DNA from: Bacillota bacterium
GTDB lineage: Bacteria; Bacillota; Sulfobacillia; Sulfobacillales; Sulfobacillaceae
Reading direction: 5' to 3'
DNA length: 32,000 nt
NCBI GenBank assembly: GCA_021820965.1
Contig: JAKACZ010000003.1
Coordinates: 9,297-41,296 of the forward strand
Shown: positions 1 to 32,000 of the stretch, one piece after another
Layout of the letters: every line of letters begins with the position of its first letter
Numbering within the stretch: position 1 is the stretch's first letter
Notes under the pieces: generated by a model
What the model saw: the letters and a program-made list of their open reading frames with translations, nothing else
Told to the model about the DNA's origin: nothing
Database searches by the model: none
Translations under genes and position numbers: made by a program

Positions 1-312
1 CTGAAGGCGGCGGGCCTGTTCGCGGCCCGCTTCGGTGAGCGTGACCGCCACGAAGCGACGGTCATGCGGACTGGGATCCCGCCGGACCCATCCCAAGCGC
101 CGCAACTCTTCTACCGCGCGGCTGACCCATGGCGCATCGCTGGCAATGCGTTTCGCCAACTCCCGAATGGCCAATGCTTGATCGGGATAGAGCTCCGTTA
201 AAATAAGGCACTGTACTTCAGAAGCGGGTGCACAACACGCCCAGGCGCGTCGCTGCAGTTGCGCGAACCGCCGCGTTACTTGGCGCAAGACGTGAAACGA
301 GTTTGTTGTCAT
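1..312 (-). CDS. MarR-family transcriptional regulator (3' end runs off the window)
   Basis: Absent from the ORF track because it is open at the window edge. Own translation from the ATG (complement of 310-312): MTTNSFHVLRQVTRRFAQLQRR...ILTELYPDQALAIRELAKRIASDAPWVSRAVEELRRLGWVRRDPSPHDRRFVAVTLTEAGREQARRLQ. This fits the MarR winged-helix pattern (..D.RD.R...v.LT..G). A GGGGG ribosome-binding site lies 7-8 nt upstream. Confidence 0.8.
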   Translation of the reverse strand, partial: MTTNSFHVLRQVTRRFAQLQRRAWACCAPASEVQCLILTELYPDQALAIRELAKRIASDAPWVSRAVEELRRLGWVRRDPSPHDRRFVAVTLTEAGREQARRLQ

Positions 313-327
313 TGTGCTGCCCCCTAG

Positions 328-346
328 TAGTTGTAGAACACAACTA
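328..346. promoter_or_regulatory. Inverted repeat TAGTTGT-N5-ACAACTA, candidate MarR autoregulatory operator
   Basis: Perfect 7-bp arms read directly at 328-334 and 340-346, lying 16-34 nt upstream of the marR start. MarR proteins typically bind palindromes in their own promoter. Confidence 0.4.
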
Positions 347-637
347 TGATATTCCCATAATACGTAATTCATCAGTGTTTGTCATGCACAGAAGTTAATC
401 ACATTTGTGACTACCGCTTACGCCAAGCCGCTTCCAGCGGATTCCAAGTACGATGCGCTTGCGACTATTGTGGGTCATGGCTTTCGGCGTCATGGTGCTG
501 TTTGGAACGGTTGGTCACAACGGCCGCTGCGGCGGCCTGGCCGACTGCCACGATTGCGCTCACCATCAACCCCAACGGCGGGACCAACCCGGGCGTCCAA
601 TGATGCGGCACAACTATGGAGGCACGAAAAAGCAATT

Positions 638-1362
638 TCATGATTTGGGTTGCGGCCGGATCATGTAGTTCCATTCCCCGTGAAAGGTGAGATTGAGCGC
701 GTTGAAGATCTCGTCATCCGCCTTGCGACCCTTCTGGTAGGTACGCTCATCCAGTACCGCTTGGACCGCTCCTCCTCTTCGGCGGGTGCGCGTATGGCCA
801 AAATGCATTAGACCACCGGGTCAAACGTCTCGAGAGACCGTCCGTGCCAGGTGATACTATCTCTTCGATATCGCCGGTATACACCGGGCCATGCCTTCCC
901 ACAGATCGCTGGGAAAACATTCCACACGTGCCAGGTCAATTGGTGTGCCAATTCCTTTGCATACGGAAAAGTTATTTTACCGTGCCGCCTTAGAGGAATG
1001 CATCTTCCACCAGGGTAAAACGACCTGGCACCTGCAGCATTCTTTTGGTCATGTCCCGCAATGATCGAGGCCCTGGTGAGGGCCAACTGATGGTGATCAC
1101 ACTCGGGCACTGGTGGACGGATCGAGGCACCGTGAGCTGAGCATACCGTCGGATGCCCCGCCGGACGTGGATGGAGATTGCCCGGGAGGAGTTGGTATGA
1201 TGCGCACCGCAGGGTCCGAGCACTGGCGACCACAACCGACATAAATAGGGCGGTCCCGGTCAAGCCTGGCTTCCGGGCCGCGAACGGGGCCGAATTCGGG
1301 CCTCGGGTGTCATAATCATGCCAGCGCTGTCGTGGGCTTATTTCCTGGCGATGGTGGCACAC
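638..1362 (-). pseudogene. ISAzo13-family transposase remnant (C-terminal ~230 aa, frameshifted, 5' truncated)
   Basis: The minus-strand translation ends ...FGHTRTRRRGGAVQAVLDERTYQKGRKADDEIFNALNLTFHGEWNYMIRPQPKS* (stop at 638-640). The HGEWNY tail is characteristic of ISAzo13 transposases. The upstream frame (ORF 808-1362) ends ...VFPAICGKAWPGVYRRYRRDSITWHGRSLETFDPVV, resembling the FPPGTSKWN...NWRG.PL..ye.iv segment. The two pieces are in different frames. Confidence 0.6.
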
Positions 1363-1392
1363 GACATAGACTAGTCGGTGAGCATCACTTGA

Positions 1393-1695
1393 TTCGTTGA
1401 CACGACAGGTGAGGAGTTTCTGCTCGGATCTTCGCAGTCTCGCAGGTTATTTATTCAGATTCAGGAGTACAACCCCGTCATTCGCGGGTGGCTCCAGTAC
1501 TACGGACGGTTTTATCCGTCTGCGCTCCAGCATCTTCGGGAGCATCTCGATCACGTTTTGGTCCGCTGGGCCCGCCGCAAATATAAGCGGCTGTGGCGCC
1601 ACCACCGGCGCGCGGCACATTGGCTCCGCGGTATCATGCAGCGGGACCCACAGCTTTTTGCACACTGGCAGGGAATGGGACAAATGGTGAGGTAG
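1393..1695 (+). pseudogene. Group II intron reverse transcriptase/maturase, C-terminal fragment only
   Basis: Own translation of the frame whose codons start at positions equal to 1 mod 3: ...LFIQIQEYNPVIRGWLQYYGRFYPSALQHLREHLDHVLVRWARRKYKRLWRHHRRAAHWLRGIMQRDPQLFAHWQGMGQMVR* (TAG at 1693-1695). The NP(V/I)IRGW.NYY...RW...KYKRL...LF.HW pattern marks the maturase (X/En-less) C-terminus of intron-encoded proteins. There is no start codon and the RT domain is missing. Confidence 0.75.
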
Positions 1696-1697
1696 GG

Positions 1698-1775
1698 GAG
1701 CCGGATGAGTCGAGAGGTTCATTGTCCGGTTTTGGGAGAGCCTCGGGGTGCAATCCCCCGGGGCTACTCGCTTAC
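1698..1775 (+). ncRNA. Group II intron domain V and domain VI (3' end of the ribozyme)
   Basis: DV spans 1698-1732. GAGCCGGA pairs with UCCGGUUU, UGAGUC pairs with GGUUCA, the loop is a GAGA (GNRA) tetraloop, and the AGC triad is at 1699-1701. DVI spans 1736-1769: a 10-bp stem (1739-1748 with 1756-1765) extended by 1736-1738 pairing with 1767-1769, leaving A1766 bulged as the candidate branch point. The ...UUAC end at about 1775 fits the AY 3' terminus. Confidence 0.65.
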
Positions 1776-2585
1776 AGCCGCTTCTTTCAGAAGCTCGGGG
1801 GGCGTCCCAAGATCAAGAAAAGGCAGGCGGTGTGGCCGACCCAGGAGCTATTCGAGTTCATGCCTCAGGTCGATGCGGTCAGCGGGGAGATCCTCGCCTA
1901 CCAGCTTCACGTCGGGACCGACAAATTTTCCGTGGGGATCATCCCGTATAGGGCGCATCGTTCCCATGCCGTGCCCACCTCGATCCACATTGCGGGTCGA
2001 CGGCTGTCAATGGTGGCTGTCATTTGCGGCCGACGATGCGACCATGGCCATCCCGGGAAAAGATACCGACACGGCGACGGAACAGATCGCCGAGGACTTG
2101 CGCCACCTGTCCCGGGACCAACTGGCCGAGCGCACGCTCGGCGGCGATCGGGGAGTCGCCAAACCGTTAGCCACTTCCGATGGACAGGTCTTTGATCTCC
2201 AACCGGTGCAAAAGGCCTGGAAGAAAAATCAGCGGCAACGCAAGAAATGGCAACGGCGGGCCGCCCGACGTAAGAAGGGATCGAAGAACCGCCGCACGTG
2301 CGGCACGAGTATGCGCATCAAACCAGTCATCAGCTCGTCGTCAATGACACCATCGATCTCTATGTCTTCGAGGATCTCAAAATTGCCAACATGACCAAGC
2401 ACCCGAAGACGAAGCGCGATGCCCAAGGCCGGTTTCTGCCGAACGGCAGAAAAGCGAAGGCGGGCCTCAACCGGGTGATCCTGGCCTCCGCGTGGGGCGA
2501 GGTCGTCTCCTTCACGCGCTATAAAGCCCTCCGCCAGAGAAAGTTAGTCCTCACGGTTCCGCCCCATGTTCGCATCGTGAAATAA
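1776..2585 (+). pseudogene. tnpB: IS200/IS605-family TnpB (OrfB/IS1341-type) pseudogene, N- and C-terminally truncated, at least 2 frameshifts
   Basis: Pieces occur in three frames. (1) ...SRFFQKLGGRPKIKKRQAVWPTQELFEF...GIIPYRAHRS. (2) ...STLRVDGCQWWLSFAADDA...LGGDRGVAKPLATSDGQVFDLQPVQKAWKKNQRQRKKWQRRAARRKKGSKNRR. (3) ...HQTSHQLVVNDTIDLYVFEDLKIANMTK...KAKAGLNRVILASAWGEVVSFTRYKALRQRKLVLTVPPH. These match the RuvC-like TnpB core. The Zn-finger/C-terminal segment is absent. Confidence 0.75.
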
Positions 2586-2726
2586 TACCAGCGAAGAGCG
2601 GCCCTCGCCTGCGGATACGGGTCGTGTACGTGCCAGCAACGGTACGTGAATCTACACATTGAAGGTGCGGACCGTCGCAATATGCGGTAAGGGCTTGTGA
2701 CTGACGAGTGTGGGATCCTCGCGCCT

Positions 2727-3437
2727 TCATTGCCCGTTGAGGTACCGCCGCCGCAATGTCCACGTCAACAGGGCCACCATCACGAGGAACCAGGCGGACA
2801 ACCCCAAACTGATGCGAAACGCAGCATAATGGCCGGCCAAACCCGCGTTCAAGGCTGACATCGCCAGGATCGACGGCAACCCGTGCAGGAGGATGGCCAA
2901 CAACGCATAATGTGTGAGCCCTGATACCGTGATAGTTCCCAGAAACAAGACCAGCATCACGACGGTCGCCAGCATATTGCCGGAGCGCCCCGACCGGCCC
3001 GCCACCCCGATGAGGACCCCCAGCATTGTGGCCGGGATGGTACCTGCGAGCATCGCCACGAAGAGAGGAAGACTCCAGGGGGCGTCTCCGTGAATCACGA
3101 CGAAGACCAGCACCTCACTGCCCAGGGCGAGTCCGCTGACGAGAAGTGCCTGCATCGCGATTAACCCCCCGAGCGGGACCGCACTGATTCGCAACGTATC
3201 CCAGGTGCCCTGGTCCCGTTCTTGCAGCCAGTGCCCCGACGCCAACATCAAACCGGTCATCAGTTGTGCGAACACCAGCCACAGCGGATTAAACGATGGG
3301 TTCTGGGATGCGCCGGCGTGCTGAACGGCCCAGGCAATGCCGGTGGGCAACGCGAGCATCACCCACGTCATCACACTACGGGCCATCGATTTGGTCCACA
3401 TCCATGAGACGGCTAAGAGGGGGAGCATCGGCGTCAC
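2727..3437 (-). CDS. ABC-2-type transporter permease
   Basis: The 236-aa product has about 6 hydrophobic helices. Its start overlaps the upstream ATPase stop (ATGA at 3434-3437). Confidence 0.7.
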   Translation of the reverse strand: MTPMLPLLAVSWMWTKSMARSVMTWVMLALPTGIAWAVQHAGASQNPSFNPLWLVFAQLMTGLMLASGHWLQERDQGTWDTLRISAVPLGGLIAMQALLVSGLALGSEVLVFVVIHGDAPWSLPLFVAMLAGTIPATMLGVLIGVAGRSGRSGNMLATVVMLVLFLGTITVSGLTHYALLAILLHGLPSILAMSALNAGLAGHYAAFRISLGLSAWFLVMVALLTWTLRRRYLNGQ

Positions 3438-4285
3438 ATCTCCTGTCCGGTTGTTAGCTGGCGGTATACCTCATCGAGGGTACCGGTGGTCTCCATCTCC
3501 AGCACTCGATGATGCGCGAGTACGTTATGAAGGAATGCCGGAGTGTTAGGGTCGGACAGAGAGACCGATGCCCGTCGCAACTGCCCGGACTCCCACCATG
3601 TCACTCGGACCATCCGGTTCGGCAGGCGGTCGACCAAGGCGCTGGGGACGTCGAGTGCAACCAAGACGCCCCGATTGAGGATGCCGACGCGATGACACAG
3701 CGTCGCGGCTTCGACCATGTCGTGGGTTGTCATGAGGATAGTCACGCCTGCATCGCGCACGGCGCCCAGTGTTTGGTGCAGGGTCGCCGCGGCATGGGGA
3801 TCGAGTCCACTGGTGGGCTCATCGAGGAAGAGCACCCGGGGGGACGCGAGTAGTGCCCGCGCCAGCATCGTGCGCTGTCGCCATCCTTTGGAGAGGGTGC
3901 GTACCTCATGCCGCCGATAGGCTTGGAGACCAAACTGCTCGATGATGTGCAGAACATGGGCCCGCTCTCCGCCCCGGATCGCCGCTGCAAAGTGCAAGTT
4001 CTCCTCGACTGTGAGCTGGGGGTAGAGAGCTGGCAATTCGAAGACCACGCCGATGGTCTGCACCGCCTGCCGCCGCTGTTGCACGATATCATATCCCGCA
4101 ATGGTGACCGTACCGGATGTGGGGCGCAGGAGTCCGGTTAACATACGCACCGTTGTGGTCTTGCCAGCGCCATTGGGCCCGAGAAGACCAAACACCTCCC
4201 GTTGCGCGACCGAAAAGGACAGATCATTCACGATGGTGGTTGTTCCGAGCGTTTTGGATAGATGCTTGACGTCAATCATTGGCAT
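3434..4285 (-). CDS. ABC transporter ATP-binding protein
   Basis: Walker A GPNGAGKTT, signature LSKGWRQR, Walker B VLFLDEPTSGLD. I prefer the ATG at 4285 (MPMIDVKHL...) over the track start at 4369, which would overlap padR by about 100 nt. Confidence 0.9.
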   Translation of the reverse strand: MPMIDVKHLSKTLGTTTIVNDLSFSVAQREVFGLLGPNGAGKTTTVRMLTGLLRPTSGTVTIAGYDIVQQRRQAVQTIGVVFELPALYPQLTVEENLHFAAAIRGGERAHVLHIIEQFGLQAYRRHEVRTLSKGWRQRTMLARALLASPRVLFLDEPTSGLDPHAAATLHQTLGAVRDAGVTILMTTHDMVEAATLCHRVGILNRGVLVALDVPSALVDRLPNRMVRVTWWESGQLRRASVSLSDPNTPAFLHNVLAHHRVLEMETTGTLDEVYRQLTTGQEM

Positions 4286-4799
4286 GTGCGAGACCCCTTT
4301 CGTGGGCGATGGTGTCGAGCCACTGAAGTTCTGCGAGGACCTGTTGTCGTTGAAAGCCGAGTACCGCACGAGACCAGTACGTGCTCCGCGGCAAGGCGGC
4401 GACCGTGTCGAAGTGGGCGAGTTCGGCAGTCAGCCACGCGCGACGCTGTTCCAGTAACTGGTACTGCGTACGGGTGGGGATGAGGTCCCACAGGGAGAGG
4501 CTTAGAAAGAAGCGGCGCCGGTCCGCGGCATTTTGGGGATCCCCCACGAGGTCCGTGAGAAGTGTTCGCCCCACGGCGGTCAGTTCGTAGACTTTCCGCG
4601 GCGGCGCTCCAAGGCGTGGCGATGGCTCGGCGTGGGCGGCGACGGCGCCGCGTTGGTGCAGTCGGCGAAGCGTCGAGTATAGTCGCTTAGTATCGAAGGT
4701 TTCGTCCGGTCCAATTGCCCGGTCAGCTTCCTCCAACAGGCGGTACCCATGCTTGGGCTCTGGAAGAAGCAGCGTTAGCAAAACGGTTTCATTGACCAA
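4272..4799 (-). CDS. PadR-family transcriptional regulator
   Basis: TTG start at 4799 with a GGAGGA ribosome-binding site. The N-terminus LLTLLLPEPKHGYRLLEE...LYSTLRRLHQRGAV...PPRKVYELTAVGRTLL is the PadR winged-helix pattern. It is the first gene of the padR-ABC ATPase-permease operon. Confidence 0.85.
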   Translation of the reverse strand: MVNETVLLTLLLPEPKHGYRLLEEADRAIGPDETFDTKRLYSTLRRLHQRGAVAAHAEPSPRLGAPPRKVYELTAVGRTLLTDLVGDPQNAADRRRFFLSLSLWDLIPTRTQYQLLEQRRAWLTAELAHFDTVAALPRSTYWSRAVLGFQRQQVLAELQWLDTIAHERGLAHAND

Positions 4800-4812
4800 T
4801 GTGAGTCCTCCT

Positions 4813-4830
4813 ATATGTCATGACATATAT
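4813..4830. promoter_or_regulatory. Perfect 18-bp palindrome TATATGTCATGACATATA, candidate PadR operator
   Basis: Read directly; the sequence is its own reverse complement. It sits immediately upstream of the padR ribosome-binding site and contains ATGT/ACAT half-sites of the kind reported for PadR operators. Confidence 0.55.
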
Positions 4831-5894
4831 AACACAGAAGAGTTGTTTTCGCAACTGAACAGGGGAAAAGCACCATAGGCTGGGTAAGTTTTAAAAGGTC
4901 CACCGGGAGCGGCTCCAACGATTGGTCGCACCCGCCTGCACGCAGACACGGGTGGCACAGGGTGTCGCAGTCGGGGTGATTCGGAGCTACTGGAGACGTT
5001 AGTGCAACAGCGCTACCCTCAAATATCGCCTTGGACCAAGGGTCGTCACTTGCCTACCAATGGCTCGATCAACACGCAATACTCTGCCGTTGGCTTGCGG
5101 TATGAAGGCAGAGCTCAATCGCAAAATTCGGATACCAGATCATACGACCGCGAGTCAGTGGTAGCACGCTTGATGCGGTGGAGGCGGATGATGAGATCCA
5201 GTGCCCAGGTTTGCTGGGTGGTTTCCATGACGGGCCGGAGATCGTGTACATGGTGGACGCGTGGCAGAGGTCATGGGCGCATTGGTCGTCCGCCCATCAT
5301 ATAATGCGGTGCCGCGGTACGTCGGATTGCGTGCCTCCGCGATTCGCCACACAGCAGTAATTCCTGTTTTCTGAGTCTTCCGATGTTCGGTGCTGGCGGA
5401 CGTTCGTCGGCCTGCTGACTAAGGCGCAAAACCTACGCAGCAAGCGGCTGCTGTCACCACTTCCGGCCTGAGTTGGTAATTGTGGGTAGGGGTTGGTACT
5501 ATACGGTAAGTGTTAAACGCCCGCTAGGGCCATCAGATGCCCTAAAGACCAGCCCGAACGCCAATATTAGCCTAATCTAATCAAAATCAATCGCAGAGTG
5601 GCGCGTGTTAGCCCAAGACGCGGGATTCCAGGACGGTGTTAAATTTAAAGCCGCTGAGAGGCGACTCGATGGCGATTTTCTCCAGGATGCTAACAAAAAC
5701 GGCTATAACACGTGGGAGTCTCCAGAGAAATCATCGCGGAACTTTTTCCGATTTGTCCTTTGTCCTGCCAATCCCACAAAATCCTCGGACCTCACCACTT
5801 TCTGACCCCCCTTCTGCGAGCCCTTTGGTCCTGAACTTTGAGTCCTTGGGCCCTGACGATTCGCCTTGTCCGAACACTACGATGATTATGTGAT

Positions 5895-5910
5895 TGTGAT
5901 ATCAATCACA
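5895..5910. promoter_or_regulatory. Crp/Fnr-type box TGTGATATCAATCACA (box 1)
   Basis: TGTGA-N6-TCACA read directly, embedded in the larger imperfect palindrome 5881-5919. It lies about 20 nt upstream of the uORF ribosome-binding site and about 115 nt upstream of ctaB. Confidence 0.5.
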
Positions 5911-5930
5911 ATCGTCATCAGAGGTCAAGT

Positions 5931-6029
5931 ATGAGCGGGATCTACGGGCCCTTCTCACAAATGCCGCGGCACTGGGCCACAGCCGATGAGGTCAACGTGA
6001 TGCGGCGCCGAAAGCCGAGGTTGCCATGA
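5931..6029 (+). CDS. Small upstream ORF (32 aa) translationally coupled to ctaB
   Basis: ATG at 5931 preceded by AGAGGT with 6-nt spacing. Product: MSGIYGPFSQMPRHWATADEVNVMRRRKPRLP*. Its TGA (6027-6029) overlaps the ctaB ATG (6026) as ATGA. It falls below the track length cutoff and I recognise no homology. Confidence 0.3.
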   Translation: MSGIYGPFSQMPRHWATADEVNVMRRRKPRLP

Positions 6030-6925
6030 TAGGTGTTCACGGTGTTCACGGGTTGTCACGCAAGACGCTTCGTGCGCGCACAATTGTCTATTGGAACTTT
6101 ACCAAGCCGCGCATCTGGGCGGTTTTTGCGTTGGAAGGGTTGGCCGGCAGCATGCTGGCCAAGAGCGCTTCCGAGATTTTTCCCTGGCTCCCGGTGGTGA
6201 CCGCAGTGCTGGCGATTGCTCTAGCCGCGGCGGGGGCGGAGGCGCTGACCAACGTGCTGGATCGCAACATGGACGCAGTCATGCGTCGCACGCATACCCG
6301 ACCCTTGCCGCGCGGAACCATCACTCCAAGATCTGCTGTTGTGTTTGGCTTCGTGTGCGTGGGAGCCAGCCTGAGTCTGGGCGCTGTTTTGGGCGCGATT
6401 CCCTTGCTGTTCTTGGTCATCGGCCTGATCGACAACGTGATTATTTACAGTGCCCTGGCAAAGCGTACAACTCCCTGGAGCATCATGCTGGGTGCGGGCG
6501 CAGGCGCTATCCCGGTATGGGTCGGGTTCGCCGTGGTGCGACTGCCGATCAGCCTCAGCGGTTGGTTGCTCGGCGTGGTTGTTCTGTGCTGGATTCCGGT
6601 GCATATCTGGAGTCTAGCCTGGGCCTGCCGTGAGGATTATGCCCGGGCGGACGTGCCTATGGCACCGGTGGTGTGGTCGCCTAAGACGTTTCAACGGGCC
6701 TGGTATGCGGCCTTGGTGTTGATGCTGGGAGCAACCATGACCTTCGCCGCCGCGGCCTTAGGCCAAGTTGCCGGCCTGATCGCCGATGGTGCCGCGGCGG
6801 TGGTCGCCTTGCTGGGGGGGCAATGGGCCGTTTGGCCGACGACTAAGCATGCCCGGCTCGTATTTCAGACGGTCAATGCTTACTTGGCGGGTCTATTGCT
6901 ATTGGTGATTGTGATCCGATTGTAG
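6026..6925 (+). CDS. ctaB: Protoheme IX farnesyltransferase (heme O synthase), UbiA superfamily
   Basis: YWNFTKPRIW (the Y..LTKPRI motif), first Asp-rich motif NVLDRNMDAVMRRTHTRPLP, second motif EDYARADVPMAPVV, and about 8-9 TM helices. A GAGGT ribosome-binding site lies 5 nt upstream. Confidence 0.8.
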   Translation: MIGVHGVHGLSRKTLRARTIVYWNFTKPRIWAVFALEGLAGSMLAKSASEIFPWLPVVTAVLAIALAAAGAEALTNVLDRNMDAVMRRTHTRPLPRGTITPRSAVVFGFVCVGASLSLGAVLGAIPLLFLVIGLIDNVIIYSALAKRTTPWSIMLGAGAGAIPVWVGFAVVRLPISLSGWLLGVVVLCWIPVHIWSLAWACREDYARADVPMAPVVWSPKTFQRAWYAALVLMLGATMTFAAAALGQVAGLIADGAAAVVALLGGQWAVWPTTKHARLVFQTVNAYLAGLLLLVIVIRL

Positions 6926-6971
6926 ACGGAGGTGAATCGGGAAGGTGAATCGGGAGAAGGAGGAGAAAGCG

Positions 6972-8426
6972 ATGACGTCAGAGCTCTTGGTCCCTGAATC
7001 TGATGCCGGATGGAGCCTGGCCGTGCGCGGGCTGTTGGCCTGGATCGTGGTGGTTGCGTTGATAGGATTCTTTGCGGCCCCGTTTCTGACCCCGGGGCAA
7101 GCAGGCGACTTTTCGTCAGCCCTTGTCGATTTTTATCATGCGATTATGATTCCGGTAGCGGCCTTGTTTCTCATTTTATGCACGTTCGTGTTTCGCGTTC
7201 CGGCTTGGGTGCGTCGATGGGTGGTACAGGCGGGAGTGGTGGGCGCCGGGCTCGATGCGGTGGGATCCTTGGTGCGGGCGTATGGCGACGTGTATCACTC
7301 CGCAGGGTTTGGCGCAGGCGCGTGGATTCAATTCCCCGGCACGCTGATCATGGTCAGCGTAGCTCTGGTGTTTTTGGTTGGATTGGCTCTGACTGCGGTC
7401 AGAACACCCAAGCACTCAGCCGAATCTTCGCCTCTGATGGCGTGGGCGTTGTTTATTTCAGGCGTCTCCGCGGTGAGTGCCGTCGCCTTGGGCGGTATTT
7501 TGGCGGCCTCGGAGGTTGGGCTGTCGTGGGCGGGTTGGGCCCATGCTTTGCATGAAAACACGGGTGGCTTTTTGGGCAATGTGGTGACATCCCACTCCCA
7601 CGACATGCTGCCCGCATTTATGGCCGGCATTGTGCTTCTAGCAGCGCAGGCGTTTGGATACACCCATCTGCAAGGTCTGCGCCGTCGGGTAGCGCAGTGG
7701 GGCATCGCGATCTTGTTGATCGGGGTAGTCTTAATGACCCTCGCCTACGTGCTGTCCTCCCTCGGAACCTATAATATTCCCGCTCTGTGGGTTTCTGGGC
7801 CGCAGGGCGTCAATGGCATTGCCGAGGATGACTTTCTGACGGGGTTGGTCGGATGGGGAAGCTTGATCCTAATGGTCAGCCTGTGGTCGGAACTTCGCGA
7901 TCGGGCCCGGGTCGCGGCGGCAACCGTACGCAGCCGGATTAATCCGGTGCGGCTGGCGGTGTTTTTGACCTGGATTTGCGCCATGGTGGCCATGATTGTC
8001 TATGGTTACTACATTGAATTGCACGAGGTGGTGTTCGGCGGGGGTGCTTTGCCGGCTCCGGGAGCCATCAATGACCAGATTTTCACGCGAGCGCATCTCT
8101 TGTATGTGTTCCTTGCGCTTCCGGTTCTCGCGGTCTTTCTCCTGGCGGCCGAACTGACGGCGGATCCCGCCCGCAGGCGGTTGACCGGATCGATGGCGGG
8201 GGTCGGCATCGCGGGAATGTTGGTAAGTCTAGTGGGATTGGGCTGGTGGACGTTTGCGACACCGGGACACGCGGTGAGTTGGGCTCTGGCCAGCGGCGGG
8301 CATGATGTTTATGTGCTCGGCCAAGCCCTGATGTTGCTTGCGGCAGTGATGCAATTGTTTATCGGTAGCCGAGCGGTTCCGCCGGCCCCATTGCGGGCAG
8401 AGTCGGCGCCCGCCTCCCCGCATTAG
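6972..8426 (+). CDS. Polytopic (about 12-14 TM) His-rich membrane protein of unknown family
   Basis: Long ORF with a consistent hydrophobic periodicity. I prefer the ATG at 6972 (ribosome-binding site GAAGGAGGAG) over the track GTG at 6945. Histidines sit in or near helices: FYHAIMIP, WAHALHENTGG, TSHSHDMLPAF, YTHLQG, IELHEV, TRAHLLYV. No family signature was recognised. Confidence 0.7.
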   Translation: MTSELLVPESDAGWSLAVRGLLAWIVVVALIGFFAAPFLTPGQAGDFSSALVDFYHAIMIPVAALFLILCTFVFRVPAWVRRWVVQAGVVGAGLDAVGSLVRAYGDVYHSAGFGAGAWIQFPGTLIMVSVALVFLVGLALTAVRTPKHSAESSPLMAWALFISGVSAVSAVALGGILAASEVGLSWAGWAHALHENTGGFLGNVVTSHSHDMLPAFMAGIVLLAAQAFGYTHLQGLRRRVAQWGIAILLIGVVLMTLAYVLSSLGTYNIPALWVSGPQGVNGIAEDDFLTGLVGWGSLILMVSLWSELRDRARVAAATVRSRINPVRLAVFLTWICAMVAMIVYGYYIELHEVVFGGGALPAPGAINDQIFTRAHLLYVFLALPVLAVFLLAAELTADPARRRLTGSMAGVGIAGMLVSLVGLGWWTFATPGHAVSWALASGGHDVYVLGQALMLLAAVMQLFIGSRAVPPAPLRAESAPASPH

Positions 8427-8440
8427 TCGAGGCACGCCAG

Positions 8441-8468
8441 GCGCGCGACATCGCTCGGGGTCGCGCGC
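8441..8468 (+). terminator. GC-rich hairpin after the membrane-protein gene (possible terminator or attenuator)
   Basis: GCGCGCGAC (8441-8449) pairs perfectly with GTCGCGCGC (8460-8468) around a 10-nt loop. It begins 15 nt after the stop codon. The downstream U-tract is weak (TTCCTT). Confidence 0.4.
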
Positions 8469-8771
8469 TTCCTTGCGCCTAGGGAGCAGCGTCCGTCTCA
8501 GGCTAGAGCACTCCCGGCGGCTCCATGCGGCGTTGACCGTCTGATCTTTGTCAGCAGGCGGTTGGAGCTTTTTGGGCACGGGGGTTGGTCGTTAGGGGCT
8601 GAGAGCATGGGGCCTAAAGAGTCACAACAAGCCGGGCCGAAAATCGACGGATCATACTTGTCCGTATGGTTGCGTCCGTAAAACGGCCTAAACATGCGGG
8701 ACCCCCTGGCCCCCGGTTTTGGGGGAGGATGGCTCTGTTTCCAACGAGGTTTGAAGAACTATCATAAGTTT

Positions 8772-8787
8772 TGTGACGATGGTCACA
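8772..8787. promoter_or_regulatory. Crp/Fnr-type box TGTGACGATGGTCACA (box 2)
   Basis: TGTGA-N6-TCACA read directly, about 90-105 nt upstream of the Fe-S subunit start. It shares the flanks TTGTGA...TCACAATC with box 1. Confidence 0.5.
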
Positions 8788-8878
8788 ATCTTCTTTCTGC
8801 CGTGTCCCTTGGTTACCTGTGGAGACGATCGGAGCCTCACGGGAGGACACGAGACAGGCCAGGGAGGGGCGAAAAGAC

Positions 8879-9952
8879 GTGAAACCAGAACAGGGCCCCA
8901 TGTCGCGACGACGCGTCATCCGGCAATTGGCCCTCACCGCTATCAGCTTATCCGCAGCCGGAACATTGCTGCGCAGCCGCATACGGGTTCAAAGTGTACG
9001 TGCCATCGCGGCGCGGCGATGGCGCCGCTGGGCGGGTGAAGCGGCGCTTCAGCGGGACTACTACCGTACCAAACCCCGGTGGGCCAGTTGGACCGTTCCG
9101 GCCCTGAATGTGGCCGATGGGTGGTCGGAACCTCAGGCGTGGATGCCCACCATCGAAAACTCACATCATGTCTCATATATCCATGATAATTTCCAACGGC
9201 TGTTGCCCGTGACCAAGCTGCCTCATCACTGGGTCATGGTGATTGACCTTCGTAAGTGCATTGGCTGCCAGGCCTGCGTGGTGGCCTGCAAGAGTGAGAA
9301 TAACGTGCCGGTGGGAGTGTACCGGACCTGGGTACAGGTTGTCGAGACCGGGAGCATGGAGCCGAGCCTGACCGGTCCGGTCGTCACTGCTGAGGGACAG
9401 TTTGAACCGAACGTGAAACGGTACAGTTTGCCGCGACTGTGCAATCACTGTGACGCGCCGCCGTGCGTGGAGGTGTGTCCTGTGCAGGCCACGTTCAAAC
9501 GGGAGGATGGGTTGGTTCTCATCGATTATCCGAAATGTTTGGGATGCGGATACTGCATTAATGCCTGTCCCTATGATGCGCGTTTCTTCAATCCGATCCA
9601 ACAAACCGCCGACAAATGTACCTTTTGCGTACAGCGGCTGGATCGGGGGCTGTTGCCGGCGTGCGTCACCTCTTGTGTGGGCAGGGCCCGCATTTTCGGA
9701 GATCTCAACGATCCTCACAGTGCCGTATCTCGGTTAATCGCGCAATACCCCACCGTGCATTTAAAGAGCACCATGGGGACCAAACCGCAAGTCTTTTACA
9801 TCGATATGGATGGTGTGCTCGCGGAAGACGGTGCCGGCACGTTGAATACCATCTATCCGTATGCCGTCGGCACCAATACGTACGAGTACGACGATTTGAC
9901 GGGGCGGGTACTGCTTGAGACGCCGACAGGCGGAGAAAGGAGGACGACCTGA
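8879..9952 (+). CDS. Tat-signal 4x[4Fe-4S] ferredoxin-type electron-transfer subunit of a molybdoenzyme (TtrB/PsrB/NrfC-like)
   Basis: Twin-arginine motif MSRRRVIRQLALTAISLSAAG. Four Cys groups: CIGCQACVVAC, CNHCDAPPCVEVCP, CLGCGYCINACP, CTFCVQR...CVTSC. The start is ambiguous. GTG 8879 has GGGAGGGG 9 nt upstream; ATG 8900 and the track start 8819 are also possible. Confidence 0.9.
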   Translation: MKPEQGPMSRRRVIRQLALTAISLSAAGTLLRSRIRVQSVRAIAARRWRRWAGEAALQRDYYRTKPRWASWTVPALNVADGWSEPQAWMPTIENSHHVSYIHDNFQRLLPVTKLPHHWVMVIDLRKCIGCQACVVACKSENNVPVGVYRTWVQVVETGSMEPSLTGPVVTAEGQFEPNVKRYSLPRLCNHCDAPPCVEVCPVQATFKREDGLVLIDYPKCLGCGYCINACPYDARFFNPIQQTADKCTFCVQRLDRGLLPACVTSCVGRARIFGDLNDPHSAVSRLIAQYPTVHLKSTMGTKPQVFYIDMDGVLAEDGAGTLNTIYPYAVGTNTYEYDDLTGRVLLETPTGGERRTT

Positions 9953-11160
9953 TGCCACATGGGGCGTTAATTCAGTCGGGACTTGAAAACGTGTACTGGG
10001 GTCTCATGATTGTGACCTATCCCTACATCTCCGGCTTGGTGGCCGGATCGTTTGTGGTCTCATCGTTGAGTCATGTGTTTCACCAAAAGGTGTTCGACCA
10101 ATTGGCCCCTCTGGCGGTGTTGATCAGTTTTGCGCTACTCTTGGCCGCTCCGCTCACCGTGCTGGGTGATGCGCGCCAGCCCACCAATTTTCTGGAACTG
10201 CTGAGTCGGGGCCATTGGCCGTATTCCCCCATTGCATTCTTCATTTTGATTTGGTTGGCCTACATTGTGCTGATGTTGTGTGAACTCTACTTTGCCTTCC
10301 GCGCCGAAAACGTGCGGCGCGCCGCCCTCGGCGGTCCCCGCCAGCGGCTGTACCGGATCTTGGCGCTGGGCAATCGCGATCTAAGGCCCGAGGCGGCCTT
10401 GCGCGATAAACGGATCCTCTTGGTGCTTTCTAGCCTGGGCATCCTCATGGCATTTCTCTTCCATGGATACATCGGGTTCATCTTTGGCTCGACCAAAGCC
10501 CGGCCTCTCTGGGCGACCCCGCTGATGCCGGTGCTCTTCATCGTCTCTGCCATGGTATCCGGAATTGCCCTGATGTGGATCGCCTATGTGCTCACCATGC
10601 GGTACTATCGCCGACCGGTGCAAAGAGCTGTCGCCGATGGTCTGTTGCGCTACCTGGTTCTGTTCGTGCTCTTAGACCTCTATATGGATGCGGTCGACTT
10701 TTTGACCAGTGCCGTTCCCGCCTATACTCAAGGACCGACTGCTGAGGGGTTTCAGCGCATATTGCTGCATGGGCCCGATACCGGGGTCTATCTAGGGTTG
10801 CAACTGGGCGTCGGCCTGTTCGTGCCGTTATTGGTGTGGGTAATTCCCCGGTTGCGCAAATCCCTCATCGGGGGGGCCGTGATGACCGCGGCTGTTCTTA
10901 TCGGAGTGTACGCCATGCGCTGGGATGTGGTGATTGCCGGGCAGGTTCAGTCCAAGATTTCGCAAAACCTGGTCGCCGTCAAGATTCCCTGGTTTGGCTT
11001 TGATTCCATTCAGACCGTGGTGGGGGTGTTCGCGGTGGCCTTTGTGGTGTTTACGGGATTAGCGTGGCTGTTTCCTTGGAAATCATGGGAAACGCCAGCC
11101 GAATGGCAAGGAGTGGCGAACTCGCAACGGGAGTCGCTCCAAGGAGGCGAACGGGCATGA
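9952..11160 (+). CDS. NrfD/PsrC/TtrC-family integral membrane quinol-interacting subunit
   Basis: 402 aa with about 8-10 TM helices. The N-terminus WGLMIVTYPYISGLVAGSF is typical of NrfD-family proteins. The ATG overlaps the upstream TGA (TGATG at 9950-9954) and an AAGGAGG ribosome-binding site is present. Confidence 0.85.
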   Translation: MPHGALIQSGLENVYWGLMIVTYPYISGLVAGSFVVSSLSHVFHQKVFDQLAPLAVLISFALLLAAPLTVLGDARQPTNFLELLSRGHWPYSPIAFFILIWLAYIVLMLCELYFAFRAENVRRAALGGPRQRLYRILALGNRDLRPEAALRDKRILLVLSSLGILMAFLFHGYIGFIFGSTKARPLWATPLMPVLFIVSAMVSGIALMWIAYVLTMRYYRRPVQRAVADGLLRYLVLFVLLDLYMDAVDFLTSAVPAYTQGPTAEGFQRILLHGPDTGVYLGLQLGVGLFVPLLVWVIPRLRKSLIGGAVMTAAVLIGVYAMRWDVVIAGQVQSKISQNLVAVKIPWFGFDSIQTVVGVFAVAFVVFTGLAWLFPWKSWETPAEWQGVANSQRESLQGGERA

Positions 11161-14100
11161 GTAAGGACTCGGGAAAATCGTCCCTGGCTCGCGTGTCGCG
11201 GCGGGACTTTTTGAAAGGCGCCAGTTTGGCGGGCGGCGGCCTGGTGGCGGGCGGATGGGGGTTGTCGCCATGGATCGGCGATGTGTTTCATCGCCGGGGC
11301 ACATACGTCTATCCCAATCGTCCGCCGACATGGAATGGAGTAGAGACAAAATACAGCGTCTGCAAACAGTGTGGTAGCGACTGCGGGCTCGAGGCCCATG
11401 TGTTCCGCGGAGTGCTGCAAAAGCTCGACGGGAATCCATATCATCCCGCTTCGACCGAACCGCATGCCCCTTATGCCACGGCCCTCAGCACGGCTGTGGT
11501 GTGGCCAGCGCCGCATTCGCTGTGCCCCCGTGGCCAGGCCGGACGCCAGACAGTATATGACCCTTACCGGGTGACCGTGCCGCTCAAGCGCGTCGGGCCG
11601 CGCGGCTCGGACCAGTGGGAAGTGATTTCATGGCCTCAGTTGATTAGTGAGGTAGTGGACGGGGGCAGGCTATTTCACAAAGTGCCCGGGGAGTCCAGCC
11701 GGGCGGTGGCGGGCTTTGCCAATCTCTATAACGGGGGGCGGGGTCAGCGTAGTCCCATTGACTCGCGCCATCCGGATCTGGGACCCAAGACCAATGGTTT
11801 AGTGATGTATGTGGGCGAGGCGGAAGCGGGCCAAGGTCAGTTTATCAGCCGGTTTGCCGGCTCCTTCGGCACGGTCAATGTTCAAGGCAACGGGCAGATC
11901 TGCAACAATAATGTGGGAGTTTCCTTCAACCTCTCGACCTCCGGGCAAGCGGGGGAACTGCGTCCGGACGTTCTCAATGCCGAATACGTCATCTGGTTTG
12001 GGCTAAATGCCCTGGAAGCGAATTTTCCCATGCAGGCCTTGGGGCGAAAAGTCGTCGAAGCGGTGAGTGACGGACGGCTGAAGTATCACATGGTCGATGT
12101 GCGTGCTGGCAACGGCCTGATTCACGCCAGCAATCAGACCTGGGTGCGTCCCGGTGGAGACGGCGCCCTGGCCATGGGAATGGTTCGGTGGATTTTGGAA
12201 AATCAGCGGTACAATAGCCCCTATCTCAGTATTCCGCATGCCAAGGCGGCGAACGCGCACGGCGAACCGAACTATACCAATGCGGCCTGGCTGGTGGTGA
12301 GCGATGTGGCACATCCCCACAACCGGGCGTTTTTGACAGCTGCCGAAGCCGGGCTTGTGGCTCAGTCGGATCCCCGCGCCTCCGATCCGGTGGTGTGGGA
12401 CGCTACCAGTGGGAAACCGAAAATTGCTACCGAAGTCTCGAGGGCCAAGCTGTGGCCGAAAAAACCTCTGGATATGAGCCCGGTAAGCGTGGCCGGGGTG
12501 GCCACCAAAACCTCTTTTCAGGTCCTTGCGGAGGAGGCGATGCGCTACAGCTTGCCGCAATACGCGTCGATGGCGGGTACCAACCAACAGACAATTGTGC
12601 ACCTGGCCCGGGAGGTGACCAGTCATGGCCGGCGAGCTGTGGTGGACTTTTTCCGGGGGGCTGTGATGCACACCAATGGGGTGTATACGGGCCGGGCGCT
12701 GATGACGTTAAACCTACTCATCGGGAATCTCGACTGGGTGGGCGGATACATGGTGGGCGGCGGTGGAGCGGACATCCTGGGGAGTAGCCAGGGCCAGCCC
12801 TATTCGCTCGACAATTGGCCCAACATGGGTGCTGGACCCCAGGGAGTTACCATATCCCGCAATGGGACGGCCTACGAATCGACGTCATTTTACCAAGCAC
12901 GGTTGTCCCATAAAGAGTCGCCTTATCCCGCAAAACGTCCCTGGTTCCCGTTTAGCGGAGGGCTGTGGGAGGAGATGTTTGCCGGCATCTATCAGAGCTA
13001 TCCTTATCCCTGTGCCATTCTGGTGCAGCATATTGCCAATCCCGCGTGGAGTGCCCCGGGGATCGGGGGCGCCGACGATGACAACCTGCCGTGGATGCGC
13101 CTGATCAAGGACACCGCGAAGGTCCCGTTATTTATTGCGATTGACACCCAGATTTCGGAGAGTTCCCGCTATGCCGACTACATCGTGCCCGATACAACCT
13201 ATCTGGAAGGCTGGGGGTTCCCGGGCCTGCGCCCCGTGGTTCCCACCAAAACTACCGGCGTTCGGCATCCCGTCATCGAGCCTCTCACCCAAAAGACGCC
13301 CGCGGGTGAACCGATGAGCATGGAACAGTTCTTCATCGATGTGGCCAAGGCACTTCACTTACCCGGATTCGGCCCGAACGCGTTTATCGAGGGGGGCGCA
13401 CTGAATGCCCGGGAGGACTACTACTTGAAAATGGTCGCCAATGTGGCATGGGACTCGTCTTATCAAAAGCGTTCGGGCGCCAAGTTGGTTTCCCTGGGGC
13501 CAGTTCCCGACGCTTCAAGCGCCGAGGAGGAGATGGCGGTTTCGGACCTTCGTACCCGTTATCCGGCGGCGCTGAGTCAGGCAGCTTGGGCCAAAGTCGC
13601 CTATGTGCTGGCGCGCGGGGGGCGCTTTGAAGACTACCCCGTCGGATACCTGCCCAACGCAGAAAGTACGAGTCGGCTGCGTGCGTTGATCACCCGTCAG
13701 GTGCTGCGTACGGGAACGCAGCGCTGGGCCAAGGCGCCGAATCAGATCAGTCCCGAGGATCTTCTGGGAATCTATGGGCATATGCTTCCGACCTGGAGCG
13801 GTGGTTCACCGTTCCAAAACCCGTCGTGGGTGACCCACCAATTGGGGACCGGGGCGCCGTTACAGATCTATAACCCCGATCAGGCCCTGGCCATCAATGC
13901 GTTGACTGGTACCCATTTCTTGGGTACGGGAAGCTACCAGCCGCCGCAGACGATGCGGGGCCAATTGCTGACGCATCTTGACCCGTCATCCGAATTTCCC
14001 TTTGTGCTCACCACACGGAAAGAAACGGTGCAAAGCAAGGCATGGACCATTGCCGATCCCTGGCTCTTGGAGATGCTACCGGAGGCGTTTATTGACATGA

Positions 14101-14453
14101 ACCCGATCGATGCCCGTCGCCTCGGGATTCACGAAGGGGATGAGGTTCGCGTATCCTCCCGTACCTATCCCCGCGGCCTGACCGGGCGGGTTCGCTTGTT
14201 GCCCGGGGTTCGCCCCGGCGTGATCTCCTTTCCCCATGGATATGGCCACTGGCATTACGGATCCAGCAAGTGGGTCATCGACGGACGATCTTACGTCGGA
14301 GACTCGGCCCGAAACGCCCCCGTGCGGTTGAACGCCGTGATGCGGCTCGACCCTAGTTTGGCGGCCCCGGACGGGTGGACCATCGCACTGGAAGATCCGA
14401 TTGGCGGCGGGTGCGCCTATTTTGAGACGGCTGTTCGGATTCAGAAAGTCTAG
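11157..14453 (+). CDS. Molybdopterin (bis-PGD) oxidoreductase catalytic subunit, Tat-exported, TtrA-like size (1098 aa)
   Basis: ATG at 11157 overlaps the nrfD-like stop as ATGA, with an AGGAGG ribosome-binding site. Tat motif SRRDFLKGASLAGGGL. N-terminal FS0 motif CKQCGSDC...(46 aa)...LCPRG. Also GNPYHP, DPYRVTVPLKRVGPRG, and a C-terminal Molydop-binding-like barrel (...VRVSSRTY...GVISFPHGYGHW). The track start at 11064 is rejected because it overlaps nrfD by 97 nt. Confidence 0.9.
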   Translation: MSKDSGKSSLARVSRRDFLKGASLAGGGLVAGGWGLSPWIGDVFHRRGTYVYPNRPPTWNGVETKYSVCKQCGSDCGLEAHVFRGVLQKLDGNPYHPASTEPHAPYATALSTAVVWPAPHSLCPRGQAGRQTVYDPYRVTVPLKRVGPRGSDQWEVISWPQLISEVVDGGRLFHKVPGESSRAVAGFANLYNGGRGQRSPIDSRHPDLGPKTNGLVMYVGEAEAGQGQFISRFAGSFGTVNVQGNGQICNNNVGVSFNLSTSGQAGELRPDVLNAEYVIWFGLNALEANFPMQALGRKVVEAVSDGRLKYHMVDVRAGNGLIHASNQTWVRPGGDGALAMGMVRWILENQRYNSPYLSIPHAKAANAHGEPNYTNAAWLVVSDVAHPHNRAFLTAAEAGLVAQSDPRASDPVVWDATSGKPKIATEVSRAKLWPKKPLDMSPVSVAGVATKTSFQVLAEEAMRYSLPQYASMAGTNQQTIVHLAREVTSHGRRAVVDFFRGAVMHTNGVYTGRALMTLNLLIGNLDWVGGYMVGGGGADILGSSQGQPYSLDNWPNMGAGPQGVTISRNGTAYESTSFYQARLSHKESPYPAKRPWFPFSGGLWEEMFAGIYQSYPYPCAILVQHIANPAWSAPGIGGADDDNLPWMRLIKDTAKVPLFIAIDTQISESSRYADYIVPDTTYLEGWGFPGLRPVVPTKTTGVRHPVIEPLTQKTPAGEPMSMEQFFIDVAKALHLPGFGPNAFIEGGALNAREDYYLKMVANVAWDSSYQKRSGAKLVSLGPVPDASSAEEEMAVSDLRTRYPAALSQAAWAKVAYVLARGGRFEDYPVGYLPNAESTSRLRALITRQVLRTGTQRWAKAPNQISPEDLLGIYGHMLPTWSGGSPFQNPSWVTHQLGTGAPLQIYNPDQALAINALTGTHFLGTGSYQPPQTMRGQLLTHLDPSSEFPFVLTTRKETVQSKAWTIADPWLLEMLPEAFIDMNPIDARRLGIHEGDEVRVSSRTYPRGLTGRVRLLPGVRPGVISFPHGYGHWHYGSSKWVIDGRSYVGDSARNAPVRLNAVMRLDPSLAAPDGWTIALEDPIGGGCAYFETAVRIQKV

Positions 14454-14457
14454 CTAG

Positions 14458-15105
14458 GTGACGGAATCAGGGAACGGGGGCAAATCCATGAAAACCGAGA
14501 CAATGGTCTGGTCGGCGGACGAGATGGCGGCGGGATATGATTATCTAGCGTCCGCGTTTCTTTACGGACCGGTGCGCCTGGACCCCACCGTGCAAGCCAC
14601 CTGGGGAGAACGCGTGGCTAAAAGAAGCGCCGACTTGGGCGACTTATGGACTACGGTGACCGGAGCATTGGCCCACGAGGTCGACGAGCAGCGAGCGATG
14701 GTGGATTTTCACGAATGCTTGGAGGTTCCCCTGCCGGGACGCTACGTAGCGCCGTACGCCTCCGTGTACCTGGACAAACCCGTCACGCTGTGGGGCCCCA
14801 CGACTTGGCGAGTGCTGCAGTGGTACGAGCAAGGAGAGCTGGAGTGGCATCGGTTCCGCCATGTGGCGGCGCCGGACCATATGGGGGTCGAATGGGCGTT
14901 TTTGGCGGAACTGAGCGCCGACTTGAGGCCGGAAGCCAATGCATTGCGCAGAACATTTATCGCGGAGCACGTGTTGCGCTGGGTCCCCGCGTTTCTCACC
15001 CGCCTCGAGAGCGCGGCTCGCAGCCCCTATTATCCGGCTCTGGCGCATTGGGGGATCGCATGGATCGAGGCAACAGGTACCGCGGAACAGGGGGGAGCGG
15101 AATAG
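14458..15105 (+). CDS. TorD/DmsD/NarJ-family redox-enzyme maturation chaperone
   Basis: Pattern YDYLASAFLYGP...PLPGRYVAPYASVYL...WGP...YEQGELEW......APDHMGVEWAFLAEL...FIAEHVLRWVPAF. The gene lies directly after the catalytic subunit. The start may instead be ATG 14488. Confidence 0.8.
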   Translation: MTESGNGGKSMKTETMVWSADEMAAGYDYLASAFLYGPVRLDPTVQATWGERVAKRSADLGDLWTTVTGALAHEVDEQRAMVDFHECLEVPLPGRYVAPYASVYLDKPVTLWGPTTWRVLQWYEQGELEWHRFRHVAAPDHMGVEWAFLAELSADLRPEANALRRTFIAEHVLRWVPAFLTRLESAARSPYYPALAHWGIAWIEATGTAEQGGAE

Positions 15106-15179
15106 GCTTTTCTCCGGAAGGTGGGAATAGTGCCGCTGTCCGCTGCACGATGATCGGAACATCGGGATGAAAGGGGGCG

Positions 15180-15485
15180 ATGACCGTGGTCGGTGATTTG
15201 TTGAGTCCCGTGCATTTGGTGGTGTTGGGCATCATCGGGCTGTTGGTGTTTGGTCCCAAACGACTGCCCGAGTTGGGTTCCGGGTTGGGACAGGCGCTTC
15301 GGGGATTTAAGGAGGCGGTCATTGGGCAAAAACTGTCTGAACGTTCGGCCGACCCTGAGGATGCCCACTCAGAGGCGCTTAAGAAAGCCTCGCCGGGCAC
15401 CATTTCGGTGACGGTTGAGGGGTCGGACACCTCGGGGATTGAGGCGGATCCGCGTCTCTGGAAGAAAGCAGGCAGGGGGCAATGA
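15180..15485 (+). CDS. tatA: Twin-arginine translocase TatA/E-family protein
   Basis: N-terminal TM helix plus hinge: LVVLGIIGLLVFGPKRLPELGSGLGQALRGFKEA. AAGGGGG ribosome-binding site. Confidence 0.9.
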   Translation: MTVVGDLLSPVHLVVLGIIGLLVFGPKRLPELGSGLGQALRGFKEAVIGQKLSERSADPEDAHSEALKKASPGTISVTVEGSDTSGIEADPRLWKKAGRGQ

Positions 15486-16210
15486 CCGCGAAGGAGGGAG
15501 GCGAGCCCCCGTTTCCAGTATCCCCGGCGCCGAAACGCACGATGAGTCGCCCTGACGCCGAGGATACCGTCGTGGTGGCGGTGCGAGCAGCCCGAGATGT
15601 GGATCGCGAAGGTTTACGCTGCGTGCTTGGCGCTATTGCGGGGATTCGCTGTGTTGAACCAGAGGAGCTGAGCGACGGCAAGGCTCCTCTGGTGACTGTG
15701 GTGGCAAGTCCCTCGCTGCGATGGGTTCAGGAAGAAGTGAGCCACTGGAGTACGCGGGGACCGATGGTGGCGATCACCGATGCAAGCCAGGGGTGGACGA
15801 CTACTTGCTTGATGGGTGCGGGAGCCCAAGTGGTGTTGGATTACAGCGACCCGGTGGCACGAATCGTAGCCACGGTCCAAGGCCTAGCGTGGCAGTCCCA
15901 CGTGGCGGTTCCAGCTATGGTCACCCGGTGGCGGGCGGCCAGTACGGAACGAAAGGCGTCGGAAACAAACCTTACCCCTATGGATCAGCGAATTTGGCAA
16001 GCCGTGGCTCAAGGTCGAAGCAATGTGGAAATTGCCGAGCGGCTAGGTATCAAACTCACGACCGTTCGCGACGGAATCACCCGAATCTATAAGCAACTTG
16101 GGGTCCGCCATCGGGCGGCGGCCGCAGCCTTATGGTGGCGGCAACACGAGGCGGAAGAGAGCGACCGCGGGCCACCCGGGCGGGGCGGCGGCGGAGGCGG
16201 CGAGCGGTGA
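15482..16210 (+). CDS. LuxR/GerE-type HTH regulator with degenerate (pseudo-)receiver domain
   Basis: The C-terminus LTPMDQRIWQAVAQGRSNVEIAERLGIKLTTVRDGITRIYKQLGV is a GerE HTH. The N-terminal ~120 aa has a receiver-like alternation of beta and alpha segments but non-acidic residues at the expected Asp positions (VVVAVRAARD..., ...LVTVVASPS). Its ATG overlaps the tatA stop (ATGA). Confidence 0.75.
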   Translation: MTAKEGGEPPFPVSPAPKRTMSRPDAEDTVVVAVRAARDVDREGLRCVLGAIAGIRCVEPEELSDGKAPLVTVVASPSLRWVQEEVSHWSTRGPMVAITDASQGWTTTCLMGAGAQVVLDYSDPVARIVATVQGLAWQSHVAVPAMVTRWRAASTERKASETNLTPMDQRIWQAVAQGRSNVEIAERLGIKLTTVRDGITRIYKQLGVRHRAAAAALWWRQHEAEESDRGPPGRGGGGGGER

Positions 16211-16419
16211 AGGTGGAACGGCGCGGGAGCTTTTGAGGTGGCGGGTCAGAACTACAGGAGAAGGCTGGCCTAACTCACTACAATGGCCGCGACCAGGAGA
16301 ACTTTGGGCGACGGTATTAACCGCCGCTGCGGAGCACCGGACCTGTGAGCAATGCTTACATCCCCATGATGGCGTCCCACGGAGACACGGGGATGCAGCC
16401 TTAAAGAGGGGGACTTGTC

Positions 16420-17127
16420 ATGAGCCACGATGTGGAATATTCGCGGGCAGGAGCACCTTTTGCGGAGATTGCCTCACGTTATTGGGCCATCAGCAACCGT
16501 TTGGCAATGGGGCAGTTCGGAAACTGGCACCGGGCTGCTTTGAACGCGATGGCTCTCGATTCCTCGGTGAGCATCCTTGACGTCGGGTGCGGCACCGGGC
16601 AGTTCCTTCGTTCGGTCGCGCAGAGCACCGGGCGAGGAGACCTTCTTACCGGACTAGACCCGGAACCAGCCATGTTAGCCGAGGCCCGACGCTTGGCCTC
16701 TTCAGACGCACAGAGAAGATGCATTCGGTGGGTGCGGGGATTTGGTGAGTGCTTACCTTTTCCCGATGCGACATTCGATCGGGTGACCGCCCAATTTTCC
16801 TTGCGCAATATGAATGACTGGCACCGAGGCCTGTCGGAGATGATTCGTGTTCTCCGACCTTCGGGGCGCCTGATCGTACTGGAAATGGTACGGCCGGAGA
16901 CGCTAAAGGGATGGTTGGGGGTTCACTATCTAGAGGCCGTGACCCGGCTGCCGGGAATCACGCCTTTCCACGTTTTGCCCAAAACCGTACCGGGATTCGA
17001 ATCCGCTCGGAACGTGATGACCGTGTTAAAAGCGTCGTCGGTGAACGCGTGCACGTGTCGTAAATGGGTGGGAGGGCTGGTAGTGCTGATCGTCGCAGGG
17101 GCGGCTATCAGTGCCAATGAAGTGTAG
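16420..17127 (+). CDS. Class I SAM-dependent methyltransferase, UbiE/MenG-like
   Basis: SAM motif ILDVGCGTGQF, then LPFPDATFDRVTAQFSLRNMNDW..GLSEMIRVLRPSGRLIVLE. This pattern matches demethylmenaquinone/ubiquinone C-methyltransferases. GAGGGGG ribosome-binding site. Confidence 0.75.
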   Translation: MSHDVEYSRAGAPFAEIASRYWAISNRLAMGQFGNWHRAALNAMALDSSVSILDVGCGTGQFLRSVAQSTGRGDLLTGLDPEPAMLAEARRLASSDAQRRCIRWVRGFGECLPFPDATFDRVTAQFSLRNMNDWHRGLSEMIRVLRPSGRLIVLEMVRPETLKGWLGVHYLEAVTRLPGITPFHVLPKTVPGFESARNVMTVLKASSVNACTCRKWVGGLVVLIVAGAAISANEV

Positions 17128-17349
17128 CGAGACCCGTCATATCGGGGGGTGGACACCAGTCTGGCGGGTCCGGGGTGCCACGCCAGTAACCATGATGTGC
17201 TGGTCGGTGGAAGTCCGCTCGCGCGAACTGCCCGTCCGAGCGCGTAGTGAATCGGATGTCCGGCGAGGAGACCCGCCGGGCGCAAGCGCCGAGAATGTTT
17301 AACTTTGGTGTCTCGTCGCATTCTCTTGCCGACGCGCTCGGGGCGTTAG

Positions 17350-17585
17350 CCTTTCAACGTCTTAGGGGCTCTGCACGCCATCACCCACCCATGAGGTGAT
17401 TACCGTCGCCAACACCACCTATATCAACAGTGAGAGTATGGTGGGCGTGCTTCGGCAGCTGGCCGCTCCCCCATTACCGTGGTCTTAGACAATGCCCGGG
17501 ACCAGGGAAACAAGGATGTCATGGCGGAGGCGAAACGCTCCGGATTACCCCCAAGACCCGTCAAAGTTGTGGAAAAGGTTGCTAT
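17350..17585 (+). pseudogene. IS630-family transposase remnant (at least 2 frameshifts, internal deletion)
   Basis: Pieces in three frames: PFNVLGALHAITHP / EVITVANTTYINSESMVGVLRQLAA / ITVVLDNARDQGNKDVMAEAKRSG. These correspond to the ...NVLGALN..T.E.. and (I)T.VLDNAR DDE segment of IS630 transposases. Confidence 0.55.
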
Positions 17586-18010
17586 GAGTGGTATTCCCAT
17601 CTGACGGCGGGCTTCTTTTATTTTACCTGATACGATTATGCCATGCGTACAGAACTTGCGACGATTGGTGGTCGAGCTGTCCCCGATTAGGCAGATCGGC
17701 TCTACATCAGGCTGGCGCAGCCAGCCCGTGGCGAAGCCTGATGGCGCCCCATCATTATGCGGGATTTCGAGGATTGGTCTGCGAATCGCTCTATTATGTA
17801 GCGACGGTCGATGACGTCTCGGTCGCCCTCCTGGGGGTGGGCGGTGGCCGCCTGGATGTGTCGTCCGCGCGACTAATGTCGATGATCGACTGCAGTTTGA
17901 TCATGGGGATCCTCCTCGACGAGAGTGGCATTCACTCCTCTCTTCGACATCGGGGCACTGTTAACATAAAACTGGGATGGGTAAGAGGTCGCACCGAAAA
18001 CGAACAAAGG

Positions 18011-18442
18011 TCAGAACTGCACTTGGTGTGGCTTGTCATGCTTTACCCGCAGACGGCTAAAGTGTTTATGGTTCCAGGTGACAACATAAGGATGAGAACT
18101 CGAGCGAGCCTTCGCGGCAATATATGCATCAATGTAGTCCACGTGCTGTTGGTCGTAGTCTCTGAGCGCTTCCAAGACTAACGACTTTTCTTCCATATCC
18201 ATGCCTTTCGCATTGATAATGTTGATCAAGGCTTGTGCGATGTCTGGAGGATTGTGGCCATACGGGCTTTCGAGCACCCAACAACATTCGGCAATCACGA
18301 TAGAAGGAATTTTCAACACCACTTGGCCTTGGTCCACCATTTGCACCAACTGTTTAACCTCTTCAACCATCTTGGGTGAGTCACCGGTAATAATTCGGAG
18401 CAAGACATTGGTATCGGCTCAAACGGTGAGCGGGCTATTCAC
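18011..18442 (-). pseudogene. vapC: PIN-domain (VapC-type) toxin gene with in-frame TGA at codon 8
   Basis: Reading from the GTG at 18442, which overlaps the antitoxin stop, gives M N S P L T V * A D T N V L L R I I T G D... TGA is at 18419-18421. The track ORF restarts at TTG 18403, downstream of the conserved DTN Asp. The rest is PIN-like (...IAECCWVLES...VDYIDAYIAAKA...VVTWNHKHF). Confidence 0.7.
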
Positions 18443-18704
18443 GGATATCTTCCGGATACCGCAGCTGAGATTTGGTTGCATAGACGTACTTTCGGTATTC
18501 ACTGGGGTCTTGGTAATTTCGAGTGGCTGCTAAGATGCCTACAAGCGACGCCAGCCTCTTTCTTTTGACCACTTGCAATGTTACGGTATCGTCGTCCGCG
18601 ACCGTAAATATAATTTGGTCTCCTTGCTCGGCCCCCAACTTGTGCCGAATTTCCGCGGGAATCACGGTTTGTCCCTTACGGGACAATGTACTTAAGGCTC
18701 TCAT
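18435..18704 (-). CDS. vapB: AbrB/MazE/SpoVT-family antitoxin (VapB-like)
   Basis: ATG at 18704 with an AAGGAGG ribosome-binding site 6 nt upstream. MRALSTLSRKGQTVIPAEIRHKLGAEQGDQIIFTV..DDTVTLQ is the swapped-hairpin SpoVT/AbrB motif. The track start at 18860 is rejected because it has no ribosome-binding site and the extension is AT-rich. Confidence 0.8.
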   Translation of the reverse strand: MRALSTLSRKGQTVIPAEIRHKLGAEQGDQIIFTVADDDTVTLQVVKRKRLASLVGILAATRNYQDPSEYRKYVYATKSQLRYPEDIRE

Positions 18705-18964
18705 GGGTGCCTCCTTAGGATCATCGTTTTGCTTCATTATAGGTCTTACCTCGCCTTCAGTAAAATCTGTGTTTTTAGTCTTACTCTTTAAGATATCCAT
18801 TATCGGCGAAAAATAGACTTCCTCAGCGTAGTTTGCAATAATGACGCAGTTTGCTGGCATCTATATTCTGAGAAAATTTTGGGCCCGTCACACCCTGGCG
18901 CACAGGACCATTGCGGCATGGTTTGCCAGAACGAATTAGTCGATAAAGGTGGGGATGAGCCGGG

Positions 18965-19864
18965 CTATGCTCCGTACCGATGCGCTGATGCTTGAATACA
19001 GGCCACCAATAATCTGGAGGCAATGCCGGTCTTCAAGTGCTGGCGATTAAAACGATAGGCGAACCCTTCCAGATACAATTGGCGCCGGGCGCGTCCGCGC
19101 CCGTGATACGTGCCGTCAACGAACGTTTTCACCAGACTGATGACCGTGTTGACCCAATGGAAGACCACCGGGGCCTCCGGATCGGTATTGAGCGTCACAT
19201 CATGGTTCGCCCCATGTTGCTGGGCTGCGGTGGCATAACACTGCCGCGCTGTCGCTCCGCCACACGCCCTGGTTCTCCACCCGCCGCCGCAAGACGTCTA
19301 ACACCGTGTCCGTTTGTAGGTTGTTGGGCTCGGCTTGGAGAAACACGTAACGGGGATGGTCCTGAGCATTCAAACTCACCCCGATCACCACCGAGTCTTG
19401 ATCCGTGCCGCGGCCTCGTTTGCCGGTTCCGTGACTGACACCGCCAAAATAGGCGTCATCCAGTTCGACGAGACCGCCGAGTTGATACCGGGCATTGCGG
19501 TCCTGCATGGCTTGTTGAATCTTGTGGTGCATGAGCCAGGCGGCATCGTAGCGGAGGTCAAGCTCGCGGCTTAACGCGAGGGCGGATTTCCCACCTTTAT
19601 CGACAGCGATTAGGAAGATTGCGAGAAACCACACTCGCAGGGGCAATTTCGTCCGATGAAAGATGGTCCCGGCCGTGACGGACGACTGATGGTGGCCGGC
19701 GGTGCATTCATACCATGGGGCGGTCCGGTTGGACCGCTGAATCGTCCAGTACGTGGTCCCCTGGCGTTTGGGGCACACGAAACCATCCGGCCATCGTTGT
19801 TTGAAGAGGTAATCATGGCAGGCTTTGTCCGTTGCAAACCGATCTCCGTATTATTTCGGTTCAT
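18965..19864 (-). pseudogene. IS1595-family (ISXO2-like) transposase pseudogene, at least 2 frameshifts
   Basis: Pieces: ...DRFATDKACHDYLFKQRWPDGFVCPKRQGTTYW...YECTAGHHQSSVTAGTIFHRTKLPLRVWFLAIFLIAVDKGGKSALALSRELDLRYDAAWLMHHKIQQAM...VELDDAYFGG...GKRGRGT, then in another frame ...WVNTVISLVKTFVDGTYHGRGRARRQLYLEGFAYRFNRQHL. The zinc-ribbon CPxCG has degraded to CPKRQG. Confidence 0.75.
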
Positions 19865-20024
19865 GTGTCTGATAAGACGTGTAACCTTAGCCGATGATCG
19901 GGAAGTCGCAATACCTCTGGCATGGTCTCCGACTTGCAAGCACACGCAGTTGAGTGGCGTGAGGCGGGGCAATGGGTTGGATTAGCGCTTAACGCCCTGG
20001 CAGGGGCGTACGCTCAATCTTGGC

Positions 20025-21272
20025 TCACCGACGGAATCCGAACGCGGGTCGGCACAAGAGACCCACCCAACTACCCATCAATGCGAAGAGAAACCATTCC
20101 CACCCGTGCAGGCTAAAAGACGCAATGCCGGAGAAGTACGCCCCAATGTTGCAGCCGAAGGCAATCCGCGCACCGTAGCCCATTAGGGCACCTCCCCCAA
20201 TCAGGGCGACCCACATCCGGCCGGGGATTCGTGGCAATTTCCAATTGGAAAACCCTCCTGCCAGAGAGGCGGCTAAAAAGGCACCCAAGATGACACCAAT
20301 GTCGAGGACGGTGGTCGCATCATGTAGGATGCCATGCCTCAAGGCCATTGCGTTGGCTGGCACTTGCCAGTAGGTCCAATGGGCTACCGGGATCCCCAGT
20401 GCCTGAGCGATTTTCGCGCCCCAGAGGGCGAAGGCAAACGTGACACCCCATGGCTTGCCGGACAGCAGCAGAACGAGCCAGTTTCCCACCGCGAGCACCA
20501 GACCTCCTCCGATCCAAGACCACGGTCCTTTGAACAAAATGTGCGGATCGAACCGACCGGCATGATTCCGGTGGAGTGCAAGAGCGCTAAAGAGCGGCTC
20601 GACATGTCCGTATCGGCGCTGCTCCAACCTCCAGGCCAGCAAAAAGACGATGGCTAAGAGAAGTCCCTCGACCATGAACCCTCCTACCGCACCGAACGAC
20701 GCGACGAACGAGATGGGAGAAAAATGGGGAGTAGCCATCCACCAGGGAAAATTCACGCTGCCTGCGACCGAACCCACGACAAACCCCGCTATGGCCGCCA
20801 CACCACGCAAGTCACCTCCACCTGTGTGATACAAGGTCCCGGAGGCGCACCCGTCGGCCAGTTGCATACCAATGCCAAAAAGAAACGAACCTACCGCGAC
20901 AGATATGCCGACAGGAAATACATATCCGCCTACGGTGTGACCGAATGCCTGTCCATGCGTCATCAACGGCAAGAACAACAGATTTGCCATCAAGAACATG
21001 ACCATTTGGGCTCGAATTCCGATCCCCCGTTGGTCTCGAAGAAAATTGCGAAAGGAAGAAGTAAACCCATAACGAGCGAAATATAACGCGGCGCCCAACA
21101 TGCCAGCCACTAAGAAAAGCCCGACTTGAGTAAGCGACTCGGTTTGCCAGAGGAGTAATGACCCTGCGAAAAATATAACACCCGAGACGACTACGAGACC
21201 TCGATTGGAGGGGGCCGTCTGCCCAACCCGGGCGGTCGGTTCGTCCAACGCAACGTGGGTAAAGTCAACCAT
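20025..21272 (-). CDS. YeeE/YedE-family sulfur-compound (thiosulfate-type) transporter
   Basis: Two sulfur-transport repeats with the conserved Cys motifs GMQLADGCASGTLY and ARIAFGCNIGAYFSG, and about 10-12 TM helices. I prefer the ATG at 21272 (ribosome-binding site GAGGGGGA) over 21290. Confidence 0.85.
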   Translation of the reverse strand: MVDFTHVALDEPTARVGQTAPSNRGLVVVSGVIFFAGSLLLWQTESLTQVGLFLVAGMLGAALYFARYGFTSSFRNFLRDQRGIGIRAQMVMFLMANLLFLPLMTHGQAFGHTVGGYVFPVGISVAVGSFLFGIGMQLADGCASGTLYHTGGGDLRGVAAIAGFVVGSVAGSVNFPWWMATPHFSPISFVASFGAVGGFMVEGLLLAIVFLLAWRLEQRRYGHVEPLFSALALHRNHAGRFDPHILFKGPWSWIGGGLVLAVGNWLVLLLSGKPWGVTFAFALWGAKIAQALGIPVAHWTYWQVPANAMALRHGILHDATTVLDIGVILGAFLAASLAGGFSNWKLPRIPGRMWVALIGGGALMGYGARIAFGCNIGAYFSGIASFSLHGWEWFLFALMGSWVGLLCRPAFGFRR

Positions 21273-21617
21273 GATTGTTCCCCCTCGCATGCTACCAACA
21301 TTATGAAGTAACTGCCTTACTCACGATCCTTCTATGTTCAATCCCCGTCATTTCAGGCACAGCATCCCCGGGTTGTTTTCTAGATTGGCATGGTATCAAG
21401 GGCCGGGTCTTTCGCCTAGCACAACAATACCCTATATAACCTATAGAATCAATAGGATATCTAACCATTTATTATAGCTGCTAGATGGGTTTTTTAAACT
21501 GTTGGTTCCGCCCCCAAAGGCAGGCCATCCTTTAGAGCGTCGTATGCCGACGCGGGTGGAGGGATAACGCAGGCGAAACAGACCGGTGGGAAAAATGCGG
21601 GCACTTGGATCGGGCAA

Positions 21618-22022
21618 GTGGCCTTCCGGACTTTAGGCTATTTCGAACATGAAGGTCGCCGCTGCATGAGTGGCTCAGGGTATCTATATATAGTTCTGTC
21701 GGCAGAAGTCAAGCAATTCCTATTTGACCGGACGCATCTCGGAGACGTGGCCGAATTTGCATCGTTGGTGGCCCGTCGTCAGGCGCTTGGACTCATCGTG
21801 GCTTTAGATTTTGCCGAAGGCGTTCGCGAAGAACTCGTAGAAATGGGACTTGAGCCTGTGGCCAAGAAAGACTTGTTGGAACGAGTGCGGTTGTGGGATC
21901 CGTTAAAACAACGTATCGCCATCCAGGCATTGATCTACTACACGCAATACAAAGAACAGAATTCCGCACTGCTGAATAGAGTTCGCGCATTTTTCAAGAT
22001 GTATGTCCAACTAAGTAGGTAA
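21618..22022 (+). CDS. Hypothetical protein (no recognisable family)
   Basis: 134-aa ORF in a lower-GC stretch. The alternative ATG at 21666 has a GAAGGT ribosome-binding site. The only support is ORF length and the absence of a competing ORF. Confidence 0.35.
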   Translation: MAFRTLGYFEHEGRRCMSGSGYLYIVLSAEVKQFLFDRTHLGDVAEFASLVARRQALGLIVALDFAEGVREELVEMGLEPVAKKDLLERVRLWDPLKQRIAIQALIYYTQYKEQNSALLNRVRAFFKMYVQLSR

Positions 22023-22172
22023 TGGGGCATATCTCAAGCATTGTTCAGCTAACGGGGGCGAAAATCCCATAGGGCGAAGTATAAATGCTGCACAAAAATG
22101 CGATATAGGACCACTTTTTGTTGAGGGGAAATGAACATAAACACTTATTGTGATGAAACACGAAGAAAGCAC

Positions 22173-22203
22173 TTGATCCTGACGTAACGTCAGGTTGTAG
22201 GAT
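22173..22203 (+). promoter_or_regulatory. MerR-type promoter: -35 TTGATC, 19-bp spacer carrying the palindrome CCTGACGT-A-ACGTCAGG, -10 TAGGAT
   Basis: Read directly: TTGATC at 22173-22178, spacer at 22179-22197 (19 nt), TAGGAT at 22198-22203, perfect 8-bp arms at 22178-22194. It lies 39 nt upstream of the merR-family start. Confidence 0.65.
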
Positions 22204-22241
22204 GAACTTGCCGACAAAAACAATGTGCACGAAACGAGGGG

Positions 22242-22979
22242 ATGATGGCGGAGAAGGAAGAGTGGAAAGTGGGGCAATTGGCCAAATTGACAGGAATTAC
22301 GGTCCGGACGCTGCACCATTACGACCAGATCGGATTACTCGTTCCGTCACTGCATTCGGATGCTGGTCACAGACTTTATTCGGGGATGGACATCGCTCGG
22401 CTGCAACAAATCATATCCCTGAAGCAGTTAGGGTTTTCCCTGGATGAAATCGGAGATTTGCTTGACAATCCCGGTTTTCGTCCGGACAAGACCATTCGAT
22501 TGCAGTTGGATCGTTTGGCTCAACAGATCCGAATTCAGGAAGAGTTGCGGAGCCGACTGGAGCATCTTTATGAACTAGTTCAAGCTCGACGAGAACTGAC
22601 TGGAGCGGAATTGATCAAAATTATCGAGGTGATGAAGATGACGGAGAAGTATTTTACTCCGGAGCAGATGGAGAAACTCAAGAAACAAGGGGAACTTCTC
22701 GGAACAGAGAAAATCAAAGAGGTCGAGAACGAATGGCCAAGCCTGATTGTCAAAGTACGTGCGGAACTGGAGAAGGGAACCGCTCCTGAGAGTCAGGAGG
22801 TACAACTGCTGGCTAAGCGGTGGAAAGAACTCGTCAACCTCTTTACCGGAGGCGATTCCGGCATTACGCGATCTGCCGAGCGCTACTACGCGGAGAACCC
22901 GGGCCGAGCAGCTGAATTCGGCCTGGATAAGGAGCTTTGGCAGTACATCTCGAAAGCGATGGCTCAGTTGAGTGATTGA
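22242..22979 (+). CDS. MerR-family regulator with TipAS-like C-terminal effector domain (TipAL/Mta type)
   Basis: The N-terminus WKVGQLAKLTGITVRTLHHYDQIGLL.P......GHRLYS..DIARLQQIISLKQLGFSLDEI is the MerR HTH plus coiled coil. The C-terminus ...YFTPEQMEKLKKQ...WPSLIVKVRAELEKG..P.S.EVQLLAKRW.ELV..FTGGD..I...AERYY resembles the TipAS drug-binding domain. Confidence 0.85.
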   Translation: MMAEKEEWKVGQLAKLTGITVRTLHHYDQIGLLVPSLHSDAGHRLYSGMDIARLQQIISLKQLGFSLDEIGDLLDNPGFRPDKTIRLQLDRLAQQIRIQEELRSRLEHLYELVQARRELTGAELIKIIEVMKMTEKYFTPEQMEKLKKQGELLGTEKIKEVENEWPSLIVKVRAELEKGTAPESQEVQLLAKRWKELVNLFTGGDSGITRSAERYYAENPGRAAEFGLDKELWQYISKAMAQLSD

Positions 22980-23015
22980 CAACCATCTGTAAGATACTGG
23001 ACTATCGACAGCGGG

Positions 23016-23046
23016 CCTCTGGTTCTAGACTACTCAGAACCAGGGG
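23016..23046 (+). terminator. Hairpin terminator candidate after the merR-family gene
   Basis: CCTCTGGTTCT (23016-23026) pairs with AGAACCAGGGG (23036-23046) with one G-U pair and a 9-nt loop. It is followed by a T-containing tract, TTCCTCTTTGCGCTGTTT. Confidence 0.45.
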
Positions 23047-23145
23047 TTCCTCTTTGCGCTGTTTCCCAGCATCAATACTTCCCGCTGCCTGGGTGTATAC
23101 TAACGGTGGGGCTACGAGTGGCAATATACTGGAATGGAGTAATAT

Positions 23146-23250
23146 ATGGACCTGTCACTGATAACAGGTCCTTGGATACCGTTTGCAATATTCAGCATTA
23201 TCGCAGCTATTGGTATGTCGCATGGTACAACTAGTACACGATGGCGTTAA
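23146..23250 (+). CDS. Small hydrophobic ORF (34 aa), possible small membrane peptide
   Basis: GGAGT ribosome-binding site 5 nt upstream of ATG 23146. Product: MDLSLITGPWIPFAIFSIIAAIGMSHGTTSTRWR* (one TM helix plus a basic tail). It falls below the track cutoff and has no homology support. Confidence 0.3.
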   Translation: MDLSLITGPWIPFAIFSIIAAIGMSHGTTSTRWR

Positions 23251-23618
23251 TGCGTAACCACTGTTTCTCTATACGCCCAAGCACTGTTCCTGGTTAAACC
23301 AGATCGAGTGCTGGTTTAGCATCCTCGTTCGCCAGACCCTCAATAAACGGGCCAGTTTTGCCTCGAGCACCGCGCTCGAAAACTACTAGGATGAACAGTT
23401 GGCCAAGCGCTTCCGATGGACGTTTGAGACGGCAAATTACTGAAAGTGTGATCGCGTAGGTGGTGCGGGCATTGTGTACTAGTCACATCACTACAGCAGC
23501 CAATAATATCAAGCCTGCTGGCGACTACTGGGAATGGTGAAACTCGGATGGCGAATGGTTCTCCCTGGAGGAGCGAATCGACCAGAGCGATGAGGGGGGG
23601 AGTCACACGGATCCTGAA

Positions 23619-23912
23619 TTGAAAGCCTATTTGGATGGCATGCGTCAGGATTTAACCCAGCAAATCGTGGAGTCGCGCCAGCACGCCGAGCAGCTGAATC
23701 GCGAAACATGTCAGCATGCGGAGCAGCTGAATCGGGAGACGCGCATCCTCGTGGAAGATCTTCACCATCAGATCCAATTGGTAGCCGAAGGCGTGACGAC
23801 CGTTAACGAAAAACTAGACCGGTTCCATGCCGAGGTGGAGGCGAAAATCCTCGGGATCGACAGCCGTGTCATGCGACTCGAAGCCCAACGCACGTCAGGT
23901 TCCGACGTCTAA
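23619..23912 (+). CDS. Hypothetical coiled-coil protein with an internal 11-codon tandem duplication
   Basis: 97-aa ORF with a TTG start and heptad-like polar pattern. QHAEQLNRET occurs twice. The frame stays open upstream to about 23540 without a start codon, so this may be a fragment. Confidence 0.35.
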   Translation: MKAYLDGMRQDLTQQIVESRQHAEQLNRETCQHAEQLNRETRILVEDLHHQIQLVAEGVTTVNEKLDRFHAEVEAKILGIDSRVMRLEAQRTSGSDV

Positions 23913-24106
23913 TATGGTTCGTCCCGCAACGGCTGACGTCCCATCGGGACTGGATTGCCCATCTCGATGCAGCCGCCCAACCCCAATTCTCGTGATGACA
24001 GGCCCCACTGAGTGTACCGAAAAACGCAGGGGTCCGGTGCCGCCGCTAGCCAATGAGGCCCCGTGCGGGTTTGGACCTCCATCTCTTTGTCGTCTTTTGT
24101 TTTTAA

Positions 24107-24136
24107 TTGACTAAAGTTATTGTGAGTGATTATAAT
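24107..24136 (+). promoter_or_regulatory. Near-consensus sigma-A-type promoter TTGACT-N18-TATAAT with no ORF downstream
   Basis: Read directly: TTGACT at 24107-24112, TATAAT at 24131-24136, with a T-rich UP-like tract upstream (TCTTTTGTTTTTAA). Confidence 0.4.
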
Positions 24137-24244
24137 GTGTACTAAGAGAGCAACCGCTCCTGTGTTGTCCCGCCGCGCTAACGTGGCGTAAGGCGCTCTG
24201 GATTACCAGAGTACGCAAGGTCTCCACAGTGAAGTTGCCCATTT

Positions 24245-24910
24245 TTATTGCCTGACAGGTACGTGACCTATGTGATATAAAATCGGTGCCAGATAGCGGA
24301 ACCGCCCTTCATTGGGTTCGTCAGAGAGATGCCGGCGTAGCGTTCCCGCTGCCAAATCCGCGAGTTGCAAGGGTTTTTCAGCGCGGGAGTCTGCGAAGTC
24401 CACGGTCCCAGTAGCCCGTTCCATTACGATCGTCCGCAAATCTGCCAATAGCGTCTCACACCCCTCAAATCGGTCACAGACAATGTTTACCGGCTCTTAA
24501 GGAGCCAAGGGAAGTGCCCACACCAGACCACGAAAGGTTTCACGGTAGATCGTTAGCATGCGGCTGTATAAAAGCGCTGTCCCAGTTTGCTCGGAAGGTG
24601 ATTTAAGGTAATAGGTGGCCACAACGCGCAAATCCTTTCGAGGGATCGCGCGACGTTTTTTACGTTTCCACAGGGTCATTTCTTCCAAGGTAAGGTTAAG
24701 CAAACGCGGGTGGTGGTGGCGGAGATCGCGTTCATGAAACTCAGCCACCGCAACATCAAGACGTCTTGCGATCGTACGTAATCGCCCCATCGTGGTAGTT
24801 AAGGGTACCATGTCCGCTGATATGACTGTTCCCAGCACAAAATGCTGAGGGTCCTGCGACTCATCGATAAAGACAACCACGCCTGCCCGTCCCCCATTCC
24901 AATGTCTCAT
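24245..24910 (-). pseudogene. DUF3800-family gene split by a single in-frame TAA
   Basis: ORFs 24497-24910 and 24245-24448 are in the same frame. The reading is ...WALPLAP*EPVNIVCDRFEGCETLLADLRTIV..., with TAA at 24497-24499. DUF3800 hallmarks are VVVFIDESQD, AEFHERDL and the C-terminal DSRAEKPLQLADLAAG. Confidence 0.6.
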
Positions 24911-25068
24911 TTTGGACCGGAAAACGCGGCGCTGTCACGCTTTTTTGTTCAACCGTCAACAGTACACCGTACGCTGACCTCGTAAGTGTCGTCATCACAG
25001 CAGGATTTTTCTCACGCCATCGCGAACCCTTGGGGGGGGGGTCACGGACGGGGACGAATTTTCCCAGA

Positions 25069-26511
25069 ATATATACTCGGTGAAAAAGAAGTTGAAAAAG
25101 GGTACAACTGTTTGCGATTTAATGCGTGATGAGACCTTTGGTGGAGCATTCGCGACGGGAATGCCGACTGCCACCGTAGGGAATCATGCCGGAGGCATGG
25201 CGGCCCGAGAGGAGACGCTTGGCGGCGGGCACGCCCAGCCGCCCCGCCTACACCGGGGCGTTGAAGAGGACCGCTTCGTGGTGCCGCGCGTTCGCGCGGC
25301 CTAATTCCAACAGAGACGCTTGAGGGTTTGTTCCGGGTCTGCGTTCACCCGCTTCATGAACCCGGTGACTGCATCCACGATGGCGGAGACCGTCTTGAAG
25401 AAGACGTTGTAGATGACCGAGCGCTTTAACCATCCCCATAGCCCCTCAATCCGGTTCAGCTGCGGGCTGTAGGGCGGGAGGAAGAGCAGGGTGAGCGTCT
25501 CGCGATGCGCGTCGAGAAATGGTTGAATGAGCTTGGCATGGTGGATCCGCGCGTTATCCAAAATCATCACGATGCGCTCGCCTTGGTAGTGGTCGACGAC
25601 CTGCTTCAGAAATGTGAGAAACACGGCAGCGTCATAGTGATCGGCGTGATGCCACAGCACTTCCCCGGTGCCATAATCCAGCGTTCCTAATAATTTGGCG
25701 CCCCAATGTTTTCCATAGGTGGGGATTTGTTTTTGTTGACCCTTGGGAAACCACGTGCGGCCGATGGCCTGATAATCCCGAATCATGGACTCGTCTTCGA
25801 ACAGCAGCCGGTCAATTTCACCGCGCCGCAAGCGGCGCTTTTCCCGCCGGAACCAGCGGTTAAATTGGCGTTGCTTCACGGGGTCCGCCTTCGCCAGCGT
25901 ATAGGTCGGGCGCGTGCAACTGAAGTTCCAGCGATACAGCAGATTCCGGGCTCCGCGTTCGGAAAACTCGACCTGAAACGTCTTCGTGATATACCGCGCC
26001 ACCAGTGGCGCGGTCCAATTCATCTCGGCCGGAAAGCCGATCTCTTGGGGGACGTGATGCGTGATCACATCGATGGTCTGGCGCTCCTGGCCCGGGGTAA
26101 GGTGGCGCGGACGGCCGGGTGAATGGCGTAGGTTTAGGGCACCCAAGCCGCCCCGGCGATAGGCCTTCATGTAATTGGCAACGATCGTCACCGACCGTCC
26201 AATGATCTGGCTTACCTGCCGATACGGATAGCCTTGCAGGACCAGCAAGACCGTTTGGTACCGTTCGAACAACCGGCGGTTCCGGATGCTTTTCATCGTG
26301 GCTTGAATGAATAGCAGGTCTTGCGAATGGGAGTTATCGAGGGGAGATGATGCTCGAGGCTGGGGCGGATTCACGGGCGCGAGAACGGGTCTGCGCATGA
26401 TACACTCCTCCTACGTCAACAAAGGATGAGTGTACGATAGCGAATCCGACCGGCCACGTCCAGACAAAATCTTCCAAATCCGATTCAAAATCTTTTTCAC
26501 CGGGTATATAT
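25069..26511 (-). mobile_element. Complete IS630-family insertion sequence (~1.44 kb) with 28-bp imperfect terminal inverted repeats
   Basis: The left end ATATATACTCGGTGAAAAAGAAGTTGAA (25069-25096) compares with the reverse complement of the right end, ATATATACCCGGTGAAAAAGATTTTGAA (26511-26484), at 25/28 identities. Both ends lie in (TA)n tracts, consistent with IS630 TA target duplication. The exact tips are ambiguous within the TA runs. Confidence 0.8.
25301..26398 (-). CDS. IS630-family DDE transposase (intact, 365 aa)
   Basis: The N-terminus has HTH regions. The C-terminus is ...RIVMILDNARIHHAKLIQPFLDAHRETLTLLFLPPYSPQLNRIEGLWGWLKRSV (DDE/D motif). GGAGGAG ribosome-binding site. Confidence 0.9.
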   Translation of the reverse strand: MRRPVLAPVNPPQPRASSPLDNSHSQDLLFIQATMKSIRNRRLFERYQTVLLVLQGYPYRQVSQIIGRSVTIVANYMKAYRRGGLGALNLRHSPGRPRHLTPGQERQTIDVITHHVPQEIGFPAEMNWTAPLVARYITKTFQVEFSERGARNLLYRWNFSCTRPTYTLAKADPVKQRQFNRWFRREKRRLRRGEIDRLLFEDESMIRDYQAIGRTWFPKGQQKQIPTYGKHWGAKLLGTLDYGTGEVLWHHADHYDAAVFLTFLKQVVDHYQGERIVMILDNARIHHAKLIQPFLDAHRETLTLLFLPPYSPQLNRIEGLWGWLKRSVIYNVFFKTVSAIVDAVTGFMKRVNADPEQTLKRLCWN

Positions 26512-26822
26512 CTCCTATCGGTGTCGCCGGATATTACGGCGAGCCGATGGCTGGACTAACGAGACGAAGCCCATGAAAGGAGGACGTCGCCACGTCCTCC
26601 TGACCGCAGGGGCTTTTGTGGCGACAAATCTGGTGAACGACGGCTGCTCTAGATAGCCGTATGGTATCAGGTGATGAACAGGATCCGGCCTGATGGGCGG
26701 TGGAGATAGGCGATCCGGCCTATTGTTCTCATGGATGGCCAAGTTTGGCACCCGCAATCACTTTGAGTCACGGGTAATCAACCGTGACCGGGGCACTATA
26801 TCTGTCGGGGGGGTGGGAGATT

Positions 26823-27095
26823 ATGTTTCGACATGAATCAACCTTGTTGTTTCCGGTTGAGGTTTCGGGAACCGATCCGTACGCCGCTGCCATGTTGCAG
26901 GAGCAGTTTTGCGGGGCCAGCGGTGAGCTCGCGGCCATGCTTCAATATCCGGTGCAGAGTTTTGCAGCACCAGACTCTTCCACACGTGCATTGCTGATGA
27001 ACATTGCGACCGAAGAGGCCAGTCACCTCGAGATCGTAGGAACAGCGATTGTCACGCTGATGGCATTGCGGGCAGAACGCCCGGGCAGACACTAA
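26823..27095 (+). pseudogene. Manganese catalase (CotJC/YjqC family), N-terminal ~90 aa only
   Basis: MFRHESTLLFPVEVSGTDPYAAAMLQEQFCGASGELAAMLQYPVQSF...ALLMNIATEEASHLEIVGTAI matches the Mn-catalase N-terminal four-helix segment. Family members are about 270-300 aa, and this ORF stops at 27095. Confidence 0.7.
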
Positions 27096-27131
27096 TATTC
27101 CGCCGTCCGCGTTTAGGCCAGTGCCAAGGAG

Positions 27132-27302
27132 CTAGGCAGAAGACCTGGCGAGTGCGCAATCTGTCGCATTCCGGCCCGTGACGATCTCCAAAACATCTTG
27201 GGTCAGTTCTTCCTCAAATGGGCTTTCTGAGGCATTGATAACGACGACCTCGGACCGAAAATCCTCGCCGCCAGCGGGAGGTCTCTCCCGTGAAGAGCAG
27301 GG
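27132..27302 (-). pseudogene. IS607-type serine recombinase (TnpA) C-terminal scrap
   Basis: Own translation of the minus strand: ...EDFRSEVVVINASESPFEEELTQDVLEIVT... resembles the (E/V)VVVIN....(S/P)..EL(V/T)QD(L/V)L.I(V/I)T tail of IS607 resolvase-type transposases. It is short and the frame decays afterwards. Confidence 0.4.
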
Positions 27303-27317
27303 GCGTTCCAGCTATAG

Positions 27318-28610
27318 CTATACGCGCGAGTGCGGCCGGAAATCGAGCGAAACTGTCTTTCCGCCGTAACGAACGGAGTGGCGGGCCGGATCAGCTTCAG
27401 CCACCACGCGCCCCCGCCGAATGACAGTGCGGGCGACCGGTAGAAGCCGTAGGGCTTCTACGGGCGATGTGGCATCCCAGATGACCAGGTCGGCCTGGCG
27501 GCCAACCGCCAGATCGCTGGGCTGGCCGGGATGGAAAACGCCTTGACCGTTAATGGTGGCCATACGAAAGATTTGTTCCATTTGGGTCTGACCAGTCATG
27601 TGCGCGAGATGGAGCGCCATCCAGGCAGCCTGCAGCAAGTTTCCTGTGCCAAGGGGATACCATGGGTCCATAATGCAGTCGAAGCCTAATGCAACCGGCA
27701 CTCCCGCCTCGTTCAAATCCTTGATAGGTGCCATGCCCCGTCGTTTAGGGAAGTCATCGAAGCGTCCCTGCAGCACCACATTCGTCAAGGGATTGGCGAT
27801 AATTGCCATCCCGGACTTCTGAAGGATACGCCGCAGTTTGAACCCATAGGCGGAATTGTAGCTATGCATGGCGGTGGTATGGCTCGCTGCCACTCGACCC
27901 GCCATATGATGGACCTGAGTAAGGCGGGCCATCGTCTCAACGAAGCGCGATTCGGGATCATCTGTTTCGTCGCAATGGACATCGACGAGCCGCCCTTCGC
28001 GCTGTGCGAGTTCAAAAACAAATTCCAGCTCGCGGATCCCATCCTCCCGCGTCCATTCATAGTGGGGAATGCCTCCCACTATATCGGCGCCTTCGTGGAG
28101 CGCGGTTTCCATGAGTTCCTTACCGTGGGGATAACAGAGGACGCCTTCCTGGGGGAATGCTACCAGTTGTAAGTCAACCAAATCGGCAATTTCATGCTTC
28201 AGTTCACGCAGTGCTTTCAAAGCTACCAGACGTTCATCGCAGACATCCACGTGACTCCGGATCTGGAGAGTTCCGTGCGCTACCTCCCAGAGAATGGCTT
28301 GACGAGCCCTCGCCTTGACGTCCTCAATCGTAATGTCGGGCTTGATTTCGCCCCATCGCTGGATACCTTCCAGCAGGGTGCCTGATTGGTTGGTCGTGCG
28401 CTGGGGGACGGTCAACGTCGCATCCAAGTGAATATGAGCATCGACCATTGGAACCGTAACAAGCTGCCCTTCAGCGTTTAGTTCCTGCTGACCTGTTTCC
28501 GGGAGGCGAGGGGCGAGGGCGGAGATGCGACCGGCGTTAATGCCGATGTCCGTCCTTTCATTGCCAGTGGCTAGGCAGGCATCACGAATAATGAGGTCCA
28601 AGCGGTCCAT
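27318..28610 (-). CDS. Cytosine-deaminase-family metal-dependent amidohydrolase
   Basis: PMVDAHIHLDAT (the HxH metal motif), SHVDV, GGIPHYEWTREDG, VDVHCDETDDPESRF, HTTAMHS, GFDCIMDPWYPLG. This is a CodA-like pattern. The start is ATG 28610 or TTG 28622. Confidence 0.8.
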   Translation of the reverse strand: MDRLDLIIRDACLATGNERTDIGINAGRISALAPRLPETGQQELNAEGQLVTVPMVDAHIHLDATLTVPQRTTNQSGTLLEGIQRWGEIKPDITIEDVKARARQAILWEVAHGTLQIRSHVDVCDERLVALKALRELKHEIADLVDLQLVAFPQEGVLCYPHGKELMETALHEGADIVGGIPHYEWTREDGIRELEFVFELAQREGRLVDVHCDETDDPESRFVETMARLTQVHHMAGRVAASHTTAMHSYNSAYGFKLRRILQKSGMAIIANPLTNVVLQGRFDDFPKRRGMAPIKDLNEAGVPVALGFDCIMDPWYPLGTGNLLQAAWMALHLAHMTGQTQMEQIFRMATINGQGVFHPGQPSDLAVGRQADLVIWDATSPVEALRLLPVARTVIRRGRVVAEADPARHSVRYGGKTVSLDFRPHSRV

Positions 28611-29188
28611 GCAAGTTTCCAACCTTCCTCGGGTTTGCTATTCACTGTTGAGCATAGCATGAATAGCATGAATTGTAACTATTTAGGTGTAGCAATCGCT
28701 ACGCCCCACATTTAAAGAAACTTTCGTCGACCGCTGGTAACTATCTGTACATCGGAGCCGATGTGTGAGACATATCACGAGATGTCGCGTGAGGAAGGGA
28801 TTAGACATGCGTAGCACCTGCACTGATAGGGCATGCGTAAGGTGGGAGCAGACAGCGCGAGTTCGCAGAACCGCCCTGATTGACGTGTGTTCGTGATGCG
28901 TCTTTCCTCCCTCCCAGTGTTTAGCGCGTCTTGTCGGAGACTGAAATACCCTGTGGGGTTACCTTGGGACACTGCTTTGACTCTCCGCGTCAGGTCCGAG
29001 GCCATCCGTCAGTGTTGTGGCAGGCTGACACGGAAGAGGAAGCTAGTGCCGGGCGTTTAACGTCCATCGCTCCGAATCGGGCCCTGTCATGTATCTGCTA
29101 TGGTCTGCCTGAGTCCGGGTCCACTGTGCGCCGCCTTGGCTTCGTGCCGAATAGCCTTGCGCAAATCGCATATACTACCGTGGATAGA

Positions 29189-30058
29189 ATGGGTAGGAAG
29201 GCAGGCGACAGCGTGGCCGGATGGGTTGTGACGAGCGATGATGCCGTAATGTCTCAGGGGCTGGGGGAATTTCTCGCCCGTAGCGTGGCGGGGCAATGGA
29301 CGGAATCCCGTCAAGGAACGCATCTCCAATGCGAGCTGACAGGTGACGCCGACGAATTGGACGAGTTGGCCTGGCCAATGGCACGAGCTTTGGCGCAGTA
29401 TCTGCTCATATATCATGAGCGCGATTGGCTCGACGATTTGCTGCATCGGCGGTACCATATTTTTGACGCCGACGAACAGCGTACCATCCTCGATCACGCG
29501 CTGCGTATCCTGCACCAGGACCAGGACCAGGACCTCAGCCGTATGGACCTGGCCGCGGCCGTGATCTTTAACTATCTGGTTCATCAGCCGACGCTTGTGG
29601 TGGAAGGCGTCCGCACCTTCCTGATGAGTGATATCAAGGCGGAATTCGACGAAGCCATCGATCAGGCTGTGGATACCCATTTGATGGAACAAGAGTATCA
29701 AGAATTTGTTCACTTGCTGCGCCAACTGGTTAATGTTGCGGGTACGCGGCAGGAGTGGATTCACGTCCACTTTGATCAACGCCGCTTCTATTTTGAAGAT
29801 CCCTCTGGCCTCAGGCTGGCCGACGAGTTGATCGATGACATACTGGATGGCGCCGATGTCGAACTGGGTGGTTTGGATGACGTGCTTATCAGCGCATTGG
29901 TTACCTTGGCGCCCGAGCGCATTACTATTCACCAAGGGAATCTGGCCAAGGAAGGGCAGGAAACGCTCCTGCAGGTTTTTGACGGGCGCGTGCTATTTTG
30001 CCGGGGCTGTTCCCGATGTTACGCGGCACACGTTGACAGGGATTGGCGAAGCTTCTAG
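29189..30058 (+). CDS. ytxC: YtxC-like sporulation-associated protein
   Basis: It sits immediately upstream of thrS, as ytxC does in Bacillus. The acidic helical protein contains ...THLMEQEYQEFVHLLRQLV... and a C-terminal ...LISALVTLAPERITIH. The start is uncertain. The track start is 28931; ATG 29189 gives 289 aa, typical for the family. Confidence 0.6.
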   Translation: MGRKAGDSVAGWVVTSDDAVMSQGLGEFLARSVAGQWTESRQGTHLQCELTGDADELDELAWPMARALAQYLLIYHERDWLDDLLHRRYHIFDADEQRTILDHALRILHQDQDQDLSRMDLAAAVIFNYLVHQPTLVVEGVRTFLMSDIKAEFDEAIDQAVDTHLMEQEYQEFVHLLRQLVNVAGTRQEWIHVHFDQRRFYFEDPSGLRLADELIDDILDGADVELGGLDDVLISALVTLAPERITIHQGNLAKEGQETLLQVFDGRVLFCRGCSRCYAAHVDRDWRSF

Positions 30059-30061
30059 AAT
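30033..30061 (+). promoter_or_regulatory. thrS promoter TTGACA-N17-TAGAAT
   Basis: Read directly: TTGACA at 30033-30038, 17-nt spacer, TAGAAT at 30056-30061. It overlaps the ytxC stop codon. Confidence 0.65.
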
Positions 30062-30067
30062 AAACCT

Positions 30068-30302
30068 AACATCATAGTGACATACGATGAAGAGGACAAT
30101 ATCAGATGATCCTCAAGAGAGAATCAGTCATCGGCTGAAAGCTGATTCAGGCTCTTGTCTGTTAGACCACCTCGGAGTGTCCGGCGAACCTTGAGGCTAA
30201 GTCGGCGGTGCGCCCGATATTGCGTGATGAGTGGAACCCCTGGTTCAAGGGGGGTGGAACCGCGGCGTGAAGCCGTCCCCCCGAGAGCTAGGGGGTTTTT
30301 AT
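30068..30302 (+). ncRNA. T-box riboswitch leader, threonine (ACC) specifier
   Basis: Stem I base CCTCAAG (30111-30117) pairs with CTTGAGG (30190-30196). An AGAGA K-turn-like motif is present. The distal stem is GAATCAG/CTGATTC. The specifier ACC at 30166-30168 is followed by A. The T-box sequence is GGGGTGGAACCGCGG (30250-30264). The terminator is CCCCC-GAGAGCTA-GGGGG followed by TTTTT (30278-30300). Confidence 0.8.
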
Positions 30303-30319
30303 GTCAGGAGGAAGGGAAC

Positions 30320-32000
30320 ATGGCGACACTACAATTTGATATTGATGGGCAAAAGGTGGAAAAGGCCGCGGGCGTGAAGCCGGCGGAACTTACGCACATT
30401 CCCGAGGACGCCTTGGCCGTGTGGGTTAATGGGCAGGTGCGGGATTTAAACCGGCCGCTCAACGAAGGCGGCCAATTGCAATTCCTCACCTTTAGCGATA
30501 GCGCCGGACGCCACGTGTTTCGCCACTCCAGCGCGCATTTGCTGGCACAGGCGGTTAAGCGGCTCTGGCCAGAAGCCAAGTTGGGTACCGGACCCGCACT
30601 GGAAGATGGTTTTTATTACGACATTTGGCTACCTGAGCCGTTGACCGAAGGCGACTTGCCGCGGATCGAGGAAGCCATGCGGGAGATTGTCAAGGAAAAC
30701 CTGGGTATTGAGCGACTCGAATTGTCGCGGGAAGAAGCGCTGGAACTGTTCGCGAACCGCGGTGAGTCTTTCAAGCAGGAGATTATCGCGCGAATCCCTG
30801 AGGGCGCGATTATTTCCGCTTACCGTCAGGGAGACTTTGTGGATCTATGCTCGGGCCCGCACCTTCCCCGAACTGGCCTTATCGGGGCGCTGAAGCTGAC
30901 TCAGGTGTCGGGCGCGTACTGGCGAGGCGATGAAAAAAACCCGATGATGACGCGCATTTACGGGACCTCATTTCCGGATCAGGAAAGCTTGCAGCGCCAT
31001 TTGATCCAGATTGAGGAGGCCAAGCTGCGTGACCATCGCAAGCTTGGAGCGCAGTTGGATTTGTTCAGCTTTCATGAGGAGGCACCCGGCTTTGCGTTTT
31101 GGCAGCCCAAGGGCCATCAGTTGTACCGCCTCTTGGAAGATTTCTCGCGGCGACTACAGGCGGACCGCGGATATCAGGAAGTGGCCACGCCCTGGATCTT
31201 TCGCGTGGGCTTGTGGCACCGCTCCGGGCACTGGGACCATTACCGTGACAATCTATTTCTCATCGAGCGGGAGGATGAGCAGCAGGGTGTCAAGCCCATG
31301 AACTGTCCAGGCCACTGTCTCATGTTTCGGGAATCCACCCGCTCATACCGCGATCTGCCCTGGCGACTGGCGGAATACAGCCCGCTATCGCGTTATGAAC
31401 GCTCCGGTGCTTTGCATGGCCTTATGCGCGTGCGCGGATTCCATCAGGACGATGCGCACCTTTTTGTGCGGCCGGATCAGATTCGCGAGGAAATGTTCGG
31501 TGTGCTTGACTTAGTCGACATTGTCTACCGCACTTTCGACATGCCGTACGAAGTCGTACTGTCGACCCGCCCTGACGACTACATGGGGGAATTGGCCTTA
31601 TGGGATCGGGCCGAACGGGAGCTGGAAGAGGTGCTCAAGGCGCGCGGCCTCAAGTACCAAATCAATCCCAAAGACGGGGCCTTTTACGGGCCCAAGCTGG
31701 ACGTTTATGCGGTCGACAGTTTGGGCCGGCGTTGGCAGTGCGCCACTGTTCAGTTGGACTTTCAGATGCCGGAGAAGTTCGAACTGGAATATGTCGACCA
31801 AGACGGGTCGCCCAAGCGACCGGTGATGATTCACCGGGCCATCATGGGGTCGCTTGAGCGGTTCCTGGGCATTTTGGTGGAACACTATGCGGGGGCATTT
31901 CCATTATGGCTGGCACCGGTTCAGGTGCGGATTCTTCCGATTACCGACAAGCAGCATGATTACGCACGGTCTATTGCGGGCCAGCTCCGCCGTCGCGGGA
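30320..32000 (+). CDS. thrS: Threonine--tRNA ligase (3' end runs off the window)
   Basis: Absent from the track because it is open at the window edge. Own translation: MATLQFDIDGQKVEKAAG... (TGS domain), RHSSAHLLAQAVKRLWP, HRKLGAQLDLFSF, PMNCPGHCLMF, RVRGFHQDDAHLF, FYGPKLD, HRAIMGSLERFLGILVEHYAGAFPLWLAP. AGGAGG ribosome-binding site. Confidence 0.95.
   Translation, partial: MATLQFDIDGQKVEKAAGVKPAELTHIPEDALAVWVNGQVRDLNRPLNEGGQLQFLTFSDSAGRHVFRHSSAHLLAQAVKRLWPEAKLGTGPALEDGFYYDIWLPEPLTEGDLPRIEEAMREIVKENLGIERLELSREEALELFANRGESFKQEIIARIPEGAIISAYRQGDFVDLCSGPHLPRTGLIGALKLTQVSGAYWRGDEKNPMMTRIYGTSFPDQESLQRHLIQIEEAKLRDHRKLGAQLDLFSFHEEAPGFAFWQPKGHQLYRLLEDFSRRLQADRGYQEVATPWIFRVGLWHRSGHWDHYRDNLFLIEREDEQQGVKPMNCPGHCLMFRESTRSYRDLPWRLAEYSPLSRYERSGALHGLMRVRGFHQDDAHLFVRPDQIREEMFGVLDLVDIVYRTFDMPYEVVLSTRPDDYMGELALWDRAERELEEVLKARGLKYQINPKDGAFYGPKLDVYAVDSLGRRWQCATVQLDFQMPEKFELEYVDQDGSPKRPVMIHRAIMGSLERFLGILVEHYAGAFPLWLAPVQVRILPITDKQHDYARSIAGQLRRRG

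Follow-up and report, generated by a model that had tools for sequence, protein, structure and literature searches.

A dedicated heme O synthase paralog beside an undescribed membrane protein family with a predicted heme-copper oxidase fold

The heme-copper oxidase (HCO) superfamily is among the most closely catalogued in bioenergetics, and what defines its recognized families is a cofactor site of six histidines that hardly varies. Canonical CuB is bound by one histidine on transmembrane helix (TM) 6 and two on TM7, and in bo3 and aa3 enzymes the farnesylated heme is ligated by H419 (CyoB numbering). The active-site histidines are kept in all recognized HCO families, with a single His-to-Asp change in gNOR as the first exception (PMC11214002). 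It is common for oxidase operons, such as cyoABCDE, to include a heme O synthase gene of their own. The conserved partner found most often with heme O synthase genes is heme A synthase (75–92% synteny, several types; PMC12808453).

We analyzed a 32,000-nucleotide stretch of Bacillota DNA (the window, 32 kb) that carries a ctaB-like gene beside a gene for a polytopic membrane protein, here called X. Acidophile-type lineages of both bacteria and archaea share the X family, through either horizontal transfer or descent from an ancient ancestor; the family was missed by sequence-profile annotation and surfaced through structure prediction alone, and the fold predicted for X is the 12-helix one of the HCO catalytic subunit. 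We lean slightly toward the view that X is a copper-less hemoprotein on the HCO scaffold with a remodelled cofactor site, whose prenylated heme is supplied by its own adjacent CtaB paralog. If so, the HCO scaffold has been reused for a different chemistry, with other conserved residues and its own heme O synthase paralog. ctaB-X offers a defined pair of genes for expression and testing, which may bring to light a prenylated heme not seen before, and X is an added candidate for the respiratory chains, still poorly understood, of uncultured organisms from acid mines and hot springs.

The gene pair and its heme O synthase paralog

The ctaB-like gene occupies positions 6026..6925 of the + strand (299 aa; Pfam UbiA, TIGR01473), and X follows at 6972..8426 on the same strand (484 aa; AlphaFold, Foldseek). 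The ATG of X at 6972 is preceded by AAGGAGGAG and the gap to the ctaB stop is exactly 46 nt, while the longest open reading frame for X starts from a GTG at 6945 and encodes 493 aa. These coordinates agree with a preliminary description of the locus, which had placed a 484-aa membrane protein 46 nt past a CtaB-type gene, and the motifs that it quoted for the latter (VYWNFTKPRIW, NVLDRNMDAVMRRTHTRP and DYARADVPMAPVV) were all found in 6026–6925. Its report that no ctaA, ctaCDEF or qox genes lie nearby also held, as Pfam and NCBIfam found no COX1/2/3, COX15 or qox genes among the 30 scanned open reading frames of the window, and tblastn of seven oxidase subunit I sequences against the 32 kb returned only noise (E > 0.3).

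The 6026–6925 product matched Pfam UbiA with E = 1e-38 and fell below the cutoffs of the heme O synthase models, with 199.4 bits against an equivalog cutoff of 210.3 for TIGR01473 (NCBIfam heme O synthase) and 190.5 bits against 246 for NF003349. All other UbiA subfamily models scored ≤51 bits on it, leaving heme O synthase as the best match by a wide margin. The X-linked ctaB genes form one clade, separate from generic heme O synthases, and are set apart by ~10 clade-specific substitutions at sites that are near-invariant in canonical enzymes, including N75T (N76 fixed), Y137N, T142S, W144L, Q151W, N152S, I155L and F194I. Both clades keep D79, D83, M86, R88, T89, R92, Y141, K146, R147, W189, H193, Y205, P211 and M212; the catalytic Asp/Arg/Lys core is intact in the X-linked clade, and the Asp-rich prenyl-diphosphate motifs and heme O synthase signature residues are present.

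Like CtaB/CyoE/COX10 (TIGR01473; UbiA superfamily PF01040), the partner of X retains K-P, D79/D83, M-x-R-T-x2-R-P, Y141, K146-R147, W189, H193 and the D-Y-x5-P-M-x-P-V-V signature. Unlike them, its clade accompanies X in both bacteria and archaea, its substitutions are fixed and its score is sub-cutoff. The earlier label of a stand-alone heme O synthase needs correction: the gene belongs to a dedicated paralog clade and is not an ordinary gene of that kind. Judged from sequence, the altered near-invariant residues suggest that the specificity for the prenyl donor or acceptor has changed, and because the score lies just under the NCBIfam cutoff and the pocket is altered, the product may not be heme O.

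Sequence searches and predicted fold of X

Family assignment of X at the sequence level failed throughout. X had no match in Pfam, NCBIfam or PDB sequences (phmmer and hmmsearch), in line with the preliminary description of an unrecognized family; Pfam COX1 (PF00115) matched neither X nor 10 distant family members, a PDB profile search with the X family was empty, and a third round of wide-alignment homolog searching returned essentially nothing new. With hhalign, the X family reached a probability of 0.06% globally and 2–3% locally against an oxidase profile of seven A-family sequences. No previous description of the family was found in the literature searched, and we take it to be an undescribed protein family.

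The AlphaFold model of X (pLDDT 84.3, pTM 0.88) contains 12 TM helices, at the lower end of the earlier estimate of about 12–14, and K+R counts are 16 inside and 0 outside. In Foldseek searches of the PDB, the best 34 matches were all subunit I of HCOs or NORs, over the full length, with probabilities of 0.99–1.00 and TM-scores of 0.42–0.59, which are modest, come with an rmsd of 7–11 Å and refer to predicted structures from one 37-sequence alignment. After these 34 matches the probability fell sharply to ≤0.18, and there was no other confident PDB match. The model of an archaeal homolog that is ~30% identical to X (P0036; pLDDT 84.2, pTM 0.86) matched mainly qNOR, cbb3, aa3, bo3 and cNOR, with qNOR and cbb3 as the best. 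The preliminary description had dismissed an oxidase relation on the basis of histidine spacing; the canonical six-histidine pattern is indeed absent, yet the predicted fold is that of an oxidase, and of the searches it proposed, sequence profiles came back empty and Foldseek led to HCO/NOR subunit I.

Like HCO subunit I (A/B/C-type O2 reductases; cNOR, qNOR and eNOR/sNOR/gNOR/nNOR; PF00115), X is predicted to have 12 TM helices in an N-in/C-in topology and has histidines on TM2, TM6 and TM10 in the outer third of the membrane. By motif comparison, its TM10 entry (D-x2-F-x2-A-H-x2-Y-V) resembles that of aa3-type enzymes, and it is linked to a heme O synthase gene in the way seen in cyoABCDE. 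Unlike HCO subunit I, X has no PF00115 match, no TM7 histidine pair and no second TM10 histidine, its TM6 carries H-x-H instead of H-x3-Y, and it is without subunit II/III or a cytochrome c partner; conserved inward proton-channel residues were absent from X and from its family.

Conserved residues and the proposed cofactor site

The residues conserved in the X family are H56, H208-S-H210, Y259, N281, D286, D287, E349, E352, D368 and H375, which place a histidine in TM2, H-x-H in TM6, a tyrosine in TM7 and a histidine in TM10. All of the histidines that had been singled out earlier are present (H56, H191/194, H208/210, H351 and H375), but only H56, H208, H210 and H375 are conserved, being kept down to ~20% identity, whereas H191, H194 and H351 are not conserved family-wide. 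The TM2 histidine occurs in 66 of the 70 family members, and Gln stands at position 375 in 7/70; co-variation among the histidine losses gave no informative pattern. All conserved polar residues of X lie ≤13 residues from the outer end of TM6–TM10 and TM2. In HCOs, TM2 and TM6–TM10 are the helices that form the catalytic pore.

The CuB/FeB ligand set of one TM6 histidine and an adjacent TM7 pair is absent from the X family: TM7 of X (235–263) contains no histidine, 63/70 members have none there, and an HH pair occurs in 0/70. Position 377, the equivalent of H421, is Leu in X and L/D/V/M/I across the family, never His, and the bis-His low-spin heme set (TM2 histidine plus the second TM10 histidine of H-x-H) was not found in the family. 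A D-x2-F/Y-x3-H segment entering TM10 is family-wide among X relatives, and comparison of this entry in X (NDQIFTRAHLLYVF) with that of an oxidase (HDTYFVVAHFHYVL) puts D, F, A, H, Y and V in register. H375 pairs with CyoB H419 in a collinear hhalign alternative that is statistically non-significant, and the residue-level mapping between X and oxidases combines weak local alignments with motif comparison. The TM10 entry of X may, on this likeness of sequence, mirror the proximal-ligand segment of a farnesylated high-spin heme.

In the reading toward which we lean, the CtaB paralog would attach a prenyl chain to heme and pass the product to X. This product would be heme O or a related compound that differs from it in chain or in substrate. 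It would occupy the pocket of X that corresponds to the high-spin (o3/a3) heme site, where TM10 residue H375 would serve as proximal ligand, and H208-x-H210 (TM6), Tyr259 (TM7) and outer-face carboxylates would lie opposite the heme, at the canonical place of CuB. The carboxylate cluster of D286, D287, E349, E352 and D368, with N281, would probably bind a cation, a non-heme metal or the heme propionates, and H56 on TM2 would probably ligate a second heme. X would then be a membrane hemoprotein without copper whose redox reaction takes place close to the outer face and for which no inward route for protons is conserved. The earlier suggestion that X may bind farnesylated heme and be oxidase-like gains from the predicted subunit I fold and the likeness of the TM10 segment. 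The analysis itself yields the predicted fold, the topology, the pattern of conservation, the linkage of the genes, the paralog status of ctaB, the spread over taxa and the regulatory boxes; from these we infer heme binding, the roles of individual histidines, an extra metal, redox function and the identity of the regulator.

Several observations speak against this scheme. No sequence method ties X to HCOs, a subclade has Gln in place of H375, 13/24 archaeal loci have no ctaB in the flank, and no electron-delivering partner subunit is conserved. The partner of the TM2 histidine in HCOs (H421) is Leu377 in X, which makes the role proposed for H56 tentative.

CtaA contains two histidine pairs and a catalytic glutamate, an inventory that the four conserved histidines and the carboxylates of X resemble. 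Like CtaA/COX15 (PF02628), X is polytopic, combines four conserved histidines with acidic residues and lies habitually beside ctaB (PMC12808453). X could on these grounds be a heme-modifying enzyme, an analogue of heme A synthase, for which the prenylated heme made by CtaB would be the substrate beside a cofactor heme or metal site of conserved His, Glu and Asp, the modified heme then going to other proteins. As heme A synthase is the usual partner of heme O synthase genes (PMC12808453), a membrane protein constantly beside ctaB fits such a role, and the absence of a conserved redox partner subunit is expected of a biosynthetic enzyme. We nevertheless consider this unlikely, since X has no PF02628 match, its oxidase-like 12-TM model differs from the 8-TM two-bundle fold of CtaA, and the predicted fold is that of a heme-using enzyme, unlike any known heme-modifying one. 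Unlike in CtaA/COX15, the conserved residues of X are at the outer face, and the reductant that a monooxygenase-type reaction needs is in the cytoplasm, a long way off; the Fnr-type control described below fits an O2-requiring oxygenase poorly, and if X served ordinary oxidases, there would be no call for a distinct ctaB paralog whose pocket is altered.

Some of the same evidence could be read without heme, with X as a transporter, channel or scaffold of oxidase-like helix layout, or simply mis-modelled, and with the UbiA enzyme prenylating a non-heme substrate such as a quinone-type ring while X acts in export or assembly. X has no sequence similarity to HCOs, the ctaB paralog lies under the trusted heme O synthase cutoff with an altered pocket, and clusters of outer-face carboxylates are typical of cation-binding sites. 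A UbiE/COQ5-type methyltransferase lies directly after X in a related locus (L015) and, in the window, 8 kb downstream; this hints at quinone-like chemistry, but methyltransferases account for just 3 of 140 genes flanking X. The paralog, moreover, scores 199 bits on heme O synthase versus ≤51 on quinone and other prenyltransferase models and keeps the shared residues, and histidines of TM2, TM6 and TM10 at heme depth, together with the D-x2-F-x3-H segment, are hard to explain without heme. The fold match is specific to HCOs and NORs, with transporter folds at a probability of <0.2, and neither homology nor structure searches assigned X to a non-heme transporter family; we judge this explanation very improbable.

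Genomic context, carriers and regulation

A genome scan with the narrower alignment A1, and so biased toward closer relatives, gathered 63 loci. A ctaB-like gene adjoins X in 49 of these (38/39 bacterial and 11/24 archaeal loci) and is absent inside the examined flank in 13/24 archaeal loci, counts that leave out the most distant members of the family (the Caldisphaera, Acidilobus branch). The linkage first noticed here is very strong in other genomes. The loci span Bacillota, Actinomycetota, Dormibacterota, Chloroflexota and Thermoplasmatota, and the carriers are uncultured, mostly acidophile-type lineages, several of which we take to be related to iron oxidizers; among the matches no record was labelled a cultured isolate. 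Besides ctaB, no neighbour of X recurred in the 63 loci, and COX2 and cytochrome c families were absent from the 25 most frequent Pfam families of the 140 flanking genes. An arsenic-resistance context, hinted at in two loci (L002, L003), did not recur among the flanking genes, and a faint cupredoxin-like C-terminal domain in one marginal member (P0163) was set aside, its Cu ligands being missing.

A more specific version of our main explanation is that X is a reductase or oxidase in the HCO sense, acting on NO, O2 or another small molecule or oxidizing Fe(II) at the acidic outer face, with a heme/non-heme-metal centre (H208, H210, Y259 and carboxylates) in place of heme-CuB. Acidophile-type carriers, several presumably related to iron oxidizers, are consistent with this, as are the Fnr-type boxes, which suggest low-oxygen expression alongside an anaerobic-respiration molybdoenzyme. 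The archaeal model P0036 matches qNOR and cbb3 best, and the NOR branch offers precedents in the swap of CuB for FeB (His3Glu) and the His-to-Asp change of gNOR (PMC11214002). We hold this version to be distinctly unlikely, as structural reasoning indicates that histidines at i and i+2 of a helix face opposite ways and make poor joint ligands for one metal, no electron-input subunit (cupredoxin, cytochrome c) is conserved, and no record labelled a cultured iron oxidizer or denitrifier was among the matches.

A wider proposal built on the copper-less hemoprotein is possible, if on the unlikely side: the X family would be an unseen branch or ancient offshoot of the HCO scaffold, in which the pseudo-symmetry-related TM6 has taken over the cofactor-bridging H-x-H of TM10 and a custom prenylated heme from its own synthase would serve an outer-face respiratory or detoxifying redox reaction in acidophilic bacteria and archaea. 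Candidate reactions would be with NO or another small oxidant at low oxygen, or Fe(II) oxidation; we know of no identified enzyme for the latter in Gram-positive acidophiles.

Two Crp/Fnr-type palindromic boxes are the only exact TGTGA-N6-TCACA sites in the 32 kb, and the twin boxes of the preliminary description are real. The first (TGTGATATCAATCACA, 5895..5910), an exact match 116 nt upstream of the ctaB-like ATG, equals the Bacillus/Paenibacillus Fnr consensus. The second (TGTGACGATGGTCACA, 8772..8787), also exact, lies 113 nt upstream of the corrected start (8900) of a Ttr-like molybdoenzyme operon on the + strand (8900..16210; Pfam/NCBIfam). This neighbour of X encodes, all on the + strand, a TtrB-like FeS protein (8900–9952), an NrfD-type protein (9952–11160), a Tat-exported TtrA-like protein (11157–14453), a TorD-like chaperone (14458–15105), TatA (15180–15485) and a LuxR-type regulator (15482–16210). 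It is not conserved with X, and no Ttr-like operon lies beside X in any of the 63 other loci or in L001–L005. The proposed association of X with NrfD/molybdopterin genes across genomes was accordingly abandoned, as this partnership is missing even in the closest relatives and, ctaB apart, the genes around X belong to no recurrent family.

In two related Bacillota MAGs (L014 and L015), a single exact box lies ~90–120 nt upstream of the ctaB-like gene, and because both are without the Ttr cluster, the box can be assigned to the ctaB-X module proper. X in the Bacillota lineage would be expressed under an Fnr-type, low-oxygen regulator. The earlier claim that ctaB-X is co-regulated with the molybdoenzyme keeps its plausibility within the window, where the boxes are paired, but the box travels with ctaB-X and the molybdoenzyme does not. 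The spacing from box to start is nearly equal for the two boxes (116 vs. 113 nt), and the twin sites are consistent with a plausible common control of the ctaB-X and molybdoenzyme operons in the window genome.

A conserved pair of a heme O synthase paralog and a membrane protein

The ctaB-like gene (window 6026–6925, + strand) encodes 299 aa carrying the CtaB motifs of the preliminary description and matched UbiA in Pfam (1e-38). Its best NCBIfam model was heme O synthase (TIGR01473, 199.4 bits, slightly below the cutoff of 210.3), and the models of other UbiA subfamilies scored far lower (≤51 bits). A 46-nt spacer containing AAGGAGGAG separates its stop codon from the ATG of the 484-aa membrane protein (hereafter X; 6972–8426, + strand), confirming the described pairing. 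Neither the single sequence of X nor its family profile matched anything in Pfam, NCBIfam or the PDB sequences. The genes ctaA, ctaCDEF and qox had been reported missing nearby, and we likewise found no other cox, qox, cta or COX15 gene among 30 ORFs scanned across the 32-kb window, while tblastn of seven oxidase subunit I sequences against the window returned noise only. From the nearest homologs and a ytxC-thrS pair at its 3' end, the window appears to come from a Sulfobacillus-like Bacillota genome.

Scanning 185,579 species-representative genomes yielded 63 X loci. In 38 of 39 bacterial loci X directly follows a ctaB-like gene on the same strand; in Thermoplasmata archaea such a gene was adjacent in 11 of 24 loci, divergently transcribed in ten of those, and the arrangement was likewise present on three metagenome contigs; the proposed partnership with ctaB thus holds beyond this locus. 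The single unlinked bacterial gene (L064) is an extra copy in the Actinomycetes MAG DBS2-4.bin131, where three further copies (L032, L043, L044) each adjoin a ctaB paralog; the four copies could reflect amplification within one genome or a bin that mixes strains. When 921 flanking ORFs were clustered, no family besides ctaB was present in more than 7 loci; among 140 immediate neighbours tallied by Pfam none occurred more than 5 times, and COX2, COX3, COX15, cytochrome c and molybdoenzyme families were absent from the 25 most frequent among those neighbours. Since only ctaB recurs beside X, the conserved unit is the two-gene pair. The co-occurrence survey proposed in the preliminary description therefore bears out ctaB and shows no recurrence of NrfD or molybdopterin genes; the association with these does not hold as a general feature, the Ttr-like molybdoenzyme cluster being missing even in the closest relatives (L013–L015, 69–73% identity). 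On two Actinomycetota-type contigs (L002, 2.0–8.2 kb; L003, 12.1–14.7 kb), arsenic- or metal-resistance-type genes lie beside the pair (ArsR-type HTH, MIP channel, SBF/ACR3-type carrier, pyridine-nucleotide disulfide oxidoreductase, ArsD and ArsA), a context that we rejected as a general partner of X because it did not recur across the 63 loci.

On sequence grounds, the X-linked ctaB genes form a subfamily of their own. Homolog scores dropped from at least 186 bits for linked-type sequences to at most 140 for generic heme O synthases, and in a neighbor-joining tree without bootstrap the bacterial and archaeal linked genes formed one clade, with 26 generic heme O synthases and E. coli CyoE outside it. 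The clade retains the catalytic core and has fixed N75T (with N76 fixed), Y137N, T142S, W144L, Q151W, N152S, I155L and F194I, at positions that are 74–100% conserved in canonical enzymes. Fixed substitutions together with a retained core argue that this is a dedicated enzyme, which may use a different prenyl donor or acceptor. Were X instead a non-heme transporter or scaffold, the UbiA enzyme would work on another substrate, which we consider very improbable given the lead of the heme O synthase model over other UbiA subfamilies, even at a score below cutoff.

Carriers of X are MAGs of Sulfobacillus and other Bacillota, Acidimicrobiaceae and other Actinomycetota, Solirubrobacteraceae, Dormibacteria, Chloroflexia and Thermoplasmata (Ferroplasmaceae and 'I-plasma' included), and no record title names a cultured strain; the wider family adds Caldisphaera, Acidilobus and other Thermoproteota. 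From organism and sample names, we take these to be overwhelmingly acidophile-type lineages of mine drainage, acidic hot springs and peat. The first homolog search returned only 37 clusters, all unnamed, and exhaustive profile searching of 1.84 billion representatives found 127 (96 at E <1e-10). Every named member is annotated 'hypothetical protein', and our literature search found no description of an X-like family.

Predicted oxidase fold and putative ligand positions

An AlphaFold2 model of X built on a 37-sequence alignment was confident (pLDDT 84.3, pTM 0.88), with 12 TM helices and a short beta hairpin on the outer face. The best 34 Foldseek matches in the PDB were all catalytic subunits of heme-copper oxidases (HCO) or NO reductases (NOR), covering ba3, bo3, aa3, cbb3, cNOR and qNOR types (probability 0.99–1.00, full-length alignments, TM-scores 0.42–0.59), and the next matches had a probability of at most 0.18 and a TM-score of ~0.14. 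A second model, of an archaeal member ~30% identical to X (P0036, pLDDT 84.2), matched mainly qNOR, cbb3, aa3, bo3 and cNOR, with weaker E-values. Predicted cytoplasmic loops of X hold 16 Lys and Arg and outer loops none, which by the positive-inside rule indicates the N-in/C-in topology of subunit I. The predicted fold supports the earlier idea of an oxidase-like heme protein. Sequence comparison does not reveal the relationship: hhalign gave a probability of 0.06% between a 70-sequence family alignment and seven A-family oxidases, and ten distant members had no match to Pfam COX1. Some distant members carry extra domains (P0163, 680 aa; P0112, 697 aa; P0052, 616 aa); in P0163 an extra TM helix at the C terminus is accompanied by a beta-rich domain whose plastocyanin/azurin-like match is faint and below threshold (E 0.066) and which has no complete Cu-ligand motif, and P0112 has an extracellular-looking, Ser/Thr-rich N-terminal extension.

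Followed down to ~20% identity, conservation in the family falls on H56 (TM2), H208-S-H210 (TM6), Y259 (TM7), P270, N281 and G282 (hairpin), D286-D287 (start of TM8), E349 and E352 (end of TM9), and D368 and H375 (entry of TM10). Of the histidines listed in the preliminary description, H56, H208, H210 and H375 are thus conserved, whereas H191, H194 and H351 are not. Every conserved polar residue sits no more than 13 residues from the outer end of its helix. The helices concerned are TM2 and TM6–TM10, which in true oxidases form the pores of the hemes and the binuclear centre. Compared with E. coli CyoB, where we confirmed the canonical ligand set (H106, H284, H333, H334, H419, H421), X shares the TM2 His but has two His on TM6 as H-x-H instead of H-x3-Y, no His on TM7 (absent in 63 of 70 members, with the HH pair in 0 of 70) and only one His on TM10. 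The TM10 entry of X, NDQIFTRAHLLYVF, aligns with HDTYFVVAHFHYVL of cytochrome c oxidase-type sequences with D, F, A, H, Y and V identical in register, and a D-x2-(F/Y)-x3-H motif is family-wide. A collinear hhalign alternative, although weak (probability 2%), gave the same register, and together these suggest that H375 corresponds to CyoB H419, the proximal His of the high-spin heme, which is farnesylated in bo3 and aa3 enzymes. X has Leu377 at the position of H421 and so lacks a complete bis-His low-spin site of the classical kind. In the best-scoring local hhalign, equally weak, the TM6 H-S-H pairs with the TM10 H-F-H of CyoB, a four-helix shift that the three-fold pseudo-symmetry of the fold would predict. 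Because helix residues i and i+2 point to opposite sides, TM6 may plausibly bridge two cofactors, the role of TM10 in oxidases, so that four His could hold two hemes. A six-sequence subclade (P0063, P0079, P0086, P0087, P0122, P0126) has Gln at position 375 while retaining the TM2 His, TM6 H-S-H and acidic residues; it fits no simple bis-His model.

The predicted fold and topology of X are those of the HCO superfamily, whereas detectable sequence homology, the CuB ligand set, a bis-His low-spin site and conserved partner subunits are lacking, and we therefore term it oxidase-fold or oxidase-like, not a member of a recognised family. An oxidase relationship had previously been dropped on His spacing; the ligand set is indeed incomplete, but the modelled subunit I fold makes that dismissal too quick. 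We lean, with moderate confidence, towards X being a copper-less hemoprotein on an oxidase subunit I scaffold, with prenylated heme from its own synthase and a remodelled non-CuB site. The CtaB paralog would supply this heme, which would probably be held on H375 in the a3/o3-equivalent pocket, and a distal, outer-face site of H208, H210, Y259 and carboxylates would stand in for CuB; X has no conserved inward proton pathway or partner subunit. X could instead modify heme, as an analogue of heme A synthase encoded beside a heme O synthase-type gene, but we think this unlikely for a protein with a predicted oxidase fold. As a sub-case of the copper-less hemoprotein, X might be, for instance, an NO or O2 reductase or an Fe(II) oxidation catalyst, an activity that we rate as quite unlikely. 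In a 2024 survey of the superfamily (PMC11214002), gNOR is named as the first family in which even a single histidine of the active site is replaced. An oxidase-scaffold family without a copper site and with a private heme O synthase, as modelled here, would surprise bioenergetics specialists, and the two-gene unit is amenable to direct testing.

Regulatory boxes and the neighbouring Ttr-like operon

Exact TGTGA-N6-TCACA occurs at only two sites in the window, 116 nt upstream of the ctaB-like start codon (5895–5910) and 113 nt upstream of the TtrB-like start codon (8772–8787); allowing one mismatch gave 3 sites against 0.66 expected. Fnr sites of Bacillus and Paenibacillus have this consensus (bioRxiv 10.1101/2020.01.03.894683). 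The Bacillota loci L014 and L015 each have one exact box in 12–13 kb, ~90–120 nt upstream of ctaB, and none was found in L013 or in non-Bacillota loci. The twin Crp/Fnr-type boxes proposed to co-regulate the pair with the molybdoenzyme are thus present, but since L014 and L015 carry the box without a Ttr cluster, it belongs to the ctaB–X module in the window's Bacillota clade. These sites suggest that the module may be induced at low oxygen, a control that in the window genome would be shared with the neighbouring anaerobic-respiration-type operon.

That operon (8900–16210) is complete and in B-C-A order, with Tat-signal TtrB-like (8900–9952), NrfD-type (9952–11160) and Tat-signal TtrA-like (11157–14453) subunits followed by a TorD-like chaperone (14458–15105), its own TatA (15180–15485) and a LuxR-type regulator (15482–16210). 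For the B and A subunits the starts taken from the ORFs lay too far upstream, and Tat motifs place them at 8900 and 11157. The TtrA-like subunit scored 581 bits on a TtrA model with a cutoff of 1750, so it might act on tetrathionate, polysulfide, an arsenate-type or another substrate. A sulfur compound as substrate would fit the YeeE/YedE-type sulfur transport protein encoded 4 kb away (20025–21290, − strand; Pfam Sulf_transp, 1e-62). Just past the Ttr/LuxR block lies a UbiE/COQ5-type methyltransferase (16420–17127), and a Usp-fused homolog (37.5% identity) is directly 3' of X in L015 (11453–12898); the operon therefore looks inserted beside the module, which suggests an older ctaB–X–methyltransferase arrangement that received it. 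L002 has a similar methyltransferase 6 kb away from the pair. Mobile-element debris occurs at 18435–19778 and 25301–27095, including a MazE-like antitoxin, an IS1595-type transposase fragment, an intact DDE_3 transposase (25301–26398, − strand) and a truncated Mn-catalase ORF (26784–27095). GC falls to 48–53% near 18–19 kb and 21–25 kb, which with this debris suggests that DNA downstream of the ctaB–X region was rearranged or acquired recently.

Follow-up and report, generated by a model that had tools for sequence, protein, structure and literature searches.

The six genes found on the plus strand between positions 8879 and 16210 of the window, the 32,000-nucleotide stretch of DNA analysed here, form a real operon, and judging from its sequence the operon is that of a membrane-bound, exported molybdenum respiratory enzyme of the tetrathionate-reductase (Ttr) build. 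Together, the six genes appear to provide a self-contained respiratory complex iron-sulfur molybdoenzyme with the TtrBCA architecture, in which the predicted catalytic subunit is Ttr-like and not an orthologue of TtrA. What is new is a sub-lineage of eight clusters, the window included, in which residues conserved in most Ttr-like enzymes have been replaced; the query would represent a small derived paralogue lineage with a rebuilt substrate pocket.

All open reading frames lie at the coordinates given in the original prediction, and the overlaps that it described can be read directly in the sequence, as can the succession of Fe-S, NrfD and catalytic genes that bears out the proposed B-C-A order. 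The first gene (8879..9952) encodes a TtrB-like electron-transfer Fe-S subunit (Fer4_11, 6e-27; NCBIfam TtrB, 251 bits against a cut-off of 416) with the Tat leader MSRRRVIRQL and 16 cysteines arranged in four cluster motifs, sufficient for four [4Fe-4S] clusters. A clade-specific N-terminal extension of about 70 residues is present in the mature protein. The GTG start at 8879 is plausible, with GGGAGGGG located about 10 nt upstream and the PEQxP that precedes the RRR motif conserved in the related locus L001; public gene calls use an alternative ATG at 8900. Its TGA stop (9950-9952) overlaps as TGATG with the ATG (9952) of the gene for an NrfD/TtrC-type integral membrane quinol-interacting anchor of 402 aa (9952..11160; Pfam NrfD, 3e-36), for which a hydropathy scan gave about nine hydrophobic helices. 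The stop of this gene (11158-11160) overlaps in turn, as ATGA, with the ATG at 11157 of the gene for the Mo-bisPGD catalytic subunit of 1098 aa (11157..14453; Pfam Molybdop_Fe4S4, Molybdopterin and Molydop_binding). The catalytic subunit has the Tat leader SRRDFLKG, which also matches TIGR01409, the N-terminal FS0 [4Fe-4S] cysteines C69/C72/C76/C123 and a Mo-ligand cysteine, Cys249, that stands opposite C193 of ArrA in a profile alignment to 6cz7. The Fe-S and catalytic subunits each carry their own twin-arginine motif (SRRRVIRQL and SRRDFLKG), as had been claimed. Published hallmarks of Ttr are the ttrBCA gene order, Tat leaders on A and B and a nine-helix anchor that lacks cofactors (PMC12949373); order, leaders and nine-helix anchor are all three found in this module.

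The structural genes are followed, with translational coupling or at short distances, by genes for a chaperone, an additional TatA and a regulator of the LuxR type. The TAG stop of the catalytic gene (14451-14453) is followed after a gap of 4 nt by the GTG at 14458 of a TorD/DmsD/NarJ-family Tat-proofreading chaperone gene (14458..15105; TtrD-like; Nitrate_red_del (TorD/NarJ family), 3e-16; NCBIfam TorD, 3e-12), which public gene calls begin at ATG 14488. A chaperone gene 3' of the catalytic gene was also seen in loci L001-L005, L008, L022, L025, L089 and L098. The tatA gene (15180..15485), with a GGGGG Shine-Dalgarno sequence ahead of its ATG, encodes a TatA/E subunit of 101 aa with one transmembrane helix (Pfam TatA_B_E, 1e-16; TIGR01411, 56 bits, above the cut-off of 53.9) and is kept in L001, L089 and L098. 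Its TGA overlaps, as ATGA, with the ATG at 15482 of a LuxR/GerE helix-turn-helix regulator gene (15482..16210; GerE, 3e-9), the product of which matches NarL only at NarL positions 118-214 and has an uncharacterised N-terminal domain of about 150 aa. Homologues with 21-25% identity occupy the equivalent position in L001, L089 and L098, and the annotated ORFs of the window include no recognised gene for a partner kinase.

Upstream of the operon, a consensus scan detected a promoter-like plus-strand site (8738..8765; TTTCCA, 16-nt spacer, TATCAT; 9/12 matches), which is weak evidence when taken alone. Repeat and motif scans located a perfect palindrome, TTGTGAC-GATG-GTCACAA (8771..8788), starting 6 nt past the -10-like hexamer and 91 nt ahead of the GTG at 8879; this Rex-operator or Fnr/Crp-type box overlaps the putative promoter. 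The window has two exact matches to TTGTGA-N6-TCACAA, and 100 shuffled versions gave none; the Rex consensus is TTGTGAANNNNTTCACAA (PMC5355995). Position 8772, at which the original prediction began its region, falls within the palindrome, where there is no coding feature. In the 79% relative L098, no such box was detected in front of the Fe-S gene; L001 and L089 do have one, 1.3-1.5 kb upstream and preceding a small ORF. Redox or oxygen status probably controls expression via a Rex- or Fnr-type protein at this palindrome, with which the operon's own LuxR-type regulator may act jointly.

With regard to family placement, TtrA and TtrB were the best models by a wide margin (catalytic subunit: TtrA 581 bits, PhsA 144, ArrA 86), in keeping with the size class and Ttr-like match proposed earlier. 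A neighbour-joining tree of 188 sequences, rooted on DmsA, placed the query inside a clade of 101 sequences from acid-mine organisms with a bootstrap of 100; the sister of this clade, with a bootstrap of only 69 in what is a distance tree, is the proteobacterial group to which Salmonella-type TtrA belongs. The phylogeny called for by the original prediction thus upholds a Ttr-like position beside the TtrA group and puts the query outside TtrA itself, within a sampling that lacks SrdA and the archaeal and Anaeromyxobacter (Ttr-like) arsenate reductases. Assignment as a TtrA orthologue was rejected given the score far below the equivalog cut-off of 1750, the sister position of the clade and an identity of 32% to enteric TtrA. 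A Firmicute host agrees with a 100%-identical protein labelled as from a Thermaerobacter sp. MAG and a 76%-identical cluster that includes a Sulfobacillus benefaciens MAG. Relatives stem from MAGs with names suggesting acid-mine or tailings samples, and from Acidithiobacillus, Sulfobacillus and Acididesulfobacillus. The suggestion of an uncharacterised clade was half right: publications of 2014 and 2016 had already described putative Ttr operons of the wider clade from Sulfobacillus (PMC4378227, PMC5114278), so that this kind of operon is known, and the functional data for the 101-sequence clade consist only of S. acidophilus transcript levels for an operon of the canonical type (PMC5114278).

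The distinguishing feature of the sub-lineage is its set of replacements, R221E (equivalent to ArrA R165), H245N, HH253/254VG and R963W, with Cys249 kept. R221, H245 and R963 each reach a conservation of at least about 94% within the canonical, the proteobacterial and the outer group alike; E, N and W stand at these positions in all eight members, seven of which share an identical ligand motif, QGNGQICNNNVG. Positions fixed differently from the canonical clade number 21, and 11 of them fall at 221 or 244-269, around the Mo ligand. Profile alignment sets ArrA R165, H189 and H197/K198 opposite E221, N245 and V253/G254, and by alignment to ArrA (6cz7) E221, N245 and W963 would line the pocket. 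The dN/dS of the sub-lineage is about 0.07-0.08, which suggests strong purifying selection and a retained function. Two MAGs, WH4.bin11 (L001 and L002) and FK_Sedi_A_Bin.158 (L028 and L022), hold the query type alongside a second, more distant paralogue, which in WH4.bin11 (L002) has the canonical pocket motif.

Among known systems, enteric TtrBCA (Salmonella/Citrobacter), for which the plasmid copy on pM92-1 (L099) served as reference and the gene order was checked directly, shares with the query the B-C-A order, Tat leaders on A and B, an NrfD-type anchor (no cofactor is known in characterised TtrC), an A subunit of about 1000-1100 aa, the FS0 motif and a cysteine Mo ligand, with query Cys249 aligned to Cys257 of the plasmid TtrA. 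Identity to the enteric proteins is 55% for B over the ferredoxin core and 24% for C over 213 aa. The query differs in having an orphan LuxR-type protein where the enteric locus has the TtrSR two-component system, a TorD-type chaperone and TatA where that locus has neither, the extended B, an insertion of about 60 residues in A and a ligand loop that reads QGNGQICNNNVG against GAHGAYCGLAYR. The putative Ttr operon tatA-ttrBCA-ttrD-tatC of S. acidophilus TPY (TPY_3698-3703; Justice et al. 2014) represents a closer system from the same 101-sequence clade, with about 51% identity between the query and a Sulfobacillus sp. locus (L012). B-C-A order, both Tat leaders, an own TatA and TorD-type chaperone and the B-subunit extension are shared, whereas the Sulfobacillus pocket has the canonical GR...HxxxC...HH in place of GE...NxxxC...VG and R963W, the A subunit is about 1040-1055 aa, and tatA lies upstream and tatC downstream; in the query, tatA is downstream, tatC is lacking and a LuxR regulator is present. 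The best solved relatives, ArrAB (6cz7) and PsrABC (2vpw), with profile E-values of 4e-54 and 5e-55, share the fold family and the Cys ligand position, but have A subunits of about 765-815 aa and the order A-B or A-B-C.

The original prediction held that sequence alone does not reveal the substrate; this is correct, and more strongly than could then be appreciated, since the pocket lacks residues conserved in the relatives. Our best single guess, held tentatively, is tetrathionate or another polythionate. The rebuilding includes the loss of two arginines (the Gly-Arg arginine and that of domain IV) which are likewise absent from bona fide enteric TtrA, with threonine at both positions, and arginine loss alone therefore does not exclude tetrathionate. 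Absence of the Gly-Arg motif has been given as the mark separating true Ttr from arsenic-binding enzymes (PMC12949373), and the tetrathionate/thiosulfate couple, at +198 mV, was counted toward this reading together with the habitats of the relatives. True TtrA, however, keeps H245 and has an arginine at +5 from the Cys, where the query has N and G; the query ligand loop has no basic residue, which together with the acidic E221 seems odd for the binding of a dianion.

Somewhat less probable, and still a serious contender, is a machine of the same build and topology that acts on a substrate outside the classical oxyanions of the family, with a neutral or weakly charged acceptor in acidic mine waters; such an acceptor might be elemental sulfur, a polysulfane, an N- or S-oxide or a metalloid in protonated form, or the enzyme might oxidise its substrate. 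The shift of the pocket from cationic to neutral or acidic, with R221, H245, H253/H254 and R963 lost and Glu221, an Asn-rich loop and Trp963 gained, fits such a change, as do the clustering of altered positions around the ligand and the purifying selection on the sub-lineage. That the same two MAGs also encode a second paralogue speaks for a role that is not redundant. Neighbouring sub-lineages are marked by further novel motifs (DAICDLNRM) or by complete loss of the Cys, and catalytic versatility is on record for Ttr-like enzymes (PMC10100899, PMC12949373). Against this, no particular alternative is positively indicated, the gene neighbourhoods vary between relatives and give no consistent hint, and true TtrA also lacks both arginines.

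The earlier list of candidates centred on sulfur compounds; enzymes that reduce arsenate or selenate also belong to the TtrA/SrdA/alternative-Arr lineage (PMC7331816, PMC12949373). A Ttr-like respiratory arsenate reductase of the Pyrobaculum or Anaeromyxobacter PSR-1 type, or a selenate reductase of the Bacillus (Mesobacillus) selenatarsenatis SrdBCA type, would be in line with the abundance of arsenic in mine environments and with the ArsR-type regulator and metal-ATPase genes near group-C relatives; even so, we consider this reading unlikely. SrdBCA shares its lineage and a Firmicute host with the query and reportedly (Kuroda et al. 2011) the B-C-A order as well. No Mesobacillus or Pyrobaculum locus, however, was among the best 80 of 586 relatives from species-representative genomes, which indirectly places them further away than about 31-33% identity. 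Arsenate in particular is disfavoured on sequence grounds: strict conservation of the Gly-Arg motif has been reported for every arsenic-metabolising enzyme, those of the Ttr-like kind in Pyrobaculum aerophilum and Anaeromyxobacter sp. PSR-1 among them (PMC12949373), and the query has Gly-Glu instead. An IncHI2-plasmid TtrBCA-like cluster (L081), which like these enzymes has its general Ttr architecture in common with the query and has an A subunit 37% identical to it, closer than enteric TtrA, shows the Gly-Arg motif directly and adjoins arsRDABC, whereas no ars genes were found in the window or adjoining the loci of close relatives.

Operation in the oxidative direction, e.g. from thiosulfate to tetrathionate or with another donor, by which an acidophile that oxidises sulfur or iron would supply electrons to its quinone pool, appears quite improbable. 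Relatives do occur in such acidophiles, e.g. Sulfobacillus and Acidithiobacillus sulfuriphilus, and the canonical-type operon of S. acidophilus is strongly up in aerobic Fe(II)-grown as compared with S0-grown cells. However, we know of no characterised Ttr-type enzyme that runs that way, the Rex/Fnr-type box over the promoter fits induction under acceptor limitation, and, at +198 mV, the oxidation of thiosulfate would not readily drive the reduction of quinone (PMC12949373). Least probable of all is a decaying or non-catalytic paralogue serving as a scaffold, in the manner of QrcB- or ActB-type subunits that lack the cofactor, which the missing universally conserved pocket residues and the immediate sisters L021, P0082 and P0084 (K or R for the Mo-ligand Cys, no Tat motif) might suggest, but against which stand the retention of Cys249, the four FS0 cysteines, both Tat leaders, the chaperone and TatA, the low dN/dS and the near-invariant replacement motif.

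For reduction of a polythionate or of another acceptor, knowledge of Psr, Arr and Ttr suggests that the chaperone would hold the A-subunit signal peptide until cofactor insertion, after which A and B would cross the membrane in folded form by way of Tat and join the anchor on the outer side. Menaquinol would be oxidised by the anchor, and electrons would travel along the four B clusters and then FS0 in A as far as the molybdenum, where a soluble acceptor outside the cell would be reduced.

The notion of an island-borne operon stands only in part, as the window shows no island boundaries: no tRNA gene, integrase or flanking repeats were found in it, and the GC content of the operon is that of the upstream flank. 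Downstream of the operon there are only toxin-antitoxin genes and IS debris. The same six genes do recur together in three relatives (L001, L089 and L098) amid three unrelated sets of flanking genes, as expected of the self-sufficient module that had been proposed.

All six open reading frames of the original prediction were recovered on the forward strand at 8879/8900-16210, together with the overlaps and spacing that it described. The Fe-S and NrfD genes overlap by TGATG (9950-9954, +) and the NrfD and catalytic genes by ATGA (11157-11160, +). The chaperone gene begins at GTG 14458 (+) after a 4-nt gap, with ATG 14488 as an alternative start; tatA begins at ATG 15180 (+) with a GGGGG Shine-Dalgarno sequence ahead of it, and tatA and the LuxR gene overlap by ATGA (15482-15485, +). 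Pfam and NCBIfam searches identified the first three products as a four-cluster ferredoxin (B subunit), an NrfD protein (C) and a molybdopterin oxidoreductase that includes an Fe4S4 domain (A); the other three, in order, are a chaperone of the TorD/NarJ family, TatA/E and a helix-turn-helix protein of the GerE/LuxR type. The twin-arginine motifs claimed for the Fe-S and catalytic subunits were also found: SRRDFLKG in A, where the leader matches TIGR01409 with 26.9 bits (cut-off 16.7), and SRRRVIRQL in B, a leader known from the motif alone, with a hydrophobic stretch behind it. Cysteines number exactly 16 in the Fe-S protein, where they make up four cluster motifs, the catalytic subunit carries the FS0 cysteines C69, C72, C76 and C123 as well as C249, and the NrfD protein, which has a Pfam NrfD match, shows about nine hydrophobic segments in a crude hydropathy scan. 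Very probably the operon encodes a quinol-linked Mo-bisPGD oxidoreductase that is exported through Tat, anchored in the membrane and active at its outer face.

The criteria for Ttr-type enzymes were those of Hensel 1999 and Rothery 2008, as given in PMC12949373. In the window the genes stand in the order ttrB-ttrC-ttrA with overlapping stop and start codons, A and B both carry a Tat leader, and the Gly-Arg pair is absent, Gly220-Glu221 lying opposite G164-R165 of the arsenate reductase ArrA, where enteric TtrA has Asn-Thr. An annotated enteric ttrRS-ttrBCA locus on a Citrobacter plasmid has the same B-C-A order; its TtrA is 32% identical to the window A subunit over nearly the full length, its TtrB 55% identical to B over the ferredoxin core and its TtrC 24% identical to C over the N-terminal half. 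The best NCBIfam model for A was TtrA (581 bits), with PhsA at 144, DmsA/YnfE at 116 and ArrA at 86 bits. This score is one third of the 1750-bit cut-off of the equivalog NF011567, and A therefore lies outside the TtrA orthologue group, in a separate clade; the B subunit scored 251 bits against the TtrB model (cut-off 416). As every non-enteric member scored reached 530-760 bits with the TtrA model, the NCBI TtrA equivalog covers the enteric enzyme only.

The FS0 cysteines, Cys249, the 16 cysteines in four B motifs and the NrfD anchor place the enzyme in the Cys-ligated Psr/Arr/Ttr branch. There is no solved Ttr structure, and the nearest solved relatives of A by profile matching are PsrA (5e-55) and ArrA (4e-54). 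The enzyme does not fit a polysulfide or thiosulfate reductase of the Psr/Phs type, given the B-C-A order and the 1098-aa A subunit, as opposed to an A-B-C order and an A subunit of ~750 aa in Psr/Phs, and the PhsA score of 144 bits against 581 bits for TtrA. With the Firmicute relative P0091 as seed, a search for homologues gave Desulfitobacterium-type proteins and none named SrdA, and no SrdA locus of B. selenatarsenatis was present among the best 80 of 586 genomic relatives.

Clade-specific segments were observed in the Fe-S and catalytic subunits. In B, an extension of ~70 aa of the mature protein (window 8900-9230, residues ~35-110) with the motif PxWxxW...LNVxDGW...HDxFxR falls outside the part alignable to enteric TtrB and is without a counterpart in the proteobacterial TtrB-like protein of the Salmonella plasmid locus L081. 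Relative to enteric TtrA, the A subunit has an insertion of ~60 residues at residues ~825-885 (window 13630-13810).

Putative tetrathionate reductases clustering with the Salmonella branch were reported from Sulfobacillus by Justice et al. 2014 (PMC4378227); their first two subunits bear Tat signals. In S. acidophilus TPY, Guo et al. 2016 described a tatA-ttrB-ttrC-ttrA-ttrD-tatC operon that was strongly up-regulated in Fe(II)-grown versus S0-grown cells (PMC5114278), and the related locus L100 has this same layout. Given these Sulfobacillus reports, Ttr-type operons that bring their own chaperone and TatA are already a known kind in acidophilic Firmicutes. A 2026 study names as Ttr hallmarks a BCA gene order, Tat leaders on two subunits and a cofactor-less anchor of nine helices, and counts only two proven tetrathionate reductases (PMC12949373).

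A neighbour-joining distance tree rooted on E. coli DmsA was built from 188 non-redundant sequences (964 columns, 100 bootstraps), a set without SrdA or the reference enzymes from archaea and Anaeromyxobacter. The window A subunit fell inside a clade of 101 sequences (bootstrap 100), whose sister, with moderate support (bootstrap 69), is a group made up of a proteobacterial set together with Salmonella-type TtrA; outside both lies a third, also large, group from uncultured lineages. An identical (100%) protein is deposited under a Thermaerobacter sp. metagenome-assembled genome (MAG), and a cluster 76% identical to the query includes a Sulfobacillus benefaciens MAG. Relatives of at least 44% identity come almost all from MAGs with acid-mine or tailings-like isolate names, in addition to Acidithiobacillus sulfuriphilus, Alicyclobacillus, Acididesulfobacillus acetoxydans and Sulfobacillus; the acid-mine habitat is thus read from names and not from metadata.

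Within this acidophile clade, the query belongs to a sub-lineage of eight clusters in which the substrate pocket appears to have been remodelled. Pocket residues were placed in register by profile alignment to ArrA (6cz7), and pocket membership rests on that alignment: ArrA G164-R165 corresponds to window G220-E221, H189 to N245, C193 to C249 and H197/K198 to V253/G254. The roles of ArrA H189 and K198 were reportedly described by Glasser et al. in 2018. That of R165 is confirmed in PMC12949373. The pattern GR...HxxxC....H, with Y sometimes in the last position, is present in 47/47 and 19/19 canonical members of the acidophile clade, in 20/22 of the proteobacterial/TtrA group and in 62/63 of the outer group. 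Enteric TtrA reads NT...HxxxC....R, and the eight-cluster sub-lineage reads GE...NxxxC....G (last position S in one member). Of the positions with 90% or more conservation in the canonical clade, only 21 have become fixed for another state in the sub-lineage, and 11 of these fall at 221 or within 244-269. The changes R221E, H245N and R963W affect residues conserved in the canonical, proteobacterial and outer groups alike; R963 is part of HSKSRT, a domain-IV motif whose window counterpart is QSKAWT, and enteric TtrA has T at the equivalents of both arginines.

The new ligand loop QGNGQICNNNVG is identical in seven of the eight sub-lineage members. Pairwise dN/dS was 0.07-0.08 for the window against L089 and for L001 against L089, both loci of close relatives, where dS was unsaturated (the window-L001 pair was saturated), and the A protein is therefore under strong constraint. 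Exactly the residues of the Gly-Arg/His(-4) pattern have been replaced in this small lineage, on which purifying selection is strong. Two MAGs carry both types, WH4.bin11 (L001 and L002) and FK_Sedi_A_Bin.158 (L028 and L022); L002 has the canonical motif, and L022 is partial, with the motif region outside its coverage. Such co-occurrence points to a diverged paralogue rather than a replacement. The protein P0058 was considered as a canonical paralogue from the window's own MAG and rejected, its label being similar but its assembly different.

Neighbouring sub-lineages show further motifs (DAICDLNRM). In L021 (9878-13072), P0082 and P0084, the sister sequences of the query's sub-lineage, K/R replaces the Mo-ligand Cys and the twin-arginine motif is missing, the four FS0 cysteines being kept; no Fe-S or NrfD genes adjoin L021. 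These proteins are possibly cofactor-less cytoplasmic derivatives.

As to the substrate, we tentatively favour tetrathionate or another polythionate, on account of the operon architecture, the absence of both arginines as in TtrA, and the acid-mine habitat, where the stable, soluble intermediates of sulfur include tetrathionate. Almost as likely is a genuinely different substrate, since the pocket is without any basic residue and has gained a Glu. Somewhat more doubtful is the fuller proposal that the eight-cluster sub-lineage constitutes a functionally new respiratory molybdoenzyme of Ttr architecture, its pocket (Glu221, Asn-rich Cys loop, Trp963) rebuilt for a substrate unassigned in the DMSO-reductase family, and that it goes back to a duplication, in Sulfobacillus-like Firmicutes of acid mines, of the canonical acidophile enzyme. 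Reduction of arsenate or selenate is unlikely. As regards arsenate, the Gly-Arg pair that includes ArrA R165 occurs in all arsenic-metabolising enzymes, Ttr-like ones included, and is absent from true Ttr (PMC12949373), and all eight sub-lineage members (8/8) have Gly-Glu in its place. A link to ars genes was also sought by BLAST of the Ars proteins of an IncHI2 plasmid against all loci, and was rejected as only scattered ArsR-family matches were obtained. Operation in the oxidative direction is improbable, and a non-catalytic role more improbable still.

In metagenomes, Ttr-like genes are routinely labelled tetrathionate reductase and serve as a basis for inferring sulfur cycling, and some Ttr-like homologues reduce arsenate or selenate instead of tetrathionate; caution is advised before "ttrA" matches in acid-mine metagenomes are taken as tetrathionate respiration. 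The remodelled and canonical types form a natural paralogue pair bearing on substrate choice in the Ttr-like family, for which positions 221, 245, 253/254 and 963 provide a concrete mutagenesis set.

The Gly-Arg/His(-4)/Cys/His-His pocket pattern (alignment columns of window residues 220-254), of late put forward as a mark of arsenic-binding enzymes, was seen as the majority state in the sampled Ttr-like sequences (L012, L009, L010, L002 and most of L001-L080), including Sulfobacillus enzymes annotated as tetrathionate reductase, with enteric TtrA as the exception. Either the use of Gly-Arg as a criterion for arsenic enzymes or those tetrathionate-reductase annotations may need re-examination. 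A further observation concerns L081 (Salmonella IncHI2 plasmid pN17S347-1, 5016-10411), in which genes for a TtrB-like protein, a membrane protein, a TtrA-like protein (1008 aa) and a small protein adjoin arsRDABC; similar ars-adjoining clusters occur on Citrobacter, Enterobacter and E. coli plasmids. The L081 A subunit, annotated only as a molybdopterin-dependent oxidoreductase, has the Gly-Arg motif and is 37% identical to the query, closer than enteric TtrA. This cluster is a candidate plasmid-borne Ttr-like arsenate reductase.

The original prediction regarded the operon as a self-contained module borne on an island, and these two parts fared differently. The Fe-S, NrfD, Mo subunit, TorD, TatA and LuxR homologue genes recur in the same order in L001, L089 and L098, with A subunits 75-79% identical, amid unrelated flanks: genes for an MMPL transporter, a heme-oxygenase-like protein and a glycosyltransferase in L089 (L001 seems to have a similar ORF layout), Opp-type ABC transporter genes in L098, and in the window a third set, described below. 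This recurrence with differing flanks bears out the module and supports the six genes as a portable unit. An island could not be demonstrated: no tRNA gene, integrase or flanking direct repeats were found in the window, and the composition of the operon is not atypical, its GC of 0.58-0.62 equalling that of the upstream flank; GC dips to ~0.48-0.53 only at 17.5-19 kb and 20.5-24 kb. Mobility of the operon is only suggested, by the differing flanks of the relatives and by the toxin-antitoxin and insertion sequence (IS) remnants downstream.

That downstream low-GC patch (17500-26511, GC 0.48-0.53) contains a toxin-antitoxin pair of the PIN/MazE type (18011-18860, -), a fragment of an IS1595 transposase (19200-19778, -), a gene for a sulfur or selenium transporter of the YeeE/YedE type (20025-21290, -), a MerR/TipA regulator gene (22242-22979, +) and a DDE_3 insertion sequence with 28-nt inverted repeats at its ends (25069-26511). 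The YeeE-like transporter was rejected as part of the system, being on the opposite strand, beyond the toxin-antitoxin and IS debris and without a TusA partner. After the operon lies a gene for a UbiE/MenG-like class I methyltransferase (16420-17127, +; TIGR01934 119 bits, cut-off 158), distant homologues of which (26% identity) adjoin the canonical-type paralogues in L002 (14045-14896, -) and L022 (2910-3758, -).

Two exact TTGTGA-N6-TCACAA palindromes occur in the window and none in 100 shuffles. The first (8771-8788) lies 6 nt past a -10-like TATCAT and 91 nt ahead of GTG 8879; the second, TTGTGAT-ATCA-ATCACAA (5894-5911), lies ~115 nt upstream of a heme-O-synthase-like gene. The palindrome matches both the Rex operator consensus, TTGTGAANNNNTTCACAA (PMC5355995), and the Fnr/Crp core TGTGA-N6-TCACA. 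Placed over a putative promoter, itself a weak call, the box at 8771-8788 would fit a repressor better than an activator, and the pair of like boxes suggests a shared Rex/Fnr-type regulon in the window's genome. Neither L098 nor L097 has a Rex-like box ahead of its Fe-S gene, and in L001 and L089 it lies 1.3-1.5 kb from that gene, ahead of a small CxxC ORF. As the box is not conserved ahead of the relatives' operons, it is claimed for the window only.

In L001 (4410-4600) and L089 (6151-6363), the relatives at 75-76% identity, the box stands just past an extended -10, TGTGATATAAT, and directly before a conserved 60-62-aa CxxC/zinc-ribbon-like ORF; the ~1.3 kb between this ORF and the Fe-S gene holds no convincing ORF. 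A molybdenum-cofactor riboswitch or other structured RNA was rejected, the operon leader and these ~1.3-kb gaps giving no Rfam match at the gathering score. The operon's own regulator consists of a LuxR helix-turn-helix and an N-terminal domain of ~150 aa without a family match, for which a single-sequence structure model was unusable (pLDDT ~30); one idea is that this domain is a degenerate receiver.

The heme-O-synthase-like UbiA protein upstream of the operon (6026-6925, +) scored 199 bits against TIGR01473 (cut-off 210). A link to quinone biosynthesis through the flanking UbiA and UbiE-type genes was rejected, since this UbiA protein is heme-O-synthase-like and paired independently of the operon, and the methyltransferase is not part of the module in L001, L089 and L098. 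Its partner, the next gene (6945/6972-8426, +), encodes a protein of 484-493 aa with 11-12 transmembrane helices; it matches nothing in Pfam or NCBIfam, and 5.8 billion proteins yielded only 37 clusters of homologues. Conservation of the pair extends to contigs of Firmicute-like and Acidimicrobiales type that lack the molybdoenzyme operon (L092, L094). The partner protein has the invariant histidines H56, H208, H210 and H375, and the structures closest to its confident AlphaFold model (pLDDT 84, pTM 0.88) are those of subunit I from heme-copper oxidases and NO reductases (TM-scores 0.46-0.59); the protein may be a very divergent member of the oxidase superfamily.
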